In this document: positions 1 through 64,000 of the stretch, one piece after another
How positions within the stretch are numbered: position 1 is the stretch's first letter
Layout: the number at the start of each line of letters is the position of its first letter
Assembly (NCBI GenBank): GCA_035934315.1
Contig: DASYXZ010000090.1
Coordinates: 2,742-66,741, forward strand
Origin: Terriglobia bacterium
GTDB taxonomy: Bacteria > Acidobacteriota > Terriglobia > UBA7540
Direction of reading: 5' to 3'
Length of the DNA: 64,000 nucleotides
Notes under the pieces: model-generated
The model's input: the letters and a program-made list of their open reading frames with translations, nothing else
The model's database searches: none
What the model was told of the DNA's origin: nothing
Program-made: the position numbers and the translations under genes

Positions 1-1223
1 CCGAGATACCCCCATCCGGGTGTTTCCTCCCAAACCATCAAGCCCAGTTCGTCACAGGCTTCGAGAAAAGCCTCGGATTGGGGGTAGTGCGAACATCTCA
101 CGAAGTTGCAGTTGAAGTCTCGGCGGAGGATCTCCGCGTCCCGGCGGAGCACTCGACGAGGCATCGCGAAGCCAACGTAGGGGAACAACTCATGCCGGTC
201 CAAGCCGAAAAGCTGGAGCCGCTGTCCATTAAGAAAAAACCCGTCCACTTCAAAGCGCGCATCACGAAAGCCCATTCGGACGCGATAGTCGTGCACGGGC
301 CTGGCGTTCACCGATAATGTAACCACGATGTCGTAAAGTCGCGGTCTGTCCACATCCCAGAGCGCCACGTTTCCGAGATTCGAGAGAGTTAACGCAACCT
401 GTGACTCACCGGTCTTCTCCATGCTCAAGCTTCGCGAGGCACGGGCTAGAACGCGCGCGCCTTCCATCAAGGCGGCTTCAATTCGTATCGGCCGGGAGGG
501 CAGAACGGCGGCATCAATCGAGCACGTCACCTCCACGCGCCGGTCGGCGTCAAGCACCTTGACCGGTTTGGCAAAAACATCGCTAATGAAAATCTGCGGA
601 GCGGCGCGCAAGCTGACAGGCCGATCAATGCCTCCAGGCTCAAGGTAGTCGATGGACTGCGGCCCACGCGGGGAGCCTTCCGGCGGAACGTTGCTCCAGC
701 GAGAGTCGATGGCGACGGCAAGAACGTTGTCGTTTGGCGCAAGTAAGTTTGTGATTTCGTATTGGAACGGCAGGTAGCCCCCCAGGTGACGCGGCAAAAT
801 ATGCCCGTTGACCACTGGAGTTGCGCCCACCATGACCCCGTCGAAACATAGGAAGATGCGACGGCTCCTGAGTTCGTTGGGCAGGACAAAGTGTCGCCGG
901 TAAATCCAAACGTCCTCCCACTGCGCGGGGTCCCATTTCTGCCAGGAAAGTTTCGCCACGCAGTGAGGCAGGGTGATGCGGGTAAAAGCCGCGTCGTTAA
1001 ATCCCGGCTGGAGGGCGGCGTCGCTCAGTTTTCCTCCAAAAAGCCAGTCCCGATCCAATGAAAGCGTGCAGTGCGCCGGATCCGTCTGGCCAGCAGACAC
1101 CATGGCTGCGGCATTCGGGTGCGCCAACATGGCATCCGAGACAAAGGTCGCGGCGCCGACACTGCAGCTTCGAACGAAATCTCGTCGAGAAATCTTCATC
1201 GATCTGCCCCGGTGTTTACTCAT
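1..1223 (-). CDS. Glycoside hydrolase family 2 (beta-galactosidase/beta-glucuronidase-like), N-terminal ~407 aa; the 3' end lies beyond the left edge of the window
   Basis: Absent from the ORF track because it has no stop codon inside the window. My own minus-strand translation from ATG 1223 gives MSKHRGRSMKISRRDFVRSCSVGAATF (twin-arginine signal). GH2-type segments follow: DRDWLFGG, VVNGHILPRHLGGYLPFQYEIT, ALWDVDRPRLYDI, FFLNGQRLQLFGLDRHE, NFVRCSHYPQSEAFLEACDELGLMVWEE. ATG 1199 is an alternative start. Confidence 0.85.
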   Translation of the reverse strand, partial: MSKHRGRSMKISRRDFVRSCSVGAATFVSDAMLAHPNAAAMVSAGQTDPAHCTLSLDRDWLFGGKLSDAALQPGFNDAAFTRITLPHCVAKLSWQKWDPAQWEDVWIYRRHFVLPNELRSRRIFLCFDGVMVGATPVVNGHILPRHLGGYLPFQYEITNLLAPNDNVLAVAIDSRWSNVPPEGSPRGPQSIDYLEPGGIDRPVSLRAAPQIFISDVFAKPVKVLDADRRVEVTCSIDAAVLPSRPIRIEAALMEGARVLARASRSLSMEKTGESQVALTLSNLGNVALWDVDRPRLYDIVVTLSVNARPVHDYRVRMGFRDARFEVDGFFLNGQRLQLFGLDRHELFPYVGFAMPRRVLRRDAEILRRDFNCNFVRCSHYPQSEAFLEACDELGLMVWEETPGWGYL

Positions 1224-1275
1224 GAGTTCCGTCCTTTTGCAGATCCCGACTGTTCATGTCTGAGTCTGTGAAAAA

Positions 1276-3357
1276 TTATGCTCGGACAATAAATCGAAAC
1301 CGCGTGTCTTCGCCAAACCACTGAATGTAATTCGTGCCCCAGGCGTTGTTGTAAAGGCTGAAATGAATGCCTTGGGCAATTTCAGGTTGATCGGTGGAAT
1401 AAAAAATAGGCGACCGTTCCCCCAGCGCCGCCACCGGCGCGTCCAGGGTTTCGATCGAAAGGCCGCCGTGCGCGTCTTTGTAATTGACGCCGCTCGTGAC
1501 CGCATGCATGTGGCGGTTGCCGCCCGGGACAACATCAAACGGCGAAACAGGTTGATTGACCTTGTCGAGCGTCCATCCATGCGAATCCGGCGCCACGGGC
1601 AGGAAGCTGAGCCACATGGCTTCGGGAAGGCGGCTGGCTGGTTTTCCCAGGCAGAGGAAGCTAAGATGCACGGCGGGCTCCGCCTCCGGGAAAGCCAAGT
1701 CAAGGTACATCTTTCGCGGCCAGGCCGCCAGACCGGTGTGCTCCGCCTCGGCGTCGTCAATACGCAACTGGGTAAGAATTCGATAACCCCCCGCCACCTT
1801 GCCCGACCAGCAGCCAACGAGAGTTGGAAGCCAGGCGCGGCTCTGCGCCCCGAACTTCTCAATATTCGGTTTGCCGAAATCCATCGGCGCCCACCAGGTC
1901 TTGGCAATGACGTAGGCGGCCCGATACCGAGCGTAGTCCTCGGCGGAAAGGGTTTGGTAGGTGAACAGCGCAAGAGGGCGCTCCGAAGAAGCCCAATCAC
2001 GCTTTGCGGTTTTGGCGCGGAGCCGCTTAATCGCGCCAGTCTTGGGATCAAGCGCCACCATGAAGTGAGAGGTCTCAATCTCCGCCCCTGCCGGGTGCGG
2101 TTCGAGCCCCTTAGGGTCGGGGTCGGCCGGTTGCAAGGCGCGAATCCGTCCGCTCGCTTCAGCGCGCAAAGCCTGCGGCAGGTTTGCGACAGCATCATCA
2201 ATGTCCTTGCGCTTCTCTGCCCAACTGCTTTCCGCCCAGCGGAACAGAGGTGTGTCCAGCACAGTAGCGAGGTCCTTTGGCGTGTAATGCTCGTAATCTT
2301 TGAGCCGCTTCGTATCCACGCCCCAGGTGTGTTCCGCCGCCAGCAGCAGTCGTCGCAAGAGCGCCACGTCGGCTGAGTCACCAACGCGTAACCGCCCCTG
2401 TTCAAGCCAATCTTTGCGCAGCCGGACAACCATACGATAACGGGCCACCTTGACCGGGTCGCTGGGGACTCCATAAATCCAGGTGTCGCCGATTTCCTGC
2501 GTCACCACGGGCAGGTTGCCCCGGTACGGTTCCACCGCCAGCGCGATTTCGCTAAGGCTCGCGGCACTCACTTTCGCGCCGGGAAATTGCTTTCGCAGGT
2601 CCGCATAAATTTTCCTGACCTCTTCCACCGAATGCGGTCCGGAATTATCCCCGCGCATTTGGAGCGACACTACGAGGTCGGAGCCGGGAACCTGGAGGGT
2701 GGCGCCATAGCCGTGGTGGTACATCATCACGATCGAGGCGCCTTCCGGATCTTTCCAAACGAAGAACGGAGGCACTTGGGGAACTGTGCTGGCGCCGTTG
2801 ACGCCGATATCCAGCAGCTTCACGCCCTGCGCAGCCAGCGGAGCGACCAACCCACGCGAGTGGCCCGGCACGTCAGTCATCTTTGCGCCGACGGTCCGGC
2901 GACCGAAGCGGCGGTCGAGCGATTGCGAAAGCCCCACGGCCCCTTCGATCAAAGAGCGGTCCAGCATCTCCGTCTCCCACGAAAATGGCAGGGCGTGCCA
3001 GGCCAAGTCGCCCGCCTCCAACGCCTGCTCGGCTCGTTTTCGTGTTTCGCCCGCAGCCTGGTCGAGATACTCGTAAGGGAGCCACGAGCCCGTCGTCCAA
3101 ATGTACCGGTCCTCGCCCGATTGCCGCATGGCCGCTGCAACCTGAATGGCCGCGGGGAAATATTGGTCAAAATATTTCCGCATGACGCCGGCCTGTGTGT
3201 CCGTGAAACCGACATCCAGGTGGCACTTGAACATCACCATCACTCGCTTGACCTCGGTCGCGCCACTCGGCGCCAGTGCCTCTTGTCCAAAACCGGGATT
3301 GCACGTGAGCGCCCCACCGGCAGCGATCACGCGCTTCACGAATTCTCGCCGTCTCAT
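1276..3357 (-). CDS. Putative glycoside hydrolase, GH38 N-terminal-like / DUF5054-type, Tat-exported
   Basis: 693-aa ORF. The N-terminus MRRREFVKRVIAAGGAL has an RR motif. The segment MFKCHLDVGFTDTQ...YIWTTGSWL resembles the DUF5054/GH38-like family as I remember it. GGAGG lies upstream of ATG 3357. The family assignment is from memory only. Confidence 0.6.
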   Translation of the reverse strand: MRRREFVKRVIAAGGALTCNPGFGQEALAPSGATEVKRVMVMFKCHLDVGFTDTQAGVMRKYFDQYFPAAIQVAAAMRQSGEDRYIWTTGSWLPYEYLDQAAGETRKRAEQALEAGDLAWHALPFSWETEMLDRSLIEGAVGLSQSLDRRFGRRTVGAKMTDVPGHSRGLVAPLAAQGVKLLDIGVNGASTVPQVPPFFVWKDPEGASIVMMYHHGYGATLQVPGSDLVVSLQMRGDNSGPHSVEEVRKIYADLRKQFPGAKVSAASLSEIALAVEPYRGNLPVVTQEIGDTWIYGVPSDPVKVARYRMVVRLRKDWLEQGRLRVGDSADVALLRRLLLAAEHTWGVDTKRLKDYEHYTPKDLATVLDTPLFRWAESSWAEKRKDIDDAVANLPQALRAEASGRIRALQPADPDPKGLEPHPAGAEIETSHFMVALDPKTGAIKRLRAKTAKRDWASSERPLALFTYQTLSAEDYARYRAAYVIAKTWWAPMDFGKPNIEKFGAQSRAWLPTLVGCWSGKVAGGYRILTQLRIDDAEAEHTGLAAWPRKMYLDLAFPEAEPAVHLSFLCLGKPASRLPEAMWLSFLPVAPDSHGWTLDKVNQPVSPFDVVPGGNRHMHAVTSGVNYKDAHGGLSIETLDAPVAALGERSPIFYSTDQPEIAQGIHFSLYNNAWGTNYIQWFGEDTRFRFIVRA

Positions 3358-3470
3358 ATCTTGACCTCCAGAAATACCATCCTAAAACCGCGCTGTCCCA
3401 TCACACTTTGAACACGAACTCGAAAGGACTCCGTAATTTCCTTATTCTTTTTTTTCGACGTCCATTTCGC

Positions 3471-5762
3471 TTAACGCCGCTCGGCCCGCAGCACCCAGAT
3501 TTCTCCTCCTGCCAGCTTTCTCCTTAGAGTCAAGCGGCCGCCTGTTTCTCGATAGGGAACCACCGCGTCCCGCTGAAGGTCGCGAACTTCACGGACAGGC
3601 CAGGAAATGTCGACGGAGATTTGCGCCTCCGCCGGAGTCGCAGCGTGGTTGAAAGCGAAAATGAATTGGTCGTGGTCGCCGACGAACCTTCGGACTTCGA
3701 TCTCCGCCGTCCCGCTTCCTGAAACTTTGGCATCCGGCTGCACGCCGGCGGCGCGCGCCAGGGCAACCAAGAAATCTTTTGTGGACTCCGCGTGGTCGCG
3801 CTGGTAAGAGAGGGCCACGAACGAACCGATGAGAATTGCCTTCCCTTTTCCAAATGGTTTTTCAACCACCGCCGGCGAGCGGCTCCAAAGCCTCTTCGAA
3901 CCCATCGCCAAAGATCGGCCCGGCGCCAAGGCCCTCGAGGCCGCCCGAGGGCACCGAAGGCCGCACCAAAATTTCCGCCTTGTCGACGGGCCGAATGAGT
4001 TTTTCCCGCGCCCCGAAAACCTCTGCCAAGCCCAAGCCCGGAACAACCTCGCTGGCAAAACCTCGCTCGTCGTTCCAGGCAAGGCGCGCTTCCGCCACCA
4101 CGGTGCCGCCGCCACGGATATATTCCTTGACGCCGTCCGCCACCTACTTCGAGAGCATCACGGGAAACGGCAGGAACAGGATTTTATATTGGCTGAGCCG
4201 GCTCCCGCTCGCATCGCCGCTCACATCGATGGGGTGGACAAAATCCACCGGGATTTGTTCCTCGAAAAACGCCCGGTGCAGGCCCATCAGCGAGTCACGC
4301 TCGGCATTGCCAAGTTTCGAAAGTGACGGCTCTTCTCCTCCGACCATGTAGGAAAGCCGGTTGTAGAGGATGGCTACCTTCGCCGCGGCGGGTGACGCCG
4401 CGAGCAGCGCAGCGGCGTTGTTCTGGATGATCCGCGCCACCTTTCCCGCGTCGCGAGAGCGAGGCGTGAGCGTGCCATCGAGATTCACCAGGCCGTAGCC
4501 GCCCGACTCAAATCCGGAGCTCATGGGATACCAGGCGTAGATCGCTATTTCGCGCGCGCCGTGGGCGATGGCCTCCCACATCCAGAGTTGCTCGTCCTCG
4601 GAAGTCACGGGATCGGCAATCCTCATTCCGGTCACGCCCTGCCCGGCTTGAAGCTCGCCGATCCAGAATCCTTTTCCGAAACTATGCCCCGATGACCGCA
4701 CGAAATCGAGCGCCGCCGAAAGCATGGGATAATGCCCGGGCGCGACGATTGGGAGTGTTTGGGGTAGAGCGAGGTGCCGAAGAAATCGGCCACCGCCGCC
4801 ATGCGGAAATCGTCCGGCTCGCCGTAACCGTCGGTGGGCGAAGTGAACATCGCCGGAGCCGCAGCGTGGCTGGTGATGGGATGGGTGGAATCGAAGGCGC
4901 GCACGGCGTCGACGCGAGTCTTCAGGTCTCCAGCCAGCTTGTCCGTGATAAAGGCGCGCCAGTCGAGATAGTCAGTAAAGGATAGGATGGTCGAGTCCCG
5001 CGGCGGTTGGACTTTGCCCCAGCTTGTGAATTCGCGATACCACGCCCGGTTCAGCGCTTCCACAGTGCCGTATTTGCGCGTGAGCCATTCCCGGAAGCGC
5101 GCCTGCGTGGACGGGCAGTAGCAGAATTCCGGGTGGTACAGGTACGGAAACTCAGCCCAGTTGATCACGTGCGGCTCGCTCCATACGTCCCAGCCATAAA
5201 GCGCCGCGGAGGAGTTGGCCTGGCGCGAGAGGGCCTGGATGAATTTGACCATGGCGGCTCGCACACCCGGATGGTCAATACAATAGCCGGGCGCGGCTTC
5301 CGATTGAATCACCGCGCCGGAGCGGTCCACAAAGCGGCCGTCGGGATAGACCCTGCCCACCCAGTCGGGCGCCGAGTCCGTGTAAATCTGAACGATCACG
5401 CGCAGGCCGCGTTCGTGGGCGAGCCGCATCAGCAGGTCCAGGTTCTTGAAGTTGAACTGGCCCTGCTGCGGCTCGGCCGTGGCCCAGTCCACCCAGCACT
5501 TCACCGTATTGAAGCCCACCGCCTTGATCGTGTCGAGATCTTTGCCCCAACGCGCGGCGCTGGTGGCATCGAGCGGTTCGAGGATCGGGGCGCGAGCCTT
5601 GCCTCCACCGTACCAGACGGCCACCGGGAAAAAAGCGCCCTGGTCAGGTCCCGACGGCATCACCTGGACAGGCCGCGTCACGTTCAATTCCCCAAAGGCG
5701 CAAACCAGCAAAAGAGATGCGCACACCGGCAATGGAGAGAAAGAAATCCTGTTCGGCTTCAT
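3471..5762 (-). pseudogene. GH42 beta-galactosidase, disrupted by two frame changes and one in-frame TAG
   Basis: Four collinear minus-strand ORF pieces spell one GH42 protein: 5762-4632, 4725-4144, 4143-3862 and 4115-3471. GH42-type segments are KCWVDWATAEPQQGQFNF, VIVQIYTDSAPDW, WDVWSEPH, GFWIGELQAGQG, KILFLPFPVMLSK / VADGVKEYIRGGGTVV and EKPFGKGKAILIGSF. The first lesion is a frame switch near 4732-4745 (..SRPG|HYPMLSAALDF..). The second is a TAG at 4144-4146 directly followed in frame by more GH42 sequence. The third is a frame switch back near 3867-3880 (..EPLAGG|VVEKPFGKG..). The probable start is ATG 5762 (MKPNRISFSPLPVCASLLLVCAFG signal). Confidence 0.7.
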
Positions 5763-5834
5763 CAGAAATGCTCCAAAAGATTGGGCGCGGCTCGCTGGGG
5801 AAACATGAAACGTTGAGCCGCCTCTCTTCAACCC

Positions 5835-7145
5835 CTAACTTTTTCCCGCCAGATTCTCAAAGAGGAAGAGGCCGGATTTTCCGGCGACGATAACATCCAG
5901 ATTGCCGTCGCCATCGATATCAACCACAGGAATCTGCATCCCGCCGCCCGTGCGCGTGCTGTAATCCATAACATGCCTTTTCCAGTGGACGGCGCCGCCA
6001 GCCCCGTTGGCCCCCTTGGGCATGGTCTGCTCGTACCAATAAACGCCCAGCGGCTCGTTGGCGCCCGGATCGTGGTCATGGGCGTAGTAGCGTTTTCCCG
6101 TAACCAGCTCAGGCCGCCCGTCTCCATTCAAGTCCGCCAAGCTCAGGGCATGCGCCTGCGACCAGCTTGTATCAATCGGGTGCTTCACCCAATTGCGGTT
6201 GCCGCGAGCATCTTTCTTTTGCTCGTACCAGAAAATGCCGTAGTCGTGTCCGAGGCTCGTGACCAGGTCCGGCAATCCGTCGCCATTCACGTCCAGGGTG
6301 TAAATGAATCCTGTGGCCCCCAGATCGAACTCCTCATGGAAGATCCATTGGCCGTTCCGTGGGTCCGCAGGGGCTTCGAACCATCCCTTAGGCGTAATGA
6401 TGTCCGTTCTTCCGTCGCCGTTGACGTCCCCCGCGCCGATGCCGTGTCCGTAGCTTTTGGGACTGATCTCATGCTTGATCCACGGGTCATCCGCGCCCTT
6501 TCCTGAAAGCTCATACCACGCCAGGGGGAAGTCGGCACGGCCGAACTGAGGCAAAAGCTGAAGAGGTTTTCCCGTGTTCAGAATATCCACGAGAAAAACA
6601 AATTCCACCGGGGACCTCGACTCGATCAGGTGTTCACGCCACGGTCGGTCGGACTTGCCCGGATTCTCCCACCAGGTCAGGGGCTTTGACCAATACGAAC
6701 AACTGACGACGTCGGGATACCCGTTGCCAGTGACGTCAATAGCCAGGTCACTCAGGTCTTCCAAGTAGTCGAAAGTATACGGCAGGTCGCGGAATTTGTG
6801 CTTGATGAAGCGCGGACCGACGCCCGGCGCGGGCGGCCCTTGCTCGTACCAGTTCTCTCCACAAATGATGTCGAGCCTCCCGTCCCCGTTCATGTCAACC
6901 ACAGTTACAGTTTCGCTGATGCCCAGGTCGAGGGTATGCTTGCGGAAAGGGATGGCATCATCTCCTGCCGGCGCGTTTGCGCCATTGATGTAACTGTTGT
7001 TTGGCGCCGCGACGGCGACGCCGCTCTTTGCCCTGCTCTTCGCTGTGGCGGCAGGGGACGACAAGAACATGCTTGCGGGAACAGCCGCGCTCACCGACTT
7101 GAGGAATTGTCTTCTCTTCTCACGCTTCTCGCTTTGATCCATCAT
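5835..7145 (-). CDS. FG-GAP/VCBS-repeat beta-propeller protein, Tat-exported, function unknown
   Basis: N-terminus MMDQSEKREKRRQFLKSVSAAVPASMFL (Tat). Repeated Ca-binding-type blades are present: DMNGDGRLDIICGENWYE, DVTGNGYPDVVSCSYW, GDVNGDGRTDIITPKGWFE, LDVNGDGLPDLVTS, ADLNGDGRPELVTGKRYY, VDIDGDGNLDVIVAGKSGLFLFEN. It is a paralogue of 45654-46979. Confidence 0.8.
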   Translation of the reverse strand: MMDQSEKREKRRQFLKSVSAAVPASMFLSSPAATAKSRAKSGVAVAAPNNSYINGANAPAGDDAIPFRKHTLDLGISETVTVVDMNGDGRLDIICGENWYEQGPPAPGVGPRFIKHKFRDLPYTFDYLEDLSDLAIDVTGNGYPDVVSCSYWSKPLTWWENPGKSDRPWREHLIESRSPVEFVFLVDILNTGKPLQLLPQFGRADFPLAWYELSGKGADDPWIKHEISPKSYGHGIGAGDVNGDGRTDIITPKGWFEAPADPRNGQWIFHEEFDLGATGFIYTLDVNGDGLPDLVTSLGHDYGIFWYEQKKDARGNRNWVKHPIDTSWSQAHALSLADLNGDGRPELVTGKRYYAHDHDPGANEPLGVYWYEQTMPKGANGAGGAVHWKRHVMDYSTRTGGGMQIPVVDIDGDGNLDVIVAGKSGLFLFENLAGKS

Positions 7146-7301
7146 GATTCTCCCCTTAGTGGTGACGGTAACATTTGTTGTAGCGGCGCTGTCCTCAGCG
7201 CCGAAAGACGCCGGTGGGGACACCGGCGCTATAGAGGCGACCGCCACCATATTTTGCGAACATCGAGAGGCCTATGGAACGGATGCCGGATTCAACAACA
7301 T

Positions 7302-8156
7302 TCAACGGATATCCAACTCCTGGCTCAAATCCTTAATAAATTTCAGCCCGCGGCTGGCCAGTTCATCGCCCGACGGAGCTAGGTCGCGCCAGATGGCTGC
7401 CGCCGCAGCCAGCTCCGGCTCGGGCTGGGCAAAGGACTCGATCGTTAACCATCCCTCATAGCCGATTTCCTTGAGTGTTGAGAGAGTGCCCCGCCAGTCG
7501 GTGTGGCCGGTCCCGGGAATGCCCCGGTCGTTCTCGGAAATGTGTACGTGGCCGAGGTCTTTGGCCACGGCACGAAGGGAATCGGCGGGATGCCGCTCTT
7601 CAATATTGGCATGAAACGTATCGAAGTGAATTCTCACATTGGGCTCGCCGATGTCGTGAACCAATTGAGCCGCGTCGCTCAGCGTGTTGAGGAAGTAAGT
7701 TTCGAAGCGGTTCAAAGGCTCGACGCACAGAGTGACGCCGAGTTCTTGCCCTCGCCGGGCGGCGGCACGAAGGCCGTCGACCGCCCATTCCCACTCATCC
7801 TGAGTCCTTCGTGTGCCCGTCATTACGCCGAGACCGGCATAGACTGGCCCGCAGATCAGGCGCGCGCCGAGCTCCGCCGTTCGTTCCACGCAGCGCGTGA
7901 GGAATTCTCCGCCGCGCGCCCGCACTTCGGGCTGCGGACTCACCAGGTTGACATCCCTCGGGAGCACACTGCACGTGGTCCGCTCGAGATGGAATTCGTC
8001 GAGGATACGCCTCACGGCAGGAATTTCGTTTGGTTCCTCGGGTGAAAGAAAAATCTCCACGCCGTCAAAACCCCAGTCGCGAATTCTGGAAAACAGAGGG
8101 CGTTGCTCTTCGCCCACCCGAGTAGTCCACACCATAGTGTTGACGCCGTATTTCAT
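7302..8156 (-). CDS. Sugar phosphate isomerase/epimerase (xylose-isomerase-like TIM barrel), ketose 3-epimerase-like, no signal peptide
   Basis: 284 aa. The motifs CVEPLNRFETYFLN, HFDTFHANIEE and HISENDRGIPGTGHTDW are typical of the AP-endonuclease-2/xylose-isomerase-like TIM family, in the D-tagatose/D-psicose 3-epimerase style. GGAGG lies upstream of ATG 8156. Confidence 0.8.
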   Translation of the reverse strand: MKYGVNTMVWTTRVGEEQRPLFSRIRDWGFDGVEIFLSPEEPNEIPAVRRILDEFHLERTTCSVLPRDVNLVSPQPEVRARGGEFLTRCVERTAELGARLICGPVYAGLGVMTGTRRTQDEWEWAVDGLRAAARRGQELGVTLCVEPLNRFETYFLNTLSDAAQLVHDIGEPNVRIHFDTFHANIEERHPADSLRAVAKDLGHVHISENDRGIPGTGHTDWRGTLSTLKEIGYEGWLTIESFAQPEPELAAAAAIWRDLAPSGDELASRGLKFIKDLSQELDIR

Positions 8157-8177
8157 CGCTCGGCCTCCGAGTTGATC

Positions 8178-8720
8178 TTAATCTTTCTTTACGATATTCG
8201 GCATGGCGCATTCCGGGAAGGCCGAAATATAAGTATTACCCTGATATTGCAGGTCCTGGTGGATGCCGATCGCGGAAGTGTAGTAACCGTTCACCGCCAT
8301 GTTTTTGAGGGTCGTGAAAAACCGTTCGAGTTCGGTTTGGGGAGCGCCCTCGTGGGCGGAGGCTTTGGCCAGCGCCGCAGCCAAGGAGCCCAATGAAGAT
8401 TGTCCCGCTTCTTCCCGCATTAACCGCAATCCGTTCCGCCACCGGGCTTTCACAGCATCGCTGCTGGTTGCCACCATCAGGTCGGCAAACAAGCTTGCTT
8501 GCGCCTCATGGGCGCCAGGGGAATGAGCGTCCGCGGGAATGATCATTTCCATAAGCTGGTCAACGAGTTCGTTTTCTTTCGGAGTGAAAAATCGCAACTC
8601 GTAATCACTCGCAGACCATGCCGTGCCCGCAGCCGGATGGCAGAGCACAGCGCCCGGGGCGTCAAGTTTCGGCGCCAGGGCGCCCAGAGCGACGATTTTG
8701 ATTGCCGTCCTTCGTTTCAT
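8178..8720 (-). CDS. Gluconate 2-dehydrogenase subunit 3 family protein (small Tat-signal partner of a GMC flavoprotein)
   Basis: N-terminus MKRRTAIKIVALGALAPK (Tat-like). The segment FFTPKENELVDQLMEMIIPADAHSPGA and the conserved C-terminal NGYYTS-type motif match this small-subunit family. The gene lies 49 nt downstream of the GMC oxidoreductase gene. Confidence 0.8.
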   Translation of the reverse strand: MKRRTAIKIVALGALAPKLDAPGAVLCHPAAGTAWSASDYELRFFTPKENELVDQLMEMIIPADAHSPGAHEAQASLFADLMVATSSDAVKARWRNGLRLMREEAGQSSLGSLAAALAKASAHEGAPQTELERFFTTLKNMAVNGYYTSAIGIHQDLQYQGNTYISAFPECAMPNIVKKD

Positions 8721-8769
8721 CCGCAAATTTTCACCTCGGACTTTGGACACCACAGTTCGGACTATGCAC

Positions 8770-10380
8770 TCACAGCCCGCCTCGCCGCTGTTGCATCTTG
8801 ATATAGTCCGCCGCCCGCAACGAAAGCGCCATGATGGTGAGCGTGGGATTCTTCTCGCTGGAGGTGGTGAAACAACTCCCGTCAGTCACAAAAAGATTCT
8901 TCACCTCTCGCGCCTGGCAAAAACTGTTCAGGACGGAGGTCTTGGGATTCTTGCCCATGCGAATGGTTCCCACCTCATGGCTGGCAAATCCGCCCGGAGC
9001 GTGGCCGATGTTAGGAAACACCTCTCCTTTCAAATTCGAGCAAATGTCCAGCAGGCTCCGATTCTGGTCGCGCCAGAGGGCAAAATCGTTCTCGCTAAAC
9101 CGGAAGCGCACCACAGGAATCGGGATTCCGTATTCGTCCACTTGGTTGGGCTCCGTTGCAACGTAGTTATTGGGGCGCGCCTCCACTTTCCCGAACGCGC
9201 CGAGCATCAGATAGGCTGGCTGCATCACCCGCACGCGTTCCTTATACGCGGCCCCGTAACCGTGCAGGCGCTGGGCATGATGGGGAAACATGTAGCTGGA
9301 AAAGTTGACCTGAAATCCCCACCCCCCTGCATAGTCCTTCTTCCCGGCCAGATGGTTGTAGCGGGGGATATAAACGTGGTCCGTCGCCCCGTCCTGATTG
9401 AAGGGGGCGGCTCCCTCAAGCTCCTTCAGATAAATATCGGCGCTGCCTCCGAGATGGCCATTCAGGTAACGGCCGACAACCCCATTGGAATTGGCCAGTC
9501 CATTCGGGTGTTGCGGCGAGCGCGAGTTGAGAAGCAGCCGCGCTGACTCCACTGTCGCGCCGCACACCACCACAATCCTGGCGCTGACCTCCTCCTCTTT
9601 CTTGGTATGGGTGTCCACAAAAGAGACGCCGCGGGCCTGGCCCTCCCGGTCCACCAGGATTTCGTGCGCCAGAGCATTCTGGCGCAAGGTGAAATTGCCC
9701 GTGGCCTGCGCCTTGGGTAACATCGCCACGGCGCTGTTGAACAGCGCCCCCACATCACAGCCGTCCATGCAGTGGCCGCAATAATGGCACGGAGGACGAC
9801 CGTCATAGGGTACGGTCACCACCGCCTTGCGCACGCTGATGACGGAAATGCCCATCCTGCTTGTTGTGCGGTGAAGAATATGTTCGCTACAACGCCAGGG
9901 TATTGGCGGCAGATAATGTTTCCCCCCGGGCAGGATTTCGAGACCATCGTCCCGGCCACAGACGCCAATCATCTGTTCGATCCGGTCATAATAAGGCTCA
10001 ATCTCTTCATAAGCCAGTGGCCAGTCTTCTTCGAGTCCGCTCAAGGAGCGTTCCTTGAAATCTCGCGCGGCGTAGCGAAGAGTCACCGCGTTCCAATGCA
10101 CCGTCCGGCCGCCCAACACTCGCATTCGAGACACACTCACATTGTCGCAATCCTGATAGCGAATCGAAGTGGAAACGTCCTGGTTGAAAAGGGCCTGCTT
10201 CTCGCCGCGAAAGCCGCGGTACGGGAGTTCATAAGGCCAGGCGTGCGAAAGGAATTTCTCGAGCGGCACATCCTTCCCAGCCTCGAGCATGATGACCTTG
10301 GCTCCGCCCTCACAGAGCTCTTTGGCCATCACGCCCCCGGCGGCCCCCGACCCGATCACACATACGTCGTAAATGGTCAT
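8770..10380 (-). CDS. GMC-family FAD-dependent oxidoreductase (sugar or glycoside dehydrogenase-like)
   Basis: 536 aa. It has the N-terminal dinucleotide fold MTIYDVCVIGSGAAGG, the C-terminal GMC region HEVGTIRMG and FVTDGSCFTTSSEKNPTLTIMALSLRAADY. It has no signal peptide of its own. Confidence 0.9.
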   Translation of the reverse strand: MTIYDVCVIGSGAAGGVMAKELCEGGAKVIMLEAGKDVPLEKFLSHAWPYELPYRGFRGEKQALFNQDVSTSIRYQDCDNVSVSRMRVLGGRTVHWNAVTLRYAARDFKERSLSGLEEDWPLAYEEIEPYYDRIEQMIGVCGRDDGLEILPGGKHYLPPIPWRCSEHILHRTTSRMGISVISVRKAVVTVPYDGRPPCHYCGHCMDGCDVGALFNSAVAMLPKAQATGNFTLRQNALAHEILVDREGQARGVSFVDTHTKKEEEVSARIVVVCGATVESARLLLNSRSPQHPNGLANSNGVVGRYLNGHLGGSADIYLKELEGAAPFNQDGATDHVYIPRYNHLAGKKDYAGGWGFQVNFSSYMFPHHAQRLHGYGAAYKERVRVMQPAYLMLGAFGKVEARPNNYVATEPNQVDEYGIPIPVVRFRFSENDFALWRDQNRSLLDICSNLKGEVFPNIGHAPGGFASHEVGTIRMGKNPKTSVLNSFCQAREVKNLFVTDGSCFTTSSEKNPTLTIMALSLRAADYIKMQQRRGGL

Positions 10381-10422
10381 AGCTTCCTTTTTATGGAGCG
10401 CAGAGAATATATTCGCACAATT

Positions 10423-11898
10423 TTACTCCAGCGAAAATCTTATAACGGCGGCGGAAGCGGCGGGCACCGTGAGGACGGTTTGGCCGACTTTGTCCGACCT
10501 CAGCGGCGTCCATTTCCCTTCCCACGAACCATTGTTAATGGACGCGCCACCGAGCGTCACGCCGGTTTTCGCCTCAAGGTCTCCGCTCGGCGCGGCCAGA
10601 AACATCACCGCGGCGCGCTTCGAAATTCCCTTCGCCACAACGGTCACATTCGCCTGGCGTGCGCCGGGGCCGTGATCCTTGTTGATGATGGTTACAAAAA
10701 GGTTCGCCGCGTCGCGCACGGCGTAGGCGGTCAGATTGATTCCCTCCGGATCGGAAATCGTGAGCCGTTCCACGGTCCCGTGACTGCCCAGAGCAAAGGC
10801 CTTGAGGGCGTAAGCCTTCGGATTGATCTGGAAATTTCCGGAGTGATCAAGAAATATCGTGTCGGTGTAAATCCAACGCTTGTTGTGAAAATTGACGCCC
10901 AGAGCTTGATGCGCAGCATGCCAGTGCATGTAATCCAGCGCCCACAACGCGGAAGCGAAAGCGTTGCTCGCGCCGTTAACTCCACCGGTATAGTCGTTAC
11001 ACTCAGTCATGCGGTAAGGCAACCCGCCCGCTACCACAGGTGCGAGGACGTGATCATAGAGCAGGGTGTAATGGGTCGAGACCCAGCCGGGCGACAGCAT
11101 TGACTCGATGGCTTTCGCAATGCTGACTCCGGTGGCGCTTTGGCCGGAGTAGTCATGCTGGGTGACGAATCTTAAATTCATCTCCTTCGCATCTCGGGCG
11201 AAATGTTCCGTCCAGGAAGCGCCGTTGTAGTCAGTGTCCTTTGTCCCGGGGACGGGGTAATTCGAGCCCGTATCCGGTCCCGTGAGGCATGCCTCAGGAG
11301 CGGCATGGATAATCGCAGTGGCAAACGCCTTCCAGTCCGCCAGGTACGACGGATACGCCGTCCCAGGGACTCCAGGAGTAGTTTCGACGATCTTCGGATC
11401 GCGGGGATGGCCGGGGAAGGTATGAAAGGAATGCCAGTCAGGCTCGTTGCCGATCTCAAAGCAACTGAGTTGACCACTATAATGCTGCTGGATGTAACCG
11501 GCGATTGCGGCAGCGCCGGACGGGCTGCCATTGAGCAGGCGCAAGGTGTAGATCACCTTGACGTCGGCAGCCTTCGCGAACGCGAACAAGTGATCGACAT
11601 CTTCCGGGCCCGGAACTGCGTATTCAGGGCCGTCGGCCGTGCCGCCGCCGACGCGAAGATCCTCAATACCGATCGTCCGGAACAGATCGATGAGCGGCTT
11701 GTTCTCCGCGCTGAAGAGATATCTTCCGTCTTTATCGGGCAGAAGGTTTGCCGTTTCAAAACTCAAACCGATAAAATCAGCCGGGATCGCAAACCCGGGA
11801 GCCCGCGCATCAATCATTAAGGTTATCGGTGACTGCGCCACCGCCGTGCCCGCCCAAATACAGCCGACCAAGACCGAAACTGGAATTCTTTTCGTCAT
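10423..11898 (-). CDS. GH79-like glycoside hydrolase (clan GH-A; beta-glucuronidase-like), secreted
   Basis: 491 aa with signal MTKRIPVSVLVGCIWAGTAVAQ. It has an NEP acid/base-type motif (CFEIGNEPDW) and a nucleophile-type motif (YRMTECNDY), followed by a C-terminal beta-sandwich. Size and motifs resemble bacterial GH79 beta-glucuronidases. Confidence 0.7.
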   Translation of the reverse strand: MTKRIPVSVLVGCIWAGTAVAQSPITLMIDARAPGFAIPADFIGLSFETANLLPDKDGRYLFSAENKPLIDLFRTIGIEDLRVGGGTADGPEYAVPGPEDVDHLFAFAKAADVKVIYTLRLLNGSPSGAAAIAGYIQQHYSGQLSCFEIGNEPDWHSFHTFPGHPRDPKIVETTPGVPGTAYPSYLADWKAFATAIIHAAPEACLTGPDTGSNYPVPGTKDTDYNGASWTEHFARDAKEMNLRFVTQHDYSGQSATGVSIAKAIESMLSPGWVSTHYTLLYDHVLAPVVAGGLPYRMTECNDYTGGVNGASNAFASALWALDYMHWHAAHQALGVNFHNKRWIYTDTIFLDHSGNFQINPKAYALKAFALGSHGTVERLTISDPEGINLTAYAVRDAANLFVTIINKDHGPGARQANVTVVAKGISKRAAVMFLAAPSGDLEAKTGVTLGGASINNGSWEGKWTPLRSDKVGQTVLTVPAASAAVIRFSLE

Positions 11899-11929
11899 TT
11901 CAACCTACTGATCGCGCAAGAACCTGTTC

Positions 11930-11969
11930 TTCGACCGGGAAGAGTTCATCAGACCTCTTCCCGGTCGAA
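11930..11969 (-). terminator. Perfect 15-bp stem hairpin (TTCGACCGGGAAGAG / CTCTTCCCGGTCGAA, 10-nt loop); likely terminator of the upstream receptor transcript
   Basis: Arms at 11930-11944 and 11955-11969 are exactly complementary. The hairpin lies about 20 nt downstream (minus sense) of the stop of the receptor remnant and upstream of the GH79 start. No U-tract follows. Confidence 0.5.
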
Positions 11970-11989
11970 ATTGAAACGCGAACCAGTTT

Positions 11990-12175
11990 TCAGAAATAGA
12001 ACTTGAGAGCCAGTTGCCCGAGCCGAGGATTGTTCCGCAACGACGTTGTTTTCCTGAATCCCTTGAGACTCGTAAAATTGAGTTGACCCGGGTTTCCAAA
12101 TTGTGGTGTTGGGTGATTGTTCGCCAGCCCACACTTCAATCGCCCTTTGAGTTCGAAACCCTGAATGCCGGAAAT
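11990..12175 (-). pseudogene. 3'-terminal remnant (~61 codons) of a fifth TonB-dependent receptor gene
   Basis: Hand translation of the minus strand gives ..FELKGRLKCGLANNHPTPQFGNPGQLNFTSLKGFRKTTSLRNNPRLGQLALKFYF* with stop TGA at 11990-11992. An upstream in-frame TAA sits at 12176-12178. The sequence aligns with the C-termini of the intact receptors here (..NHANFGNP...NPRVLQFALKLVF, ..GGPRIGQLALKLIF), including the terminal aromatic residue. Confidence 0.6.
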
Positions 12176-12340
12176 TTATCGTAATTCGGCGTAAAAATTA
12201 ACCCTCGAGCGCCTTCCCGTTGTCAACCTGCCTGTAGCACTCTAAGGCTGTATTGAGGACGGGTCAAGGCTCGGGCTCGAAGAGCAATCCGCTCCCATGG
12301 CCTCCGAAAAAAATCGTGCCAAACGCAAAGCTATGAGCGA

Positions 12341-15300
12341 TCACCAATACAGCTTGAGCGCCAACTGAATTTCGCGCGGATCGAAGGCGCCGTCCCGAAG
12401 ACTCGAGATTTTGCTGAAAGGCGTGTTGTTAAAATTCAAAAAGCCCGGCTGGCCGAACATCGGCGTATTGGTCAGATTGAAAACCTCGGTTCGGAACTCG
12501 AGGTGAGTCGCCTCCGAGAGGCGAAACTGCTTGAAGAGCGAGAAATCCAGGCGATGGATGCCCGGACCGTAGGCCTGCCGGCTTTGTCCTCCCAAGGGCG
12601 TATAATCGGTCTGCCCAATGATTGTGGCGGCGGGTGGTTGGGCGAACGCCGCCGGGTTGAGCCATTGGTTCACGTCGTGAGGGCCGGAGTACATGTTTTG
12701 GCCCGGCACCAGCAAGGCATTGCAGCCAAAATCAGACGTCGTTCCCTTTGGACAGCCAATGGTGAAAGGTTGGCCACCCTGCTCCGAAAGGACGGCGTTG
12801 ATGCTCCATCCGCCCAGAAGTTGGTTGGCGGCTCCGCTGCTGTGGCTCAGGAACCGCCTGCCGGCACCGAAGGGCAATTGGTAGGATCCCGCCACGTGGA
12901 CGATGTGAGTCACATCGGAACTGCACAAGTGATAATCGCCCTGGATTCCAAACCCAGGGAGATAAGGGGCGCGATTGTTGCCGCCGCCGGCGCCGCCGAC
13001 CAGGGGCTCGTCGTCATCTCTGCACTTGGAATACGTGTAGTCGGCCAAGAGGCTCAGCCCTTGGCTGAGCTGGCGCCGATAAGTGACTTGGAGGGAGTTG
13101 TAATAGCTGGACGCTTGCGTGGTTTCATAGGTTGAACGCCGCAGGAAATCCGGGAACGGCACATATTTTTGGGGGTTCTGTCCCGGGGGCAGAATGATGC
13201 TGGGTTCATTCGCTCCCGTATCGGTGTCGAGATGGCGGCCTCCTGAACCGACGTAGGCGATATCCACCGTCTGGCTCGGCGTAAGTTGATATTGAAGGGT
13301 GAAATTATAGGCCTCCGTATAGGGAGTCAAAAAATTATACTGCCTTGCATTCAGTCCAAGTCCGTTGGCAACCACGTTGGCCGGAGTGAAGCTGATGGCG
13401 GACAAGCCGTTCTCGAGCGTGGCGATCGACCCGTTGGGAAACGTGATTGGCTGATAGGGATTCGGGCTGCTGTATCCAAAGTTGAACAGGAAAGGATAGT
13501 TGCGTCCCAGGTTGGGGCCAAACCCAATATTATCCAAGGCGCCGTAAAAAATACCGTATCCCGCCCGCACCACCAGCTTGGGGAGGAGCTGGTAGGCGAA
13601 GCCAACTCGCGGCGCAAAATTCGTTTTTTGGCCGTTGCCGAGCGTGAGGCCTGACGCGCACTGAAACGCGATGCCGTCGGTTTGGAGAAGCGTCGTAAAC
13701 GAGGTGGATAGAGGTTCATTGCAGCGGCGTTTCGGGAGCAGGAATTCCGCGCTGCCGGGAGCCGCCGGGATAAAGTTACCCTGCGCTCCGTAAGTCTCCC
13801 AGTAGGGTGTGAAATAATCCCACCGCAGCCCCAGATTCAATGTGAGCTTTTGCGAAAGCCTCCAATCGTCGTTGAAGTAAAGGCCGACGTAGTTGCGCTG
13901 GTCGTCCGTGGCGGAGAAGTTTGAGGCCGAGACGTTGTCAGCGCCTCCGACGTTGTTATAGCCGCCGGGAACCGTGGAGGCAACAGGCGTCAAAAGTAAT
14001 TGCGCAATCCCGACGTTGTTTCCGTCCAACTGGTTCGGAACCGAGGTATATGTGCCGGAGAAGCCAAAGTGACCGTGAGACGCGGTAGGCTGGATGATCC
14101 AGGCCCGAATATGATCGAACTGAATACCCGCCTTGATCGTGTGGCGGCCCTTCACCTTGGTGAGGTTCTCGGTCGCGTCGTACACCTGGGTGCGTTGAAT
14201 CGTAGGCGTGAACTGATGTGTTCCCAGTTGTTGCAGTCCCCCAATCGAAATGTTGGGAAGCCCGCCGTTGTTGGGAATTTGAGGGATGCCCTGAATCCCG
14301 AACTGCGCCGGGATCCCCATCGTAGCCGCGGTGGGATTGACATTGATCTCCGGGTTTCTGTTATAGCCAAAGCGCGCCTCATTGATCATCGTCGAAGAAA
14401 ACAAATGAGTCTCGCTGAGGGCCAGAGCGTCGTGTCCAAAGTTGCCGCTGTAACCGTCATTGTTATGGCCGTCGGCGAGGCCCGGAAGGGGGGAGGGGTT
14501 TACAAAGGGGTTGTTCTCCCAATCTACGACCTCGAAAATCTGGTCTTGGGCGGAGAAATTATGGTCGATCCGGGCGTCAAATTGGTTCGAATCGTTCAAA
14601 GTGACCGGGTCATACACGAAGTTTTGTAGAAAACCAGAGCCGGTCGGCGCGGGATACAGATTGAGCAGCTTGATCGCGTTCGGGTCCAGCCGGCCGGCCG
14701 GGAGCATATTGAGCAGGGCAATGGCGGCCGGGCTGGTGAAGTTCATCACGCCGGTCAAACTTCCCTGGTAGAAGGGATCGCGGACCTGCCCCGTTGCCGT
14801 GGCCGGCAAACCTGACAAAGGGTCCGTCTTCCCTTTCGTGACGTTCCGCGTGGTGGCCGGATCAAGAACGGTCCCCAAAGGAAAAGTCCGCCCCAAGTCA
14901 TCGGTCGTCGGCTTGCCAGATTGATCCAGAATCAAGTCCTGCAAGTTGGCATAGCCGCTGTTCCGCATGGTGGCGGTAGGCACGGTCTCCTGGAAAGGAC
15001 TTGCCGAGCGTGTGCGTACGCCCTGCCACTCGAAAAAGAAGAAGGTCTTGTTCCTGCCGTTGTACACATGAGGTATATCGACCGGACCTCCCAGCGTGAA
15101 GCCAAATTGGTTCAGCCGAAATTCCCCTTTTGGGGTTCCCGTGGCGTTTTCAAAGAATTGGGCCGCGTCCAGTTTGTCATTGCGCACAAATTCCCAGGCG
15201 TCGCCGAGAAGGCGATTGGTTCCTGACTTGATGGTGGCATTCACCACGGCGCCGGCCGAGTGCCCAAACTCCGCGCTGTAGTCGTTGGTTTGAACTTTGA

Positions 15301-15976
15301 ACTCCTGGATGGCATCTGGAGGAGGAAGGATTGTGTAATTCTGGCCGGCAAAGAAAAACTCATTGTTGTTGTCGATGCCATTGAGCCGAAAATCGTTCTG
15401 TCCGCCGCGGATTCCATTGGCCGAAAAAGCTCCGCCGGTCTGCGGCGCATTACCCGCTTGCACGGTCACGCCAGCGACAAGCTGAGCGAGTTCCGTCCAA
15501 TTCCTGCCATTCAGCGGCAGGTCGTTGACCTCCGAATTCCCGATGGTTTGCCCGCGCGAAGCGTTTTGGGTTTGCAGAAGGGGCGTGGCCGCCTTGACTT
15601 CGACGGCCTGTGTCACCTTGCCAGGCACCAGCACGAAATCCGCCAGGACGTCTTCCTGCACGTGCACTGGCATGTGGACGCGAGTCGCTCTCCGGAACCC
15701 CTGCAATTGTACGCTCGCGGTGTATGAGCCAATCTTAAGAGCCGGAAAAACATATTGACCGCTGGATCCTGTGATCGTGGTGAGCGTGAAGCCCGTCCCC
15801 TCGTTGGTCAGCGTGACCTTCGCACCAGGGACGACAGCCCCGGAAGAGTCGCGAACCGTTCCAAGAATCCTTCCCGTATCAATCTGCGCTTTGCACAGCG
15901 GATTGCCCGCCACCAGCCAGCAGACCAGCACGGCTCCCAACGCACGAAGCACTCTCGCCACGATTCGATTTCGCAT
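12341..15976 (-). CDS. TonB-dependent outer-membrane receptor with N-terminal carboxypeptidase-regulatory-like domain (receptor 1)
   Basis: The start ATG 15976 (MRNRIVARVLRALGAVLVCWLVAGNPLCKAQ) is preceded by TAAGGAGAAT. It has a CarboxypepD_reg-like segment GTVRDSSGAVVPGAKVTLTNEGTGF...SGQYVFPALKIGSYT and a plug-type segment LPLNGRNWTELAQLVAGV. A long beta-barrel ends in ..REIQLALKLYW. Confidence 0.9.
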   Translation of the reverse strand: MRNRIVARVLRALGAVLVCWLVAGNPLCKAQIDTGRILGTVRDSSGAVVPGAKVTLTNEGTGFTLTTITGSSGQYVFPALKIGSYTASVQLQGFRRATRVHMPVHVQEDVLADFVLVPGKVTQAVEVKAATPLLQTQNASRGQTIGNSEVNDLPLNGRNWTELAQLVAGVTVQAGNAPQTGGAFSANGIRGGQNDFRLNGIDNNNEFFFAGQNYTILPPPDAIQEFKVQTNDYSAEFGHSAGAVVNATIKSGTNRLLGDAWEFVRNDKLDAAQFFENATGTPKGEFRLNQFGFTLGGPVDIPHVYNGRNKTFFFFEWQGVRTRSASPFQETVPTATMRNSGYANLQDLILDQSGKPTTDDLGRTFPLGTVLDPATTRNVTKGKTDPLSGLPATATGQVRDPFYQGSLTGVMNFTSPAAIALLNMLPAGRLDPNAIKLLNLYPAPTGSGFLQNFVYDPVTLNDSNQFDARIDHNFSAQDQIFEVVDWENNPFVNPSPLPGLADGHNNDGYSGNFGHDALALSETHLFSSTMINEARFGYNRNPEINVNPTAATMGIPAQFGIQGIPQIPNNGGLPNISIGGLQQLGTHQFTPTIQRTQVYDATENLTKVKGRHTIKAGIQFDHIRAWIIQPTASHGHFGFSGTYTSVPNQLDGNNVGIAQLLLTPVASTVPGGYNNVGGADNVSASNFSATDDQRNYVGLYFNDDWRLSQKLTLNLGLRWDYFTPYWETYGAQGNFIPAAPGSAEFLLPKRRCNEPLSTSFTTLLQTDGIAFQCASGLTLGNGQKTNFAPRVGFAYQLLPKLVVRAGYGIFYGALDNIGFGPNLGRNYPFLFNFGYSSPNPYQPITFPNGSIATLENGLSAISFTPANVVANGLGLNARQYNFLTPYTEAYNFTLQYQLTPSQTVDIAYVGSGGRHLDTDTGANEPSIILPPGQNPQKYVPFPDFLRRSTYETTQASSYYNSLQVTYRRQLSQGLSLLADYTYSKCRDDDEPLVGGAGGGNNRAPYLPGFGIQGDYHLCSSDVTHIVHVAGSYQLPFGAGRRFLSHSSGAANQLLGGWSINAVLSEQGGQPFTIGCPKGTTSDFGCNALLVPGQNMYSGPHDVNQWLNPAAFAQPPAATIIGQTDYTPLGGQSRQAYGPGIHRLDFSLFKQFRLSEATHLEFRTEVFNLTNTPMFGQPGFLNFNNTPFSKISSLRDGAFDPREIQLALKLYW

Positions 15977-16060
15977 TTGGATTCTCCTTATCGATAGAAA
16001 CGACCGCAAGACCAGGGACGCCAAGGCTCAAACGCGCCAACAATCAGCCAGTGGGGCGAC

Positions 16061-16112
16061 TATAAATAACGTCGAAATTTGGATCTCAAGTGAAATCTGA
16101 TATCTCATATAT
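16061..16112 (-). promoter_or_regulatory. Putative sigma70-type promoter of receptor 1 plus upstream AT-rich TGATAT motif
   Basis: The minus sense reads GATATCAGATTTCAC-TTGAGA-N17-TTTATA. On the plus strand these elements are tctcaa 16084-16089, tataaa 16061-16066 and TGATAT 16098-16103. The region is near-identical to the receptor 2 promoter region. Confidence 0.45.
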
Positions 16113-16591
16113 TTCTCAAGATAAAACATTTAAACATTTTTTTCAATCGCTCGTCCAGGCTCAACCTTCGCAATTGAATGGTCATTTCGCGTCACACTCT
16201 GGCGCGGCGGCTCCCTTGAAGATCTACGTGTTCCAATCAATGCCGGGTCTCTTCGAAAGACACCAGGTGTGAAACGGCATAAGAAGGCCAAATTAAACTT
16301 CCACCGACGCTGCTCGTGACAAACAATATCGTCGTTGCAAGGCCGCCAGGCGACACACTTGCCCGAATCGCACTTTGTCTATCATGACGGAATATATTTG
16401 TCAAGAGCTTTTTTATGACTGTATAATGCACATACGGTCTTTTATATCAACTATTGATTGTTGAGATGAGAGGTTTGCCAGATTCGAAACAAGAAGAAGT
16501 CGCCACAAATCGCTCACCAAAGAGGAAAGTATTTGATTGGTCGTTTAGCAATCTGCTCGATTCTTGATTGGTTCCGCATATAATGGGGGTT

Positions 16592-17392
16592 ATGAGCAGA
16601 AGATCAGATGACACTCGCAACGCCAATTCAAGACCAGACCGGATTCTTCGCCTCCTCCAAGAAACTGGTTTGGTCTCCATCCATCAACTCTGCAACGACC
16701 TGGACGTATCGATTGCCACCGTGCGACGAGACTTACGCCACCTGGAAAACCAGAACCTTTTGCGGAGAACGCACGGAGGCGCGACCTGCATCGAACCACT
16801 GCTTTATGAGCCCTTCCGCCGCGATTCATCTTTCCAAGAGCAGATCGAGCGCTGCTCGGACGAAAAGCGAAAGATCGCTTTGGCTGCGGCCGAATTGGTG
16901 GAAGACGGTGACACAATTGCGATGACTGCAGGAACCACAACCACCCTGGTAGCACGCAGCATCCGGCAGCGGCAAGGAGTAACGGTTGTCACCAACACCG
17001 TCAACATCGCCATGGAATTGAGCAAAAGGAAAGATTTGGCGATTTTTGTCACGGGAGGACACCTTCGCGGTGACTGGTTTTCTCTGGTCGGGTCCGCTGC
17101 GGTCCAAGCCATGACTCGCATATATGTCGAGAAGGTTTTCATTGGGGTGAATGGTATCGATGCTGAGAAAGGCTTGACCTGCTTCAATCCTGAAGAGGCG
17201 GCACTGAACAGGACAATGATCCAGCAGGCCCGGAAAAAGATTGTGGTCGCCGATCACACAAAGTTGGGGCTCGTAACGAGTTGTTTGATTTGTCCTTTGC
17301 GCGAAGCTGATATTCTTATTACTGACAGCGGCGCTACAGATAAGGCAATCGAGCCTTTTGTGCAAAATGGTCTCGAAGTGCGGCGTGTATAA
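16592..17392 (+). CDS. DeoR/GlpR-family transcriptional regulator
   Basis: It has the HTH segment RILRLLQETGLVSIHQLCNDLDVSIATVRRDLRHLENQNLLRRTHGGA followed by a DeoR C-terminal sensor domain. In-frame candidate starts are TTG 16568, ATG 16583 and ATG 16592. I chose 16592 because of the G-rich run upstream. Confidence 0.9.
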   Translation: MSRRSDDTRNANSRPDRILRLLQETGLVSIHQLCNDLDVSIATVRRDLRHLENQNLLRRTHGGATCIEPLLYEPFRRDSSFQEQIERCSDEKRKIALAAAELVEDGDTIAMTAGTTTTLVARSIRQRQGVTVVTNTVNIAMELSKRKDLAIFVTGGHLRGDWFSLVGSAAVQAMTRIYVEKVFIGVNGIDAEKGLTCFNPEEAALNRTMIQQARKKIVVADHTKLGLVTSCLICPLREADILITDSGATDKAIEPFVQNGLEVRRV

Positions 17393-17509
17393 CCAACAAT
17401 TTTAATTGATCGGTCCTCATGCCACATATATTAGTGATTGTTTTAGGCAATATCGCTCACACAAGTCTTGACATTGCTATCGTTTAGGCGGACTATGCGC
17501 AAGGACATA

Positions 17510-18058
17510 ATGCCGATTGAACTCGATCTGAGTACTGCACTCTTAAACGGCAAGGACGTTCGAATGAGAGAGGTTTCTATCCGCGGCCTCGAGCATGTTT
17601 TTCTAAATGAAAAGGCGAGAATAGCGCTCAATCCGTCAACGACAGTCTATCGGGTCCATTATTTTACGCCCGTGCCCGAAGGCACGAGCGGTGGTTTGTT
17701 TTGCGGATTGACGGTCATCCAGCCTGGAATGGTCGATGACGAATACTTCATGACGCGGGGCCACCTGCATGCGAACCGGGAGCGCGGGGAATGTTACTTG
17801 ACCATTGCCGGCGAGGGAGCATTACTGCTCATGGACGAGGGCCGACGAACCTGGTTTGAGGCTATGAAGCCCGGCACCATCCACTACATTCCAGGCCACA
17901 CGGCCCACCGCGTCGCAAATACGGGTCTCACGTCGCTTTCTTTCTTCGCGTGCTGGCCCAGCGATGCCGGCCACGATTACGAAAGTATTGCGAGATGCGG
18001 ATTCAGCGCTCGTCTGCGCAAAATAAATGGACAGCCAAAACTGGTGGAGGCGCCATGA
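17510..18058 (+). CDS. Cupin-type glucose-6-phosphate isomerase (archaeal-type cPGI family)
   Basis: The segments GLTVIQPGMVDDEYFMTRGHLHANRERGECYLTIAGEGALLL..PGTIHYIPGHTAHRVANTGLTSLSFFACWPSDAGHDYESI match the cPGI signature (TxGHxH...E.Y / HR..N / AGHDY). The start ATG 17510 is preceded by AAGGA. ATG 17495 and TTG 17468 are also in frame. Confidence 0.75.
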   Translation: MPIELDLSTALLNGKDVRMREVSIRGLEHVFLNEKARIALNPSTTVYRVHYFTPVPEGTSGGLFCGLTVIQPGMVDDEYFMTRGHLHANRERGECYLTIAGEGALLLMDEGRRTWFEAMKPGTIHYIPGHTAHRVANTGLTSLSFFACWPSDAGHDYESIARCGFSARLRKINGQPKLVEAP

Positions 18059-18996
18059 AGGCTCTCGCTCTGGATCTCGGAGGAGGTCATGCCGCGTGTG
18101 CGGTTGTTGAAGACCGCACTCTAGTTGTCTCCGAGAGAATCGCTTTGCGAGAGTCCACCAACCTCGGTTGTGTGTTGCCTCATGTCACAGAATGCCTGAA
18201 GAGGTTACTACAGGACTGCCGGATGCAGGCCTCTGAGTGCTCGGGCGTCAGCGTTAGTTTCTGCGGCATCGTGTCCCCGTATCCCGCACAAATCCTCTCG
18301 ACGCTGGGGAAGTATGTGGATGGTCCGGGCTTGGATCTCCCTCTCTGGGCGAAGAACGCTTTTGGCATCCCGATGGTAATCGAGAATGACGCGCGCATGG
18401 CGCTGTTAGGTGAATGGTACGCAGGCTCAGTGCAAGGCTTTGAGGATGCCGTGATGATTACGCTCGGTACCGGCATCGGCGGAGCGGCGATGGTTGGGGG
18501 CCGCTTGCTCCGGGGCAAACACTTCCAGGCGGGTTGTTTGGGTGGCCATTTGACGGTCGCTTATGGTGGCCGCGAATGCAAGTGCGGCAACATCGGTTGC
18601 GCGGAGGCGGAAGCGTCTACCTGGGCTCTTCCTGCGATCTGCCGTGAGTGGCCCGGTTTCGAATCCAGCTCTCTGGCGCGCGAAGAGGTAATCGACTTTG
18701 CCATTTTGTTTCGTCACGCTACGGCAGGAGATCGAGTGGCCTGCGAAGTCCGTGACCGATGTTTACGGGTATGGTCCTCGTGCGCCGTATCGATGGCTCA
18801 TGCGTACAGCCCTGAGGTCATTGCATTGGGCGGAGGGGTGCTGGAAAGCGCGTCCGAAATCCTTCCAGTGATCGAGCCCTGGGTGCAAGACCACGTTTGG
18901 TCACCGTGGGGGCTGGTTCAAGTGCGGCGCGCGAAACTAGGTGAGGAAGCCGCACTCTTGGGCGCCGTCCCACTTCTTCAAACTATTCTCAAATGA
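18055..18996 (+). CDS. ROK-family sugar kinase (glucokinase/mannokinase-like)
   Basis: It has MKALALDLGGGH, ENDARMA, LGTGIGGA and the ROK zinc motif GHLTVAYGGRECKCGNIGCAEAE. The start ATG 18055 overlaps the upstream stop in an ATGA (18055-18058). Confidence 0.85.
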   Translation: MKALALDLGGGHAACAVVEDRTLVVSERIALRESTNLGCVLPHVTECLKRLLQDCRMQASECSGVSVSFCGIVSPYPAQILSTLGKYVDGPGLDLPLWAKNAFGIPMVIENDARMALLGEWYAGSVQGFEDAVMITLGTGIGGAAMVGGRLLRGKHFQAGCLGGHLTVAYGGRECKCGNIGCAEAEASTWALPAICREWPGFESSSLAREEVIDFAILFRHATAGDRVACEVRDRCLRVWSSCAVSMAHAYSPEVIALGGGVLESASEILPVIEPWVQDHVWSPWGLVQVRRAKLGEEAALLGAVPLLQTILK

Positions 18997-20750
18997 ACAC
19001 TGTCGCCAATTACGACAAAACGCCGACCATCACAGTGAGTTCAGACCCGTCGGAATGCGCCTTGGGATGGGACGAGGTGGCGGATCGCTTGCGGGGTTTT
19101 CTTCCCGCCGGCCGATGTGTTCTTTGCATTGAAACCTATCCCGGAGTCTTTGAACGCGAAATCGAACAGGCGCTCGCGCGGCGTCTTCGGCCCGTGCAGA
19201 TCCTGCGCTCCCAGTGCTGCTATAAGCCTTCGGCGGAAATTAATCAGATCGCAGCGCCGTTTCTGACGGACGATCCAGTTTTCGGCCGGATGAGCTACCT
19301 TGAGCTCACGGATTATATTGATCCCAATCGTCTCGCCGCCGCCCGCCAAACAGTCAGCGAGTGGTCACGAGGATTGCTGTTGGTGATTGGAACCGGCGCT
19401 GCGGTGATTTCACCAAACGCCGACGTGCTCGTTTACGCTGACCTGGCGCGCTGGGAAATCCAGCAGCGCCAGAGGCGGGGCCAAATCTCCAGTTTGGGCG
19501 TGAACGACGCCGGAGCCAAGCCGTCTGTGCTTTACAAAAGAGGTTTCTTTCTGGATTGGCGTCTCGCCGACAACCTGAAGCGCGCTTTGCTGCCCCGCAT
19601 CAACTTCTTGCTGGATACCAATGACATGCGAACCCCGAAGATAATCAGCGGCGAAGCGCTGCACCGCGCGCTTCGCAAAACGGTCGAGCGCCCGTTCCGC
19701 CTGGTCCCCTTTTTTGATCCTGGTCCATGGGGGGGGCAGTGGATACGAAAGGTCTGCGCGTTGAATGGTGATGCGCCCAACTACGCCTGGTGCTTCGATT
19801 GTGTTCCCGAGGAGAATAGTTTGCTGTTGGGTTTTGGGAATCGACGCATGGAGATTCCTGCGGTTGACCTCGTATTCACTCATCCGCGAGAGCTGCTTGG
19901 GGATGCCGTCCATGCGCGGTTTGGGGCGGAATTTCCCATCCGCTTTGATTTCCTCGATACGATGGACGGGGGAAATCTGTCGCTTCAGGTTCATCCCACT
20001 ACGGAGTACATTCGCAGCCATTTCGGCCTGTACTATACCCAGGATGAAAGCTATTACATTCTTGACGCAGATCAAGGAGCGGCCGTGTATTTGGGATTGA
20101 AGGATGAGGTTAATCCGGAATCCATGTTGCGTGATCTGGAATTGGCTGAAAATCCCGATTGCGCGTTCCCAGCCGATCGGTATGTCAACCAGTTTCCGGC
20201 GCACAAGCACGATCACTTCCTCATTCCCGCGGGGACCGTCCACTGCTCGGGACGGAACTGCATGGTTCTGGAGATTAGCGCCACACCCTACATTTTCACG
20301 TTTAAGCTTTGGGACTGGGGTCGGCTGGGTTTGGATGGAGAGCCACGCCCGATCCATATCGATCACGGCAAAAGAAACATTCAGTGGGATCGGCGCACGC
20401 GGTGGGTGAAGGGAAATCTGTTGAACCAAATCCAACCCCTCAGCTCGGGTGAAGGTTGGTTGGAAGAAAGGACAGGTCTCCACGAGATGGAATTCATTGA
20501 AACGCGGAGGTGCTGGTTTACAGGTAAGATAATCCACCATACTCGTGGTGGAGTGAACGTCCTCAACCTGGTCGAAGGTGATGAAGCGGTTGTGGAGAGC
20601 CCCGGGCACGCGTTTGAACCTTTCGTCGTCCATTACGCCGAAACTTTCGTGGTGCCGGCGGCGGTCGGTCCCTACACCATAACCCCTTTCGGATCTGCGC
20701 AGGGCAAACGATGTGCGACGATCAAAGCCTTTGTCAGGACGAGCGCATGA
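18993..20750 (+). CDS. Class I mannose-6-phosphate isomerase-like cupin protein with ~230-aa N-terminal extension
   Basis: The C-terminal ~350 aa carry PMI-type motifs: PWGGQW, LSLQVHP, YTQDESYYIL, IPAGTVHCSG, VLEISATPYIFTFKLWDWGR. I did not recognise the N-terminal 230 aa. The start overlaps the ROK stop in an ATGA (18993-18996). Confidence 0.75.
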   Translation: MNTVANYDKTPTITVSSDPSECALGWDEVADRLRGFLPAGRCVLCIETYPGVFEREIEQALARRLRPVQILRSQCCYKPSAEINQIAAPFLTDDPVFGRMSYLELTDYIDPNRLAAARQTVSEWSRGLLLVIGTGAAVISPNADVLVYADLARWEIQQRQRRGQISSLGVNDAGAKPSVLYKRGFFLDWRLADNLKRALLPRINFLLDTNDMRTPKIISGEALHRALRKTVERPFRLVPFFDPGPWGGQWIRKVCALNGDAPNYAWCFDCVPEENSLLLGFGNRRMEIPAVDLVFTHPRELLGDAVHARFGAEFPIRFDFLDTMDGGNLSLQVHPTTEYIRSHFGLYYTQDESYYILDADQGAAVYLGLKDEVNPESMLRDLELAENPDCAFPADRYVNQFPAHKHDHFLIPAGTVHCSGRNCMVLEISATPYIFTFKLWDWGRLGLDGEPRPIHIDHGKRNIQWDRRTRWVKGNLLNQIQPLSSGEGWLEERTGLHEMEFIETRRCWFTGKIIHHTRGGVNVLNLVEGDEAVVESPGHAFEPFVVHYAETFVVPAAVGPYTITPFGSAQGKRCATIKAFVRTSA

Positions 20751-21523
20751 GATTTGACCCTGCTCTCGACGTCAAGATTACCCGGCAACCGATGGGTTTC
20801 GAGTACGGCCTCCACGTCTTTGGCCCCAAAACCGAATACCGAAGCCTCGACGCGATCCGATGGGGTTTGTTCAACCCGGCTTGCCAGGGCCCCGATCCTG
20901 TTTACGCCATCGCCATGGGTGTGGGTAAGGAGGACCAACGCGAAGAGCTTTGCCGGCGGAACCTACTGTTTGGAGTTGTCACTTACGCAGCCGGACGGCT
21001 GGGCGGCGAACCGGTGCGAAGCCCGGGGCATCTCCACAAGGTTTCACGCCATAATAATTGTTCTGCCCCGGAGATATTTGAAATCTGGGAGGGGTGCGCA
21101 GTCATTTACATGCAGGAATTCGCGGCCCATAACGCCGGACGTTGTTTTGAGGTAGAAGCGAAAGCCGGAGACGTCGTCGTTGTGCCGCCGGCATGGGCAC
21201 ATGCCGCCATCAGCACCGACCCGACTGACCCGCTGACTTTCGGTGCATGGTGCGACCGTGATTACGGATTTGTGTATGACGAACTGCGAGCTCGGAAAGG
21301 ACTTGCCTGGTATCCAGTTTTGGAGAACGGATCCTTGCAATGGCAAAGGAACACACGATACCAGGAAAGCCGACTCGAGATCGTTGCCGCAAGAACCTAT
21401 CCCGAACTTGGTTTGCCAGGCCGCAAGCCGATTTATGCGCGCTTTGAAGATTCCCCCGAGTCTGTGCAGTGGGTTTCTGAGCCGCAGCTTGTCCGAAGTG
21501 TTTGGCCGCAATTCCATCCATGA
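20747..21523 (+). CDS. Cupin-fold protein, putative second sugar(-phosphate) isomerase related to cPGI
   Basis: The segment SPGHLHKV...PEIFEIWEGCAVIYMQ...AKAGDVVVVPPAWAHAAISTDPTDPLTF has a cupin two-motif layout. The start ATG 20747 overlaps the upstream stop in an ATGA (20747-20750). ATG 20711 is an in-frame alternative. Confidence 0.5.
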   Translation: MRFDPALDVKITRQPMGFEYGLHVFGPKTEYRSLDAIRWGLFNPACQGPDPVYAIAMGVGKEDQREELCRRNLLFGVVTYAAGRLGGEPVRSPGHLHKVSRHNNCSAPEIFEIWEGCAVIYMQEFAAHNAGRCFEVEAKAGDVVVVPPAWAHAAISTDPTDPLTFGAWCDRDYGFVYDELRARKGLAWYPVLENGSLQWQRNTRYQESRLEIVAARTYPELGLPGRKPIYARFEDSPESVQWVSEPQLVRSVWPQFHP

Positions 21524-21542
21524 ATCAGGAGCCAACCCAATC

Positions 21543-22925
21543 GTGAGGCAGGCATCAGCGGTCGAGGGAGATGCGAAGGAAAGAGGAGCACGGACTTACG
21601 TGTATCTGGTCTCGGCGGTGGCAGCGCTGGGAGGTTTGCTTTTCGGTTTTGACACTGCAGTCATCAACGGGGCTATTGTCTTTCTAAGACGAGACTTTCA
21701 CCTTTCGGATTTTCAGACTGAATGGGCCGCCGGCAGTCTACTGCTGGGGTGCGTGATTGGCGCTTTCGCTGGTGGAAGCCTCAGTGATCGGTTGGGAAGG
21801 AAGAAACTCCTTCTGGCCGCCGCGTCGATTTTCGTTCTTTCCGCATTCGGAGCCGCTTTACCGAAAAACCTGGCCGAGTTTATCGCTGCCCGCCTCCTGG
21901 GAGGTCTGGCAATCGGAGTGGTGTCCGCGCTGTCGCCGCTTTACATTGCTGAAATTTCGCCTCCTTCCATTCGCGGCCGCCTTGTCACCCTGAATCAGCT
22001 TGCGATTGTTACGGGCATTCTCTGCGCGTTCTTTATAAACTGGCTTCTTGCCAGTCTCGGCCCTCATAGCTGGCGTTGGATGTTCATGGCCGCTAGTGTG
22101 CCCTCGCTGGTTTTCTTCTTCAGTCTCCTAGCCGTTCCGGAGAGCCCTCGGTGGCTGATCCAACGGTCGAGACTTAAGGAAGCGGTCACCATCCTGAGCT
22201 GGTTATGTGGAGACGAGCAAGCTCCATTGCAAGTCGAGGAGATCCGCAAGACCATCGCGGAGGAACAGGCCTATTCACTGTCAGCACTGCTTCGCCCGCC
22301 GCTCCGCCATCCTACAATGATTGCTGTAACTCTGGCGGTGTTGTCTCAAGTGACGGGAATTAATACCATCATGTATTACGGCTCCGTCATCTTCACCGAA
22401 CAGGTCAAGAGCCAGGGGGCCTTTTCCGCGCTTGGTGCCAACGTGATCATTGGCGCTGTGAACTTCGCCGGAACCATCCTGGCCCTCCTTTTTATTGATC
22501 GGCTCGGCAGAAAGCCGTTGTTGATGTTCTCGGCAGGAGGAATGGGAATTTCCCTCACTGCGATCGGATTCGCCTTTCTGGTCCACCCCGCCCCTTCGAC
22601 CCTGATTCTTGGGCTGATTCTTTCATACGTCGCGTGTTTCGCCGTGGGCCTGGGACCCGGGTCGTGGCTCTTGATGTCTGAATTATTCCCGACTCCGGTT
22701 CGTGGACGCGCCATGTCAATTGCCACGCTCAGTCTTTGGGTGGCCTGCCTGGTTGTCACGCTGACCTTTCTTTCTCTCGTCTCACTCCTGGGAGCTTCCG
22801 AGGCCTTTGGGATATACGCTCTTCTTTGTGCGGTGGCGTTCTTTTTTGTCTGGAAATTCACCCCGGAAACAAAAGGAAAGGCACTCGAACAGATCGAGCG
22901 GCTCTGGGTCGGCCACCAGGGCTGA
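21543..22925 (+). CDS. MFS sugar-porter-family transporter
   Basis: It has GGLLFGFDTAVINGA, LGRKKLLLAAASIF, VPESPRWL and the C-terminal PETKGKALEQIE. The ORF is open from 21243, but that part overlaps the preceding gene. The first plausible start after stop 21523 is GTG 21543, with AGGAG 12 nt upstream. The exact start is uncertain. Confidence 0.85.
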   Translation: MRQASAVEGDAKERGARTYVYLVSAVAALGGLLFGFDTAVINGAIVFLRRDFHLSDFQTEWAAGSLLLGCVIGAFAGGSLSDRLGRKKLLLAAASIFVLSAFGAALPKNLAEFIAARLLGGLAIGVVSALSPLYIAEISPPSIRGRLVTLNQLAIVTGILCAFFINWLLASLGPHSWRWMFMAASVPSLVFFFSLLAVPESPRWLIQRSRLKEAVTILSWLCGDEQAPLQVEEIRKTIAEEQAYSLSALLRPPLRHPTMIAVTLAVLSQVTGINTIMYYGSVIFTEQVKSQGAFSALGANVIIGAVNFAGTILALLFIDRLGRKPLLMFSAGGMGISLTAIGFAFLVHPAPSTLILGLILSYVACFAVGLGPGSWLLMSELFPTPVRGRAMSIATLSLWVACLVVTLTFLSLVSLLGASEAFGIYALLCAVAFFFVWKFTPETKGKALEQIERLWVGHQG

Positions 22926-23181
22926 GGTCCGGCTCGCGTCGTTCACCGACTTGTACGGTCCAGACCTGGCCAAGCTCGAAGTTCGAGCCTTGGTCGATCG
23001 CCCAGATGCTTTGAGAGTTTGTCCCGAAAAACTTGGCGTACTGCTGCTGCGGAAGAGCCGAATGGAGCTCAGCCACGTTGCGGACAAAGATACCTTTGAA
23101 CTGCACCCCGCCGCCACCGCACGAGGCAAGAAAAGAAACGCACAAAACAAGAATGAAGCGCCTTTTGAAAGCGGCTCGCAT
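22858..23181 (-). CDS. Hypothetical small lipoprotein ORF; possibly a remnant (signal peptide fused to a glycosidase C-terminal-like piece)
   Basis: It begins MRAAFKRRFILVLCVSFLASC (lipobox LASC). The following segment FKGIFVRNVAELHSAL..YAKFFGTNSQSIWAIDQG reminds me of the C-terminal end of GH76-type enzymes. There is no clear SD. The 3' end overlaps the convergent MFS gene by 68 nt. Support is weak. Confidence 0.25.
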   Translation of the reverse strand: MRAAFKRRFILVLCVSFLASCGGGGVQFKGIFVRNVAELHSALPQQQYAKFFGTNSQSIWAIDQGSNFELGQVWTVQVGERREPDLSPGGRPRAARSVRVPFLLFPG

Positions 23182-23194
23182 CTGCGGTCGATGC

Positions 23195-23224
23195 GGAAGG
23201 GGCGATTCGTGAATCGCCCCTTCC
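23195..23224 (-). terminator. GC-rich perfect palindrome GGAAGGGGCGATTC..GAATCGCCCCTTCC immediately downstream of receptor 2
   Basis: This 30-nt palindrome starts 7 nt beyond the receptor 2 stop (23231-23233). It has no U-tract and is a possible factor-independent terminator or RNA-stability hairpin. Confidence 0.45.
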
Positions 23225-23230
23225 GCAATG

Positions 23231-26200
23231 CTAAAAGAAAAACTTCAGCGAAACCTGCATGATCCTCGGGAAATTGTTCTGGTACGCTCTGATTGTGCCG
23301 AAGCCCGACCATTGAGCGCAACTCGGGATAGTTGTGGGTCCGCATATCTTGTCATGGGTGTTGGTGTCCGGCCCCGGAAAGAGCGGCGTGTTCATCAGGT
23401 TAAATGCGTCCCATCGCAACTGAAGCCGCTTCGATTCCGTCAGTTGGAATTCCTTTTGCATCGTCATGTCGAGGTTCGGGATGTAGGGCTGGCGCAGATA
23501 ACTCACCCGGTCCGGCTGGTTCCCCTGGCTAAGCAATGGCTGGTTGGTATAGCAGTTCTGGGGCTGCCCACTGCAGTTATAGACCCACTGCGAAAGGGTT
23601 GGCCCGCCGTCAGGCACCATGCTGTGGGTGGAGACGTGCCACCCGCCCGGGATGTCTTCTGGAAAGCCGGTTGAATCGGAGAAGATCCAGTTCATCCTCC
23701 AGTTATTCACCACCTCTCCCCACACGCCCGAAGCGTTGGAAATGAAACGGGAGCCCTTCCCGATCGGGAGGTCCCATTCGCCAGCGAAGGTCAAAACGTG
23801 TGTGCGGTCGTAGCTCATCAGCTGATAGATTCCGCGGGGGTCCTGCCAGGGCCAGCCGTTTCTATACTTGGTAAGCTGCATATTCTTCGAATAGGTGTAT
23901 GCGAGCTGGTAGCTCAATCCGTGGCCGCTCCGCTTGTCCATCTTCACTTGCAGGGAATCGTACCAACTCTTGCCAAAAGGATCGGTGAAATTGCCGACGG
24001 CCCCGGCGCCAAACTGGCTGAGCGCGGGCAGCAAATGTTCCGCGATGACCGTGGAGCTGTTTCCGATGCCGGTCGAGGTGGGCACGGCGCCGAAAAAGGG
24101 GTTGGGGACCTTTGCGTTGAGGTCACCGGCCAGGGTTGAGTTGTAGTTATTCTGCAGCAAGTCAAAATAACCGGAGTCCAGGGGCAACTGATTGATCCAG
24201 GTGTGGAAGCCCTGCGTGCGCAGCGCTCTTGCGTAATTGCCGGCGTACTTCACGCTCAGCACGGTGTTGTGGGGAAGTTGGTGCTGAAACCCGAACGACA
24301 TGATGGTTGAGCGCGGGATCTTGCGTTGCGGAAAATCGAGAGACATGCTATTGCCCACATTGGTCAGCAGGCCCGCGCTTGAGTCCGGTGGCTCTTGGGC
24401 GCCGAAGGGATAGGGCGTGCCGCTACGGAAAAGGTTGGAGGGGTCCACTGTGTTAGTGCCGGTAGCGAGGTACGGGGTGTTGATAGTGAAGCCGGTCCTT
24501 GTGCCGGCCTCTATGCCGTAAGCAAACACGTAGCCCCAGCCGCCACGAAGCACGGTCTTCGAGTTAATCGCGTAAGCGAATCCAATCCTGGGCGCAAGAT
24601 TACTCCAGTCTATATTGTAGGCATTCCGTGGCTGGCCATTCGTGCCAGCAAACAGAATCCCTCCATAAACGGTGCCGGGGTTAATCGCCGGGCCGAAGGT
24701 AACGCCGAGGTCGGTCTGAATCGCCTGCGTTGCCGCCTGCCAAGCGGCAATGTTCTTCGGGTTGGTGATGTTAGCTTGATAAATGGGATTATTCGTGAGC
24801 GGGTTGACGCAGGTCAGGCACATGCCGCGATTGAGGCCATTGAAGCGGTCTACCACGCCGCCCAGCACGTCGTACCGCAAGCCGATATTCAGCGTCAGGC
24901 GGCGGCTGGCCCTCCAATTGTCCTGGGCGTAAATCGCCCATTCGGGAATGGTCTCATACAGTGTGTGCTGCCAGTCTACACCGCCGCTGGTAGGATATCC
25001 CAGCAGGAGGGAGGCGGCGCCAAAGCCGTCGGTTTTTCCCCTGGCCGTGGGGTTATTCTGAGTGGGGCCGTCGCCGAAACTGAAAGTTCCGTTGGGATGT
25101 CCGACATCGAAAGGATTGGCGAAATTCCATCGGCCCAGCTCGCCTCCAAACTCGATGCTGTGCGCCCCATGAATTTTTGTGAAGTCCACATCGAGCACCA
25201 TGGTCTGGTTCATCTGCGCGGTCAGCCCGTTGCCAATGATGGTTGCCTCGTTGTCGGCAACACTAACCTCGGGCAGCACATCTCTCGATGCGATGCCAAC
25301 GTGAGGCATGGTGAGCCCGATTGAGGCGGGAGTGGGCAAGACAGGATTCCCGTTCGGGAAACGCTGTGAGTAACGCGTAAAGGAAAGCTTGAAGTCGCCC
25401 ACCATGGTTGGCGAAAAGACATGAGTCAAATCCTGACTGATGACGATGTTCGTCCGCATGGAATGGATGTCGCCACGCATCGCCGGCCCGACGAAGCCGC
25501 TCGAATCGCGCAACTCGTGCCCCTTTTGCCACTCAAACGAGCTGTACATCTTTGTCCGGTCGCTGAGGCTGTAGTCCACACGGCCCATCGGCTGGTAATA
25601 ATCGTAGGCGTCCGGGTTCCTCGCAATGTAGTTGTTGGTGAGCGAGTTGATGTTGGTATTGGGCAACGGGTAGTAATTCAGGATCACGGCACCCGTGGCA
25701 TTAATGCCGGGAATCGTGACGCCGTTCACGACTTGGGTGGTCGCCGGAATGCTGTCATTCGGGAACGGTTGGCGCGAGTAGTTATTGTTCTTGCAGTTTC
25801 CGACGGTACCCCCTGGGGAGTTGCAGACTGTGGTGAGGGGGTTGTAAATGGTGAATCCGGTTTTCGTAAAATCAACGCCTTGGCCGGACTGCGGGTGCAA
25901 ATAGGCCGGCGGCACGGTGGTGAGCACGGTGAAGGGGATATGTTCCCAATAGCCCTCGAAGCTGCCGAAGAAGAAGAGCTTATCGTGTTTGATCGGCCCG
26001 CCCAACGTCCCGCCATACTGGTGCTGGATCTTGTTCGCTGTCGGGAGACCAGCGATGTTGCTCTCAAAGTCGTTGGCGTTCAGCGCCCCGTTTTCGAGGT
26101 ATTCGAAAATGTCGCCGTGATAGCGGTTATTCCCGGACTTGGTGACGATGTTCATGGACCCGCCAGCCGAGTGGCCGTACTTGGCGTCATAAGTGTTCGA

Positions 26201-26917
26201 CTGGACGTTCACTTCTTGAATGGCGTCAACGCTCGGGGCCGTCTCCCAGCTGCCTTCTTCCCCGAAACCACCCATCATCGAGATGTTCGTGCCATTCAGC
26301 GTGAAGCTGTTGTAGCCCTGCACGCCGCCGCCTATCGAATAATTGTTCGATACGTCCCAGCCCCGCGTTCCTGAGTATCCGGAGGCTCCGAATTGCTGCT
26401 GGATAAACTGCGATCCGGGTGTTGTCCCGAGCAGCATATAGATTTGGCGTCCGTTGAGCGGGATGTTTTCGATTTCGCGTCCAGTCAGAACGTTTGCACT
26501 GGAGCCGCTGGCCGTGTTGATCTGCGTCGGGGCGGCGGTGACCGTGACTTCCTGGGACACGGCGCCAACTTGAAGTTGAAAATTTAATCCATAGCTCTGA
26601 GAGGCCTGCAACAAAACCTTCTCCTGCACGCGAGTCTTGAATCCCGTGGCCTTGACCGTCACGGTGTAAAGGCCCGGAAGCACATAAGGAATAAAATAGA
26701 CGCCCGAACTGTCTGTCTTTCCCGTATAAGTCTGGTGGGTGTCGTTCATGACGGCTGTAATCGTCGCGTCGGGAACGACAGCGCCCGAAGGGTCGGTGAC
26801 CTGCCCGGTCAGCGCAGAACGAAACTCCTGCGCGCCAGCGATTGAGGTAAACAGAAAAAAGCAGGCAAATCCAGCCCCGACAACGCGGAGCACTCTTGGC
26901 AGAGTCCGATTTCTCAT
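23231..26917 (-). CDS. TonB-dependent outer-membrane receptor with carboxypeptidase-regulatory-like domain (receptor 2)
   Basis: The start ATG 26917 (MRNRTLPRVLRVVGAGFACFFLFTSIAGAQ) is preceded by TAAGGAGAAT. It has GQVTDPSGAVVPDATITAV...SGVYFIPYVLPGLYT and the plug segment IPLNGRQIYMLLGTTPG. The C-terminus is ..RIMQVSLKFFF. Confidence 0.9.
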   Translation of the reverse strand: MRNRTLPRVLRVVGAGFACFFLFTSIAGAQEFRSALTGQVTDPSGAVVPDATITAVMNDTHQTYTGKTDSSGVYFIPYVLPGLYTVTVKATGFKTRVQEKVLLQASQSYGLNFQLQVGAVSQEVTVTAAPTQINTASGSSANVLTGREIENIPLNGRQIYMLLGTTPGSQFIQQQFGASGYSGTRGWDVSNNYSIGGGVQGYNSFTLNGTNISMMGGFGEEGSWETAPSVDAIQEVNVQSNTYDAKYGHSAGGSMNIVTKSGNNRYHGDIFEYLENGALNANDFESNIAGLPTANKIQHQYGGTLGGPIKHDKLFFFGSFEGYWEHIPFTVLTTVPPAYLHPQSGQGVDFTKTGFTIYNPLTTVCNSPGGTVGNCKNNNYSRQPFPNDSIPATTQVVNGVTIPGINATGAVILNYYPLPNTNINSLTNNYIARNPDAYDYYQPMGRVDYSLSDRTKMYSSFEWQKGHELRDSSGFVGPAMRGDIHSMRTNIVISQDLTHVFSPTMVGDFKLSFTRYSQRFPNGNPVLPTPASIGLTMPHVGIASRDVLPEVSVADNEATIIGNGLTAQMNQTMVLDVDFTKIHGAHSIEFGGELGRWNFANPFDVGHPNGTFSFGDGPTQNNPTARGKTDGFGAASLLLGYPTSGGVDWQHTLYETIPEWAIYAQDNWRASRRLTLNIGLRYDVLGGVVDRFNGLNRGMCLTCVNPLTNNPIYQANITNPKNIAAWQAATQAIQTDLGVTFGPAINPGTVYGGILFAGTNGQPRNAYNIDWSNLAPRIGFAYAINSKTVLRGGWGYVFAYGIEAGTRTGFTINTPYLATGTNTVDPSNLFRSGTPYPFGAQEPPDSSAGLLTNVGNSMSLDFPQRKIPRSTIMSFGFQHQLPHNTVLSVKYAGNYARALRTQGFHTWINQLPLDSGYFDLLQNNYNSTLAGDLNAKVPNPFFGAVPTSTGIGNSSTVIAEHLLPALSQFGAGAVGNFTDPFGKSWYDSLQVKMDKRSGHGLSYQLAYTYSKNMQLTKYRNGWPWQDPRGIYQLMSYDRTHVLTFAGEWDLPIGKGSRFISNASGVWGEVVNNWRMNWIFSDSTGFPEDIPGGWHVSTHSMVPDGGPTLSQWVYNCSGQPQNCYTNQPLLSQGNQPDRVSYLRQPYIPNLDMTMQKEFQLTESKRLQLRWDAFNLMNTPLFPGPDTNTHDKICGPTTIPSCAQWSGFGTIRAYQNNFPRIMQVSLKFFF

Positions 26918-26996
26918 TTGGATTCTCCTTATCCGATAGAAATGACCTCGAGGCCCGCGACGCAAACGCACCTACACTCCAACATTCAATGCGGCG

Positions 26997-27047
26997 ATTA
27001 TAGGTGTCGAAATGGGCGTGTCAAGTGAAATTTGATATCTGAAATTC
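26997..27047 (-). promoter_or_regulatory. Near-consensus sigma70 promoter of receptor 2 with upstream TGATAT motif
   Basis: The minus sense reads GATATCAAATTTCAC-TTGACA-N16-TATAAT. On the plus strand these elements are tgtcaa 27019-27024, attata 26997-27002 and TGATAT 27033-27038. This places the transcription start about 75-80 nt upstream of ATG 26917. Confidence 0.55.
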
Positions 27048-27226
27048 TTGATATAGAGGGTAACTGGACGCCGGCGTCATCGTGAAGGAGCGACAGAACT
27101 GAACCACCTCGTCAGCGTCCGAAGCTGGGCTGATCTGCGAACTTTGCCGACGAGGCTCACGGAGCTTTCGGTGATCCTGCTTGTGCCGGCGGCGAGCAAA
27201 AACCTCATCGACGGACGGTTCCTCTC

Positions 27227-28384
27227 TTACTGTTCGACCCTGAGCATGACCACGCCATGTCTTGGCACGCTCGTCGTGAAGTTTCCTTTAAAAGTATCCA
27301 GGTCTTTATGAGCCCAAAGATCGCGCACCTTCGCAGGACGCGTGATGCCGATGTCTTTGAAGTTTAGCGTCATGGTCATTTCATGTTCGTCACGGTTGAA
27401 CAGCCCCACTGCCTTGCTGCCATCCGCAAGAGGTTTCATCCAGATTTCGAGCGGGCCCTCCTCCCACACCCGATGCCCCTGGATTCCTGCCGGGTCCTGG
27501 TTGACCGCAATCACTTCCCGATTGGTCAGGATCGCCAGCGTTTCCGGAGTCATGCTTGTCAGATCGTTACTGGCAAATAGAGGAGCAGCCAGCAGACTCC
27601 ATAGGCTCATCTGGGTACGGTATTCTTCACTCGGCATCCCCCCGTTTCCGACCTCCAGCATATCGGGATCATTCCAGTGGCCGGGTCTGGCATATTTTTC
27701 AAGCCCATTCTGCTCAAAGCCGATGTTGGACATGCTGAGATAATTATTCTGAATATCGCCCGTGGTCCTCCACATACTGGCCCCCACCGAAGGTCCCCAC
27801 TTCCAAACGTCCTGCATACCGTATTCGCAGAGGCTGAAGAGAATTGGTCGGCCCGTGCGCAGCAGAGCCTGATGGAATTTTTCATACGCTGCCCGCATCT
27901 GGTCCGGTTTATAAACCATGCTCCCGCTGCACCAGTCGTATTTGACGAAATCAATTCCCCAGCGCGCAAAGGTCTCCGCATCCTGCTGCTCGTGCCCGTA
28001 ACTTGCTTCCCGGCCGGAACAGGTGACAGGCCCTGGGCTCGTATGAATCCCGACTTTCAAGCCCAAACTGTGAATGTAGTCGCACAGCGCTTTCATGTCC
28101 GGGAACTTCAGAATGTTCGGTTCAAACAAACCCTGAGCATCGTGGTAACCTTCCCACCCGCCATCGATGACCGCGTACTCGTACCCCGCAGCCTTTAAGC
28201 CGGTGTCCACAAGCGCCTCGGCCTGCGCCCGGACGATCGCGTCATTGATGTTGAGATGAAAGTGATTCCAGGTATTCCAGCCCATTGGCGGAGTGCGCGC
28301 CAACTCAGACGGTTGCGCGAGGCCTGTCATCGCCACAAAAGAAAATAGAACCAGCATCAGTAATCGGAAAAGTTTGCGTAGCAT
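27227..28384 (-). CDS. GH27 alpha-galactosidase, secreted
   Basis: 385 aa with signal MLRKLFRLLMLVLFSFVAMTGLAQP. Its motifs TPPMGWNTWNHF, YEYAVIDGGWEG and GIDFVKYDWC are classic melibiase/GH27 motifs. Confidence 0.9.
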   Translation of the reverse strand: MLRKLFRLLMLVLFSFVAMTGLAQPSELARTPPMGWNTWNHFHLNINDAIVRAQAEALVDTGLKAAGYEYAVIDGGWEGYHDAQGLFEPNILKFPDMKALCDYIHSLGLKVGIHTSPGPVTCSGREASYGHEQQDAETFARWGIDFVKYDWCSGSMVYKPDQMRAAYEKFHQALLRTGRPILFSLCEYGMQDVWKWGPSVGASMWRTTGDIQNNYLSMSNIGFEQNGLEKYARPGHWNDPDMLEVGNGGMPSEEYRTQMSLWSLLAAPLFASNDLTSMTPETLAILTNREVIAVNQDPAGIQGHRVWEEGPLEIWMKPLADGSKAVGLFNRDEHEMTMTLNFKDIGITRPAKVRDLWAHKDLDTFKGNFTTSVPRHGVVMLRVEQ

Positions 28385-28435
28385 TGGGGGCCTCTTTCAA
28401 AATTTTGAATTCAGAATCCACCACTATCGTTTCTG

Positions 28436-28705
28436 CTAGGGTCTGGTCTGGCTTTCCGGCCCGACTCCAATCCGGTGAACAACGATGTGGGCTGGCCTAA
28501 GTCCGCGGGCGCGCGCAATAATTTTAATAGTGCCGGGATGATCCGTTGACCTTACCAGGACCATGCACAGACCTCTAAAGTCTTGACGTTGGCTGGTAAC
28601 ATTCGCCTCATGACTTGCGGGATTGCCGTTGGACATGCCGGCCAGTGTCCCAAGCCCGGAAACCGAGAACTGTATCAGAATGGCGGCATCTGGCACAACA
28701 CGCAC
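28436..28705 (-). pseudogene. Orphan 3' fragment paralogous to the C-terminus of the GH2 gene at 33518-36232
   Basis: The ORF piece ..VPDAAILIQFSVSGLGTLAGMSNGNPASHEANVTSQRQDFRGLCMVLVRSTDHPGTIKIIARARGLRPAHIVVHRIGVGP matches the GH2 C-terminus ..VPDAENLIQFSVSGLGTLAGVANGNPASHEANLASQRQAFRGLCMVLVRSTDHTGTITVTARAHGLRSAHIIIHTIGVGP. The nucleotides align without gaps at an offset of 5109 (28455-28705 against 33564-33814). No upstream GH2 body is present. Confidence 0.7.
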
Positions 28706-28832
28706 ATTGGCGTCGGCGGTTGGTTGAAAGCTGGGCGGTGTTTTGATACCCTTGCTTTAACCTCTGACGGGACGATCTCCCGGTCCCATTCCGAGGCATA
28801 CAGACTTTTCGATAATTCATAAAGGGCATCTG

Positions 28833-30347
28833 ATGAAGAATGAAAACGATAAAAGATCACGCAGGGAATTTCTCAAGACAGGAGCGGAGGTCGTGGGGGC
28901 CGCGGCCTTGGGAGCCGGCCCGCTTCCGCTACTTGGCGGGACTCCTCTCGATCCGCCCAGGCCGAATTTCATTTTCGTGACCACCGACGGTCATCGGCCG
29001 GTCGCCCTGAGTCTGAACGGCAATGAAATTGTCAAGACTCCCAATTTTGACCGCATCGGGCGCGAAGGGATTCAATTCCGCAATTCATTCGTCGTCAACG
29101 CTCTTTGCCTCCCATCGCGCGCCACCGCCCTCACCGGCCTTTACTCCCACAATACTGGATGCGTGGATAACAAAAACCGCGCGATTCCCCAGGATGTTCC
29201 GCTCTTCACCGACCTCCTGCGCACTGCCGGCTATGAATTGGGGTTATTTGGGAAAGCGCATGTCAGGGGACTTGGAGAACGGTACTGGGACTACTATTTT
29301 GGTTTTCCCGGCGCGGCCACCGACTATTTCTGGCCGGTAATCCAAGAAGGTTCCCAGGGCAAGCTCGAAAAACCCAAGGTCCACGAAGGGTATGTGGACG
29401 ATGTGGTCACCGATCGCGCGGTCGAGTGGCTCAAGCAAAAGCGGGACAAGCCCTTCTGCCTCATCCTGTGGATTCAGTCACCTCACGCTCCTTTTTTCCG
29501 AGCCCGACGATATCTCGATTTGTATAACGGCGTGACGATTCCGAAGCCCAACACTTTCGACGACGACCTCAAAGGATATCCTGGCAAGCCGCGGGCCTTT
29601 GCCGATGCGGATGACAGCATCGGCACTTATGTCAAGCACTCTCAGACCAAGGGCAACTGCGCGCGGTCACTTGAGGAACTCACCAAGGATTATTACGCCG
29701 GCATCGTGGGAGCGGACGACAACTTCGGCAAGATTTTTCAGGCGCTCAGCGACCTCGGGCAGCTTGATGACACGGCGATCTTGTTCTCCTCGGACCACGG
29801 CTTCTTCCTCGGCGAATGGCGAAAATACGACAAGCGCTTCATGCACGAGCCGTCCATTCGCGCCCCCATGTTGATCCGCTATCCCAGGATGATCCGCGCC
29901 GGGTCGGTCGCGGACCCGATGGTTCTGAATCTTGATATCGCTCCAACCTTCCTCGATCTGGCGGGGGTCAAAGTGCCCGAGTGGATGCAGGGTCGGAGCA
30001 TGGTGCCGTTTCTGAAAGGCGAAGTGCCGGAAAACTGGCGCAAGGACTGGCTCTACGAATATTACGAATACCCCGGCCCGCACAATGTGCGCAAGAACCG
30101 CGGCGTCCGGACGGAGCGGTACAAGCTCATTCACTATTACGAAGCGCCGGAGGAGTTCGAACTGTACGACCTGCAAGAAGATCCCGGCGAACTCCAGAAT
30201 CTCTACGGGGACCCGCGCTACTCGGCGCTTGCCCGGCAGCTTCGCCAGAGGATCGACGAACTGCGGAAAGAAACCGGCGACCATTACATCTACGAGGAGC
30301 CGTCGCCGGTCGAAAGGCCCGGCTCGGCGCGCGGGCCGCAGTCATGA
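28833..30347 (+). CDS. Cys-type (formylglycine) sulfatase, Tat-exported
   Basis: It has SRREFLKTGAEVVGAAALGA (Tat), the FGly motif CLPSRATALTG (C-x-P-x-R), SSDHGFFLGEW and a typical S1 sulfatase layout. Confidence 0.9.
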   Translation: MKNENDKRSRREFLKTGAEVVGAAALGAGPLPLLGGTPLDPPRPNFIFVTTDGHRPVALSLNGNEIVKTPNFDRIGREGIQFRNSFVVNALCLPSRATALTGLYSHNTGCVDNKNRAIPQDVPLFTDLLRTAGYELGLFGKAHVRGLGERYWDYYFGFPGAATDYFWPVIQEGSQGKLEKPKVHEGYVDDVVTDRAVEWLKQKRDKPFCLILWIQSPHAPFFRARRYLDLYNGVTIPKPNTFDDDLKGYPGKPRAFADADDSIGTYVKHSQTKGNCARSLEELTKDYYAGIVGADDNFGKIFQALSDLGQLDDTAILFSSDHGFFLGEWRKYDKRFMHEPSIRAPMLIRYPRMIRAGSVADPMVLNLDIAPTFLDLAGVKVPEWMQGRSMVPFLKGEVPENWRKDWLYEYYEYPGPHNVRKNRGVRTERYKLIHYYEAPEEFELYDLQEDPGELQNLYGDPRYSALARQLRQRIDELRKETGDHYIYEEPSPVERPGSARGPQS

Positions 30348-30510
30348 CAAAAAGGAAGGGGCCGCGGCCATGGACTCCTGCGCGCCGCTTGAGCGTATAA
30401 TTCCCAAAGACGATTCTTGAACTGGTTTTGTTCGTGAATTTAAAAGGAACAGAGTATTACGCACCAGGCCGGGAATCTCGCGGTTGCGATCCTTGCCGAT
30501 GGGGAGGTGA

Positions 30511-31956
30511 ATGATGAAGGCTTTGGTCACGGCGCTTGCAGCACTGCTGGGTCTCGCGGGTGGGGCGCTCACGGTTGCGGGGTTGGGCGCGGTGCCGCCG
30601 CAGGTCGCAACAGCCCACGCGCCCGCGGGCATCGAGAAGGTGAAGCACATCATCTGGATCATTCAGGAGAACCATTCTTTCGACAATTATTTCGGCACAT
30701 ATCCTGGCGCGGACGGCCTTCCGCCCGGCACGTGCGCGCCCGTGCTGCCCGGATCGGCTCGTTGCATCGCTCCCTTTCACATGCTTGCGGCCATGCCGCC
30801 CTGTGACTTGGCGCACCGCTGGGTGATCGCCCACGCCGCCTATGACCACGGTGCCATGGACGGCTTCGTCTGGGCGGAAGGCACGCCTTACACGATGGGC
30901 TACTACGATGAACGCGACATCCCCAATTACTGGAACTATGCCCGCCACTTCACTTTATGCGATCGCTTCTTCTCCTCGCTGATGGGCGCCAGCCTGCCGA
31001 ATCATCTTTACACGGTGGCGGCCCAGTCGGGAGGCGTCATCAACAATATTTTTTCCGTCAAGGAAATCGAGGACACGCTCGACACGCCCGGCGGTTACAG
31101 TTTTGCCACCATGGTGAACCTGTTCACCCAAGCGAACGTTTCCTGGAAGTATTACGTGGAGACGCAGCCTGTGAATCCGACGGAAAATAAACGCGACTTC
31201 CTCGCCCATCCCGACCCCAAGCACTATTCGCTTTGGAATCCTCTGCCCGGTTTCAAGGCTATCCGAGAAAACCCGGCAGACATGGCGCACATGGTTTCGC
31301 TGAACGAGTATTTCCAGGACCTCGACCACGGATCGCTGCCCGAGGTCGCCTGGATCGTGCCCATGGGCCGCGACAGCGAGCACCCGCCGGCGCCGCCCTG
31401 GGCGGGCATGTGGTACGTCACACGTCTGTTGAATGCACTGATGCAGAGCCCATACTGGAAAGACAGCGTCGTCTTTCTTACTTGGGACGACTATGGCGGC
31501 TTCTATGACCACATCGCGCCGCCGCTCGTGGACGCTTATGGCTACGGCCCGCGCGTGCCGACCCTGGTGATTTCACCTTTTGCCAAGTCCGGCTACATTT
31601 CGCACCATACCTACGACTTCACCTCCATGCTCAAGTTCATCGAAGCGCGCTTCGGCCTCGGGCACCTGACCGCGCGCGATGACCGCGCCGACGGCATGCT
31701 TGATTCTCTCGATTTCACTCAGTCGCCCGACCCGCCCTTGGTCATCCCCATTCCCGCCAATCTGCCGGAAGCGCCCGGCTGGGGCGGCGCCGGCGGATGC
31801 GTCTATCCGCCCTCCGTCCACATTCCGGAATCTGCCCCTGATATTGGAACTTATCTGCGCCGCTATCCGCCACCCATGGGACAGCTTCCGCCGCGGCCCA
31901 CCGCTGCTGCACCCGAGAAGCCAGGCGCCGCGGCGAAGCCGGGAAAAAGCAAGTAG
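30511..31956 (+). CDS. Phosphoesterase-family protein (phospholipase C / AcpA acid phosphatase family), secreted
   Basis: It has a Sec signal [19 protein letters not shown]. The motifs [39 protein letters not shown] and [16 protein letters not shown] are hallmarks of the PLC/AcpA phosphoesterase family. GGGGAGGTGA lies upstream of the ATG. Confidence 0.8.
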
Positions 31957-32104
31957 CGCCGACCTCCGTCTTTGAGATCTGCGGCTCTCTTTTTCACGAT
32001 GCCGAACGGCAGGCGGCGCTCAAATTCTCGTTTTCGGATCCGCAGGTATATTGATCCGGTCAATGGTCAATCCACAGCGGCGTTGTTGTTTTGTCGCACT
32101 GACG

Positions 32105-33490
32105 CTACTTCACGGGCAAGGATGGTCGGAACTTCGGGTTAGATGGGGGGCTCTTTGTTCCTCCGCAACACCTCTTGAACTTCTTCCCACTGCCGCAAGG
32201 GCAGGGATCGTTTCGGCCGGGCACTTGCTTCGCCGTGGTCGCAGTGTCCTGTAGCCGCACCCATTTCATGACGTTCGCCGGCGCCCTCTGGCGGCGAAGT
32301 TCGTCCGCCATGAACCTCATATACGGGTCGATGTGCTTGAAAAACTTCTTGTAGCCGGCGCAGAGATAGTTGAGCCCGGCTTCGCCATCCGGCGTTCGGA
32401 CGAAACGGTGTTTGGGACATTCACCATTGCAGGCAAAGCGCACTTCGCACTCGCGGCAATAGCGGGGAAGGGTGTCGCGCTTGTCCGCCCCAAATTTCTG
32501 CTGCGCGGTGGAATGAGCCAGCGATTCCAGCGGGCGCTCCAGGATATTCCCCAGCATGTACTCTGGATAAACGTAATGGTCGCAGGAGTAGAGGTCGCCG
32601 TTGTGCTCCATGGCCATGGCGGAGCCGCAAGTTTCGCGGAAGACACAAAGGCTCTGGTCCATACCCAGCCAGCTCTCGAGCGCCACATCGAAGATTTGGA
32701 CGAAACACCGGCCCACGTCCTGGCGGACCCACTCGTCGAAGATGGCGCACAAAAACCTGCCGTATTGCGCCGGCTCCACCGACCAGGCTGAAACCCGCGC
32801 CGCTGGCTCCTGGCCCGGGCCGATCAGAACAAGCCCGTCGCGGTTGGGCTTCGCCGCAACTCTCTCCACAATCGGAATGAACTGAATGAACCCGCTTCCA
32901 ACCTCTTTCAGAAATCGGTAAACCTTCAGCGGGTGCTGCGAGTTTTTTCGATGCAGGACCGTGAGGGTGTTGAACTCGACGCCGTGCTTGCGCAGAAACT
33001 CGAGGCCGCGCATGACGTGGTCGAAGGTTGGCTGGCCGCCCTTGTCCACGCGGTAGCAATCGTGGAGTTCGCGCGGCCCGTCAATCGAAAGTCCCACCAG
33101 GAACTTGTTTTCGGCGAGAAACTCGGTCCACTCGTCGTCCAAGAGCACGCCATTCGTCTGGAAGGCGTTTTCGATCCGGTGGCCTCCGGCATATTTCTTC
33201 TGCAGCCCGACGACTTTACGAAAGTAGTCAACACCGAGAAGCGTCGGCTCGCCGCCTTGCCAGGCGAAGCTGACCGCCGGCACGCTTTGCTCCTCGATGT
33301 ACTGCCGGATGTAGGATTCCAGCACGTCATCCGGCATGGCCCAGTCCGTTCTGTCGCGCTGGGCCGGATAAAGGTTTTCTTTTTCAAGATAAAAGCAGTA
33401 TTTGCAGTCGAGGTTGCAAATGGGGCCGACAGGCTTGGTCATGATATGAAACCCTGCCGGCAGTGTTTCCTGTAATGGGAGGACGTCCAT
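32105..33490 (-). CDS. Radical-SAM anaerobic sulfatase-maturating enzyme (anSME, SPASM type) with C-terminal SEC-C zinc motif
   Basis: It has FHIMTKPVGPICNLDCKYCFY (CxxxCxxC) and Cys-rich SPASM clusters (CVFRETCGSAMAMEHNGDLYSCDH; CRECEVRFACNGECPKHRF). Its C-terminal tail is GRNDPCPCGSGKKFKRCCG, a SecA-type SEC-C motif. It lies 27 nt downstream of the GH2 stop. Confidence 0.85.
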   Translation of the reverse strand: MDVLPLQETLPAGFHIMTKPVGPICNLDCKYCFYLEKENLYPAQRDRTDWAMPDDVLESYIRQYIEEQSVPAVSFAWQGGEPTLLGVDYFRKVVGLQKKYAGGHRIENAFQTNGVLLDDEWTEFLAENKFLVGLSIDGPRELHDCYRVDKGGQPTFDHVMRGLEFLRKHGVEFNTLTVLHRKNSQHPLKVYRFLKEVGSGFIQFIPIVERVAAKPNRDGLVLIGPGQEPAARVSAWSVEPAQYGRFLCAIFDEWVRQDVGRCFVQIFDVALESWLGMDQSLCVFRETCGSAMAMEHNGDLYSCDHYVYPEYMLGNILERPLESLAHSTAQQKFGADKRDTLPRYCRECEVRFACNGECPKHRFVRTPDGEAGLNYLCAGYKKFFKHIDPYMRFMADELRRQRAPANVMKWVRLQDTATTAKQVPGRNDPCPCGSGKKFKRCCGGTKSPPSNPKFRPSLPVK

Positions 33491-33517
33491 GAATCGCCCC
33501 GAATCCGCCGCGAGACC

Positions 33518-36232
33518 TCACTTAAGGATAGAGGCGCGCCGGGATGATTCTTGGCTCGGCCAGCCCGGCCCGACTCCAATTGTGTGAATAATGATATGAG
33601 CTGACCTAAGCCCGTGAGCACGCGCCGTAACGGTAATGGTTCCGGTGTGATCCGTTGACCTTACCAAGACCATGCACAGACCTCTAAAGGCTTGACGTTG
33701 GCTGGCAAGATTCGCCTCATGACTTGCGGGATTGCCATTGGCCACGCCGGCCAACGTCCCAAGACCGGAAACCGAAAACTGTATCAGATTTTCGGCATCA
33801 GGGACAATACGCCCGTCGGCATCCAACACTTCCACCTTGATGGGCGCAATGTCTTCGCCATTTGCTGTTAGGTGCGGGGACTCGTCAGTGAGCCGCAAAG
33901 CCACGGCAGGCCCAGCAGTGTGTAAAGTGTATTCTGCGGTCACACGCCTGCGGTCGTACCCACGGGCAGTTAAGATGCCCGGAGCGTAAGGTGCCTGCCA
34001 ATCTAGATATTGATCCCGGGGCATGTCTTGTGTGCCCAGGCTCTTACCGTTGAGCAATAGTTCCACGCGATCGCAATTTGAATAACTTCGAACGAGGACG
34101 TTCTTGCCGATCATGGTCTTCGGGAAATTCCAACTGGGGAAGATATACACCGACGGATTTCGTCCCCACCAGGCTTTCCAGTAATAGTAGACCGACTTGG
34201 GAAATCCGCAAAGGTCCATCGCCCCGACTTGGCTGGTTACGGCCGGCCAACTGAATGGATTGGGTTCGCCGCGGTAATCGAAGCCGGTCCACACGAATTC
34301 GCCCGCCACGAAAGGATTTTCCATCACTGGAGCCCAGGAAAGCCAGGGTTCGCCTCCGTTGGGAGTTCCTTGTGGGGTCAGCCAGCAACCGTATTCCGCG
34401 CAAAGGCCGGCGGCCTGGCTTGTGGTGACCGTCCCACGCGAGCTTTTCGAGTTGATGTCCTCACTGCCGAAGATCATGAAATGAGGAAACTCGCCGTGTA
34501 TTTTGGTGAATTCCGTGTTGTGATAGTTCATGCCCAAAAGGTCTTCGACGGAAAGAAATCCGTCCTTCGTATAGCCTCCATTCATGGCGCTGGTTACGGG
34601 ACGGGTGGGGTCAATCTTGCTCACATCAGCCTTCATCGCGTCAAATATTTTGGCGCCATAGTCTGTTGTCTGTTGGCCCTCTTCGTTGCACAGCGACCAG
34701 AATATGATCGAGGGATGGTTGCGATGCTGAAGAATCATGGCCTTGAGATCGGAGAGGTTGGAATATGGTGTGTCCTTGTCAGCTTTGGGGAAATAGGTGT
34801 CTCCCAAGTGCCGATTTTCGTCCATCACCAGCATGCCCATTCGATCGGCAGCGTCGTAGAACGCCTCGCCGGTGGGGTTGTGTGCGCAACGGTAGGCGTT
34901 TGTCCCCATGGCCTTGAGCTGGGCAATTTTCCAGGACCAGAGATTATCCGGCGCGCCAATGCCCACGCCCGGAAAATCCTGATGGTTGCACATCCCTTGA
35001 ATTTCGACGTGTTTCCCGTTGAGGAAAAAGCCACCCTCTGGATCAAATCGAATGGTCCGGATGCCGAAAGTGGTCAACTTGCCGTCAACGGCCGAGCCGC
35101 CGGCGCGAAGGGTGGTTGCCAGCCGATACAGATTGCGGTGCTGCAGCGACCACAGGAGAGCGTCCCGCAGGGCAACGTGCTGGCTGAACGTTGCATGTTG
35201 CCCGGCGGCCAGATTCTCGCCACTCGAAATCGAGGCAACAACCTTTCCTGCCGCATCCATGACCTGCGAATCCAGGGTGAAGCTGCGATCGGTTCGATGG
35301 TCGTTGCGCACGGTGGTCTGAAGGGTCAGGTCGGCCGCCGCACGATCGCCGTTAGGCGAGTTGTTACTGATCGGTCCGGGAACATGGGCGATTACAAACG
35401 TTCCCCACGGCGCAACCTGCAGCTTATCGGTGATCGTTAGCCGCACGTGCCGGTAGATTCCTCCGCCTTCGTAAAACCATCCTTCGAGCCAGCGCGGATC
35501 CACGAAAACGGTTACGCTGTTCTTGCCGCCGAAATGGACGGCAGAAGTTATATTCAAGCGAAATCCTGTATAACCGCTCGGATGTTGTTCCATGAACTGC
35601 CCGTTGACGAAAACAACGGCATCACGATACACGCCGCCAAAGTTGAGCCAGATACTCTTGCCCTTGGCTCGCGCCGGGATGAAGACGCTACGCCGATACC
35701 ACGCCGGATACAGCGGCAGATACCCGTGCCCCCCGTAAGCGGAACGCCCCGGCCTATTCAGCACGCCAGGCTTCCCCCCCAATCGCGAAGCGTTTGGCGG
35801 AATTGAGACGTCGCATTCTCGACCGCCCAGATCGCAACGCCCTCCGCCCGCCAAAAGCGAAGCATTTGGCTCAGGGGAAATATCACCTCTGACGACGTAG
35901 TCATCGGGCAACTGAACCGGCGTCCAGCCTTTGCCCGACGGAGGACATTGCAACATTTTGATCTGGTCAGCAGTAACCTCGGCCTCGGGAGGCCACAAAT
36001 CGAAACCCGGCATGGGGTGGAACATCCAGCCCTTATCGAGCAAAAGAATGGAGCGCGGCGACCCGGACACCGGCCGCACAGCCTCTGGCCGGCTCGCGCC
36101 CAATCCGTCGAAAGCCGACGCCGAACATATTAGTGCGAGCGCCAGCGTCATCAATCCCCACATCAGCCCCCGGATCATATAGGCTCTTGTCCTCCTCCGT
36201 AGCTGCGGCCTGCCATACATCATTTGCATCAT
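33518..36232 (-). CDS. Glycoside hydrolase family 2 (beta-galactosidase-like) with C-terminal Ig-like/DUF4982-type domains, secreted
   Basis: It has the GH2 segments VFVNGQFMEQHPSGYTGFRLNIT, LWSLQHRNLYRL, FFLNGKHVEIQGMCNHQDFPGVG, NAYRCAHNP, HPSIIFWSLCNEE and FVWTGFDYRGEP. The start ATG 36232 is preceded by GGAGGAAG; the ORF is open from GTG 36253. Confidence 0.9.
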   Translation of the reverse strand: MMQMMYGRPQLRRRTRAYMIRGLMWGLMTLALALICSASAFDGLGASRPEAVRPVSGSPRSILLLDKGWMFHPMPGFDLWPPEAEVTADQIKMLQCPPSGKGWTPVQLPDDYVVRGDISPEPNASLLAGGGRCDLGGRECDVSIPPNASRLGGKPGVLNRPGRSAYGGHGYLPLYPAWYRRSVFIPARAKGKSIWLNFGGVYRDAVVFVNGQFMEQHPSGYTGFRLNITSAVHFGGKNSVTVFVDPRWLEGWFYEGGGIYRHVRLTITDKLQVAPWGTFVIAHVPGPISNNSPNGDRAAADLTLQTTVRNDHRTDRSFTLDSQVMDAAGKVVASISSGENLAAGQHATFSQHVALRDALLWSLQHRNLYRLATTLRAGGSAVDGKLTTFGIRTIRFDPEGGFFLNGKHVEIQGMCNHQDFPGVGIGAPDNLWSWKIAQLKAMGTNAYRCAHNPTGEAFYDAADRMGMLVMDENRHLGDTYFPKADKDTPYSNLSDLKAMILQHRNHPSIIFWSLCNEEGQQTTDYGAKIFDAMKADVSKIDPTRPVTSAMNGGYTKDGFLSVEDLLGMNYHNTEFTKIHGEFPHFMIFGSEDINSKSSRGTVTTSQAAGLCAEYGCWLTPQGTPNGGEPWLSWAPVMENPFVAGEFVWTGFDYRGEPNPFSWPAVTSQVGAMDLCGFPKSVYYYWKAWWGRNPSVYIFPSWNFPKTMIGKNVLVRSYSNCDRVELLLNGKSLGTQDMPRDQYLDWQAPYAPGILTARGYDRRRVTAEYTLHTAGPAVALRLTDESPHLTANGEDIAPIKVEVLDADGRIVPDAENLIQFSVSGLGTLAGVANGNPASHEANLASQRQAFRGLCMVLVRSTDHTGTITVTARAHGLRSAHIIIHTIGVGPGWPSQESSRRASILK

Positions 36233-36292
36233 CGGCTTCCTCCGCCTGGACACTTATGCACCCGCACTGATTAGCTAATATAAAAATCCTGA

Positions 36293-39200
36293 TTAGAAAA
36301 TTAACTTAAGGGCCAACTGCCCGATTCTCGGACCACCGGCGCCATTGATGGTTCCAAAGCCAGAACCGTTTACGCTGGCGGTCGGATTATTGAAATTGAC
36401 GTGATTGAGGGCATTGAAAAACTCCGCGCGGAACTGGAGACTAACGCTTTCGCGCAGCGGAATATTCTTGAACAGACCCATGTCCCACGTGAATGAATTC
36501 GACCCTCTGAAGCTGTTCTTACCCAATGTCCCGAACGTCCCGACCGCGGGAAGAGCGAAGGCTGCGGGATTGAGATAGTTTACACAGGGGGCACGATTCG
36601 CACACGGCCCGGAAGCAAAGGGATTCACGCCCGCAACCTGCACCCCGCGGTCATGGCCCAGGCCGGTCAGTGACTGGTCCTTGCCAGCCGTGATCGTGAA
36701 CGGCCCGCCGGACTGCGCGGTCATAATCCCGCTATACTGCCAATTCCCGAGCACGCCTCTGGCAAGCCGGTTGGCGCCGGAAAGCGCCGGCAATGCCCAT
36801 ACGTAGGAAACCACAAGGCGATGCGTGTGATCGAAGCCGGACGGGCCATAGTCGAATTGATGCCGCCCCGGAAAGTACCAGGGCAAGGCGGAGGGCGAGT
36901 CCGCGCCAATGTCGTTGTTGCCGCCGCCCTGGGGAACATCGTCGAGGGCTTTGGAATAGGTGTAGGCGGCGGTGAGGCTCAGATGCTTCGCCAGGCGCTT
37001 TTTCAAGGTAACTTCAAGGGCGTTGAAGTTGGAGTTCGCGTCCTGGGCATCCATCGAGATCGAGCCATAATCAGGTGCAAACAGCCTTCGCGCATCCGTC
37101 CCAAGCTTGCTGCCGGGGATGTAGCTTGCCGGATCTAGCTCCATGGTTTCCTTTTGATGGCGAGACGCCGAACCCACGTAGGCGACTTGAAGCATCCAGT
37201 TGCTCGCGAACTCATGCTCCACAACCAGGTCCCACTGATACGTCACGGGGACCAGGTATTTTGTGGAAGGGTCGTAAGTAATGACCAGGTCCGGCAACGA
37301 GAATTGAGTATTGCTCGCGGGAGGGTAGGTGAACGGAAATGGATAATACCCTGTGTACCCATTGAGCGGATTGCTAAAAGGTCCTGGCGGCGGATTGAGG
37401 GAAACCTGCGGGCTGAAGGGCGAAATGTCCGCAAAGCGGTTGTTGATCACGCCCGCAGTTTGCGTATCGTAGAAGAGACCGGCGCCGCCACGAATGCTGG
37501 TTCTGCCATCGCCGGTCAGGTCATAAGCAAAGCCAGCGCGCGGCGCGAAATCCGTGTTATTGCCCCGCACCCCATCAAACGGGACGCCAGGGTCGCCCGG
37601 GAACAGCAGGCCAGGAGGCGCCTTAGGAAATTTTTGGGAGGTTACGCCGGCAGAGAAATTCGCGGGGCTGAACTGCTCCGCGCGGCCCTTAATTTCTTTC
37701 CACGGGGTGTAGGGTTCGTACCGTAACCCGTAATTGAGCGTCAGTCGCCGTGTGGCGTGGAAATTGTCGTTGAAGTAGAAACCCCAGAAATTGTTCCTAT
37801 TGTTCTTAAACTCGCCGTAGCCCTGCCGAAAATTACGCAGGTAGCCCAACAGGAAACTGGCAATCTGATTGTTCGTCACATCGGAAGTAAAGGTGAACGT
37901 ACCTTGCGCCAGAAATTGGTCACCCAGATCGACAGCCGAGTTGCCAAAACTCGCTCCCACGTCAATGTTGTGCCTGCCCACGACCCAGCTCAGATTGTCT
38001 TCGACACCGTAATTCTTGTTATTAAAAGGCCCCTTGGCCCCGCCGCTCACGGAGAAGGCGCCGTTGATACCGATGCTCTGAATCCAGGGCGTCGTGGGCA
38101 GCCACAGACCTGTAACTCCGAACGTTGCCACATTGGGCGAATTGTTTGCAAACGTCTTTGCAGTCGGCACATTCGAGAATGTGAAGCTGGCCTGGTTCAG
38201 CAGATTCGACCGGAAGGTGTGCGTCTCCTGAATCATCGCGTTGTTCACCGGTTGGTCATATCCGGGGCCGTAAGCCAAGAGGTCGCCAGCGGGATTCTGC
38301 GGCACAAGAACCACGTGGTCTTTGTACCATCTGCCGGTCAGGCTGTCCTTGTCGCCCAGCTTCTGGTCCACACGAAGGATCATTTCGTTCTGATTCTGCA
38401 CGGTGGGGTTGATGAAAAAGGCTTCGCCGACGCCGTTCTTTTGCGGAAGATAGTTTTCCGCCAGCTTGAGCGAGGCAGGATCGAAAGCACTGGTAGGAAT
38501 GATGTTGCCTGGAAAAGGCTTTCCGGGACCGGTTGTTCCGATCGAGTACGGGAACGGGTTCTTGATTTGCTCCGCTTTGCCGAAGGGATTATTGGGATTG
38601 GTGGCGCTGAGCAAGGCGGAGAAATCGCCATTCAACTCCGCGGTTGTCGGCACAAAGGCGTGCCCCGTGCTGGCATCGCGATATCTCGTGCCCTGGTACC
38701 CAAAAAAGAAAAAGGTGCGGTCGCGGCCGTTGTACAGGTGGGGAATAATGACCGGCCCTCCGAACGTCCCCCCAAATTGATTTCGTTTGATGACATCCCG
38801 GTTCGGCGAAAAGAAGTTACGGGCGTTAAAGACCGGATTGCGGACGTATTCAAATGCGTCGCCGTGAAACTGATTGGTCCCGCCCTTGGTCACCACGTTG
38901 ACCACACCCCCGGCGTTCCCACCGTAGCGGGAGCTGTAATCGTGTGTTTGCACGCTGAATTCCTGGAGCGCGTCCGGAAAGGGGAACGGAATGTTAACGT
39001 TGTAATACTGGTCCAGATAGTTCGCTCCGTCCAGCGAGTAGCTCGTTTGGTTGTCCCTGGAGCCGTTGATGTTGGCGTTGGTGGCTCCGGGCAGTTTGGA
39101 CTGGCCGGTGACGGTCTGCACCGAGACTCCGCTGGCTCCAGCCACCAGACTCATCAACTCTACAGCGTTGCGGCCGTTCAGAGGCAATTCCACCATCCGC

Positions 39201-39793
39201 TCCTCGCCCACGACATCACTTAAGGTTTGCGTGGTCGTATTCACGAGCGGTGCGCTTCCCGTGACGCTGACGGTCTGGATGCCGGACCCAAGTTGCAGCC
39301 GGATGTCAACGGTGGCCGACTGGTTGGCGAGCAGCGTGATGTTCTTCTGTACGAAATTCCCGAAGCCCTTGGCCTCGACCGCTAAGGTGTATTGAGTGGG
39401 GCGCAGGTTGGGGATGACGTACTGTCCGTTGGATTCCGAAACGACGCTCCGAGTGAAGCCTGTCCCTGTCTCGGTCGCCGTGACCTTGACCCCGGGGACA
39501 ACCGCGCCACTTGGATCGGTAACGTTTCCGCTGATGGTCCCGAAGGCCTGGCCATAGGCGGCCGGGGCGGCAAGCAACGAGAAGCCGACACACATGAGCG
39601 TCATCCCCATCACGACCCCGAGCAATCCGGTAGAGCAACGTTTCTGGCAGTTTCGAGATAGCTTCTCGTGCCTGACCGTATTCCCCGTCTGGCACGCTAT
39701 TGGATGAACGAGCCATCGGTCCGATATCTTGAGAAGGAATGACCTGGAAGCTATCGTGCCACCCCGTAGGATCCCGTTTGCTTGGGTTGTCAT
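36293..39793 (-). CDS. TonB-dependent outer-membrane receptor with carboxypeptidase-regulatory-like domain (receptor 3); start uncertain
   Basis: It has GNVTDPSGAVVPGVKVTATETGTGF..NGQYVIPNLRPTQYT and the plug segment LPLNGRNAVELMSLVAGA. The C-terminus is ..RIGQLALKLIF. ATG 39793 has a strong SD (AAGGAGG, 7-nt spacing) but puts about 60 residues in front of the signal-like segment MGMTLMCVGFSLLAAPAAYGQA. Internal ATGs at 39610, 39604 and 39595 are alternatives. Confidence 0.85.
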   Translation of the reverse strand: MTTQANGILRGGTIASRSFLLKISDRWLVHPIACQTGNTVRHEKLSRNCQKRCSTGLLGVVMGMTLMCVGFSLLAAPAAYGQAFGTISGNVTDPSGAVVPGVKVTATETGTGFTRSVVSESNGQYVIPNLRPTQYTLAVEAKGFGNFVQKNITLLANQSATVDIRLQLGSGIQTVSVTGSAPLVNTTTQTLSDVVGEERMVELPLNGRNAVELMSLVAGASGVSVQTVTGQSKLPGATNANINGSRDNQTSYSLDGANYLDQYYNVNIPFPFPDALQEFSVQTHDYSSRYGGNAGGVVNVVTKGGTNQFHGDAFEYVRNPVFNARNFFSPNRDVIKRNQFGGTFGGPVIIPHLYNGRDRTFFFFGYQGTRYRDASTGHAFVPTTAELNGDFSALLSATNPNNPFGKAEQIKNPFPYSIGTTGPGKPFPGNIIPTSAFDPASLKLAENYLPQKNGVGEAFFINPTVQNQNEMILRVDQKLGDKDSLTGRWYKDHVVLVPQNPAGDLLAYGPGYDQPVNNAMIQETHTFRSNLLNQASFTFSNVPTAKTFANNSPNVATFGVTGLWLPTTPWIQSIGINGAFSVSGGAKGPFNNKNYGVEDNLSWVVGRHNIDVGASFGNSAVDLGDQFLAQGTFTFTSDVTNNQIASFLLGYLRNFRQGYGEFKNNRNNFWGFYFNDNFHATRRLTLNYGLRYEPYTPWKEIKGRAEQFSPANFSAGVTSQKFPKAPPGLLFPGDPGVPFDGVRGNNTDFAPRAGFAYDLTGDGRTSIRGGAGLFYDTQTAGVINNRFADISPFSPQVSLNPPPGPFSNPLNGYTGYYPFPFTYPPASNTQFSLPDLVITYDPSTKYLVPVTYQWDLVVEHEFASNWMLQVAYVGSASRHQKETMELDPASYIPGSKLGTDARRLFAPDYGSISMDAQDANSNFNALEVTLKKRLAKHLSLTAAYTYSKALDDVPQGGGNNDIGADSPSALPWYFPGRHQFDYGPSGFDHTHRLVVSYVWALPALSGANRLARGVLGNWQYSGIMTAQSGGPFTITAGKDQSLTGLGHDRGVQVAGVNPFASGPCANRAPCVNYLNPAAFALPAVGTFGTLGKNSFRGSNSFTWDMGLFKNIPLRESVSLQFRAEFFNALNHVNFNNPTASVNGSGFGTINGAGGPRIGQLALKLIF

Positions 39794-40027
39794 AAAATAC
39801 CTCCTTGAATTTCGCTGCTGCCCCTGAAAAAAAGTGTCGGCATCTGTATTCCTTAACCATCCTTGCCCAAGTAAGCGCGCGTTCAGGCCCAATATCCGAC
39901 GCAGATTTGCAGTAGTCGCGCCCCCGTCAGAATTCTGTGAAACTCACTGGGGGTTGCGTCCAAGAGGTGCTCAGCCGCGGATCGCATTACGGTTGACCTT
40001 GAAAAGTTTGATTCCTTAATCCCGCCA

Positions 40028-40083
40028 AGCTTATCGAAATGAAGATCGCATTGTCAAGCACAAAATGATATGTTAGATATCAT
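40028..40083 (-). promoter_or_regulatory. Putative promoter of receptor 3 with a perfect palindrome ATGATAT-N5-ATATCAT upstream of the -35
   Basis: The minus sense reads ATGATATCTAACATATCAT-TTTGTGC-TTGACA-N18-TAAGCT. On the plus strand these elements are tgtcaa 40052-40057 and the palindrome 40065-40083. The TGATAT-to--35 phasing is the same as at receptors 1 and 2. Confidence 0.45.
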
Positions 40084-40185
40084 ATTCGAGGAAAGCCACC
40101 ATGAGATAGCTCTAGTCAACGTGAAGGATGAGCATCGCGTCTGAACTGGCTGGCCCCGGCTTTTTGCTGGTCCCCCTTGACGCGC

Positions 40186-41457
40186 CTACTGGTGAGTAAG
40201 AATTTGTTCGGTTCTGACAGGCTGGCATCGGCGAATCAGAAAGAGCAACCCGGCAAGAGATCCCAAAGGCAGGAAGGCGGCCACGGTGAAAACTGGAAAC
40301 CATGAAAAGTGATCGATGACAACGCCGGTAAAAAGCGTCATCCCCATGTTCACAACCCCCTCGCCCATGCCGGTGATCCCGGTGACGCGGGCGAGGGTTG
40401 GTTCCGGGAAGACGTCGGTGATGACGGCGATAACGTGGTTGGCCATAACGTTGGCGCCGAGAATGCCTAGACCGATCAGCAGCGTGGCTTGTAGAGTGGA
40501 TGGGCTCCAGGGAGCGAGAAAGGTGCAGATGGCCGCGAGCAATGCTCCGATCATGAATGTTGTCTTGCGAGCCCGATCCACCGTCCATTTTCGGTGGATC
40601 AGTAAACCTGAAAGCGAACCCCCTCCGATCTGGCCGAACCCGCCCATCAAATACGAAAGGCTGGCGAAGCCCGCCATGGTCTTCAGATTCAGTCCCCGAT
40701 CCCGAACCAGGAAAAGCGGAAGCCAGTACCAATAGAACTGCGTCAGCGGCCCGGAAAGTGAGCGCATGAGAATAACCCCCCAAGTCTCCCTTAAACGAAG
40801 AAGATTGCGCACGGTGATATTGGGGGATGAATGCGGGTTGTCCCCCGTTCGACGCGGCAGAGGTCCCCGTCGCGCGGAGTACAGCCAGGGAATAATCCAA
40901 ACCAAGCCCGCCACGCTGGGCAAAAAAAAGGCGTAACGCCAACCGAACCGGGCCGCAATATACACCACCAACGGCGGGGCAATCGCAGACCCGAGAAGGC
41001 TCCCGCTGTCAAAAATCCCAAGCGCCAGGGCGCGTTGCTCGACCGGGAAAATTTCTCCCACCGTCTTAACCCCCGCCGAGTAATTGCCGCACTCAAACAG
41101 CCCCATCAGAAAACGCAGTCCACTGAAGGAGGAAACGGTTTGCGCCCATGCCTGCGCCATGTTGTTGAACGACCACCCCGCAAAAATAACAGGAAGACCA
41201 AACCTTGATCCGACCCGGTCGATGAAGGTGCCGGCAGGGATCTGCCCCAGGGTCATCCCCAGCATGAAGGCAAAGACAATGTAGGAATATTCGGTGTTTG
41301 ACAGGTGCAACTGAGAAAGCAGAGTGGGAGCAACCGTGGCCAGAACCAGCCGGTCAATAAAGTTGATGGTCAGGCAAAGCGCGAGCAGAACTGCAATCCA
41401 CCATGCCCAGGGAGTGGCGGAGGACCCAATCGACTTGAAATTGTTTTCTTCCTGCAC
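40186..41457 (-). CDS. MFS transporter, anionic sugar (hexuronate ExuT-like / ACS family)
   Basis: 423 aa and 12-TM-like. The segments INFIDRLVLATVAPTL, GQIPAGTFIDRVGSRFG and GLFECGNYSAGVKTVGEIFPVEQRALALGIFDSG are typical of ExuT/ACS-family MFS. The start codon is GTG 41457. Confidence 0.8.
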   Translation of the reverse strand: MQEENNFKSIGSSATPWAWWIAVLLALCLTINFIDRLVLATVAPTLLSQLHLSNTEYSYIVFAFMLGMTLGQIPAGTFIDRVGSRFGLPVIFAGWSFNNMAQAWAQTVSSFSGLRFLMGLFECGNYSAGVKTVGEIFPVEQRALALGIFDSGSLLGSAIAPPLVVYIAARFGWRYAFFLPSVAGLVWIIPWLYSARRGPLPRRTGDNPHSSPNITVRNLLRLRETWGVILMRSLSGPLTQFYWYWLPLFLVRDRGLNLKTMAGFASLSYLMGGFGQIGGGSLSGLLIHRKWTVDRARKTTFMIGALLAAICTFLAPWSPSTLQATLLIGLGILGANVMANHVIAVITDVFPEPTLARVTGITGMGEGVVNMGMTLFTGVVIDHFSWFPVFTVAAFLPLGSLAGLLFLIRRCQPVRTEQILTHQ

Positions 41458-41487
41458 GTTAAGCCAATTCTCCGGTATGGATTGTAA

Positions 41488-41553
41488 GGCCGGGGCTTGC
41501 CCCGGCTATAGGATTATGTCCCCAGCGCAGGATGGCCGGGGCAAGTCCCCGCC
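41488..41553. repeat. Pair of GC-rich inverted motifs (GGCCGGGGCTTGCCCCGGC / GGCCGGGGCAAGTCCCCGCC) able to form a long hairpin in the MFS/GH3 divergent region
   Basis: Copy 1 at 41488-41506 is itself palindromic. Copy 2 at 41534-41553 is its near reverse complement, and the two are separated by about 27 nt. Confidence 0.4.
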
Positions 41554-41607
41554 TTCCAATCGCCGGAGCCAACGCCCGTCCAACTGAGGAAATAGATTCT
41601 CACGCAG

Positions 41608-41642
41608 TGTGATATGTTATATATTATTTTGCTCCCGTCAAG
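41608..41642. promoter_or_regulatory. TGATAT-type motif overlapping a candidate promoter in the divergent MFS / GH3 control region
   Basis: The plus strand reads TGTGATATGTTATATATTAT (41608-41627). The minus sense reads TTGACG-N16-TAACAT, with ATATCA falling at the -10 region of the MFS-directed promoter. On the plus strand, TAGAAT at about 41653-41658 could serve GH3. Confidence 0.35.
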
Positions 41643-41726
41643 GATTTTCAATGTAGAATGTCGTTGCGAGGTAGAAAGTTCCTTTCGGGACAAAGCAACA
41701 AGTGCGGGTATTTATAGGAGGCATTC

Positions 41727-44087
41727 ATGACACGACGTGAATTTGCGTCAACACTCACCGGGGCTGGCATCCTTGTGTCCAAACTCGGGACTGAATCCGG
41801 GGAAGCCAGTGAGGGAATGGAGCAGAAGAACGGAGAAGGCGCGCCGGGACCCGCGAGCGATGCGGGCGTGGATTACAGAAATCCGAAGCTCCCCATCGAA
41901 CAACGAACGGCAGATTTATTGAGCCGGATGACGCTGGAAGAAAAAGTGGAGCAGTTGAGGGGCGGGAAAACATCGAGCTACGGCATTCTCGACACCACGG
42001 GAAAATTCACGGAAAAGGATATCCGCGGAAATTTCAGGCAGATTTACGACATGCACTCACGCCGGAGCCCTCATGACCAGGCGGTGTATCGGAACGCCTT
42101 GCAACGATACGCAGTGGAAAAGACGCGCCTCGGCATCCCGCAAATCTTCCAGGACGAGGCGCTCCACGGCTACACGGCAGAGAACGCAACCAGCTTTCCG
42201 CAGGCGATTGCCTTGGGGAGCACTTGGGACCCCGACCTGGTTCAGAGGGTGTTCACAGCCACCGGGGACGAGGCGGCCTCGGCGGGCATCAACCAGGTTT
42301 TTGCTCCGGTTATCAACCTGGCGCGCGACCCGCGCTGGGGCCGCACTGAAGAAACCTATGGCGAGGATCCTTATTTATGCGCCCGCATCGGTGTGGCCGC
42401 CATCAAGGGGTTGCAGAGCGGGAATTTTATGATTGACCGGCACCATGTGCTGGCCACCGCAAAACACTTTGCCGCACTGGGCGAGTCGTACGGTGGCCGC
42501 AACACGGCCCCGGCGAATTGGTCCGAGCGCGACCTGCGGGAAGTCTTCCTTGTTCCGTTTCGAGCGGCGGTCCAGGAAGCCCAGGTGGGAAGTGTGATGG
42601 CCGCCTATAACGAGATCAATGGCGGCATCCCCTGCCATATAAATACTTGGCTCTTGGGAGACATTCTGCGCGGGGAATGGGGATTCCGTGGCTACGTCAC
42701 CTCAGACGGCGCGGGGCTCGAGATGCTTGTCGACAAGCACCATGTCGCCACCGACTTCGCCGGGGCGGCGCCCATGGCGCTGGCGGCGGGCCTCGATTAC
42801 GACCGCTCAGGAGGCGCAGTCTATGTCAATTTGTTGGACCAGGTGCGCGCGGGCAAGGTTCCGGAAAGCCAAATCGATCGAGCCGTGTCTTGTATTCTGG
42901 CGACGAAGTTCCGGCTCGGGCTATTCGATAATCCCTACGTGGACCCCGACTACGCGCAGCGAATCACCAACTGCGAAGAACATCGGAAGCTGGCGCTTGA
43001 AACCGCGCAGAAATCCATTGTGCTACTGAAGAACGAAGGCAACCTACTGCCCCTCGATTTGAAGAAACTCAAGACCATCGCAGTGATCAGCCCGGACGCG
43101 GGCGACGCGCACCTGGGTGGCTATAGCCGTCCACCCGCGAGCGGTGATGTCAGCCTCCTGCAAGGGATCCGCGAACGCGCCGGATCGTCAGTCCAGGTGG
43201 TTTACGCCCAAGGCTGCAAGATCACCACCGGCACCCGGGGTAACGTAACGCTTCCAAATCCCAACGCCCAAGTTGAAAGCATCCGCGCCGCAACCGAAGT
43301 CGCCCGCAAGGCGGATGTGGCGATTCTGGTTGTGGGAGGCAATGAAGCTACGTGTCATGAGGCGAGCGACCGAAATCCGGGCGACCGTGATTCGCTCGAC
43401 ATGGCGGGCATGCAAGATCAACTGATCCAGTCGGTGGTTGATACCGAAACTCCGACGGTGGTGTTTCTGATTAACGGTCGTCCGCTCTCCATCAACTACG
43501 CGGCCGAACACGTGCCGGCCATCCTGGAAGGTTGGTACCTCGGGCAGGAGGGCGGCACAGCAGCGGCTCAAGTGCTATTCGGTGACGTCAACCCGGGCGG
43601 AAAGTTGACGATCACCTTTCCACGCTCCGTGGGCGACTTGCCGGCATACTACTATCATAAGCCTTCGGCCGAGGTGCCTTATCTGTTCAAGAAGCCGGGC
43701 CCGCTCTTCCCTTTTGGCCACGGCCTGAGCTATACCACCTTCAAGTTTTCCAACCTTAAACTATCGGCTGCTCGGATTGCTCCCGAAGGCGAGACTACCG
43801 TCAGCGTGGATGTGATCAACACGGGCTCGCGCGAAGGCGACGAGGTCGCGCAACTCTACATCCGCGACCAGGTGAGTAGCGTGACGCGGCCGGTGAAGGA
43901 ACTGAAAGGTTTCCGACGCGTCCACCTGAAGCCGGGCGAAACCGTGACGGTCCGATTCAAGCTGACGCCCGCCGAACTCGGCTTTTACAACGTGGACATG
44001 CATTGGGTTGTCGAGTCCGGCACGTTCGACATCATGGTCGGGTCGAGTTCCGTGGAGACGATCAGCACATTACTGGAGGTCGTTTAG
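41727..44087 (+). CDS. GH3 beta-glucosidase/beta-xylosidase-like exo-glycosidase (BglX-like), exported
   Basis: 786 aa. It has MTRREFASTLTGAGILV, NLARDPRWGRTEETYGEDP, KHFAALGESYGG, the nucleophile region GFRGYVTSDGAG and a C-terminal fibronectin-like domain (VSVDVINTGSREGDEVAQLYIRD). AGGAGG lies upstream of the ATG. Confidence 0.9.
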   Translation: MTRREFASTLTGAGILVSKLGTESGEASEGMEQKNGEGAPGPASDAGVDYRNPKLPIEQRTADLLSRMTLEEKVEQLRGGKTSSYGILDTTGKFTEKDIRGNFRQIYDMHSRRSPHDQAVYRNALQRYAVEKTRLGIPQIFQDEALHGYTAENATSFPQAIALGSTWDPDLVQRVFTATGDEAASAGINQVFAPVINLARDPRWGRTEETYGEDPYLCARIGVAAIKGLQSGNFMIDRHHVLATAKHFAALGESYGGRNTAPANWSERDLREVFLVPFRAAVQEAQVGSVMAAYNEINGGIPCHINTWLLGDILRGEWGFRGYVTSDGAGLEMLVDKHHVATDFAGAAPMALAAGLDYDRSGGAVYVNLLDQVRAGKVPESQIDRAVSCILATKFRLGLFDNPYVDPDYAQRITNCEEHRKLALETAQKSIVLLKNEGNLLPLDLKKLKTIAVISPDAGDAHLGGYSRPPASGDVSLLQGIRERAGSSVQVVYAQGCKITTGTRGNVTLPNPNAQVESIRAATEVARKADVAILVVGGNEATCHEASDRNPGDRDSLDMAGMQDQLIQSVVDTETPTVVFLINGRPLSINYAAEHVPAILEGWYLGQEGGTAAAQVLFGDVNPGGKLTITFPRSVGDLPAYYYHKPSAEVPYLFKKPGPLFPFGHGLSYTTFKFSNLKLSAARIAPEGETTVSVDVINTGSREGDEVAQLYIRDQVSSVTRPVKELKGFRRVHLKPGETVTVRFKLTPAELGFYNVDMHWVVESGTFDIMVGSSSVETISTLLEVV

Positions 44088-44312
44088 AAATTACCCGAGT
44101 GTCCCGGAAAAAACCGCTCCAGCAATAGTGGCGTTTCCAAATATGAGTTGGCGCGGAGTTACCTTTGGTAGAGTTTCAGAGGCAGAGAGACGGAAGTCGA
44201 GCGAGAGAGGCGGATGGGACGCCTGGTTCGAGCCGGTGAGATCGAGAAAGCGTAAAAGCCCGGCGATTATGGCGCCAACCGAGTCTTGGCCAGGGATAAA
44301 ATCTGCCTTCCG

Positions 44313-45566
44313 CTATTTTGAGACCAATGCAAGTGCCCGACCGCCATTCCGGAGTGATTGTTCCGCCGCGAGCGAGATACGGATTGCTTCGCGCCCGACC
44401 TCTCCGCTCGAAAACGGCTGTTCGCCAGTAGTCATTGAATGAAGAAAGGTCTTATGCACGCGATAGGTTGACATTTCCATGTCGCACGCCATTGAGTCCC
44501 AGTGGGGATGCTTTTTCTTGAGATCCGTCCAAACGCCCTTTTCGGCAGGCTCAAAGTAGGGAACAGCGATTCGCCCGGCTTTCCCCTTGTATGGGGTGAT
44601 GACCACGCCTCCATCCTCAGTTCCCCACTCGGGAATCATTTCGCCCTGCGCGCCATAAAAACGCATGACCAATCCATCATTAACACCGGGCGTAAATAAA
44701 CTGAAACCGAAAATGCAGCGAGCCTTGTTTAGAAACTCGATGAGGAGTTCGGCGTTGTCAATGGTCTCTCGGTCGACGAAGACATTATTGCCGCCTTGAG
44801 CGTCAATGCGAGAAGGCTCAGCGCCGACCAGCCAGTGGATAACGTCGAGCTCGTGGATTCCATCTTCTAGCAGCGAGCCGCCCGTCGTAAAGTTGAGAAG
44901 CCGCCAATTGGTTAGCTTGCCTGTGTTAGGATCCGTATACTTCCAGCTCTTGGGATTCCAATCGCCGCGAAACAGCGCGGCATACACGATCTCTACTTTT
45001 CCAATGGGGCCCTGGCGGATCAGGTCCGCCATGCGGTGGAAGACAGGCGAGTATCGCCACTCGAAGCCTACTTGCAATATGCGCTGGGTCTGGGCGGCGG
45101 TCTCGATCATGCGGGCCGCATCCGCCAGATCGGTGGCCACCGGCTTTTCAGTCAAAACATGCTTCCCGGCCTTCAGCGCGTCTGTCGCCACTTGCGCATG
45201 CAAGAAATTGGGGACCACCACCACAACGGCGTCCAGGTCCGGATGGGCGGCCAGCATGCGACGATAATCACTGTACCCGGCAGGTTTCCCTCCACAGATT
45301 TTCAAGCCTTCATGTAAGTTTTCGGAAGTAATGTCGCACAGGGCGACGATCTCCACCTCGGGGAGATAGTCGCGGAGAATGGGCAGATGACTCCCTCGCG
45401 CTCGAGCCCCGGTCCCGACCACACCGTATCGCCATCTTCGTGGCTTTCCTGATTGCGTCGTTGTCCCCCGTGCGAGCTCCGGCGCCATGATCATTAAGCC
45501 CGCTGCGGTAGCAGCCTTGTCCATAAATTCTCTTCGCCCCAACTTATTCCCGGAACCCTCGCTCAT
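44313..45566 (-). CDS. Gfo/Idh/MocA-family NAD(P)-dependent oxidoreductase, Tat-exported (copy 1)
   Basis: It begins MSEGSGNKLGRREFMDKAATAAGLMIMAPELARG (Tat). It has the Rossmann segment YGVVGTGARARGSHL and the segment GKHVLTEKPVAT. GGGAGGAAG lies upstream of ATG 45566. It is a paralogue of 48181-49389. Confidence 0.85.
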   Translation of the reverse strand: MSEGSGNKLGRREFMDKAATAAGLMIMAPELARGTTTQSGKPRRWRYGVVGTGARARGSHLPILRDYLPEVEIVALCDITSENLHEGLKICGGKPAGYSDYRRMLAAHPDLDAVVVVVPNFLHAQVATDALKAGKHVLTEKPVATDLADAARMIETAAQTQRILQVGFEWRYSPVFHRMADLIRQGPIGKVEIVYAALFRGDWNPKSWKYTDPNTGKLTNWRLLNFTTGGSLLEDGIHELDVIHWLVGAEPSRIDAQGGNNVFVDRETIDNAELLIEFLNKARCIFGFSLFTPGVNDGLVMRFYGAQGEMIPEWGTEDGGVVITPYKGKAGRIAVPYFEPAEKGVWTDLKKKHPHWDSMACDMEMSTYRVHKTFLHSMTTGEQPFSSGEVGREAIRISLAAEQSLRNGGRALALVSK

Positions 45567-45653
45567 TGTCTTCCTCCCTATAAATGCTCGATCCATTCTC
45601 AACGGCGGTGACGCAGGCCTGAGACTCGATTAGTCTTTTCGGAGAATCCCTCG

Positions 45654-46979
45654 TTACTCCTCGTGGTCGGCGGGGCTATCAGGGCCGCTTTCGCCGGCAA
45701 AGGGCCAGTTGACGTTCAGCCGCAATTCCTGCTCGCGAACTTTTGGCGGAACCTTATCCACGCGCAAATTTTCGAACCAGTGCACTCCGGTCTTGCCCGC
45801 CACCAGAATGTCTTTATCACCGTCTTCGTCGATGTCGGTCACAATGATTTGAGTACCGATTTCGGCCGTGCCGTTATAGCTGATCGGGAAACGCGTGAAG
45901 GTGGCGGTTTTGCGATCAATTTTGTAATAGAAAATGCAAAGCGGCTCGTAAAGTCCGGGGTCGGGATCGCCGCGATATCGCTTGCCGGTAATCAGTTCCA
46001 ATTCTCCGTCATCATCAATGTCGGCCAGCTTCAGCGCGTGGGCTTCGGAAAATGATTCGTCAATGACATGCCTTTCCCATGTGCGCCGTCCCTGGCTGAA
46101 TTTCTGCTCCAGCCAATAAAGTCCGAACGAGTGGCCATGTCCATAGATGATGTCCATCTTGCCGTCCGCGTTCACGTCGTATCCTAAGATGGGAAAGCCG
46201 GCTTCACCCAGCTCCCATTCCGGATGCCACTTCCATTGGTCGCGGTCAGCGTCAACGTTTTCGAGCCAGCCGTGGACGGAAAGCAGGTCCGGCTTGCCGT
46301 CGCCGTTGATGTCCGCGACGCCAACCCCGTGGCCGTCAGCCGTTTTGCCGCCCACCTCGTGCACGACGGGCTTGGGGCCTGCGAAGTTGATCCAGATCAG
46401 GTTGGAAGGCCGATAGTGGGCCACGGCGATGTCCGCAACGCCGTCACCGTTGATATCGGCGTGAACCATGCCCTCGGTCGCGGTCGAATGGCAGATGAGG
46501 TGTTGCTCCCAGAAGGTATCGGGTTTCTTTGGGTTCTCAAACCACCACACGCCGTCGGTCTGCCACGCGGCGGTCACGACGTCGAGGGTCCCATCATGGT
46601 TAACGTCCACCGGAAACTGAGCGCACTCCGCCACAAACTCGGTCTTGCTCTCGCCCGCAATGCGGAACGGCCAGACGCTTACATAACGCCACTGATGCCT
46701 TTTCCACACCGTGCCGAGCGGCCCGGGATTTTCATACCAATAGGCTCCGCTCACGATGTCCGGCTTTCCGTCACCGTTCATATCCATCACGGAGATCGCC
46801 TCGGCGTGATCGGTTCCAATTCGATGGGAGAGGAAAACGTCCGGACGCTGGGACACAGGCGTAGTTGTGGTTCCGCTTGGGGCGGCTGCCGCCGGAGCAG
46901 AGCGCGGCGCGGGTGCAGCCGTCAGTGCAGGTGCCGCCGCTGCGGTCAATCCGAGGCTCAGGAACTTGCGACGATGCAT
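45654..46979 (-). CDS. FG-GAP/VCBS-repeat beta-propeller protein, Tat-exported (copy 2)
   Basis: It begins MHRRKFLSLGLTAAAAPALTAAPA (Tat). Its blades include MDMNGDGKPDIVSGAYWYENPG, VDVNHDGTLDVVTAAWQ, ADINGDGVADIAVAHY, ADINGDGKPDLLSVHGWLEN, YDVNADGKMDIIYGHGHS, ADIDDDGELELITGKRYRGD and TDIDEDGDKDILVAGKTGVHWFEN. Confidence 0.8.
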   Translation of the reverse strand: MHRRKFLSLGLTAAAAPALTAAPAPRSAPAAAAPSGTTTTPVSQRPDVFLSHRIGTDHAEAISVMDMNGDGKPDIVSGAYWYENPGPLGTVWKRHQWRYVSVWPFRIAGESKTEFVAECAQFPVDVNHDGTLDVVTAAWQTDGVWWFENPKKPDTFWEQHLICHSTATEGMVHADINGDGVADIAVAHYRPSNLIWINFAGPKPVVHEVGGKTADGHGVGVADINGDGKPDLLSVHGWLENVDADRDQWKWHPEWELGEAGFPILGYDVNADGKMDIIYGHGHSFGLYWLEQKFSQGRRTWERHVIDESFSEAHALKLADIDDDGELELITGKRYRGDPDPGLYEPLCIFYYKIDRKTATFTRFPISYNGTAEIGTQIIVTDIDEDGDKDILVAGKTGVHWFENLRVDKVPPKVREQELRLNVNWPFAGESGPDSPADHEE

Positions 46980-47125
46980 AAGACCCCCTCGGGTGGAATG
47001 TTCACTTTGACTTTAGCAATGTCTCTTGAAAGATCCACGACCTCTCCTCAAGATGCTGGCAGGTCATGTTTCTCGCGCTCTTGAGACGATCAGAGCATCA
47101 CTCGAAGCGGTTAAGAAACAGGCAA

Positions 47126-48046
47126 TCAAACACCAGTGATTTGCCTGAGATATGCCCGATCCTGTCGAAGCGTATCTTCAGGATGCTGCAGGGGATGAGG
47201 ATAATTGCGCTCATCTTCAATTTCCAGCCACCCTGACCAGTCGCTTTTCAGCAACGGCGCGACCACACCTTTCAAATTCACATCCCCCTCTCCGAGCTTG
47301 GTATAAATGAGCTTGCCGGAATCTTCTAATTTCACATCCTTGAGATGGTAAATCCGAATCCTTCTGAAATGCTCAGCTGAAAAATCAGCCGGCTTGACCA
47401 ACCCAACGGCATGGCCCACGTCAAAGCACAGGCAGACTATCTCCGGGTCCGTGTCCCGCAGGAGAAGACTCATCGGCGTGGGGTCGCCCTCGAACTCGTG
47501 CCGGTGGTTGTGGTAGCAAAGTTCCACGCCCTCCGCTTTAACCGCATTGCCCAGCCGATTAAGGGCGTCAGTCCAAACGCCCATGAGATTGAGGTCCAAA
47601 TGACCTCCAAGCTGCGGGAAGCTTCCGGTACCGATAAGCTGGTAGCCTCCGCCCATCTCCGCAATGTAACCCGCAATCCTGCGCAGCGATTCGATCTCTC
47701 CAGGTATTTTGTCCTTGTCCAGCAGCCTCCCCGGACAATACAGCCCCGACAACTGTACATGGTGGGCTGCAAAATCTTTGCGGCATTCGGCGGCCTGGTT
47801 GAAACGGGCGCTCAAAGCCTTATAGTTGGTTTCGAACCCCTTGTATTTCAGGCGGGCCAGTGAGTCAGCAATCCGCAACAGGTCATCGTAGCTCTTGATG
47901 GGCATACCCCAAGCATTGGTTTGGGCGCCAATGTGCAGGCGCTCAGCGCGGCTCGGTGGAGTCGCCTTCAGCTTCCCAGTGGCAGCGAGAAGCGCCAGTG
48001 CGCCCGAACTCTTTTCTAGAAAGTCACGCCGATTGAACCTGATCAA
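47126..48046 (-). CDS. Sugar phosphate isomerase/epimerase (xylose-isomerase-like TIM barrel), Tat-exported
   Basis: I chose the TTG start at 48046, which is preceded by GGAGGG. This gives MIRFNRRDFLEKSSGALALLAATGKLKA (Tat). The TIM-barrel motifs are ELCYHNHRHEF, CFDVGHA and the C-terminal WLEIE. The ORF is open upstream to GTG 48127, but that part is occupied by a palindromic repeat. Confidence 0.8.
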   Translation of the reverse strand: MIRFNRRDFLEKSSGALALLAATGKLKATPPSRAERLHIGAQTNAWGMPIKSYDDLLRIADSLARLKYKGFETNYKALSARFNQAAECRKDFAAHHVQLSGLYCPGRLLDKDKIPGEIESLRRIAGYIAEMGGGYQLIGTGSFPQLGGHLDLNLMGVWTDALNRLGNAVKAEGVELCYHNHRHEFEGDPTPMSLLLRDTDPEIVCLCFDVGHAVGLVKPADFSAEHFRRIRIYHLKDVKLEDSGKLIYTKLGEGDVNLKGVVAPLLKSDWSGWLEIEDERNYPHPLQHPEDTLRQDRAYLRQITGV

Positions 48047-48096
48047 TAGTTGCCCTCCGCAAAGAGAATACAACCATAGCCACCGCAAACTCCAGG

Positions 48097-48180
48097 CAGG
48101 CTGATGAAAAACTGAGTAGCGCCGCACTTTAAGGCCCGGCGCTACGAAAAACCATAGTCATCGATTTTTTCATCAGCCTG
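48097..48180. repeat. Nested palindromic element bounded by 15-nt inverted termini CAGGCTGATGAAAAA / TTTTTCATCAGCCTG (element 1)
   Basis: The termini at 48097-48111 and 48166-48180 are perfect reverse complements. The inner 9-bp hairpin is GTAGCGCCG (48116-48124) / CGGCGCTAC (48137-48145). The element abuts the stop codon (48181-48183) of the Gfo/Idh/MocA copy 2 gene. Confidence 0.6.
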
Positions 48181-49389
48181 CTAAAGACTCTCGTCATCCC
48201 AGCCCACTGGGTTTCCGGTTCGCAATGAACGCTCGGAAGCCAGCGAGATGTGAATCGCGTCCTTTCCGACCTTTCCATTCAAAAGGGGAGGCTCTCCGGT
48301 CGTCATTGATCGTATAAACGCCAGGTGCTCACGATAAGTTTCAATGTCGAGATGCCCATCCGTGACCTGGCTTTTCCGCAACTCCTCCTCTTCGGGTCGA
48401 AGGTCAGGCACAGGAACTTTTTCTGATTTACCGCTGTAATAGTGGATGACGATCAACCCCTGGTGGCCATCCCGTTCCAGGTGCATTTCGGCTTTGGAGC
48501 CGAAGAAGCGCATGGTGGGCCCCTCCGGAGTCCCCGGTGTAAAGATGGTGAACCCAAAATTGCATTTGACCTCGTTGGAGAATTGAATCAGCAATCCCGC
48601 GTGGTCCACCGTTTCTCGGTCGCGGAAAATATTGTTGCCGCCCACAGCCTCGATGCGTTGCGGCTCGGCGTCAACCAGCCAATGAATCAGATCGAGCTCG
48701 TGGATACCATCCTCCAGCAAGGCACTCCCGCAGGTCAGTGTCAGAAACCGCCAGTTGGTTCTTTCGCCGGTCTTGGGATCGGTATATTTCCAGCTTCGTG
48801 GGTTCCAATCCCCCCGGAAAAGCGCAGCGAAGACGTACTCCACGCTGCCGATCTCGCCTTGGTGGATCAAGTCGTGCATCCGTTGGAATGAATTCGAATA
48901 CCGCCTCTGGAAACCCACCTGGAGAATATTTCCGTGCTCCTCCGCCGCTCGCATCATGCGGTCAGCGTCAGCCAGATGCGTGGCCAGGGGCTTCTCGGTC
49001 AGAACATGCTTGCCGGCTTCGAGAGCCGCGATGGTGACTTCCGCGTGTTTGTAGTTGGGCACCACCGCGACAACCGCGTCAAGCTCAGGGTGCTGCGCTA
49101 ACATTTGGCGATAGTCAGAGTATCCCACGGTGGCAGGCCCGCAGATTTTGAGCCCCTCTTTCAGGTTTTCGGGCGTGATGTCACATAAGGCAACGATTTC
49201 GACTTCGGGGATATAATCGTGCAGGATTTTCAAGTGAGCCCCGCGGGACCGGTATCCCGAACCCACAATACCGTAACGAAGCTTCCGTGAAGTCGATGCG
49301 AAGGACTGCGACGGAACAGCAAGGCTTGCGGCCCCTGCAACCGCGCCAAAGAGGAAATCGCGTCGGGCTATTTTTGACGAATCTGACAT
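48181..49389 (-). CDS. Gfo/Idh/MocA-family NAD(P)-dependent oxidoreductase, Tat-exported (copy 2)
   Basis: It begins MSDSSKIARRDFLFGAVAGAASLAVPSQSFA (Tat). It has YGIVGSGYRSRGAHL and GKHVLTEKPLAT. By eye it is roughly 60-65% identical to copy 1 across the whole length. The start ATG 49389 follows a G-run; the ORF is open to 49452, but those codons lie inside repeat element 2. Confidence 0.85.
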   Translation of the reverse strand: MSDSSKIARRDFLFGAVAGAASLAVPSQSFASTSRKLRYGIVGSGYRSRGAHLKILHDYIPEVEIVALCDITPENLKEGLKICGPATVGYSDYRQMLAQHPELDAVVAVVPNYKHAEVTIAALEAGKHVLTEKPLATHLADADRMMRAAEEHGNILQVGFQRRYSNSFQRMHDLIHQGEIGSVEYVFAALFRGDWNPRSWKYTDPKTGERTNWRFLTLTCGSALLEDGIHELDLIHWLVDAEPQRIEAVGGNNIFRDRETVDHAGLLIQFSNEVKCNFGFTIFTPGTPEGPTMRFFGSKAEMHLERDGHQGLIVIHYYSGKSEKVPVPDLRPEEEELRKSQVTDGHLDIETYREHLAFIRSMTTGEPPLLNGKVGKDAIHISLASERSLRTGNPVGWDDESL

Positions 49390-49428
49390 GTCACCCCCCC
49401 CGAAGTCTCCAGACCGATACTCGCATAT

Positions 49429-49561
49429 CAGGAGGCTGATGAAAAACTCCAACTGTTTGTCATTCCGCGTGCAGCGAGGAATCTATGTGGTTGATTTCAA
49501 ACCAGAGCGAGATTCCTCGCGTCGCTCCGTATGACAATTTGGGGCGTTTTTCATCAGCCTG
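49429..49561. repeat. Nested palindromic element with the same termini (..GGCTGATGAAAAAC / GTTTTTCATCAGCCTG) as element 1 but a different, longer internal hairpin (element 2)
   Basis: The left terminus is at 49434-49446 and the right terminus at 49547-49561. The inner inverted repeats are TGTCATTCCGCG..CGAGGAATC (49458-49483) and GATTCCTCGCG..CGTATGACA (49511-49536). Confidence 0.6.
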
Positions 49562-49645
49562 TTAGATTTCACCATGGTGCAAATGCAATAACGCATGCTT
49601 AGCTTTTTGACTCCAAGATTGTCCTGCCGCAGCCGGTATGGGGCT

Positions 49646-52600
49646 TCAGAACACCAGCTTCAAGGCGAACTGGAGAACGCGAGGATTACCCAGATTGCCC
49701 ACATCGTTCAAGCCGTTCCCCTTTGTCCCCTGGATTTTCCCAAAATTACTGGTGTTGTTGACGGTTGAATTCGGGTTGCCAAAATTAGCGTGATTGAAGA
49801 AGTTGAAGGCTTCAAACCGGAATTCAGCACGCAGGCGCTCGGTGATTGAGGTTGATTTGAGAAGTCCGAAATCCACGTTCCAGGCGCCTGGGCCGCGTAG
49901 ACTGTTGCGGCCGACGTTGCCGAACGTGCCCTTGGGGTTAGCGACGAAGGCCGCGGTATTGAAATACTCTTGCAATTGAGTCACGCCCGCGGGCCTGGCG
50001 ATATTGGCGTTGATTTGGTCTGCGGTGTCGGAGTTCGGCGAGCCGGAGCCGGAATTGTCTTGTCCCGCAGAGACAGTGAACGGACCACCAGTCTGTGCCG
50101 TGATGATAGAGGTCGTCTCCCAGCCGTTGAGGAACTTGTCGGCCGGACCGTGGAAAGCCCTCACCCTCGGTAAGTCGTAGACCAGCGAGACATCGGCGCT
50201 GTGAGTGAGGTCCCAATTACAGGGACCGTAGCCGTTGTTGATATCGAACTTGTTGTTGAAGGCGCTACCGCCGCCGGCATCGGCTCCAATTGTTTCGCCG
50301 GACTCGTTGTCCATGCACCTTGAATAGACGTAGTTGCCGATCAGGTTCACCCCATGGGTCATCCGCTTGGTGACGCTGACCTGGAGGGCGTTGTAATTGG
50401 CAAATTCCCACGGCGTCGCCAGGGCGAGCGGAGAGTAATTTGGATAGACCCTGACTTTCGTGGAGGGAAAGATGGGGTTGATTTGCCGGGTTGCCATCAC
50501 CTTGAGCTGATGGTTTCCGACGTATGAGACAGAGACCCCCAGGTCGCGCAGAATTTGCCGCTCTGCCGTGAAGTTCCATTCTTCCGTATAGCCGGTTTTG
50601 GCGTGTGGATCGAGCAGTGAAGTGTTGACGGGAAGAAGGAACTTGTAGGTCTTGAGGGCGCTCGTGGGCGGCGGTGTGAACGGGAAGGGGTCACCGCCCG
50701 GGAAACCCGCGTAGGGGTCGTCTATGCTCGCCGGCGGAGGAACGTCCATCGTGACCGACTGCGAGCGGAAGGCGCTGCCCGAGTTCGAGGTGCGAATCAT
50801 GTTCAGCGGAATGGTGTTATAGAAGATCCCGAACGCACCACGGACAACCGTCTTGCCGTTCCCCTGAACATCCCATGCGAACCCTACGCGCGGCGCGAAG
50901 TTGTTCCAATCGGCGGGCCAGATGGAATCGCGAATTCCGGGATCGCCGGTGAAGAGCAGCCCGGGCGGCGCCAGAGGCGCGACTGTGGATTGGGCGCCCG
51001 CTTCAAATCCGGCCGCCGGACCCAGCAGATCGTAAGCCGGCAGCCAGGGCTCCCAACGCAGCCCCAAGTTGAGAGTGAGCCGAGGCAACACCTTCCAGTC
51101 ATCTTCAATCCAAGGCGCCCAGTTTGTCTGCCGGAAATCCTGAGGGGTGCGGGCGCTTTGGAAGAAATTGTTCGGCAGGCCCAGAAGGAAATCGGCAAAG
51201 GAGTCGCCGCAATTCTTGCAGCCGGCAGGGCCGGTGCGAGAGCCATTGAAAGTAAATTGCCCGGAGGCGAAGGATTTGTCCGCCGAAAACATCCGGTCGC
51301 GCTCGACTTCCATTCCGAACTGAAGTAAGTGCTTGCCGCGCGTCCAGGTAAACTGGCCGCGGTATTCCCAAACTCCAGGGTATCCGAGAAGGCCGCCGCC
51401 GCTGAAGAGGTTCACGTAATTCTTAATGTTGACGCGCATCTCAGGCGCGGCGCCGGCGATGGCCTCGGGAATCTTCGCCCCCGCAGACTGGAGCGTGATC
51501 GGCTCCTTGGGAATCTGCGTCCGCGCCGTGCGTGTGTAGCCGAAGGAGCCTACGAACAACAAATTCGGGCTGAACGTGTGGGTATCCGTGATCAGGAGAT
51601 TCTGGTCGAGGAAGAAGTTCTTGGCGTTAATGCCCGTGAAGGGGCTGGTCGGACGGACGTAATCAAATTCATCCAGGTAATAGCGGGCGGTAAAGTGATC
51701 GTTGACGCCGAAAACACGGTCGACCCGCACGTCCATCTGGTCATCGGTTGCCGGAAGGGCGGGTGTCAGTTGCGCCCGGTTCGGAGCCAACCCGGGCGTG
51801 GGCAGGGGAATCAACGGCAGCAGCTTGAGCCCAACGGCGTCGAAGCTGGTTGAGGGAATCATATTGCCACTGAACTGCTTGCCCGTCGCGGGGTTAATGA
51901 TCGTCCTGCCAGTCGATGAAAAGTCGCCGCCTCTTTGGGCCAGCGTGGGAACGGTCACAAGGGATGGGCTTGCCGCGCCCACCTTACGCGTGCCCTGGTA
52001 TGACCCAAAGATAAAAGTCTTGTCTTTCTGAACTGGTCCCCCGAAAGTGGCGCCAAACTGGTTGCGCTTGAAGGGTGTCGTGGTCGTGGCGAAGAAGTTT
52101 CTGGAATCGAGAGCATCGTTCCGTAGAAACTCGAATACCTCGCCGTGGAACTGATTGGTCCCCGAACGCGTGGAGAGAAGCATGGTGGCGCCCGGGCCGC
52201 TATAGGCGGCGCTGAAGTTCGAGGACTTCATGGTGAACTCTTGCAGCGCGTCGGGGTTGGGCAAGTTAGGCACGTTGCCGAACTCAGCGTTCTTGTAGCT
52301 GACACCGTCCATAACATAATTGTTATCCACGGAGCGTAACCCATTGCTGGTAACTCCGTCGTTCTCCTCCTGGTTGCCTTCCGTTCCCGTGCCGGTCGTT
52401 TGTGTGCCGGCAGTGAGCGTGACCAGTTGCAGGGCGTTGCGGCCGTTGAGCGGCAGCTCGCGCATAGCGCGGCTGGTGATTGTCGTTTGGACCTCGGACG
52501 AAGTCGATTGCACGACCGGGGCGGATGCGGTGACCTCCACGGATTGCACCGTCCCTCCGACCGTGAGCTGTAAATGAAGGTCCACGCTCTGCCCGGTCAG

Positions 52601-52930
52601 GAGTTGTAATCCGCTGCGGGTCAGCTTTTGAAAACCGGCATGGGTAACAACAAGCTCATACCCGCCGATGGGCAAAGAAGGAAACCGGAATAGGCCCTCG
52701 GCGTTGGTCACGGCATTATAGGTCAATGCAGTTTGGGTGTTTCTGCACGCCACGCTGGCCTGAGGCACGACTGCGCCTGTCGCATCCACGACCGTGCCCG
52801 TCAACAGGGCCGTTGATTGTGCGAGAAGAAAAGAGGGCGCCAGCCACGCGGCAAAGACAAAAAGCAAAACATACTTCACCTTGCGCCTGAGCAAGCCTTC
52901 AGTGGCAACTCGGATGTTGAGCTTTTCCAT
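49646..52930 (-). CDS. TonB-dependent outer-membrane receptor with carboxypeptidase-regulatory-like domain (receptor 4)
   Basis: The start ATG 52930 (MEKLNIRVATEGLLRRKVKYVLLFVFAAWLAPSFLLAQ) is preceded by GGAGGAAATTGAAT. It has GTVVDATGAVVPQASVACRNTQT..EGLFRFPSLPIGGYE and the plug segment LPLNGRNALQLVTLTAG. The C-terminus is ..NPRVLQFALKLVF. Confidence 0.9.
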   Translation of the reverse strand: MEKLNIRVATEGLLRRKVKYVLLFVFAAWLAPSFLLAQSTALLTGTVVDATGAVVPQASVACRNTQTALTYNAVTNAEGLFRFPSLPIGGYELVVTHAGFQKLTRSGLQLLTGQSVDLHLQLTVGGTVQSVEVTASAPVVQSTSSEVQTTITSRAMRELPLNGRNALQLVTLTAGTQTTGTGTEGNQEENDGVTSNGLRSVDNNYVMDGVSYKNAEFGNVPNLPNPDALQEFTMKSSNFSAAYSGPGATMLLSTRSGTNQFHGEVFEFLRNDALDSRNFFATTTTPFKRNQFGATFGGPVQKDKTFIFGSYQGTRKVGAASPSLVTVPTLAQRGGDFSSTGRTIINPATGKQFSGNMIPSTSFDAVGLKLLPLIPLPTPGLAPNRAQLTPALPATDDQMDVRVDRVFGVNDHFTARYYLDEFDYVRPTSPFTGINAKNFFLDQNLLITDTHTFSPNLLFVGSFGYTRTARTQIPKEPITLQSAGAKIPEAIAGAAPEMRVNIKNYVNLFSGGGLLGYPGVWEYRGQFTWTRGKHLLQFGMEVERDRMFSADKSFASGQFTFNGSRTGPAGCKNCGDSFADFLLGLPNNFFQSARTPQDFRQTNWAPWIEDDWKVLPRLTLNLGLRWEPWLPAYDLLGPAAGFEAGAQSTVAPLAPPGLLFTGDPGIRDSIWPADWNNFAPRVGFAWDVQGNGKTVVRGAFGIFYNTIPLNMIRTSNSGSAFRSQSVTMDVPPPASIDDPYAGFPGGDPFPFTPPPTSALKTYKFLLPVNTSLLDPHAKTGYTEEWNFTAERQILRDLGVSVSYVGNHQLKVMATRQINPIFPSTKVRVYPNYSPLALATPWEFANYNALQVSVTKRMTHGVNLIGNYVYSRCMDNESGETIGADAGGGSAFNNKFDINNGYGPCNWDLTHSADVSLVYDLPRVRAFHGPADKFLNGWETTSIITAQTGGPFTVSAGQDNSGSGSPNSDTADQINANIARPAGVTQLQEYFNTAAFVANPKGTFGNVGRNSLRGPGAWNVDFGLLKSTSITERLRAEFRFEAFNFFNHANFGNPNSTVNNTSNFGKIQGTKGNGLNDVGNLGNPRVLQFALKLVF

Positions 52931-52970
52931 ATTCAATTTCCTCCAGACCAAAACCCGACGCAATGAATGA

Positions 52971-53026
52971 AGGCTACTAAGGCCGAATATCGAATGTCAA
53001 GCTAAAAATTGGTATCTTATATATTA
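52971..53026 (-). promoter_or_regulatory. Putative promoter of receptor 4 with upstream TGGTAT/ATAT motif
   Basis: The minus sense reads TAATATATAAGATACCAATTTTTAGC-TTGACA-N18-TAGCCT. On the plus strand these elements are tgtcaa 52995-53000 and the motif TTGGTATCTTATATATTA at 53009-53026. Confidence 0.4.
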
Positions 53027-53189
53027 GATTCGTGCGATCTTTTGCACGGGTATCTCAAAAGCTATCACCGGGCCCGCTGATTGGGCTGGGGCGGGCGCGT
53101 TCAAGAGTGGCGCCGCGCCGGTGGGCGTCATGGCGGGCAACAGGGAAATCAAGTTTTCAGCGTTGAACCCTTCCCGGGCGGCGCGGGAA

Positions 53190-54137
53190 TCAATAAAGGA
53201 GCAATTGATCAATCCGCCCGCTGAGGTCACGAAGGTAGGACTCCGGACCGGGGGCCAGTTCGGTGGTGACAATCCCCGAGTAGCCGACATCGATCAGGGC
53301 CTGGCGCACCGCCTTCCAATCAACGGTCCCTTCGCCGAGGTTCACAAAGTGGCGGGTTTTGGGGTCGTAGTCTTTCAGGTGAATTTTTGCGATTCGCCCG
53401 CCCAGCGCGCGAATCCAATCCTGCGGATAACCGAAGGGCATGACATTGCCGACGTCAAAGTAGGCTTTGAGCCAGGGGCTTTTGAACTCGTCCACATAAG
53501 CGGCGAATTCGACAGGGCTGAGCAAGAATTTATTCCAGACCTCTTCCACGGCGATAACGACCTTCTGCTCCGCGGCAAACGGAATGACCGATCGCAGGTT
53601 TTTCTGCGAGCGAACCCAGGCCTCGTGGTAGGAGACAGCCGGCGTAACCAGGGCGGGGACGACAAGGACGGTACTTCCGCCGTAGAGGCTGGCTTCACAC
53701 AAAGAGGTCCGCACCGCATCCAACCTTTTGCTGACGATGGAGGAATCCGGACTCGAAAGCGGCAACTCCGTCCAAAGGCCGTTGGTGACACCATGGATTT
53801 TGATGTTCGCCGCATCCGCCGACTTCTTAATTTCGTCAGCCTCCTGCAGGTCGGTCACGGTGTTTGCTTCGACGTAATGGAAGCTGGCGTCCCGCGCCAT
53901 GTTGAAACGCTCGGCATAGCTAAGTTGCTTCGGCAACATCCGCAGTTGGACAGCCTTGTGGACCTTGCCGACCAAGGTCTGAGAGTCGCTGGATATAGCA
54001 TTGGAATCGGCGGAGGCCCCACGACCGTCCTTGAAGGCCGACGCCCGGAATGTCCTGCTGGAGAGGTCTCCAGCCAGTGTTCCCGCCATGGCCACTGCGC
54101 CTTCCATAACCTGCCGTCGAGAAGTACTGTTGGGCAC
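53190..54137 (-). CDS. Sugar phosphate isomerase/epimerase (xylose-isomerase-like TIM barrel) with Tat-like signal
   Basis: It starts at GTG 54137, preceded by AAGGAG, and begins MPNSTSRRQVMEGAVAMAGTLAG. It has the TIM-barrel motifs VIAVEEVWNKF, YFDVGNV and HLKDY, plus GYSGIVTTEL. Confidence 0.8.
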   Translation of the reverse strand: MPNSTSRRQVMEGAVAMAGTLAGDLSSRTFRASAFKDGRGASADSNAISSDSQTLVGKVHKAVQLRMLPKQLSYAERFNMARDASFHYVEANTVTDLQEADEIKKSADAANIKIHGVTNGLWTELPLSSPDSSIVSKRLDAVRTSLCEASLYGGSTVLVVPALVTPAVSYHEAWVRSQKNLRSVIPFAAEQKVVIAVEEVWNKFLLSPVEFAAYVDEFKSPWLKAYFDVGNVMPFGYPQDWIRALGGRIAKIHLKDYDPKTRHFVNLGEGTVDWKAVRQALIDVGYSGIVTTELAPGPESYLRDLSGRIDQLLLY

Positions 54138-54179
54138 CCTGCGCTCCTTTGCCTAAAGTTGCGCCATCGTTCTTCCACT

Positions 54180-55031
54180 TCAGAAAAGCGAAGGGCAGAT
54201 GGGCCGGGCGGTGGCCTCATCCGTGTGAACTATACAATCCGCATGCCCCTGCAGCAGTGTGGAAGGATAATCGGACCGGGGTTCGTCCAACACGGAAATG
54301 CGGAAGATGGCTCGGTGGCGCTCTCCACCGGCAAGAAACAAGCGGATGCGCCGCGACGCAAGGATATCGCGCATACCCAGGGTCACGGCCATCGGAGGGA
54401 TGAGATCGGAACTCCCTCCCGTGGCGTAGATACTTTGCACCACGATCGAGTCATCGCCCAGCACCACCACACGGGTGCGTGATTCGCGCAACTGCTGGAC
54501 TGAGATTCGATGCCACCGTGATATAAGCGGCTCGTTGAAGGCCACGTGTCCGTGATAACCGATTCCGCCGAAACATGTATCGATGCCACCGACTCTCTGA
54601 ATCTGCTCGCTGATCCCGTCCGGGTCGAAAGGAGTGGGAAAGTGAACATGGTCAGGCCTGGGTCTCAACTCCGGGTCCAGTTTTTCGAAGACTTGTCGCC
54701 GCATGAAACCCTCGAAGCTCAGAGGGTGCTCGATGGGCAAAGGCCGGCCCTCCCAGTCCAGGAATTCATCCATTTGAAAGGTGTGCGCCTCTTTCCAGCT
54801 TATACGTTCTCGATTGCATATTTCCACAAGCTTGAAATACTGGGCGACGGGACCCACCGGCAGGATCCAGCGCGTCGGCTGCTTCCGCTCGTTATTCGCG
54901 CAAATCTCATCAGCCATCGAGCGGGCAAAGTAACCCAGCATCGACGGAATATCAGGGGAAAGGCGGACGCCCAGTTTTGCGCGCTTTATCAAGCTCTCAA
55001 CGGGCAGGGCGAGTATTTCCTCCAGGCTCAT
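54180..55031 (-). CDS. Glucosamine-6-phosphate deaminase / 6-phosphogluconolactonase superfamily protein (NagB-like), substrate unknown
   Basis: 283 aa. The segments FQMDEFLD and CFGGIGYHGHVAFNEP are NagB-type motifs. It has no signal peptide. Confidence 0.7.
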   Translation of the reverse strand: MSLEEILALPVESLIKRAKLGVRLSPDIPSMLGYFARSMADEICANNERKQPTRWILPVGPVAQYFKLVEICNRERISWKEAHTFQMDEFLDWEGRPLPIEHPLSFEGFMRRQVFEKLDPELRPRPDHVHFPTPFDPDGISEQIQRVGGIDTCFGGIGYHGHVAFNEPLISRWHRISVQQLRESRTRVVVLGDDSIVVQSIYATGGSSDLIPPMAVTLGMRDILASRRIRLFLAGGERHRAIFRISVLDEPRSDYPSTLLQGHADCIVHTDEATARPICPSLF

Positions 55032-55064
55032 TTCCTTGTCCTTATGATCTGAACCGCGGCCATC

Positions 55065-55847
55065 TCACTGATTGAGATGAAGCAGCCTTGCTGCCGTTGC
55101 GCCATTGATTAGATCGAGTGTTTTTTTATCCAGGCCGAGCGGCTCGAAAATCTGGTCGTGAACTCGTTTCCCCGTCTCGAGTTCCTCCACCTTCAGGATG
55201 TCGGTCCCGAAGACGATTTTCTCCCAAGCGGCGGGCCAGAAGAAATGGTAGCGGTAGAAATCCGGTCCTTTGTTCGCCCGCCAGCCTCCCCAGCACGCCC
55301 CCGTAAGGTCTACGTAATAATTGGGATGGATACGGGCCATCATTGAGGCTTCCTCGTGCCATGGAGCTCCCAGATGCGCGCCGACGATGTTGATCCCGGG
55401 GAAACTGCGGGCGACGGCATCGAGCCGCGCCGGCGTCATTTTGGTTGAGTTCACGCGCAGCTCCCTGTCGGCGCTGGTCCGCATCACGATGCCAGTGTGA
55501 AACAGAACAGGAAGGTTGTACTTTTCCATCCGATCGTAGAGGGGAAAGTAACTCAAATCATCGTAAGGGGCCAAAGGGTTGATGATCTTGATTCCGCGGA
55601 AGCCCTGGCTGACATATTTGTCGATTACCTCCGGAGCATCGACGCCAAGGCGCACGTGCGCCAAACCGATGATACGCTCGGGGTATTGCTCGAAGGCCGC
55701 CCGGACCTCGTCGTTTGAAACATGGCCGAATTCTTCTCCCGCCGAACACAAGCAAATACGGTCAATGCCGACCTTCGGCAACTTCTCGATCAGGCGCGGC
55801 AGGAAGTTTTCCTGGCGGGCATAATGGGCATGAAAATCTATGACCAC
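55065..55847 (-). CDS. Amidohydrolase-2 family metal-dependent hydrolase (TIM barrel; lactonase/decarboxylase-type family)
   Basis: 260 aa. It has MVIDFHAHY (the HxH metal motif), PVLFHTG, VGAHLG and the C-terminal FGTD. The start GTG 55847 is preceded by GGAGGG. Confidence 0.75.
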   Translation of the reverse strand: MVIDFHAHYARQENFLPRLIEKLPKVGIDRICLCSAGEEFGHVSNDEVRAAFEQYPERIIGLAHVRLGVDAPEVIDKYVSQGFRGIKIINPLAPYDDLSYFPLYDRMEKYNLPVLFHTGIVMRTSADRELRVNSTKMTPARLDAVARSFPGINIVGAHLGAPWHEEASMMARIHPNYYVDLTGACWGGWRANKGPDFYRYHFFWPAAWEKIVFGTDILKVEELETGKRVHDQIFEPLGLDKKTLDLINGATAARLLHLNQ

Positions 55848-56134
55848 CCCTTTCCCTCCTCGATCAGGCCTGCGCGCTGCGGGCCGGGCTTGTTGCTAAA
55901 GCCATTCCGAACCGCGTCGATTTAAACCAGCCAGTCAACAGGGCGCGTTCCCTATGAATCCGCCCACCCGAATCTGCCTTGTTGCCTTGAATGCCTTTTC
56001 AATGTATCACGCCGAGACCCGCCTGCAAGCCATACTCACTTGCAAGGCCACAACGCGTTAGCCCCGACGCTTGCCACGACTACAAGCCTGCCCCGCTTGT
56101 GAAGTGCTTTGCGGCCAACCGTGTAAAGTAATTC

Positions 56135-56163
56135 TTGACTTTCACTAATATCTGATATACGTT
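56135..56163 (+). promoter_or_regulatory. Candidate promoter of the split UxaA-family operon, with the TGATAT motif inside the spacer/-10 region
   Basis: TTGACT lies at 56135-56140, followed by TTCACTAATATCTGATATACG. The motif ATATCTGATATAC occupies 56148-56160, and the -10 candidates are GATATA/TATACG. The site lies in a 396-nt divergent intergenic region. Confidence 0.35.
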
Positions 56164-56243
56164 TGTGCATGTCAAGACCTTTTTTAATTGATCGCGTGCG
56201 GGGAAATGCGATACACGAGATATTAAATTTCGCGGAGGATCTG

Positions 56244-56522
56244 ATGAGACACTTTCTGGTTCATGATGGCCGGGACAATGTAGGGGTGGTTGTAAGAGAC
56301 GTCAAATCGGGGGAAAACCTCGTGGGGGAAAGCACGGACAGCGGCGCGGCGTTGAAAGTGAAATCGCTCCAACCGATTCCGCTGGGACACAAGATCGCCC
56401 TTAAAGAATTCAAGGTGGGCGATACCGTTATCAAATATGGCGAGGACATCGGCAAAGTGGTGGGCAACATCCGTGCCGGCGAGCACGTTCACGTTCATAA
56501 TCTCAAAACAAAAAGGTGGTGA
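56244..56522 (+). CDS. UxaA-family small subunit (SAF domain); SuyA-like candidate
   Basis: 92 aa. The sequence is [26 protein letters not shown]...[46 protein letters not shown], which is the SAF/altronate-dehydratase N-terminal domain as a separate polypeptide. GGAGG lies 6 nt upstream of ATG 56244. Confidence 0.8.
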
Positions 56523-56527
56523 GAAAA

Positions 56528-57691
56528 ATGCAGAAACCAACATTCAAAGCTTTTCGGCGCGAAAACGGCCGCGTGGGAATTCGTAACCATGTCGTGATTC
56601 TCCCCGTGGATGACATTTCCAACGCCGCCACCGAGGCGGTGGCGCGTGTGATCCACGGCGCTCAGGCGCTTCCCCATGCCTACGGGCGGCTGCAGTTCGG
56701 CGAGGATCTTGAGTTGATGTTTCGAACGCTGATTGGGACCGGGGCGAATCCCAACGTGGCGGCGGCCATCGTCATCGGCATCGAGCCGGGGTGGACAGAC
56801 CGCGTGGTGCAGGGCATCGCCAAAACGGGCAAACCCGTGGCCGGATTTTCCATCGAGCGCAGCGGCGATCTCAAGACAATTGCTGAAGCTTCCCGCAAAG
56901 CCCTGGAATTCGTTCAGCAGGCGAGCGAGCGGCAACGCGAAGATTGCACCATGGACGAGCTGTATGTCTCCGTCAAGTGCGGCGAATCAGACACCACCAC
57001 CGGCCTCGCCTCATGCCCGACGGTTGGCAACGTTGTGGATCGCCTGGTGGACATCAACGGGACAACATCCTTCGGCGAAACATCTGAGTTGACCGGCGCC
57101 GAACATGTGGTGAAGAAGCGCGCCGCCACGCCCGCCATCGGCGAGCAGTTCATGAGGGTGTGGAGCGAATACAACGACTTCATTAATGAAAATAAAACGG
57201 ACGATCTGTCTGAATCCCAACCCACCAAGGGCAACATCCGTGGCGGCCTGACCACCATCGAGGAGAAAGCCTTCGGGAATATCCAGAAGATCGGCAAGCG
57301 CGCGAAGTATGTCGGGGTTCTCCAACCTGCTGAAGCGCCGTCCGGCAAAGGGCTGTGGTATATGGACACGTCCTCGGCGGCCGCGGAGGCTCTCACGTTG
57401 TGGGCCGCTTCGGGCGCCGTACTTCACCTGTTTCCCACCGGCCAGGGAAACATCATCGGAAATCCCATCATGCCGGTGATCAAGCTCTCGGGCAATCCGC
57501 TCACCTGCTCCACCATGAGCGAGCACATTGATCTCGACGTCTCGCAAATTTTGACTGGAGAAATGACGTTCGATCAGGCGGGCGACCGGCTGCTCGAACT
57601 GATGGTCCGCACAGCAAACGGGCGCATGACCGCCAGCGAAGCCCTGGGCCATCGCGAGTTCGTCATGACCAAGCTTTATCGCAGCGCGTGA
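56528..57691 (+). CDS. UxaA-family large (catalytic) subunit; SuyB-like candidate, alternatively a sugar-acid dehydratase
   Basis: 387 aa. The sequence contains [29 protein letters not shown]...[18 protein letters not shown]...[30 protein letters not shown], the altronate/galactarate dehydratase C-terminal domain. It starts 5 nt after the small-subunit stop. Confidence 0.8.
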
Positions 57692-57918
57692 GCTTTCGCG
57701 CCAGCATGTATAGTTGTCGTGGCCATTTGCCGCGTGCCTGCCCCGGTATGACCGCGCGGTTTTTCGAACTGTGTGATTGTGCGGGAGAAAAGAAACTGCT
57801 CATTCTTAGATTAGCTGAAAGCAAGGCAAGGGCGGTCAAGAATCGCTGCAAAAGCACCAGTGATTGATTTGAACACTTGGGTCAAGTTGCAGATCAATAT
57901 CGTTGCGAGGTATCGAAA

Positions 57919-59139
57919 ATGAAATCATCCAAGCCGGATCGTCGGGAATTCCTGCAGGGTCTCGGGACTGCCTCGATTTCGGCGGCAGCTTTTTTGCTGC
58001 CTGCTTCATTATCGGGCCGTGGAATTGATGAGGACGGTATTCTAGCGGGGCGACCGATGGTGCGGTACCCGGAGAAGACTGATCTGATTCTGCTGACCTC
58101 CCGCCCGCCTCAACTGGAAACGCCAATGCGCTATTTGGGCAGCGTGATCACTCCCAACGAGGCCTTCTACGTCAGATATCACATTCCGCCACCGACATCG
58201 GTGGACCTGAATACGTGGCGCCTTAAAATCGCGGGGAACGTCCGCGAACCGATCTCTTTTTCGATGGATGACTTGAGAGGCAAGTTCAGCTCGCAACGGG
58301 TCATCGCCGTGAACCAATGCTCGGGAAACAGCCGTGGCCGATTTTCTCCGCGTGTCTTTGGAGGACAGTGGGGAGACGGGGCGATGGGCAACGCGGCCTG
58401 GACGGGCGCCCCGCTGCGGGATATTCTCGAGCGGGCGGGGCTCAAGGATGGGGCGCTTCAAGTTACCTTCAACGGTCTGGATGATCCCGTCCTCCCCACC
58501 GCGCCGGACTTCGTCAAGAGCCTGACTGTGGACCATATTATGAATGAGCCCGATATTCTTGTGGCTTACGAAATGAACGACAAACCCCTTCCCATGCTGA
58601 ATGGGTTTCCGGCGCGCCTTGTCGTTCCAGGATGGTACGCGACCTATTGGGTTAAGAACCTGGCGGAGATTACGGTGCTCGATCATGAGTTCATGGGTTT
58701 CTGGATGCATAAGGCCTATCGGATCCCTGATACCCCTGGCGCCTGCGTTCCGCCGGGGACCCAGCCGTTGCGGACCATTCCCATCAACCGCATGGACGTG
58801 CGCTCTTTCATCATTACGCCAAGCGAGGGCGATCGCGTCAAAGCAAAGCGGCCAGCGGTCATCAAGGGTATAGTATTTGATGGAGGATCTGGCATTAGCG
58901 ACGTTGTGATTTCGACGGACGCGGGGAACAGTTGGCGCAGCTCAAGGCTCGGGCAGGATATGGGTAATTATTCCTTTCGAGAATGGTCCTTTCAGTGGAC
59001 GCCCCCCAGCCAAGGAAGCTATCGCCTGATGGCGCGTGCGACCAACCGAATCGGCCAATCGCAGCCGCTTGAGCCGCTCTGGAACCCGGCGGGGTTTATG
59101 CGGAATGTGGTGGAACATGTGGATGTTCGTGCGGACTGA
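57919..59139 (+). CDS. Sulfite-oxidase-family molybdopterin oxidoreductase, Tat-exported (SorA/SorT-like sulfite dehydrogenase)
   Basis: It begins MKSSKPDRREFLQGLGTASISAAAFLL (Tat). The Moco-Cys motif is AVNQCSGNSRG. It also has FPARLVVPGWYATYWVKNL and a C-terminal dimerisation-type domain. Confidence 0.8.
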   Translation: MKSSKPDRREFLQGLGTASISAAAFLLPASLSGRGIDEDGILAGRPMVRYPEKTDLILLTSRPPQLETPMRYLGSVITPNEAFYVRYHIPPPTSVDLNTWRLKIAGNVREPISFSMDDLRGKFSSQRVIAVNQCSGNSRGRFSPRVFGGQWGDGAMGNAAWTGAPLRDILERAGLKDGALQVTFNGLDDPVLPTAPDFVKSLTVDHIMNEPDILVAYEMNDKPLPMLNGFPARLVVPGWYATYWVKNLAEITVLDHEFMGFWMHKAYRIPDTPGACVPPGTQPLRTIPINRMDVRSFIITPSEGDRVKAKRPAVIKGIVFDGGSGISDVVISTDAGNSWRSSRLGQDMGNYSFREWSFQWTPPSQGSYRLMARATNRIGQSQPLEPLWNPAGFMRNVVEHVDVRAD

Positions 59140-59169
59140 GGCCTCCAACTGCAGGAAGGGGTGGTAAAA

Positions 59170-59523
59170 ATGAAAGCTGGACTCACAATGGCAGCGATTA
59201 TTTTGACTTGTCTGGCGATGTTTGCGGCGGAGCTATCTCCGAAGAAAGTCATCGAGCTCCCGGCCGATAATTCCATGGCGGAGCTAAAACCCGGGCCGGG
59301 GCTCAAGACAGTTCAAGCAGACTGCGGCGTCTGTCACTCCACGGACTACGTTGTCCGGCAACCGCACAAAAGCGCGAAGGATTGGCAGGCGGAAGTCACG
59401 AGGATGATAACGGCCTTCGGAGCGCCTATTCCGAAGTCGGATGAGGGAATCATTGCCAAGTATTTGGCCACTGCCTATGGGCCACAACCCCCGCAAAAGG
59501 ATCATCCGGGTCCGGTGCGGTGA
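59170..59523 (+). CDS. Small monohaem c-type cytochrome (SorB/SorU-like electron acceptor)
   Basis: It has the signal MKAGLTMAAIILTCLAMFAA, a single CxxCH motif (CGVCHS) and the segment KDWQAEVTRMITAFGAPI. It starts 30 nt after the molybdoenzyme stop, with GAAGGGGTGG upstream. Confidence 0.7.
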   Translation: MKAGLTMAAIILTCLAMFAAELSPKKVIELPADNSMAELKPGPGLKTVQADCGVCHSTDYVVRQPHKSAKDWQAEVTRMITAFGAPIPKSDEGIIAKYLATAYGPQPPQKDHPGPVR

Positions 59524-59799
59524 TTTTCGATTGGTCGAATAATTGTTTTGTCGGGCAGCGCGGCCTGTGGCCGCAACCCAAGTGAGATTCTCGGTGGACT
59601 CTGTGCTTCAAAGATTCCACCACAGAAATCACACAGCGTCACAGTGAACTCTGTGTTCAGTCTTTTCCTGCCACCGAGACTACGAAGTCCATGCGGTTCT
59701 ATCTTCCCGCCACAGAAGAAAAAATCTTCACGGCAGGAGAAGTAGCTGATTCATAGTGTTACAGAATGGTTTTAGGGAGTAAGGAATCCCTGTAGGAAT

Positions 59800-61077
59800 G
59801 TGAGAGAGCTCCGATTCCAGTACGGTGAGGGTCATTTATCTGTACGCATCCCAGCCGCTTTGACATGCGAAACGCTGAGCCCGAAGCTCATGTCCCCGGC
59901 GGCCAACTCTGTTGCCGCTGTGCGCGATGCGTTGCGCGATCCGATCGGCACACCCCCCTTACAGAAACTAGTTCACCCGGGGGAGCGAGTAGCGGTGCTG
60001 GTCAATGACATCACGCGGCTCGTTCATAGTGAGATTTTTCTTCCTGTTCTCATCGAAGAATTAAATGGTTCGGGTATCCCGGATCGCGACATCTTTATCG
60101 TATTCGCGCTCGGCATTCATCGTCGTCAGTCTGCCGAAGAACAGCATCGTATCGTGGGTGAAGAAATTTCCCGCCGTATTGCTCTTTATGACCATGATTG
60201 CCATGACCGGGACAATTTGGTCAGTGTGGGTCAAACAAGCCGGGGCAACGAGGTTTGGATCAACCGCCGCGTTTGGGAAGCTGACCGAGTCATCCTGACG
60301 GGGGAAATTATTCATCATCTAATTGCCGGTTACAGTGGTGGACGCAAAAGCCTCGTGCCAGGGGTGGCGGGAGCGGAGACCACTACATTTAATCATCGAT
60401 TTATTCTGGACCCGAAATGCCAGGCCGGGGTTCTGGATGGAAATCCTGCTCACGAGGATCTTTTGGAGGCCTGCCGGATGTTTGGTCCGGATTTCCTGCT
60501 GAACGTTGTTTTGAATCAAGAGGGAAAAATTGTGCGGGCGGTGGCTGGCCATTATGATTTGGCCCATCGGGAAGGCTGTAAAACCGTTGACCAGATGTAC
60601 CGATACTCTGTCGAAGAACCTTTCGATGTGGTTCTCGCCAGCGCGGGAGGCTTTCCCTTTGACATCGACCTCCGGCAGGCGCACAAAGGGATGGAGAACG
60701 CCACAAGAGCTTTGAAGCCAGGTGGGGTGCTCGTCTATTTTGCCGAATGCCGGGAAGGAGCCGGCCACCGGGCAATTGAAGAATGGGTTAAGAGATTTTC
60801 GACCTCGACCGAAATGGAACGGGAATTGCGCTCAAAGTTCGTCGTGGGGGGGCATAAAGCCTATTGGCTCGCGCGGATGGGCGAGCAGTTGCGAATACTT
60901 TTGGTGTCCGGACTTCCGGAAGAGTTTGTCCGCCGCTGCCATCATCACCCCGCGCCGGATCCCCAAGAGACTGTTGAGCGTGAACTCGCAAATCTGCCAG
61001 TCGGGGTGCGAATCGCCCATATCCCGTATGCCGGTTTTACGCTGCCGGTCGGGGAGCGAAAGTCCGTCGCAGAATAA
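59800..61077 (+). CDS. LarA-family (DUF2088) nickel-pincer-cofactor-dependent 2-hydroxyacid racemase/epimerase homologue
   Basis: 425 aa with a GTG start. Counterparts of the LarA catalytic and cofactor residues appear to be present: FALGIHRRQ (His), GEIIHHLIAGYSGGRKSLVPGV (His plus the NPN-tethering Lys) and TFNHRF (Ni-ligand His). The N-terminal layout is typical (DPIGTPPL..PGERVAVLVNDITR). Confidence 0.8.
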   Translation: MRELRFQYGEGHLSVRIPAALTCETLSPKLMSPAANSVAAVRDALRDPIGTPPLQKLVHPGERVAVLVNDITRLVHSEIFLPVLIEELNGSGIPDRDIFIVFALGIHRRQSAEEQHRIVGEEISRRIALYDHDCHDRDNLVSVGQTSRGNEVWINRRVWEADRVILTGEIIHHLIAGYSGGRKSLVPGVAGAETTTFNHRFILDPKCQAGVLDGNPAHEDLLEACRMFGPDFLLNVVLNQEGKIVRAVAGHYDLAHREGCKTVDQMYRYSVEEPFDVVLASAGGFPFDIDLRQAHKGMENATRALKPGGVLVYFAECREGAGHRAIEEWVKRFSTSTEMERELRSKFVVGGHKAYWLARMGEQLRILLVSGLPEEFVRRCHHHPAPDPQETVERELANLPVGVRIAHIPYAGFTLPVGERKSVAE

Positions 61078-61094
61078 AATCATTTTGGATATCG

Positions 61095-61127
61095 GCCTGC
61101 CTGTCGGCAGGCAGGTTTCCATTTTTG
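61095..61127 (+). terminator. Rho-independent terminator after the LarA-like gene
   Basis: The stem is CCTGCCTG (61095-61102) / CAGGCAGG (61107-61114) with loop TCGG. The T-rich tract TTTCCATTTTTGTG follows. Confidence 0.7.
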
Positions 61128-61193
61128 TGCTGGAGAGAGAGCAACGAAGCGCGATGTCCGGCCCACATTCCAAACGTAATTCGAGGCAAATTT

Positions 61194-62621
61194 ATGAAGA
61201 CTCATCCGCTTTATCTGAACGGCCAGTGGGTGGATAGCACAACACGGCTCGCTATTGTCAACCCGGCCACCGGCGAGCCATTCGCCGAGGTTTCGACGGT
61301 AGACCGAGCCCGGGTAGCGGAGGCGGTGCGGGATGCCCATCAAGCCTTTGAGAACTGGCGTCAGCTCACGGGCAAAGCGCGTGGCGAATACCTGAAAAAG
61401 ATCGCGGATGAACTGGAGCGGCGCGGCGAGGAGATCGCTTGCACCATCACCAGGGAAAACGGCAAACCGCTGCCGCAAAGCCGGGGTGAAGTTGCCATGT
61501 CGGTGGATCACTTGCGCTGGTTCGCGGAAGAAGCGCGCCGCGTGTACGGCCGGATCGTCCCGCCCCAGGCCGGCTCCAAACGGCACCTTGTTATTAAAAC
61601 GCCCATGGGAGTGGTTGCCGCGATCAGTCCGTGGAACTTCCCGCTGGTGCTCGCATTGCGCAAGGTGGCGCCGGCGCTGGCCGCGGGCTGCACGGTGATT
61701 CTGAAACCCGCGAGCGCAACGCCCCTCAGCGCCGTGACGCTGGCCGAATGCGTGGAAGTCGCCAAGTTGCCCCAGGGAGTTTTTCAGCTTGTGCTCGGCC
61801 GCTCCGCCGACATTGCCCAAGAATTTCTGGAAAATCCCCTTTGTCGCAAGATTACGTTCACCGGGTCCACTGAGGTGGGTCGAAAGCTGATCGAGGGTGC
61901 AGCGGCCGGGATCAAACCGCTATCCCTGGAATTGGGCGGCCATGCCCCCGTGCTGGTTTTTGACGACGCCGACCTTGGCCCGGCAGTCGAAGGCGCCATG
62001 ACGATCAAATTCCGCAATACGGGCCAATCCTGCATTGCCGCCAACCGCATCTACGTCCACCGTTCGATCTACGAGAAGTTCCTTGAACTCTTCACTCAGA
62101 AGACGGGCGCCTTGAAAGTGGGCGACGGGATGGAGGACGGGGTGGAGATTGGCCCGCTCATCAATGAAGAGGGAGTCGCCAAGGCTGTCGCGCACATTGA
62201 GGACGCCGTTCGGCGCGGCGCCCGGTTGCTGTGCGGTGGAAAGCGCGTTGAGCGCAAAGGCTGGTTCCTTGAACCGACGGTCCTCGCAGATGTGCCCCCA
62301 GACGCGGTGTGTATGTCCGAGGAAACGTTTGCCCCGGTTGCACCCATTTGTCCCTTCAACGCTGATTCCGAAGCAATCAATTGGGCCAACAGCTCGCTTT
62401 TCGGCCTTAGCGCCTACGCTTTTACGCGCGACCTCAGCCGGACGTGGCGCCTGATGGAATCTCTGGAGGCCGGAACGATCGGGATTAATGACAGTGTTCC
62501 CTCCACCAGCCAATGCCCCTTCGGCGGGATCAAACAGAGCGGTTGGGGACGTGAACTTGGAATCGAGGGCCTGGATGCTTTCGTCGAGACCAAGCACATT
62601 TCTCTGGGAGTTAACATCTGA
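61194..62621 (+). CDS. NAD(P)-dependent aldehyde dehydrogenase, succinate-semialdehyde dehydrogenase (GabD)-like
   Basis: It has MKTHPLYLNGQWVDS, AISPWNFP, FTGSTEVGRKL, the catalytic Glu segment LSLELGGHAP, the catalytic Cys segment NTGQSCIAANR and PFGGIKQSGWGRE. GAGG lies upstream of ATG 61194. Confidence 0.9.
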   Translation: MKTHPLYLNGQWVDSTTRLAIVNPATGEPFAEVSTVDRARVAEAVRDAHQAFENWRQLTGKARGEYLKKIADELERRGEEIACTITRENGKPLPQSRGEVAMSVDHLRWFAEEARRVYGRIVPPQAGSKRHLVIKTPMGVVAAISPWNFPLVLALRKVAPALAAGCTVILKPASATPLSAVTLAECVEVAKLPQGVFQLVLGRSADIAQEFLENPLCRKITFTGSTEVGRKLIEGAAAGIKPLSLELGGHAPVLVFDDADLGPAVEGAMTIKFRNTGQSCIAANRIYVHRSIYEKFLELFTQKTGALKVGDGMEDGVEIGPLINEEGVAKAVAHIEDAVRRGARLLCGGKRVERKGWFLEPTVLADVPPDAVCMSEETFAPVAPICPFNADSEAINWANSSLFGLSAYAFTRDLSRTWRLMESLEAGTIGINDSVPSTSQCPFGGIKQSGWGRELGIEGLDAFVETKHISLGVNI

Positions 62622-62923
62622 CTTTGAAGTAGATCCAAACATTGCCTGCCGCCTCGGAGAAAGTACGAAGAAGGGTCATCGATCACCTAAAAAAATGAAA
62701 TTGGATTCAGCCCGGCAAAAGGTCTCACAAAACAGTGGGGCTCCCCGCCTTAAGCAGGTCTGGAAAAGTTCTGAAAAAAGTTCCAGGGCCACCATGTCTT
62801 AAGGCGACCCTGGAAATCGGGCCAGCGCATCCCACCTCTGGAAGGAGAGGCAATCTGCTTGCGGAGCTGGCATGGGCGTTCGATCATGGGCCCGTTTTGA
62901 TGAATATAATGTTCCGGGATGAG

Positions 62924-62945
62924 ATTTGATATATAGTACTGATAC
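62924..62945 (+). promoter_or_regulatory. TGATAT-type AT-rich motif upstream of the GntR gene (candidate operator)
   Basis: The sequence ATTTGATATATAGTACTGATAC lies about 55-75 nt upstream of the TTG start at 62998. Confidence 0.3.
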
Positions 62946-62997
62946 GCGCAGCTAAAGAGGTTGAGGATTACAGCCTGCGAGTGTCAGGAGGGAAGAA

Positions 62998-63705
62998 TTG
63001 AAACTCAGAATACCAGAGAATCTGACTCAGCAGGCCTACCAATCCATCCGTGATGAGATCATCAAAGGCAAACTCGATGGTCGGCAGCATTTGACTGAAG
63101 GTTTCTTTGCCAGTCGCTTCGGAATCAGCAAGTCCCCGATTCGTGAGGCTCTGAACCGGCTCGAGGCGGAGGGCTTGATTACCATCATTCCGCGGCGCGG
63201 CGCATTCGTGTCTGAATTTTCGATTCACGATATCGAAGAAATCTACGAATTGCGTGAGGTTTTGGAGGCGCTCGTGGTGCGCAACGCGGTACTCAATTTG
63301 AAAACGCTTGCGGGTATGCGAGAATGCGTGCGTGCTGCGAAGGCTTACTTGCGCAAGAACGACATATCGAACTATATCCGCGAGGACTCCGCGTTTCATA
63401 CCAGGCTGGCCATGGCAAGCAGCAACTCGCGCTTGGCAAAGATTCTTGAGAACATGCAATATCAAATGCTGATCTTGCGAGGCAAGACGTTCGAGTTGAC
63501 GAGTCACACTTCAATAAAGCAGCACTCTCAAATCCTCAGCGTCCTCGAGAAAGGACAAAAAGATGTCGCGGCAAAGTTGATGGTTCGGCATATCCGGACC
63601 GTCCGAAGAAGACTGATCGATCACTTAAAAAGATTGGAAATTGAAAAGGCGGCTCAGCAAAAAACCTCTGCGAACAGTGAGACTGCCAGGCTCAGGAAGG
63701 GATAG
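62998..63705 (+). CDS. GntR-family transcriptional regulator, FadR/FCD subfamily
   Basis: It has the wHTH segment FASRFGISKSPIREALNRLEAEGLITIIPRRGAFV and an all-helical FCD-type C-terminal domain (EIYELREVLEAL...FHTRLAMASSN). The TTG start is preceded by GGAGG at 7-nt spacing. Confidence 0.9.
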   Translation: MKLRIPENLTQQAYQSIRDEIIKGKLDGRQHLTEGFFASRFGISKSPIREALNRLEAEGLITIIPRRGAFVSEFSIHDIEEIYELREVLEALVVRNAVLNLKTLAGMRECVRAAKAYLRKNDISNYIREDSAFHTRLAMASSNSRLAKILENMQYQMLILRGKTFELTSHTSIKQHSQILSVLEKGQKDVAAKLMVRHIRTVRRRLIDHLKRLEIEKAAQQKTSANSETARLRKG

Positions 63706-63745
63706 ATAGCCAACCCGGCTACCATCGCCGTGTGTGTTCTCCATC

Positions 63746-64000
63746 TCAGACGAAATGGATGTGCATGGTGCGCGCCAGCCGGCGCAACTTTGCGGCATGA
63801 TGTCCCGCGAACATCGCCACATGATGTGGCATGCCTTGATGACAGAGTTCCTCAAACCATTCCCGCGGGTCTTGCTGTTCAAGCCGCGCCAGCGCGTTAG
63901 TACCCATCAGGTGGCGTTTGGGCCTGAGCGTCCGGCCTTCGCGAGCCGTCAGATAGTAGCTTCCGTCGCAGCGCCAAAATCGTAAGATGGTGATGGCCAT
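63746..64000 (-). CDS. Hypothetical ORF running into the right window edge (may extend further)
   Basis: It encodes 84 codons ending ..CHQGMPHHVAMFAGHHAAKLRRLARTMHIHFV*. I recognised no family. A same-size ORF exists on the opposite strand, so the coding status is uncertain. Confidence 0.2.
   Translation of the reverse strand: MAITILRFWRCDGSYYLTAREGRTLRPKRHLMGTNALARLEQQDPREWFEELCHQGMPHHVAMFAGHHAAKLRRLARTMHIHFV

What the first reader, a model, noticed from the sequence alone, without database searches (positions are those of the whole stretch)
16061..16112. Recurring AT-rich TGATAT(C/G)T-N-ATAT motif with fixed phasing to the -35 box at all four TonB-receptor promoters, and in other control regions of the window
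Seen in sequence (plus-strand coordinates): seven instances occur. They are TGAAATCTGATATCTCATATAT (16091-16112), TGAAATTTGATATCTGAAATTC (27026-27047), ATGATATGTTAGATATCAT (40065-40083, a perfect 7-N5-7 palindrome), TGTGATATGTTATATATTAT (41608-41627), TTGGTATCTTATATATTA (53009-53026), ATATCTGATATAC (56148-56160) and ATTTGATATATAGTACTGATAC (62924-62945). At the four receptor genes, TGATAT/TGGTAT starts 14, 14, 14 and 15 nt from the start of the complement of a TTGACA/TTGAGA box. That places it just upstream of the -35 in the sense orientation. A further conserved ATTTCGA(C/T) lies inside the spacer at receptors 1-3. At the ExuT-like MFS gene and at the split-UxaA operon the same core instead overlaps the spacer/-10 region. 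In about 58% GC DNA these sites stand out. The pattern fits a shared transcription-factor site, activator-like at the receptors and repressor-like elsewhere, that links the receptors, the transporter, the sulfonate-like cluster and the GntR gene. Which regulator binds (the GntR at 62998, the DeoR at 16592, or one outside the window) cannot be told.
Basis: seen in the sequence. Interest (0 to 1): 0.65.

Follow-up and report, generated by a model that had tools for sequence, protein, structure and literature searches.

The report
Shared 14-bp operator at sugar-uptake promoters
A sharply bounded 14-base AT-rich sequence recurs far more often than chance at the promoters of four outer-membrane sugar receptors and three other sugar-use operons of an uncultured soil acidobacterium; it is most likely the docking site of one unidentified regulator, which is a sound but ordinary kind of finding.

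Summary
All seven strings are exact and the 14/14/14/15-nt phasing to the -35 box is correct. The motif is best written on the sense strand as TATATNA-SATAYCA, with information content confined to those 14 positions.

It matches 7 intergenic loci at two or fewer mismatches, against 0.5 expected in AT-matched shuffles. A consensus built from the four receptor sites alone recovers the MFS/GH3 and UxaA sites (0.005 expected). About 820 kb of other Acidobacteria contain one hit. In close relatives (85-93% identical) 67 of 70 motif columns are invariant, against 66% of other intergenic columns (p=5e-9). An eighth site lies just beyond the window.

A shared transcription-factor operator is the best reading (about 0.55). 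It sits at roughly -57 to -44 at the receptors and over the -10/start region at three divergent promoters and at the GntR gene.

The activator/repressor split is inferred from position only. R2 has a perfect consensus promoter, which argues against activator dependence. The regulator is unidentified. The FCD-type GntR is the leading candidate by neighbourhood, but the site does not fit the FadR-type consensus.

Part of the receptor phasing reflects common ancestry of the promoters. R2 and the GntR site are weak matches. This is a new regulon motif of a known kind.

The parts
16098..16111 (-). R1 site, TATATGAGATATCA (0 mismatches). It lies 8 nt upstream of the -35 box TTGAGA (16084-16089).
   Evidence: identical in L094
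16071..16078 (-). ATTTCGAC element inside the R1 promoter spacer
27033..27046 (-). R2 site, AATTTCAGATATCA (2 mismatches). The proximal heptad AGATATCA is invariant in three lineages. It lies 8 nt upstream of the -35 box.
26997..27024 (-). R2 core promoter TTGACA-16-TATAAT (12/12 match) with ATTTCGAC (27006-27013) in the spacer. The -35 TTGAC, ATTTCGAC and TATAATCGCC are invariant in orthologues while the spacer flanks vary.
40066..40082 (.). R3 site, TGATATGTTAGATATCA. It is two overlapping 14-mers (1 mismatch each) on opposite strands that form a 17-bp palindrome, 8 nt upstream of the -35 box TTGACA (40052-40057). ATTTCGAT lies at 40033-40040.
   Evidence: identical in L095/L096
53010..53023 (-). 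R4 site, TATATAAGATACCA (0 mismatches), 9 nt upstream of TTGACA (52995-53000). It lies inside a 29-nt block that is invariant in L099/L100, next to a flank that is about 60% identical.
41610..41623 (-). M site, TATATAACATATCA (0 mismatches), in the divergent MFS (minus strand) / GH3 (plus strand) region. It overlaps the predicted spacer/-10 of TTGACG-16-TAACAT and TTGAAA-17-AATAAT (minus strand) and of TTCTCA-17-TATATT (plus strand).
   Evidence: (44-nt invariant block)
56146..56159 (-). U site, TATATCAGATATTA (1 mismatch), between two facing TTGAC boxes (56134-56139 plus strand, 56170-56175 minus strand) of the divergent UxaA and amidohydrolase operons. It covers both predicted -10 regions.
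   Evidence: (about 70-nt conserved block)
62920..62933 (-). G site, TATATCAAATCTCA (2 mismatches, weak), just downstream of a TATAAT at 62906-62911 and ahead of the FCD-type GntR gene (62998-63705). Predicted position is about +2 to +15.

Best explanation
The 14-bp element TATATNA-SATAYCA is the operator of one sequence-specific DNA-binding regulator. Its SATAYCA heptad faces the downstream gene at seven of eight sites; the site ahead of the GntR gene is the exception. The regulator belongs to this Terriglobia lineage and ties together several carbohydrate-uptake and catabolism units.

Shown:
- The element is discrete, strongly enriched, confined to promoter regions and conserved in relatives.
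- It occupies two positional classes.

Inferred, class 1. At the four TonB-dependent receptor genes it ends 8-9 nt upstream of a consensus-like -35 box. That puts it at about -57 to -44, centred near -50 to -52 of the predicted starts.

Inferred, class 2. At the MFS/GH3 and UxaA/amidohydrolase divergent promoters, and at a PFK/MFS-IlvD region just beyond the window in a relative, it lies over the spacer/-10 region. At the GntR gene it lies just downstream of a TATAAT, at about +2 to +15. At all four the bound protein would block RNA polymerase, which is repression.

At the receptors the same protein either contacts or blocks the polymerase alpha subunit from the upstream position. Whether that activates or represses is not decided by the data.

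The FCD-type GntR at 62998 is the leading candidate by neighbourhood. I put this at about 0.25; it is not shown.
For: - Enrichment: 10 matches against 0.72 expected. Five and seven loci against 0.035 and 0.48 in AT-matched block shuffles.
- Hold-out: the consensus of the receptor sites recovers M and U at 0.005 expected.
- Background: one hit at <=1 mismatch in about 820 kb of other acidobacterial TonB-receptor loci. Every other hit in 1.07 Mb is an orthologous site in a close relative, or the new site L101:9918 TATATCAGATATCA.
- Shape: information content is confined to 14 positions with flat flanks. The G/C positions (S8, C13) are among the conserved ones, which argues for base-specific reading rather than general AT-richness.
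- Purifying selection: 67 of 70 motif columns are invariant against 953 of 1450 other intergenic columns, Fisher p=5e-9 (alignments).
- Phasing at the receptors is fixed at 14/14/14/15 nt.
- Precedent for one regulator repressing from promoter-overlapping sites and activating from an upstream site: C. glutamicum GntR1/2, whose site is centred at -60 at ptsG (PMC2230225).
- Three of the eight sites (U, G and the L101 site) lie within about 7 kb of the GntR gene. GntR orthologues occur in the same samples as motif-bearing relatives.
Against: - No binding or transcript data exist. Every promoter is a consensus prediction, and consensus scans find no more promoter-like sites than shuffles do.
- The motif was defined from the same sites it is counted at; only the hold-out test escapes this.
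- The receptor sites are partly homologous rather than independent.
- The comparators for R1 and R3 are 99-100% identical and carry no information.
- The motif matches no recalled operator consensus better than shuffles: FadR-type, HutC-type, AgaR, DeoR, Fur, CRP, NanR.
- It is absent from the more distant relatives sampled, whose DeoR is 66-71% identical.
- At R4 a 1-nt indel in the spacer in relatives makes the -35/-10 pairing there doubtful.
Confidence: 0.55

Rival explanations
1. The element is a promoter feature read by RNA polymerase itself, with no dedicated regulator. At the receptors it would act as an UP-like AT-rich element contacted by the alpha C-terminal domains. At the divergent regions the same-looking sequence would simply be overlapping -10 hexamers of facing promoters.
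For: At the receptors the element plus the T-rich 8-9-nt linker fills about -57 to -37, which is the UP-element position. At U, M and the L101 site, -10-like hexamers (GATATT, TAACAT/TATATT, TATATC) lie inside the 14-mer at 16-17 nt from -35-like boxes. R2 is a perfect consensus promoter that needs no activator.
Against: The fit to the E. coli UP consensus is no better than for shuffled sequence. The conserved positions include G/C, and information stops sharply at 14 bp. Generic -10 or UP composition does not produce the 14-mer: there is one hit in about 820 kb of other acidobacterial promoter-rich loci. A consensus built from upstream-of-minus-35 sites also finds the -10-overlapping sites, which would be a coincidence under this reading.
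Confidence: 0.2
2. The receptor instances are shared ancestry only. On this reading promoter-leader cassettes were copied between paralogous receptor genes by duplication or gene conversion, and the fixed phasing says nothing about function.
For: R1 and R2 upstream regions are 74% identical over 135 nt, from promoter to start codon, although the proteins are 31% identical. R3/R4 are 77.5% identical over 49 nt and R1/R4 73% over 48 nt. Receptor units are gained or lost between close relatives: R3 and its promoter are absent from L092/L093, and the R1-DeoR segment is absent from its position in L097/L103.
Against: M, U, G and the L101 site share nothing with the receptor promoters beyond the 14-mer. 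Within R2 and R4 orthologues the motif is invariant while adjacent intergenic DNA diverges. Proteins at 31-35% identity imply that unconstrained promoter DNA would have been randomised unless it was copied recently.
Confidence: 0.1
3. The element is specifically the operator of the neighbouring AgaR-like DeoR regulator (16583-17392).
For: The DeoR gene lies divergent to R1, about 490 nt from the R1 site. DeoR-family proteins often bind tandem repeats (my recollection, not tested).
Against: DeoR's own strong promoter (TTGTCA-18-TATAAT) and leader carry no 14-mer at <=2 mismatches. There is no fit to the AgaR or E. coli DeoR consensus. Relatives L097/L103 keep the motif at R2 although the DeoR-R1 segment is missing from that location. 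Seven of the eight sites are far from the gene.
Confidence: 0.07

Closest known systems
Dual-function FadR-subfamily GntR regulators, e.g. Corynebacterium glutamicum GntR1/GntR2 (PMC2230225)
   Same: One regulator has sites over the promoter or start of sugar-acid catabolic genes, where it represses, and an upstream site (centred at -60 at ptsG) at an uptake gene, where it activates. A FadR/FCD-type GntR gene lies beside three of the eight sites here. The ATAT-N3-ATAT core has the same 4-N3-4 geometry as TNGT-N3-ACNA.
   Different: The defining GT...AC bases are absent: sites have 2-3 mismatches out of 6, no better than shuffles. The element is oriented rather than clearly dyad-symmetric. Binding was not tested. 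The targets here are TonB-dependent receptors of an acidobacterium.
UP element of sigma-70 promoters (rrnB P1 type)
   Same: An AT-rich block immediately upstream of a consensus -35 box, at about -57 to -37, at strongly predicted promoters.
   Different: It does not fit the A-tract/T-tract consensus. It has conserved G/C positions and a sharp 14-bp boundary. It also occurs over -10 regions.
Regulation of carbohydrate TonB-receptor loci: CUT loci of Xanthomonas (PMC1790865) and PULs of Bacteroidota
   Same: TonB-dependent receptors are clustered with glycoside hydrolases, sulfatases and inner-membrane transporters, and have promoter-proximal cis elements.
   Different: From my own knowledge, those systems typically use a locus-specific regulator: LacI, GntR or AraC types, SusR, hybrid two-component systems, or ECF sigma/anti-sigma pairs. 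Other Terriglobia receptor promoters sampled here show what look by eye like LacI-type operators. Here one motif spans four receptor loci with different enzyme sets, which suggests a shared, higher-level regulator.

Membership tests
FadR-subfamily GntR operator | Match to consensus 5'-TNGTNNNACNA-3' (Rigali et al., as cited in PMC11472048 and PMC2230225) | tested here: not met
   The best match at each of the 8 sites has 2-3 mismatches out of 6 specified bases (mean 2.38). Composition-matched shuffles give 1.93.
FadR-subfamily GntR operator | Dyad of two 4-bp half-sites separated by 3 bp | tested here: inconclusive
   Positions 2-12 read ATAT-N3-ATAT. Because ATAT is self-complementary, a dyad and a tandem 7-bp repeat cannot be told apart. 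The flanks (5' T, 3' CA) are asymmetric.
FadR-subfamily GntR operator | Autoregulatory site at the regulator's own promoter, and sites at adjacent catabolic operons | tested here: inconclusive
   The G site (2 mismatches) lies just downstream of a TATAAT ahead of the GntR gene, in a block conserved in relatives. The U and L101 sites flank the gene. No binding data exist.
DeoR/AgaR-type operator | Match to the AgaR consensus WRMMTTTCRTTTYRTTTYNYTTKK or the E. coli DeoR palindrome TGTTAGAATTCTAACA (both recalled from memory) | tested here: not met
   Mean mismatches are 8.4 of 23 (AgaR) and 7.6 of 16 (DeoR), against 8.8 and 7.5 for shuffles. There is no 14-mer in the DeoR promoter or leader.
UP element | AT-rich block at -57 to -38 upstream of a -35 box | tested here: met
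   At R1-R4 the 14-mer ends 8-9 nt before TTGA(C/G)A and the linker is T-rich. The position is relative to predicted promoters only.
UP element | Match to consensus AAAWWTWTTTTNNNAAA (recalled from memory), with no requirement for G/C | tested here: not met
   Mean mismatches are 4.62, against 4.66 for shuffles. Conserved S at position 8 and C at position 13.
Sigma-70 promoter | -35 and -10 hexamers separated by 16-18 nt | tested here: inconclusive
   R2 matches 12/12 and is conserved. R1, R3 and R4 have a good -35 but weak or ambiguous -10 hexamers, and the R4 spacer has a 1-nt indel in relatives. The scans find no excess of promoter-like sites over shuffles.
Sigma-70 promoter | Mapped transcription start | not testable with these tools
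   No transcript data are available.
Fur box / CRP site | Match to GATAATGATAATCATTATC or TGTGA-N6-TCACA (both recalled from memory) | tested here: not met
   Fur: 8.6 of 19 mismatches against 9.1 for shuffles. CRP: 3.6 of 10 against 4.4.

The most novel reading that the evidence does not exclude
The oriented 14-bp element is the operator of a lineage-specific global carbohydrate regulator. It co-ordinates several otherwise independent TonB-receptor (PUL-like) loci in Terriglobia, acting from about -50 at the receptor promoters and as a classical repressor at the divergent catabolic promoters. It travels with promoter-receptor-terminator cassettes that are gained and lost between close relatives, so new uptake units join the regulon ready-wired.
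Probability: 0.3. Interest if true: 0.55.

Novelty: new member of a known kind. Interest (0 to 1): 0.35.

Why it matters
I found no published regulon or operator for Acidobacteria in the two literature searches run here, although their genomes are rich in very large TonB-dependent receptors. A well-bounded, testable operator shared by four receptor loci and their catabolic partners would give an entry point for several experiments: DAP-seq with two local regulators, reporter mutagenesis, and regulon prediction in MAGs. These could show how such soil bacteria co-ordinate polysaccharide uptake. The motif also hints that, in this lineage, receptor loci answer to a common regulator rather than only to locus-specific ones. 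It remains a motif prediction without binding or transcript data.

Tried and rejected
1. Conservation across the phylum. Eighty TonB-receptor loci from other Acidobacteriota (best match 52% identical to R1) lack the module. By eye, several of their promoters carry LacI-type operators instead. The motif is therefore lineage-specific, and the source genome is not in the species-representative set.

2. Metagenome scan with the composite module pattern. It returned only four hits, all in 22-29% GC contigs (three human-gut or similar assemblies sharing one sequence, one other), and I treat them as chance matches.

3. Orthologues through the search for homologous proteins. The search timed out for R1, the MFS, the GH79-like protein and the GFO protein. 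It worked for DeoR, but the best non-self hits (61-71% identical) sit in different gene contexts and carry no motif.

4. Close relatives were reached through 90%-identity cluster members instead. The R1 and R3 comparators proved 99-100% identical and uninformative. No R1 comparator from a more distant lineage exists, because that lineage lacks the segment.

5. The 17-bp palindrome model TGATAT-N5-ATATCA gives 5 matches against 0.77 expected. It fits only R3 well, so I replaced it with the oriented 14-mer.

6. Structured RNA in the conserved R1/R2 leader. There are no Rfam hits and no tRNAs in the window.

7. GC-rich hairpins as repeated mobile elements. Each one is unique.

8. Literature. No paper links Acidobacteria, TonB-dependent receptors and such a motif. 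The 'TGATATCA' hits in the one paper opened were primers with EcoRV sites; the other listed hits were not opened.

9. Known operator consensus sequences do not fit.

Full report
CONTEXT. The window is about 57% GC. It encodes four very large TonB-dependent receptors (CarboxypepD_reg + OMP_b-brl_4), all on the minus strand:
- R1: 12341-15976
- R2: 23231-26917
- R3: 36293 to about 39.7 kb
- R4: 49646-52930

Around them lie glycoside hydrolases (GH2, GH3, GH27, GH42, a GH79-like protein), sulfatase/anSME genes, GFO/GMC oxidoreductases, MFS transporters and a split UxaA-type dehydratase operon. There are two regulators: an AgaR-like DeoR (16583-17392) and an FCD-type GntR (62998-63705). Close relatives are named 'Terriglobia bacterium' MAGs. 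The source is an 81.8-kb NCBI contig. Its genome is not among the species representatives, where the best receptor match is 52% identical.

THE OBSERVATION. All seven strings are exact. The 14/14/14/15-nt offsets to the -35 complement are correct. On the sense strand of the receptors, the four promoters read:
- R1: TATATGA GATATCA gatttcac TTGAGA
- R2: AATTTCA GATATCA aatttcac TTGACA
- R3: TATCTAA CATATCA ttttgtgc TTGACA
- R4: TATATAA GATACCA atttttagc TTGACA

ATTTCGA(C/T) sits in the spacer of R1-R3. The other three instances fit the same 14-mer in the same orientation:
- M: 41610, TATATAACATATCA
- U: 56146, TATATCAGATATTA
- G: 62920, TATATCAAATCTCA

When the eight sites are aligned (the seven above plus one from a relative, described below), information content is confined to exactly these 14 positions and the flanks are flat. 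The R3 'palindrome' is two overlapping 14-mers on opposite strands.

IS IT MORE THAN CHANCE? TATATNASATAYCA at <=2 mismatches gives 10 matches against 0.72 expected, and 9 of the 10 are intergenic. Shuffling intergenic DNA in 20-50-nt blocks keeps AT-rich patches in place. These shuffles give 0.035 loci at <=1 mismatch (observed 5) and 0.48 at <=2 mismatches (observed 7).

Because the pattern was derived from these same sites, I ran a hold-out test. The consensus of the four receptor sites alone finds M and U at 1 mismatch (0.005 expected) and G at 2 mismatches among the other 25 intergenic regions.

Across 1.07 Mb of fetched loci, about 820 kb of other acidobacterial receptor loci hold one hit at <=1 mismatch. 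Every other hit is an orthologous site in a close relative, or a new perfect site, L101:9918 TATATCAGATATCA. That site lies between a PFK gene and an MFS/IlvD-Edd operon about 4 kb downstream of the GntR gene, beyond the end of the window. R2 and G are individually weak, with 2 mismatches each.

COMPARATIVE EVIDENCE. Relatives 85-93% identical were reached through cluster members.
- R2, three lineages: AGATATCA, TTGAC, ATTTCGAC and TATAATCGCC are invariant while the neighbouring spacer and leader positions vary.
- R4: the 29-nt block CGAATCTAATATATAAGATACCAATTTTT is invariant beside a flank about 60% identical. A 1-nt indel falls in the putative spacer.
- M: a 44-nt invariant block holds TTGACG, the spacer and the 14-mer.
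- U: a block of about 70 nt with two facing TTGAC boxes and the central 14-mer is conserved amid large indels.
- G: a block of about 60 nt that includes a TATAAT is conserved.

Pooled, 67 of 70 motif columns are invariant against 953 of 1450 other intergenic columns (p=5e-9). The comparators for R1 and R3 were 99-100% identical and uninformative.

INDEPENDENCE OF THE RECEPTOR SITES. R1 and R2 upstream regions are 74% identical over 135 nt, from the promoter through the leader and ribosome-binding site to the first codons. The proteins are only 31% identical. R3/R4 share 77.5% over 49 nt and R1/R4 share 73% over 48 nt.

Receptor units are also variable between close relatives. L092 and L093 have MFS directly followed by GH2, without R3 and its promoter. 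L097 and L103 have R2-GH76-GH38-GMC where the window has the DeoR operon and R1. R1, R2 and R4 are each followed by a unique strong hairpin.

So the fixed phasing is partly inherited. It is retained under constraint, or spread by recent copying of promoter cassettes.

MECHANISM. The evidence favours a discrete protein-binding site (about 0.55) over generic promoter composition:
- the 14-bp boundary is sharp;
- G/C positions are conserved;
- the hold-out test succeeds;
- the 14-mer is nearly absent from comparable DNA of other Acidobacteria.

Two positional classes exist. At the receptors the element spans about -57 to -44 of the predicted starts. At M, U and the L101 site it lies 10-17 nt downstream of a -35-like box, over the -10 region. 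At M and U, and by gene arrangement at the L101 site, this is the centre of a divergent promoter pair. At G it lies at about +2 to +15. All of these are repressor-type positions.

Whether the receptor sites activate or repress cannot be told. A published precedent for a dual role is C. glutamicum GntR1/2 (PMC2230225). Against activation, R2 is a perfect, conserved consensus promoter.

An UP-like, polymerase-only reading keeps about 0.2. The position fits, but the consensus does not.

WHICH REGULATOR? This is unresolved. The FCD-GntR is favoured by neighbourhood: U, G and the L101 site flank it, and its orthologues occur in the same samples as motif-bearing relatives. But the element lacks the GT...AC signature of FadR-type operators. 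The protein itself is a generic FCD member. DeoR is less likely: its own promoter carries no site, and relatives keep the motif at R2 although the DeoR-R1 segment is missing from that location. A regulator encoded outside the window remains fully possible.

VERDICT. This is a real, lineage-specific cis-regulatory motif of an ordinary kind. It is a good candidate regulon operator, with the regulator and the sign of regulation still open. Interest 0.35.

Noticed in passing
window 15977-16110 vs 26918-27045: The R1 and R2 upstream regions are 74% identical over 135 nt. The similarity covers the promoter, the 5' leader, the ribosome-binding region TTTCTATCGGATAAGGAGAATCCAAATG and the first ~12 codons (MRNR...RVLR), although the proteins are only 31% identical. 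This points to gene conversion, cassette copying or strong constraint on the leader.
   Followed up: partly
window 36293-40185 vs L092:11291-11347 and L093:2119-2340: R3 with its promoter is absent between MFS and GH2 in two close relatives, so it is a presence/absence polymorphism of a whole promoter-receptor unit. The boundaries could not be resolved cleanly.
   Followed up: partly
window 10381-23230 vs L097:9688-15687 and L103:1-9010: In related lineages R2 is followed by GH76 and a 1679-aa GH38, then the GMC oxidoreductase. In the window that slot holds the DeoR sugar operon, R1 and a GH79-like gene, so a segment has been replaced.
   Followed up: no
window 41480-41561: A GC-rich imperfect hairpin of about 82 nt lies in the MFS leader. 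The 73-nt stretch that contains it is absent from L092/L093. The hairpin is unique within all fetched DNA.
   Followed up: partly
window 11930-11969, 23192-23227, 49457-49537: A long, near-perfect hairpin lies directly after each of R1, R2 and R4. The R2 hairpin is conserved in relatives. These look like terminators or attenuators that make each receptor its own transcription unit.
   Followed up: partly
window 53121-54482 (+) and 53190-54137 (-): The 453-aa plus-strand ORF has no family hits and is probably spurious. The minus-strand 315-aa ORF is an epimerase-like TIM-barrel gene. In L099/L100 most of it is deleted, leaving a conserved C-terminal remnant upstream of R4.
   Followed up: partly
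window 39595-39895: A strong Shine-Dalgarno sequence plus ATG (CAAGGAGGTATTTTATG) opens a reading frame 66 codons upstream of, and in frame with, the R3 signal peptide. It is either an odd N-terminal extension or a leader ORF. Gene callers disagree (1100 vs 1166 aa in relatives).
   Followed up: no
window 16392-16460: DeoR has a near-consensus promoter, ATATAT-TTGTCA-18-TATAAT, followed by the inverted repeat ATCAA-CTA-TTGAT in the leader. The repeat is a candidate DeoR auto-operator and is distinct from the 14-mer. The string TGTCAAGA(G/C)CTTTTTTA recurs at 56170-56186.
   Followed up: no
L001, L004-L007, L009, L012, L021, L026 (upstream of the receptor genes): TonB-receptor promoters of other Terriglobia carry sequences that look by eye like LacI-type palindromes (e.g. 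TTAAGCGGTTAA, GTAAACGTTTAC) downstream of TTGACA boxes. If so, regulation there is locus-specific, in contrast to the shared motif here.
   Followed up: no
window 56244-57691: The UxaA-type dehydratase is split into a 92-aa SAF-domain ORF and a 391-aa ORF that overlap by a few bases. The 92-aa ORF recurs as a separate gene in relatives, so the split is probably a genuine two-gene arrangement rather than a frameshift.
   Followed up: partly

Follow-up and report, generated by a model that had tools for sequence, protein, structure and literature searches.

A candidate periplasmic module for oxidative glycoside cleavage, with an FG-GAP propeller partner, in a soil acidobacterium

Release of sugars from glycans by a route that oxidizes the sugar before cleaving it has been described only recently. 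In Bacteroides thetaiotaomicron, BT2158 is a Tat-exported Gfo/Idh/MocA (Gfo) oxidoreductase proposed to use bound NAD(P) for the oxidation of disaccharides in the periplasm, and its gene lies in a cluster with genes for a DUF1080 3-keto-glucoside hydrolase and a TIM barrel resembling IolE (PMC8121099). GH188 sulfoquinovosidases oxidize C3 transiently, using bound NAD+ (PMC10755693), and the fungal aldos-2-ulose dehydratase (AUDH) is a keto-sugar dehydratase with a VCBS propeller, a fold that also includes lectins and toxin scaffolds (PMC8023676). Here we describe four genes of a soil acidobacterium whose predicted chemistry resembles the 3-keto-glycoside pathway of B. thetaiotaomicron BT2156–2159 and the Alistipes AL enzymes. 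We favor, at somewhat better than even odds (roughly 55%), the reading that they form a periplasmic oxidative ('3-keto') glycoside-cleavage module in which an FG-GAP propeller belongs to the same chemistry.

The window is the whole stretch of Terriglobia DNA analyzed, 64,000 bp in length. The four genes are consecutive on the minus strand and downstream of a TonB-dependent outer-membrane receptor ('receptor 4', 49646–52963, minus strand; Pfam OMP_b-brl_4 9e-229, CarboxypepD_reg 1e-19), as a preliminary description had reported, and both the open reading frames and the Pfam families agree with it. In order of transcription they code for the predicted exported proteins GfoB2 (48181–49389; NAD-type, GFO_IDH_MocA 2e-26 plus C-terminal domains), TIM_B (47126–48046; a xylose-isomerase-like barrel, AP_endonuc_2 8e-20), FG-GAP_B (45654–46979; a seven-bladed VCBS/FG-GAP propeller, FG-GAP_3 1e-31, FG-GAP 7e-23) and GfoB1 (44313–45566; a paralogue 57% identical to GfoB2, GFO_IDH_MocA 1.4e-24). 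The gaps from the receptor onwards are 256, 134, 146 and 87 nt, each start (one is TTG) is preceded by a purine-rich run resembling a Shine-Dalgarno sequence, and the protein lengths from these starts equal those of public gene calls (P0001, of 441 aa, is 100% identical). A promoter and terminator scan gave signals not above chance level, and the co-directional tetrad is a candidate for co-transcription. Pfam matches also identify, upstream and on the same strand, Amidohydro_2 (55065–55847), a 283 aa Glucosamine_iso-like protein (54180–55031), and a UlaE-like barrel, TIM_C (53190–54137; SRRQVM motif, best PDB match UlaE 1e-10); the other side is flanked by a GH3 glycosidase with an RR motif (41727–44087, plus strand) and an MFS transporter (40186–41457, minus strand).

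Each of the four proteins has a twin-arginine motif of the form RRxF[LM] (ARRDFLF in GfoB2, NRRDFLE in TIM_B, HRRKFLS in FG-GAP_B and GRREFMD in GfoB1) followed by a hydrophobic stretch. The earlier proposal that all carry Tat signals therefore stands at the level of the motif, but none reaches the 22.7 bit cut-off of the Pfam TAT_signal model; GfoB2 is near it (20.4 bits), TIM_B and FG-GAP_B score 9.4 and 7.7 bits, and that search reported no match for GfoB1. The motif is kept in 65 of 85 TIM_B homologues and in only 66 of 120 FG-GAP homologues, most of the others having Sec-type signal peptides. RR-type signals are also present on about 12 of the approximately 22 exported proteins of the window (including GH3, GH2, DUF5054, sulfatase and Mo-oxidoreductase proteins), and the all-Tat character of the tetrad is thus less distinctive than it appears.

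Both Gfo proteins have the canonical EKP motif and an NAD-type Asp ending beta2, a residue that favors NAD over the NADP of glucose-fructose oxidoreductase (GFOR). Among solved structures, those closest to them are sugar 3-oxidoreductases (DgpA, the GH188 enzyme SqgA, and glucuronide-3-dehydrogenase 8tdi) and the periplasmic GFOR. GfoB2 has its best PDB matches in the DgpA1/DgpA C-glycoside 3-oxidoreductases (7.5e-26), and its NCBIfam matches, weak and all far under cut-off, include the BT_2158_fam glycoside 3-dehydrogenase (1e-20; 73 bits against a cut-off of 750); these similarities make it a candidate glycoside 3-dehydrogenase/3-ketoreductase. GfoB1 best matches Z. mobilis GFOR (1e-25), which oxidizes C1 and not C3, with the C. 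crescentus aldose-aldose oxidoreductase (3.5e-19) lower in the list. Identity to characterized enzymes is low (about 19–30%), scores fall well short of every NCBIfam equivalog cut-off, and sequence within the Gfo family gives neither substrate nor regiochemistry.

The best PDB sequence matches of TIM_B are 8tcs and 8tcd (6e-12), both 3-keto-beta-glucopyranoside-1,2-lyases, and its AlphaFold2 model (pLDDT 93) has as top Foldseek matches 8tcr, 8tcd and 8tct (E values 6e-16 to 4e-15, TMt 0.75–0.77), which are the Alistipes AL1 and B. thetaiotaomicron BT1 enzymes of this activity. The match list also includes the AtHYD hydratase, the AtOGE beta-eliminase, the C-deglycosidases DgpBC/CGD and the 3-keto-glucoside epimerase YcjR. 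We consider TIM_B a candidate 3-keto-glycoside 1,2-lyase (beta-eliminase) on the strength of these sequence and fold matches, and note that its homologues are found in many other gene contexts. An oxidation and elimination chemistry in the periplasm, as first suggested, is consequently the best reading, whereas the accompanying view that the function of the system is not established needs revision for the Gfo and TIM part, since the AL1 and BT1 lyases are the best matches of TIM_B and a 3-keto-glycoside pathway is already published (PMC8121099; PDB titles).

Gene content, export-signal motifs, closest families, neighborhood counts and domain fusions are direct observations; the steps of such a pathway, including regiochemistry, substrate, cofactor retention and any catalytic role of the propeller, we infer from the analogous pathways of Bacteroides/Alistipes and Agrobacterium. 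The receptor would bring in an oligosaccharide or glycoside, and a Tat-exported Gfo with bound NAD+ would convert a ring hydroxyl, most likely the C3-OH, into a ketone. The Tat-exported, metal-dependent TIM_B would then take the acidified C2 proton and eliminate the C1 group, giving the aglycone or next sugar together with a 2-hydroxy-3-keto-glycal; hydration of the latter, and reduction of the resulting 3-keto-sugar by a Gfo, would restore the bound NAD+. Such a cycle would be redox-neutral and require no free periplasmic cofactor. Export of an NAD-type Gfo with its cofactor bound, also anticipated previously, has a direct precedent in Z. mobilis GFOR, BT2158 is described along similar lines (PMC8121099), and retention would be expected here by likeness to them. 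The two paralogues probably divide either substrates or the two redox half-reactions, and the propeller would work beside or after the lyase.

FG-GAP_B has seven DxDxDG loops in seven blades, and its AlphaFold2 model (pLDDT 82.7, pTM 0.81) has its top Foldseek matches in AUDH (4a7y, 4a7z and 4a7k; E values 1e-12 to 1e-10), a fold match only modestly above that to non-enzymatic propellers (TMq 0.58 versus 0.45–0.54) and with 16% identity. The best-conserved residues among relatives 34–41% identical (H217, H283, E291, Q292, H304, D307, H314, R334, Y352 and K396) are blade-specific, cluster on blades 4–6 and do not recur in every blade; they are common to the A and B propeller lineages and the fusion proteins. 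In a sample of 30 fusion proteins with propellers that match the family profile over its full length and are 34–41% identical to FG-GAP_B, a PF06439 (3-keto-disaccharide hydrolase) domain is present in 12, on either side of the propeller; HEAT repeats, sulfatase and esterase-like domains are other partners. This link to 3-keto-glycoside enzymes is new, and would make the propeller family a widespread and previously unrecognized partner of them.

Among 78 species-level loci with FG-GAP_B orthologues, BLAST clustering places a Tat-Gfo gene adjacent to and co-directional with the propeller gene in 34, and their best matches are BT_2158_fam (5e-32) and PDB 8tdf/8tdh (2e-23). With stricter phmmer labels, Gfo genes are 28 of 153 adjacent genes versus 3 of 554 genes at least four positions away, an enrichment of about 35-fold above local background. 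A PF06439/DUF1080 gene is at position -1 or -2 in seven of the 78 loci. The Gfo proteins beside most of the orthologues are a different subfamily, 24–30% identical to GfoB1 and GfoB2, and those orthologues 71–81% identical to FG-GAP_B for which the context was inspected are solitary, lacking an adjoining Gfo; for one of them, a longer AP_endonuc_2 protein is encoded at a distance of about 2 kb. Only one close relative (L168; Gfo, TIM, FG-GAP and Gfo of 402, 306, 441 and 415 aa) was found to have all four genes so arranged, with order and preceding receptor unchanged, together with the upstream Amidohydro_2, Glucosamine_iso-like and TIM_C array. An FG-GAP then Gfo pair with matching gene lengths is shared by L085 and L168, and L085 has a similar run of a TIM (296 aa), a Glucosamine_iso-like protein (285 aa) and a TIM_B-like protein. 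MFS genes adjoin FG-GAP in L081–L085.

Other functions for the Gfo proteins have to be weighed against this. Each could work alone as an NAD+-dependent glycoside hydrolase of the GH4/GH109/GH188 type, carrying out oxidation, elimination, hydration and reduction in a single active site, with TIM_B and the propeller serving other steps or substrates. The GH188 sulfoquinovosidases 8qc3 and 8qc2, whose mechanism is noted above, do align with the whole of GfoB2 (6e-21 and 2e-20) and with part of GfoB1. However, DgpA and GFOR score higher than GH188 for the respective Gfo proteins, the GH109 acid/base loop GGHGG is missing, no GH109 structure is among the PDB matches listed for either, and a lyase-type TIM_B between the two Gfo genes, kept in L168, would be redundant if a Gfo did the elimination; we regard this as improbable. 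Scarcely better are the prospects of C1 oxidation without oxidative glycosidic cleavage, by enzymes like GFOR or aldose-aldose oxidoreductase, the relatives that GfoB1 has. Aldonolactones and alditols would then feed the lactonase-like Amidohydro_2, an altronate/galactarate-type dehydratase and an aldehyde dehydrogenase, and Amidohydro_2, GD_AH, LarA-like and Aldedh genes do lie within 17 kb and are seen again around TIM_B homologues (L085, L087 and L169). Against it are the action of the nearest characterized TIM_B relatives on 3-keto-glycosides, the 3-keto-disaccharide-hydrolase domains and BT2158-like Gfo proteins that are fused to or neighbor the propeller, and the beta2 Asp. Very unlikely, in our judgment, are inositol catabolism genes (IolG dehydrogenase plus IolE dehydratase) or a chance juxtaposition without common function. 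IolG (7e-39 and 2e-35) and IolE (6e-18) are the top-listed NCBIfam matches, JGI labels some TIM_B homologues 'inosose dehydratase', and gene order is fluid among relatives, but the scores (134 and 122 bits against 355 for IolG, 65 against 290 for IolE) are far under the equivalog cut-offs, and no further iol family is among the Pfam matches of window ORFs. The Iol pathway is cytoplasmic, and export signals are present on all four tetrad proteins. Chance is also opposed by the Gfo enrichment and the domain fusions.

A different question is whether the propeller, within the same pathway, is an enzyme. Our preferred role, held tentatively and by analogy with the AUDH propeller domain, is that of a metal-dependent keto-sugar beta-eliminase or enone hydratase, that is, an uncharacterized keto-sugar lyase or hydratase. 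Rather less probable is a lectin-like periplasmic glycan-binding or scaffold protein (as in fungal PVL and the tachylectins), a binding partner that would hold the imported substrate or organize the oxidoreductase and lyase. Lectins and toxin scaffolds among VCBS propellers are consistent with this, as are the many FG-GAP_B orthologues alone in housekeeping synteny and the W-x-x-H-x-I strand and Glu directly before the DxDxDG loop that each FG-GAP_B blade repeats, and fusion to partners as diverse as DUF1080, HEAT repeats, sulfatase and esterase-like domains resembles the pattern of binding modules. On the other hand, multivalent propeller lectins would repeat their conserved residues in each blade, so the asymmetric, blade-specific His/Glu/Arg set is more in keeping with a single active site; among solved folds the nearest is that of an enzyme, and the partner bias towards keto-sugar enzymes is much narrower than is typical of carbohydrate-binding modules.

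The parallel drawn earlier with a second cluster in the window, module A (5835–10380, minus strand; Pfam, NCBIfam and PDB matches), is borne out. It has genes for a GMC oxidoreductase (8770–10380), a Tat-signal Gluconate_2-dh3 small subunit (8181–8753), TIM_A (7302–8156), a ketose-3-epimerase-family barrel without any signal peptide, and FG-GAP_A (5835–7250; the real start is probably 7145), which is 36% identical to FG-GAP_B. Across the 80 metagenome loci that hold relatives of FG-GAP_A (L088–L167), the arrangement is kept in the order oxidoreductase, TIM, FG-GAP, but the type of oxidoreductase varies, being GMC with its small subunit in 21 and a Tat-Gfo in 27. That an FG-GAP/TIM pair is the constant core is true of this lineage, with a TIM at -1 in 65 of 71 loci and in 22 of 23 informative clusters after dereplication at 90% identity, but not of the B orthologues, where a TIM barrel is within three genes in only three of the 78 loci, and TIM_A and TIM_B have no BLAST match to each other. 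In the A lineage the signal-less TIM_A always comes before the signal-bearing FG-GAP_A, which, speculatively, could mean that the two form a complex, as a scaffolding propeller might.

The window derives from a metagenome-assembled genome of Terriglobia (Acidobacteriota), and its propeller protein FG-GAP_B matches an NCBI entry from 'Terriglobia bacterium' at 100% identity. Four minus-strand genes lie downstream of a TonB-type receptor gene (49646-52963, minus strand), and ORF checking together with Pfam searches bears out the positions and domains given in the preliminary description. In order of transcription these are GfoB2 (48181-49389; GFO_IDH_MocA, 2e-26), the TIM barrel TIM_B (47126-48046; AP_endonuc_2, 8e-20), FG-GAP_B (45654-46979; FG-GAP_3, 1e-31) and GfoB1 (44313-45566; GFO_IDH_MocA, 1.4e-24). 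All four starts are preceded by Shine-Dalgarno-like purine runs, the intergenic gaps are 87-256 nt, and it is plausible that the tetrad is an operon; a promoter and terminator scan of 44000-56600 gave counts no higher than in shuffled sequence and is uninformative. In a close relative (L168, with a TIM_B 90% identical) the same array is present with the same lengths, in the order Amidohydro_2, a 283-aa protein, TIM_C (a further TIM barrel), receptor, Gfo (402 aa), TIM barrel (306 aa), FG-GAP (441 aa) and Gfo (415 aa).

Using as criterion a twin-arginine motif of the form S/T-R-R-x-F-L-K and a moderately hydrophobic region, we find RRxF[LM] followed by a hydrophobic stretch in all four predicted tetrad proteins, and GfoB2 alone matches the Pfam TAT_signal model near its threshold. 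The motif is kept in 65 of 85 TIM_B family members. About half of the FG-GAP homologues have ordinary Sec-type signals instead, so that export of the propeller is conserved and the export route is not. As a signal, the all-Tat composition of the tetrad claimed earlier is weaker than it first looked, and we reject it as a strong statistical one because RR signals are common in the window: they are present on about 12 of the approximately 22 predicted exported proteins, including a GH3 protein (41727), a GH2 fragment (3-1223), a DUF5054 protein (1276-3357) and a sulfatase (28833-30347). This suggests that the host may use Tat-like signals unusually broadly for glycan-active enzymes. A Tat route is mechanistically sensible for cofactor-bearing Gfo proteins and a metal-dependent TIM barrel.

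GfoB1 and GfoB2 are 57% identical to each other, and both have the canonical EKP motif and an aspartate at the end of beta2 (…VALCD), which we take to be typical of an NAD binder; they are predicted to be canonical NAD-type enzymes. Their nearest solved relatives are the sugar 3-oxidoreductases DgpA, GH188 SqgA and glucuronide-3-dehydrogenase, as well as the periplasmic glucose-fructose oxidoreductase GFOR. TIM_B has its best PDB sequence matches in 8tcs and 8tcd (6e-12), with the metal-motif regions YHNH..HEF and DVGH aligned, and its AF2 model is confident (pLDDT 93). The top fold matches of the model are an Alistipes sp. 3-Keto-beta-glucopyranoside-1,2-Lyase AL1 and the B. thetaiotaomicron Lyase BT1 (the roles of the 8tc* and 8td* entries being taken from their PDB titles), followed by the A. 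tumefaciens glucal hydratase AtHYD and beta-eliminase AtOGE, C-deglycosidases, and the 3-keto-glucoside epimerase YcjR. At the level of closest family, TIM_B therefore fits the 3-keto-glycoside 1,2-lyases. Inositol catabolism (IolG/IolE) is rejected, as all four proteins carry export signals and the scores fall far below the NCBIfam equivalog cut-offs (133.6 and 122.2 bits against 355 for IolG, and 65.3 against 290 for IolE); no other iol families are among the Pfam matches of the window ORFs.

Oxidative, 'non-Koshland' glycoside cleavage was worked out in 2020-2024, mainly in gut Bacteroidota and Agrobacterium. In the BT2156-BT2159 and Alistipes AL systems, glycosides are cleaved by stepwise oxidation, elimination, hydration and reduction (Liu et al. 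2021, PMC8121099; PDB entries 8tcd/8tcr/8tct and 8tdf/8tdh/8tdi, released 2024). BT2156 is an IolE-like TIM barrel, BT2157 a DUF1080 3-keto-glucoside hydrolase, BT2158 a Gfo that is exported by Tat and has been proposed to use bound NAD(P) in the oxidation of disaccharides, and BT2159 a second Gfo (PMC8121099). The tetrad likewise has two Gfo proteins, at least one of them a (predicted) Tat substrate, and a xylose-isomerase-like TIM barrel, and is similarly predicted to be periplasmic and tied to outer-membrane glycan import. There are also clear departures: RR signals are on all four tetrad proteins, the host is an acidobacterium whose TonB receptors come without SusD, identities are just ~20-30%, and the NCBIfam equivalog cut-offs are missed (73.5 and 71.1 bits for the two Gfo proteins against 750 for BT_2158_fam). 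Since the tetrad has the composition of BT2156-2159 except for a VCBS/FG-GAP propeller in the slot of the DUF1080 gene, the periplasmic oxidation and elimination that had been proposed is probably right, judging from the closest families of the Gfo proteins and TIM_B, but systems of this kind have been published, and the Gfo proteins and TIM_B would be distant new members. PF06439 (DUF1080) has no match in any window ORF scanned with Pfam.

Other systems share parts of this logic. In the Agrobacterium/Caulobacter route a periplasmic FAD GMC glucoside 3-dehydrogenase (LacABC type) is followed by a TIM-barrel eliminase or hydratase, namely the beta-eliminase AtOGE and the 2-hydroxy-3-keto-glucal hydratase AtHYD (PDB 8bvk, 8ro4), both of which are among the TIM_B fold matches; module A of the window (5835-10380, minus strand) resembles it in having a GMC oxidoreductase and a Tat-signal Gluconate_2-dh3 subunit, whereas module B has NAD-type Gfo proteins and not a flavoprotein, and no propeller is described in those systems. 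In DgpA/DgpBC, CarA/CarBC and E. coli YcjQRS, the 3-oxidoreductase, a Gfo or a GMC protein, has as partners TIM barrels of the xylose-isomerase-like type whose substrates are 3-keto-glycosides. The best PDB match of GfoB2 is DgpA, and by fold TIM_B is nearer to the O-glycoside lyases than to DgpBC. To our knowledge, the enzymes of these three systems are cytoplasmic and have no propeller.

Within the tetrad, a glycoside or oligosaccharide would first be imported, a Gfo with bound NAD+ would oxidise C3, and TIM_B would then perform a 1,2-elimination; the glycal would next be hydrated and the ketone re-reduced, regenerating NAD+, with the propeller serving as an eliminase or hydratase for keto-sugars (we infer the regiochemistry, the substrate, the retention of the cofactor and catalysis by the propeller).

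FG-GAP_B is a 441-aa propeller with no further domain and seven DxDxDG loops, one per blade; its AF2 model (pLDDT 82.7, pTM 0.81) has seven blades. A PDB sequence search returned only generic repeat matches (CRTAC1, integrin), and a profile search gave weak matches, through the repeats, to PL11 lyases and to the fungal aldos-2-ulose dehydratase AUDH. The three best Foldseek matches are all AUDH (E 1e-12 to 1e-10, TMq 0.58), and non-enzymatic propellers follow (TMq 0.43-0.54). In the fungal pathway a keto-sugar made by the GMC enzyme pyranose 2-oxidase is dehydrated via beta-elimination by AUDH (PDB 4a7k/4a7y/4a7z), a seven-bladed VCBS-type propeller with a Zn site, as Claesson and co-workers are said to have reported in 2012. 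AUDH and FG-GAP_B have a common W-x-ENP...W..[HR].I.HS blade motif; however, AUDH is a eukaryotic protein of ~900 aa with two cupin folds and a C-terminal lectin domain, both absent from FG-GAP_B, acts on 2-keto monosaccharides, and is 16% identical. Its assignment to the VCBS family is published (PMC8023676). The sole other enzymatic relatives encountered are the PL11 lyases YesW and YesX (profile matches 6e-6 and 1e-5), FG-GAP-like propellers that, like AUDH, perform beta-elimination on sugars, in this case Ca-assisted. They have eight blades and ~600 aa, their matches rest on generic DxDxDG repeats, and they are absent from the 50 Foldseek matches listed; with seven blades, 441 aa and weak, repeat-level profile matches, FG-GAP_B is rejected as a PL11 rhamnogalacturonan lyase.

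The propeller family is large, with more than 4,400 word-matched hits at E≤1e-10 and 3,006 of 1.84 billion representatives at E≤1e-30 (~3,000 clusters at 50% identity). It is unnamed, and members are annotated just as 'VCBS/FG-GAP repeat protein'. We surveyed 78 usable species-level loci of FG-GAP_B orthologues (47-87% identity, nearly all Acidobacteriota), with neighbouring genes called by a codon-usage-scored gene caller. A co-directional Tat-Gfo adjoins the orthologue in 34 of them by BLAST clustering, and under stricter phmmer labelling Gfo genes make up 28 of 153 flanking genes versus 3 of 554 genes at least four positions away. These Gfo proteins belong to a subfamily other than GfoB1 and GfoB2 (24-30% identity), and their best matches are NCBIfam BT_2158_fam (5e-32) and PDB 8tdf/8tdh (2e-23). 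PF06439, the 3-keto-disaccharide hydrolase domain, is at position -1 or -2 in seven of the 78 loci, and a TIM barrel is within three genes in just three. The other loci have lineage-specific housekeeping synteny, and no Gfo adjoins the orthologues of 71-81% identity, which occur on their own. Among the loci with a Gfo followed by FG-GAP are some from MAGs assigned to Terriglobus (L049), Granulicella (L074) and Acidobacteriaceae. The sole non-acidobacterial locus among the best 80 genome hits is on a Rhodanobacteraceae MAG contig (L062) and has a Tat-Gfo followed by FG-GAP, plus a second, divergent Gfo, reflecting either horizontal transfer or a mis-binned contig.

Fusions give a further view of the propeller's partners. 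In a profile search approximately 60 of the best 150 representatives match in a single full-length stretch, and we scanned 30 of those with extra domains. PF06439 is present in 12 of the 30, N-terminal to the propeller in six and C-terminal in six, and the other partners are HEAT repeats (five), esterase-like domains (two) and a sulfatase (one). With 34-41% identity, the fusion propellers are as distant from FG-GAP_B as is FG-GAP_A, the propeller of module A. Sulfatase, glucuronoyl-esterase/S9-like or long HEAT-repeat fusions are seen in the representative proteins P0263, P0258, P0326, P0236, P0242, P0243, P0248 and P0267, and a single 1,254-aa fusion unites HEAT, DUF1080 and propeller.

Relatives of FG-GAP_A were collected from 80 metagenome loci (L088-L167; 64-88% identity), and a TIM_A-type gene is directly upstream in 65 of the 71 with an upstream gene. 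This in turn is preceded by a Gluconate_2-dh3 small subunit and GMC in 21 loci and by a Tat-Gfo (signal M[ST]RRDF[NH]KS) in 27; after dereplication at 90% identity, the TIM barrel is kept in 22 of 23 informative clusters, with GMC in eight and Gfo in seven. The proposal of a constant FG-GAP/TIM-barrel pair with a swappable oxidoreductase therefore holds in the A lineage, but does not carry over to module B, whose TIM barrel belongs to another functional type, carries an export signal and does not regularly accompany the propeller. TIM_A belongs to the ketose-3-epimerase family (D-tagatose 3-epimerase, 3e-46; YcjR, 2e-22) and has no BLAST match to TIM_B. Its orthologues always begin MK[YF]GVNTMVWTT and so have no signal peptide, even though TIM_A (7302-8156, minus strand) nearly always lies between genes for exported proteins; it would either be a cytoplasmic enzyme for a product taken up by the cell or be co-exported in a complex.

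Several features of module A are of note. Between the TIM_A and GMC genes (8181-8753, minus strand) is a 191-aa Gluconate_2-dh3 small subunit (Pfam 3e-16) bearing the twin-arginine motif KRRTAIK, giving the module one component beyond the ORFs of at least 200 aa; the GMC protein has no signal of its own and presumably hitch-hikes on this subunit. Among the FG-GAP_A relatives, the signal type co-varies with the oxidoreductase partner: those with GMC and the small subunit upstream have the Tat motif GRRQFLKS, and those with a Tat-Gfo upstream have a Sec-like or anchor-like hydrophobic N-terminus (…ALWFIPRTEAQGSDEIPFRKH). The genes on either side of the module encode a Sec-signal protein whose C-terminal domain is GH79 (10423-11898, minus strand) and a protein with a GH42-like beta-galactosidase domain (4632-5831, minus strand), which, with GH27 (27227-28384) and GH2 genes, hint at possible arabinogalactan or gum-type substrates.

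A tentative reading, to which we give a probability of roughly 0.4, is that the propeller family is an unrecognised catalytic part of oxidative glycoside cleavage, a metal-dependent keto-sugar or keto-glycoside beta-eliminase or glycal hydratase of AUDH-related fold, forming a conserved module with sugar oxidoreductases of the periplasm that can replace one another (the NAD-type Gfo and the FAD-type GMC) and repeatedly fused to a 3-keto-disaccharide-hydrolase domain. The rival is a non-catalytic propeller with a binding or scaffold role, for which its fusion to varied catalytic domains and the motifs repeated in each blade can be adduced. The best-kept residues (H217, H283, E291, Q292, H304, D307, H314, R334, Y352 and K396, plus E60, E169 and W238) are blade-specific across the A lineage, the B lineage and the fusions, however, and such asymmetric conservation fits a single pocket better than sites repeated from blade to blade, as in propeller lectins.

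Two rival readings concern the Gfo proteins. As self-contained NAD+-dependent glycosidases resembling GH188 and GH109, for which there is precedent (PMC10755693), they would need no separate lyase; both match GH188 structures (6e-21 to 2e-19), but better-scoring matches exist, and the GGHGG acid/base loop of GH109 is absent from both. Alternatively, GFOR-like oxidation at C1 could supply the nearby sugar-acid genes. Z. mobilis GFOR is the best PDB match of GfoB1 and a Gfo family member that is Tat-exported with its nicotinamide cofactor bound, for periplasmic ping-pong redox chemistry, but it uses NADP, oxidises C1 of free glucose and has no lyase partner, and the GFOR-type lack of an acidic residue at the beta2 end is not seen in either tetrad Gfo, both having the aspartate.

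Literature searches linking FG-GAP/VCBS with Gfo, GMC or xylose-isomerase-like proteins, or with glycan use by Acidobacteria, returned nothing relevant, and we found no paper describing either the recurrent coupling and fusion of the propeller family with 3-keto-glycoside enzymes or the exchange of GMC for Gfo before a fixed TIM-then-propeller pair. The findings suggest that the oxidative route is embedded in glycan-uptake loci of soil Acidobacteriota, and point to the propeller as a component of a fifth kind, one not linked to this route in any paper we found. If enzymatic, it would represent a new keto-sugar lyase or hydratase family with thousands of members and would improve annotation of soil and peat carbon turnover; if it binds or scaffolds, a very common pairing of unknown meaning would be explained. 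The GMC-to-Gfo swap is a natural experiment, suggesting that the downstream steps are independent of how the ketone is made.

The contexts of TIM_B homologues (loci L084-L087 and L168-L171 of the survey) are fluid. One has FG-GAP, TIM and MFS genes (L084), another FG-GAP, Gfo and MFS with TIM barrels 3 kb away (L085), and in others the homologue adjoins rhamnosidases (L086) or GH20 and a sialidase-like gene (L170). In L171 there are two GMC genes, one Gfo, two further TIM barrels and a 531-aa fusion (5402-6997 of that locus) of a xylose-isomerase-like TIM barrel to a Gluconate_2-dh3 (GMC small-subunit) domain, which is a physical link of TIM barrels to the GMC dehydrogenase complex. The window encodes a radical-SAM/SPASM protein with a C-terminal SEC-C motif, resembling anaerobic sulfatase maturases (32105-33490, minus strand), near the sulfatase gene, and the same kind of gene (L084 3892-5265) adjoins the FG-GAP, TIM_B and MFS trio. 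At 57877-59520 (plus strand) is a gene for a Tat-signal molybdopterin oxidoreductase (Oxidored_molyb and Mo-co_dimer), followed by one for a 120-aa protein with a CGVCH haem-binding motif; the two look like a putative SorAB-type sulfite dehydrogenase pair, and adjoin sugar-acid genes encoding a GD_AH dehydratase, a LarA-like protein, an aldehyde dehydrogenase and a GntR regulator.

Follow-up and report, generated by a model that had tools for sequence, protein, structure and literature searches.

A complete gene set for the conversion of sulfolactate, a plant-derived sulfonate, to pyruvate and sulfate is encoded in a soil acidobacterium of the class Terriglobia, within the 64-kb stretch of DNA analyzed here (the window). 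With a probability of roughly 60%, the cluster forms the lower half of a complete sulfoquinovose mineralization pathway in which a LarA homolog replaces SlcC/ComC. Comparison of related loci favors this homolog, on balance, as a nickel-pincer sulfolactate racemase.

The sulfolactate gene cluster

The seven genes from suyA to the GntR/FCD gene described in the first-pass annotation were all located on the + strand with the following neighbors.

54180–55031, − strand: NagB/Pgl-family protein, glucosamine-6-phosphate deaminase-like (283 aa; TIGR00502)
55848–56243, no strand: divergent intergenic region upstream of suyA, candidate promoter/operator with an inverted repeat
56244–56522, + strand: suyA, SAF small subunit (92 aa; PF08666)
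56528–57691, + strand: suyB, UxaA-family large subunit (387 aa; PF04295 and PF20629)
57919–59139, + strand: sorA, Tat-exported molybdoenzyme (406 aa; PF00174 and PF03404)
59161–59523, + strand: sorB, monohaem cytochrome c (CGVCH motif)
59800–61077, + strand: LarA homolog (425 aa; PF09861 and PF21113)
61094–61117, + strand: hairpin and T-run between the LarA homolog and ALDH genes (10-bp G+C-rich stem)
61194–62621, + strand: GabD-like ALDH (475 aa; PF00171)
62998–63705, + strand: GntR/FCD regulator (235 aa; PF00392 and PF07729)
63746–64000, − strand: 3' end of a FucI/SqvD-like isomerase gene that continues past the window (NF048012)

Independent gene calls on an identical public contig gave the same boundaries for all seven genes but sorB, which was started nine bases later (59170, 117 aa). 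An alternative GTG start at 56516 would extend SuyB to 391 aa.

SuyB shares 63–68% identity with its counterparts in the published Cupriavidus cluster (hpsRNOUPsuyAB) and in the suy loci of Paracoccus, Methylobacterium and Rhodococcus, and 63–82% with SuyB-clade proteins overall. Identity to any other UxaA-family protein, split enzymes included, is at most 40% (next best match 39.6%); E. coli UxaA and GarD reach 27–29%, and the GarD model scores 155 bits against a cut-off of 730. In a neighbor-joining tree, the large subunit lies inside a tight SuyB clade, apart from UxaA, GarD and the remaining split UxaA enzymes. SuyA is 53–54% identical to its counterparts in the Cupriavidus hpsRNOUPsuyAB and Paracoccus versutus loci, and suyA was always directly upstream of suyB in the loci compared. 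By these sequence measures the enzyme is clearly assigned as a SuyAB ortholog. The earlier assignment as SuyAB-like is borne out by the clade placement and by the identity to known SuyB proteins.

The molybdoenzyme and its cytochrome are close to the structurally characterized SorAB of Starkeya novella, in agreement with their initial assignment. SorA scores 434 bits (E 4e-129) against S. novella SorA (2blf_A), from which Cys104, Arg109, Tyr236 and the RYH motif are conserved, and 552 bits against NF052245 (SorA; cut-off 600). It carries a twin-arginine motif, SKPDRREFLQG. SorB scores 86.8 bits against NF052246 (SorB; cut-off 93) and matches 2blf_B with E 5e-14. In P. versutus and M. oryzae, suyAB is also flanked by sorAB-like genes. 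A sulfite exporter of the TauE or SuyZ type was not found in the window, although SorAB is predicted to be periplasmic.

Among NCBIfam models, the ALDH matches the SSADH subfamily best, at 559 bits (cut-off 646). In agreement with the first suggestion, its ortholog (61–63% identity) is the ALDH encoded immediately before suyAB-comC-slcC in five acidobacterial genomes. It is proposed to be a sulfolactaldehyde dehydrogenase that forms (S)-sulfolactate from (S)-sulfolactaldehyde. A probable regulator of the gene set is the GntR/FCD protein, whose orthologs (46–93% identity) occur in 15 of 47 LarAH-anchored loci, several of them directly after the LarAH-ALDH pair. The NagB/Pgl-family protein scores 97 bits against TIGR00502 (cut-off 237) and has orthologs (60–82% identity) recurring in LarAH and SuyB loci (L029, L093, L115, L116, L118 and L124). 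It is a possible accessory pathway gene of uncertain membership.

Within the candidate promoter/operator region upstream of suyA, an imperfect inverted repeat (56124–56148 and 56162–56186) flanks the palindrome ATATCTGATAT (56148–56158). Motifs like ATATCTGATAT recur between other genes of the window, and the palindrome is therefore probably not specific to the suy operon. The hairpin at 61094–61117 may act as a terminator or attenuator, on weak evidence, since terminator-like sites around it are no more frequent than in shuffled sequence.

Sulfoglycolysis genes beyond the window

Genes for a probable source of sulfolactaldehyde lie just past the window end, outside the view of the first-pass annotation. 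The identical public contig, L137, is 100% identical to positions 54904–64000 and extends 3.5 kb further, where the isomerase gene is followed by genes for a Cgl0159-type class-I aldolase (PF22649) and a PfkA-family kinase (PF00365/PRK14072). The complete isomerase has 470 aa and a single NCBIfam match, sulfoquinovose isomerase SftI (NF048012; 171 bits, cut-off 700); it is proposed to be a sulfoquinovose isomerase. Known enzymes of the sulfo-EMP2 route include SqvD and the PfkA-type SqiK, and the SqvD-like isomerase, PfkA-family kinase and class-I-type aldolase form a probable sulfoquinovose glycolysis set. Sulfoglycolysis genes share a contig with the cluster in L137, L088, L092 and L121.

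A LarA homolog as the proposed replacement of SlcC/ComC

The LarA homolog falls below every NCBIfam LarAH cut-off. Its best matches there are LarAH6 malate racemase (448 bits, cut-off 500) and LarAH10 (448 bits, cut-off 540), and its best PDB match is Mar2, also a malate racemase (6d6z; E 8e-89). Retention of the cofactor-binding His/Lys/His residues had been noted before, and in the alignment all catalytic and NPN residues correspond to those of L. plantarum LarA: D70, R73, H107, H173, K183, H199, Q293 and K296 equal D72, R75, H108, H174, K184, H200, Q295 and K298. Their strict conservation in more than 20 homologs (58–100% identity) indicates purifying selection for catalysis. Sulfolactate is the sulfonate analog of malate. 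The GHK motif, whose Lys has been proposed as the residue that binds malate's second anionic group, is retained, and the motif does not distinguish malate from sulfolactate.

Sulfoglycolysis-linked sulfolactaldehyde dehydrogenases form (S)-sulfolactate, and the substrate of SuyAB is (R)-sulfolactate. The acidobacterial locus L012 has the order aldolase-MFS-PFK-SqvD-like-GntR-ALDH-suyA-suyB-comC-slcC, its PFK, isomerase, ALDH and SuyB being 41–72% identical to their counterparts in this organism. L012 and related acidobacterial loci share the kinase, isomerase, ALDH and suyAB genes with the present cluster, but comC and slcC follow suyAB there, whereas sorAB and then the LarA homolog follow it here; slcC and comC are absent from the window. 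Among 80 suyB loci from species-representative genomes, SlcC and/or ComC was found in 51, a LarA homolog in three and both in none. LarAH-anchored loci with suyB gave the same picture (SlcC or ComC in 0 of 13).

LarA homologs of three unrelated lineages, 31–35% identical to each other, adjoin suyAB: the window type (L001, L089, L092–L095, L103, L104, L121 and others), the L040 type and the LarAH5 type (L018, L021, L138 and L139). Neither slcC nor comC is present in the suyAB-adjacent loci of any of the three. The original idea of a LarA-type racemase gains comparative support from this pattern, with racemization as the presumed function. For LarAH group 5, COG2721 'altronate dehydratase' is 100% associated (Table S1, Desguin 2020). 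In one LarAH5-type locus without suyAB (L140), a split Ldh_2 (ComC-like) gene lies close by.

Of the 47 window-type LarAH loci, only 13 have suyAB on the stretch fetched; among the nine with 5 kb or more on each side, the count is four. Among the 24 LarAH loci of at least 8 kb, 15 have suyB, PFK, aldolase or an SqvD-like gene. The other nine have no recognizable sulfo-pathway gene; in them the LarA homolog is accompanied by an ALDH resembling lactaldehyde dehydrogenase, together with Gfo/Idh/MocA, TIM-barrel, KduI, MR_MLE or IlvD/DHDPS genes.

Alternative readings and proposed pathway

The nearest matches and the GHK/MAR signature would suit an ordinary malate (or tartrate) racemase, placed near the sulfonate genes by coincidence or for a reason unconnected with them, with sulfolactate inverted by dehydrogenases encoded elsewhere or with no need for inversion; slcC or comC could lie in the part of the genome outside view. 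This is unlikely, given the scores below the LarAH6, LarAH5 and LarAH10 cut-offs, the three LarA lineages at suyAB in loci without slcC/comC, and the position after suyAB that comC-slcC occupies in related Acidobacteria. The cluster has no malate-metabolizing gene (malic enzyme or C4-dicarboxylate transporter), and Mar1, the characterized enzyme of the suyAB-linked LarAH5 group, racemizes malate poorly (KM 55 mM), its authors doubting malate as the native substrate (Desguin 2020). The homolog might instead act on another 2-hydroxy acid, produced by the neighboring ALDH as part of a general sugar pathway (lactate from 6-deoxy-sugar lactaldehyde, glycerate or a sugar acid), suyAB being one context among several. 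In most related loci the ALDH after the LarA gene does best match lactaldehyde dehydrogenase (495 bits, cut-off 650), several loci without suyAB hold genes of the kinds listed above, including IlvD/Edd with a DHDPS aldolase, and nine of the 24 long loci lack a sulfo-pathway marker. The ALDH type does not discriminate, because sulfolactaldehyde is the sulfonated analog of lactaldehyde, and the combination of IlvD/Edd with an aldolase is likewise seen in the sulfo-ED pathway. Since the conserved GHK Lys favors a second anionic group over lactate or glycerate, and 15 of the 24 long loci do carry a marker, this reading too has a low probability.

It is very improbable that the LarA homolog is non-functional as a racemase here, a relic or a protein with another role, with NPN not made or poisoned by sulfite. 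Sulfite, which forms an adduct with NPN, inhibits the one LarA tested, and larB, larC and larE were not found in the 64-kb window or any fetched flank; however, the inhibition is reversible, LarA homologs commonly lack linked lar biosynthesis genes (Table S1, Desguin 2020), and the catalytic and cofactor residues are strictly kept. Least credible is a cluster for uronate or aldarate catabolism, with a sugar-acid dehydratase and a molybdoenzyme other than sulfite dehydrogenase. Pfam and NCBI naming goes no further than 'UxaA family hydrolase' or domains of galactarate/altronate dehydratase, and glycan-utilization genes abound in the window, but the large subunit is 63–82% identical to the SuyB clade against 27–40% for UxaA, GarD and other split UxaA proteins, and SorA keeps the active-site residues of the characterized enzyme.

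In the favored sulfoquinovose pathway, the isomerase, kinase and aldolase would, by family membership, turn sulfoquinovose into DHAP and (S)-sulfolactaldehyde, which the GabD-like ALDH may oxidize to (S)-sulfolactate. Comparative genomics suggests that the LarA homolog then converts this to (R)-sulfolactate by inversion at C2. Its cofactor, a covalently tethered nickel-pincer nucleotide, would accept a hydride and return it, with sulfopyruvate as a transient enzyme-bound intermediate. As strong orthology predicts, SuyAB would cleave (R)-sulfolactate to pyruvate and sulfite, and periplasmic SorAB would oxidize sulfite to sulfate, passing electrons to a c-type cytochrome. Canonical pathways use the SlcC/ComC two-dehydrogenase 'racemase', which the LarA homolog would replace here. 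No description of a nickel-pincer sulfolactate racemase was found in the searchable literature, and the LarA step would be the new part of the pathway.

Lyase and sulfite dehydrogenase genes

The seven plus-strand genes proposed in the first-pass annotation were all found where expected, with the family evidence from Pfam and NCBIfam listed below. Gene calls on L137, a public contig identical to the end of the window, agree with six of the seven boundaries; there SorB starts at 59170 and has 117 aa. The large lyase subunit and the LarA homologue are each 100% identical to Terriglobia MAG proteins.

Genes of the cluster
56244-56522, plus strand: suyA, SAF small subunit, 92 aa, PF08666
56528-57691, plus strand: suyB, UxaA-family large subunit, 387 aa, PF04295 and PF20629
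57919-59139, plus strand: sorA, molybdoenzyme, 406 aa; best match NF052245 (SorA), 552 bits (cut-off 600); twin-arginine motif SKPDRREFLQG
59161-59523, plus strand: sorB, cytochrome c, 120 aa; CGVCH; NF052246 (SorB), 86.8 bits (cut-off 93)
59800-61077, plus strand: LarA homologue, 425 aa, PF09861 and PF21113
61194-62621, plus strand: aldehyde dehydrogenase (ALDH), 475 aa; SSADH subfamily, 559 bits (cut-off 646)
62998-63705, plus strand: GntR/FCD regulator, 235 aa, PF00392 and PF07729

The suyA gene lies directly upstream of suyB, a few bases apart, and the SAF and UxaA-type parts are two separate polypeptides, as in SuyAB, whose subunits have about 9 and 42 kDa. A tblastn search of 72,556 plasmids with the large subunit gave 13 matches at 63–69% identity, all others being at 39.6% or less. 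It is 63–68% identical to SuyB of Cupriavidus (hpsRNOUPsuyAB), Paracoccus, Methylobacterium and Rhodococcus. Within the high-identity group, the C. pinatubonensis locus reads LacI-hpsN-hpsO-MFS-hpsP-suyA-suyB and is the published hpsRNOUPsuyAB cluster, while that of P. versutus (pTAV3) reads GntR-suyA-suyB-'sulfate exporter' with a sulfite oxidase pair nearby. The Rhodococcus, Methylobacterium and P. seriniphilus loci hold ALDH genes, pairs of a hydroxyacid dehydrogenase and an Ldh-family enzyme, TauE/SuyZ exporters and molybdoenzymes. In a neighbor-joining tree without bootstrap, built from a comparison set that excludes the P. pantotrophus and C. salexigens sequences themselves, the window protein falls within the SuyB clade (63–82% identity). 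A long branch separates this clade from three other split UxaA enzymes (35–40%) and from E. coli UxaA and GarD (27–29%); the GarD model scores 155 bits on the large subunit against a cut-off of 730. The proposed SuyAB-like lyase was thus upheld by comparison with UxaA, GarD and other split enzymes, and its assignment from sequence as a SuyAB orthologue is strongly supported. Paracoccus and Cupriavidus SuyAB are two-subunit sulfolactate sulfo-lyases of the Fe(II) type, and the P. pantotrophus enzyme was purified by Rein et al. (2005).

The loci of these two genera resemble the window in the SAF small subunit and a large subunit of about 387 aa, and P. versutus also in a sorAB-like pair close by on the same replicon. 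They differ in obtaining (R)-sulfolactate directly, via HpsN or sulfopyruvate reduction, and in having SuyZ or TauE exporters, whereas tblastn found neither SuyZ and TauE nor HpsN, HpsO and HpsP in the window.

The SorAB-like sulfite dehydrogenase of the first-pass annotation gained support from structure-linked matches. The SUOX-fold molybdenum subunit aligns with Starkeya novella SorA (2blf_A) over 360 residues with 434 bits, and the molybdenum ligand Cys104, Arg109 and Tyr236 of the substrate pocket and the RYH motif are kept; the cytochrome matches SorB (2blf_B) with E 5e-14 and has the CxxCH motif. Both narrowly miss the NCBIfam equivalog cut-offs, with SorA and SorB as best matches by a wide margin. 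As in the S. novella heterodimer (PDB 2blf), a Tat-exported molybdenum subunit, here with an RREFL motif, is encoded together with a monohaem cytochrome c. The S. novella context is thiosulfate oxidation, whereas the window pair sits within an organosulfonate operon. SorAB is periplasmic, yet no TauE or SuyZ exporter was detected in the window.

Predicted sulfoglycolysis genes and other loci

The predicted GabD-like ALDH was confirmed as a match to the SSADH subfamily, and its orthologue, at 61–63% identity, lies upstream of suyAB in five acidobacterial loci (L012-L014, L016 and L017). Like a sulfolactaldehyde (SLA) dehydrogenase, it is encoded together with predicted sulfoglycolysis genes and suyAB. 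Separation of SLA from succinate-semialdehyde specificity by sequence was attempted; the sequence does not discriminate between them.

L137, a Logan contig, is 100% identical to window positions 54904-64000 and extends 3.5 kb further. Past the regulator, on the opposite strand, it encodes a FucI/SqvD-like protein, a Cgl0159-type class-I aldolase and a PfkA-family kinase, all adjacent and none reaching a sulfo-specific curated cut-off; the 3' end of the isomerase gene fills the final 255 bases of the window. The only NCBIfam match of the 470-aa FucI/SqvD-like protein is the sulfoquinovose isomerase SftI (NF048012), at 171 bits against a cut-off of 700. The kinase (PF00365) matches PRK14072 with 421 bits, a family model named for PPi-dependent PFK. 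A contig of 90% identity, L088, repeats this gene order and then has an MFS transporter gene. A YihQ-type sulfoquinovosidase was not among the genes seen.

In sulfo-EMP2 the isomerase is SqvD, a FucI homologue, and the kinase is SqiK (PF00365). The presence of both families on L137 suggests that the window holds the lower half of a sulfoquinovose pathway. Sulfo-EMP2 and hybrid sulfo-EMP pathways (SqvD, SqiK, SqiA or YihT, SLA dehydrogenase) share these two families and the oxidation of SLA to sulfolactate. They differ in the aldolase, which here is of the Cgl0159 type (PF22649) and not PF01116 or PF01791, in the isomerase, which here is distant from SftI/SqvD, and in lacking the fusion to full desulfonation and sulfite oxidation that is predicted for this one organism. 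As a whole, the cluster is best read as a unit for sulfolactate desulfonation and sulfite oxidation, joined to a probable hybrid sulfo-EMP pathway.

The Cgl0159 class-I aldolase type has not previously been named in sulfoglycolysis and may represent a third type of sulfofructose-1-phosphate aldolase, as yet undescribed. Members occur on L137 (10335-11381, minus strand), L088 (7394-8563, minus), L092 (5673-6719, plus) and L002 (8557-9600, plus), are consistently paired with a PfkA-family kinase beside suyAB and bear a weak likeness to archaeal class I FBP aldolase.

No regulatory RNA was found by Rfam, either in the whole window at gathering thresholds or in 55700-64000 at E up to 1, including Moco, nickel and other riboswitches. 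Terminator-like sites were no commoner than in shuffled sequence; promoter-like sites were about twice as common (8 versus a mean of 3.8, sd 2.0), and no gene start was linked to any of them. At 61094-61117, in the gap separating the LarA homologue from the ALDH gene, a 10-bp G+C-rich hairpin precedes a T-run. This element, which the scan statistics do not place above chance, could be an internal terminator or attenuator and so divide the cluster into two transcripts.

The palindrome ATATCTGATAT upstream of suyA was considered as a dedicated GntR operator and rejected, because it recurs in many unrelated intergenic regions and so gives no evidence for a dedicated regulon. Similar motifs are enriched in the window: at up to two mismatches there are 19 matches where 4.5 are expected, a count that none of 100 shuffles attained. 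They may serve this acidobacterium as a general promoter or regulator element. Sites that are mostly intergenic and upstream of operons lie at 16093-16112, 27028-27045, 40070-40080, 41612-41622, 53012-53022, 56148-56158 and 62922-62932.

Further loci in the window
5835-8156, minus strand: xylose-isomerase-like TIM barrel and FG-GAP repeat protein
8178-10380, minus strand: GMC-family flavoprotein oxidoreductase and gluconate 2-dehydrogenase subunit-3-like protein
16568-22925, plus strand: separate sugar locus with DeoR, two cupin-type glucose-6-phosphate-isomerase-family genes (PF06560), ROK kinase, 585-aa protein without Pfam match, sugar transporter
28833-30347, plus strand: sulfatase (PF00884 and SGSH_C)
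32105-33490, minus strand: radical-SAM/SPASM protein with C-terminal SEC-C motif
33518-36253, minus strand: GH2 glycosidase
44313-49452, minus strand: xylose-isomerase-like TIM barrel, FG-GAP repeat protein and two Gfo/Idh/MocA oxidoreductases with N-terminal twin-arginine motifs
54180-55031, minus strand: NagB/6-phosphogluconolactonase family

The two TIM-barrel/FG-GAP modules, of which that at 5835-8156 has no Gfo/Idh/MocA gene, resemble oxidoreductive glycoside-cleavage systems, and the same gene types recur beside LarA homologues in loci L114 and L135. One of the oxidoreductases, Gfo2 (48181-49452), matches the GH188 NAD-dependent sulfoquinovosidases 8qc2 and 8qc3 weakly, though over its full length (E 7e-21); since the match is weak and the sulfonate-binding loop cannot be aligned, a GH188 reading stays a lead. 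The NagB-family protein is 60–82% identical to proteins in loci with LarA homologues or SuyB (L029, L093, L115, L116, L118 and L124). Because sulfoquinovose resembles a sugar 6-phosphate, a role as sulfosugar isomerase or sulfogluconolactonase is conceivable for this protein. The radical-SAM/SPASM protein looks like an anaerobic sulfatase-maturating enzyme, and its region, with the sulfatase and GH2 genes, is a probable sulfated-glycan utilization locus. The GMC pair, alongside which lie a GH79C-like protein (10423-11898) and a TonB-dependent receptor (12341-16024), is predicted to be another periplasmic sugar-oxidation module. The lowest G+C content of the window (0.50) is at 16-18 kb.

Known and candidate inversion genes across suyB loci

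SLA dehydrogenases linked to sulfoglycolysis give (S)-sulfolactate, and SuyAB takes the (R)-enantiomer, yielding pyruvate and sulfite. The only described route of inversion is the dehydrogenase pair SlcC and ComC, which with SuyAB makes up the sulfolactate pathway of Chromohalobacter salexigens (Denger and Cook, 2010). By tblastn with two SlcC and two ComC queries, neither SlcC (D-2-hydroxyacid-dehydrogenase family) nor ComC (Ldh_2 family) was found in the 64-kb window or on L137. In a SuyB-anchored scan, with one genome per species, 80 loci were taken and each was searched for LarA, SlcC and ComC homologues.

Known and candidate inversion genes in 80 suyB loci
SlcC and ComC: 33/80
ComC only: 12/80
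SlcC-like only: 6/80
LarA homologue: 3/80
None of LarA, SlcC and ComC: 26/80

SlcC, ComC or both were thus present in 51 loci, and a LarA homologue was found alongside either of them in none of the 80. A metagenome scan anchored on the LarA homologue gave 47 loci, 13 with suyAB and none with slcC or comC. Recurrent orders were suyA-suyB-LarA homologue, suyA-suyB-PFK-LarA homologue-ALDH and suyA-suyB-PFK-aldolase-LarA homologue-ALDH-GntR. Among the comparison loci, P0229 was judged from its gene list, not from DNA.

The five acidobacterial loci named above are sister loci with the dehydrogenase pair, in the order ALDH-suyA-suyB-comC-slcC. L012 reads sugar transporter, DeoC aldolase, MFS, PFK, SqvD-like, GntR, ALDH, suyA, suyB, comC, slcC, and its products are similar to those of the window organism (PFK 41%, isomerase 43%, ALDH 63%, SuyB 72% identity). 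This likeness points to the same pathway with another inversion module, comC-slcC following suyB in L012 and the LarA homologue being present here. More widely, C. salexigens and the equivalent suyAB-comC-slcC loci of Alpha- and Gammaproteobacteria, Rhodococcus and other Acidobacteria share with the window the SuyAB orthologues and the need for (S) to (R) conversion, and many carry an SLA-type ALDH, a GntR regulator and a sulfite dehydrogenase. They use two NAD(P)-dependent dehydrogenases with free sulfopyruvate as the intermediate, whereas the window and L137 lack both genes and have one LarA-superfamily protein instead.

The LarA homologue as a predicted racemase

The cofactor-binding His/Lys/His residues claimed for the LarA homologue are present in an alignment with Lactiplantibacillus plantarum LarA. 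The protein has both Lar_N and LarA_C domains, and D70, R73, H107, H173, K183, H199, Q293 and K296 align with catalytic and nickel-pincer-nucleotide (NPN)-binding residues (window/L. plantarum: H107/H108, H173/H174, K183/K184, H199/H200, R73/R75, Q293/Q295 and K296/K298). The residues for NPN, catalysis and the substrate carboxylate are therefore kept. In LarA two His residues are catalytic, a Lys tethers NPN, a His is a nickel ligand, an Arg contacts the NPN phosphate and a Gln and a Lys contact the substrate carboxylate.

G351-H352-K353 form the GHK motif of malate racemases, in which an H/Q-K pair takes the place of LarA W358/T359 and the Lys is proposed to bind the second carboxylate. Because sulfolactate has a sulfonate where malate has its distal carboxylate, the motif fits, but it cannot tell one substrate from the other. 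In the loop, the second catalytic His is followed by L-I in the window protein, by Q-F or Q-I in other suyAB-linked types and by Y-K in Mar2, the LarAH6 member from Thermoanaerobacterium thermosaccharolyticum (PDB 6d6z). The NCBIfam scores for LarAH6 (448 bits, cut-off 500) and LarAH10 (448, cut-off 540) tie, followed by LarAH5 (382, cut-off 462); having missed the LarAH5 and LarAH6 cut-offs, the protein is not filed in either malate racemase family.

The suyAB-adjacent LarA homologues form three groups, 31–35% identical to each other: the window type, the L040 type of Acidobacteria and a Desulfobacterales type. The last exceeds the NCBIfam 'LarAH5 malate racemase' cut-off (539 and 555 bits versus 462).

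Desulfobacterales LarAH5-suyAB loci, behind a sigma54 activator
L018: 4606-11161
L021: 8251-11161
L138: 2644-5440
L139: 8001-17170

Two of these loci have the order sigma54 regulator-LarA homologue-suyA-suyB, followed in one by a TTT transporter and in the other (L139) by a beta-hydroxyacid dehydrogenase, a TRAP transporter and an aldehyde:ferredoxin oxidoreductase. Taken together, the L139 genes resemble an anaerobic pathway leading from DHPS to sulfolactate. The split transketolase of L018 recalls sulfo-TK. At another LarAH5-type locus suyAB is missing, and a split Ldh_2 gene lies close by. The neighborhood of Mar1, the characterized LarAH5 member from Desulfitobacterium hafniense, was taken from the published Table S1 of Desguin et al. 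(2020), where COG2721 'altronate dehydratase' is 100% associated with LarAH group 5; a homologue search with a LarAH5-type protein gave at least 120 matches, and those listed were all metagenomic at 63% identity or above.

SuyAB and SorAB are of known kinds, and the new element would be the predicted nickel-pincer sulfolactate racemase. This prediction draws on the non-orthologous displacement of SlcC/ComC, the three LarA lineages, the fitting motif and the published, unexplained gene association. One main rival is that the LarA homologue is a true malate racemase. It shares with Mar1 and Mar2 the fold, the catalytic His pair, the Lys tether, the His nickel ligand and the GHK motif; it is 38% identical to Mar2 and 31% to LarAH5-type proteins, and its context is sulfonate catabolism and not malate metabolism. 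The gene context argues against malate as the physiological substrate. For Mar1 itself, Desguin et al. (2020) give a KM of 55 mM for L-malate and note that malate may not be its native substrate.

The other main rival is action on a different product of the neighboring ALDH. The window-type family is not exclusive to suyAB: among 24 loci of at least 8 kb, suyB is present in 9, and at least one of suyB, PFK, aldolase and SqvD-like genes in 15. In the nine marker-free loci the LarA gene is paired with a lactaldehyde-dehydrogenase-like ALDH, and Gfo/Idh/MocA, TIM-barrel, NagB-like, KduI, MR_MLE or IlvD and DHDPS genes are also held there. Against these alternatives, the whole chain, sulfolactate racemase included, is given a probability of roughly 0.6. 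The broader proposal, that at least three LarA lineages (the window type, the L040 type and LarAH5/Mar1) natively racemize (S)- and (R)-sulfolactate in a widespread, overlooked reaction, stands at about even odds.

Neither the 64-kb window nor the fetched flanks gave a larB, larC or larE gene. At C4 of NPN, sulfite adds covalently, and L. plantarum LarA binds sulfite more tightly than lactate; this sits uneasily with an enzyme placed one step before a lyase that releases sulfite. Poisoning of NPN by sulfite might explain the co-encoded sulfite dehydrogenase. The searchable literature, which omits many subscription papers, contains neither nickel-pincer and sulfolactate together nor a 'sulfolactate racemase', and sulfolactate is unmentioned in the supplementary files of Desguin et al. 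(2020) and in the 2024 follow-up. Two 2026 reviews of sulfoquinovose catabolism mention no racemase or LarA, and papers of 2024–2025 still cite only SlcC/ComC.

Few organosulfur fluxes on Earth are larger than those of sulfoquinovose and its C3 products, and handedness decides which organisms can finish their degradation. If the prediction holds, a one-protein, redox-neutral nickel racemase would be a second solution besides the SlcC/ComC pair, and a sulfonate would join the substrate range of the nickel-pincer cofactor. The position of the enzyme one step before sulfite release would then call for an NPN site that tolerates sulfite, or else mean that product feedback is built in. A large group of LarA homologues whose sole characterized member handles malate poorly would gain a physiological role, and the 'altronate dehydratase' association, published yet never explained, would gain meaning. 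For anaerobic Desulfobacterales, such enzymes would bridge a stereochemical gap not addressed so far, from (S)-DHPS or (S)-sulfolactate to the (R)-specific SuyAB. They would stand in for SlcC/ComC in aerobic soil Acidobacteria, making these abundant bacteria complete mineralizers of plant sulfolipid headgroups, with a predicted nickel requirement for that mineralization.
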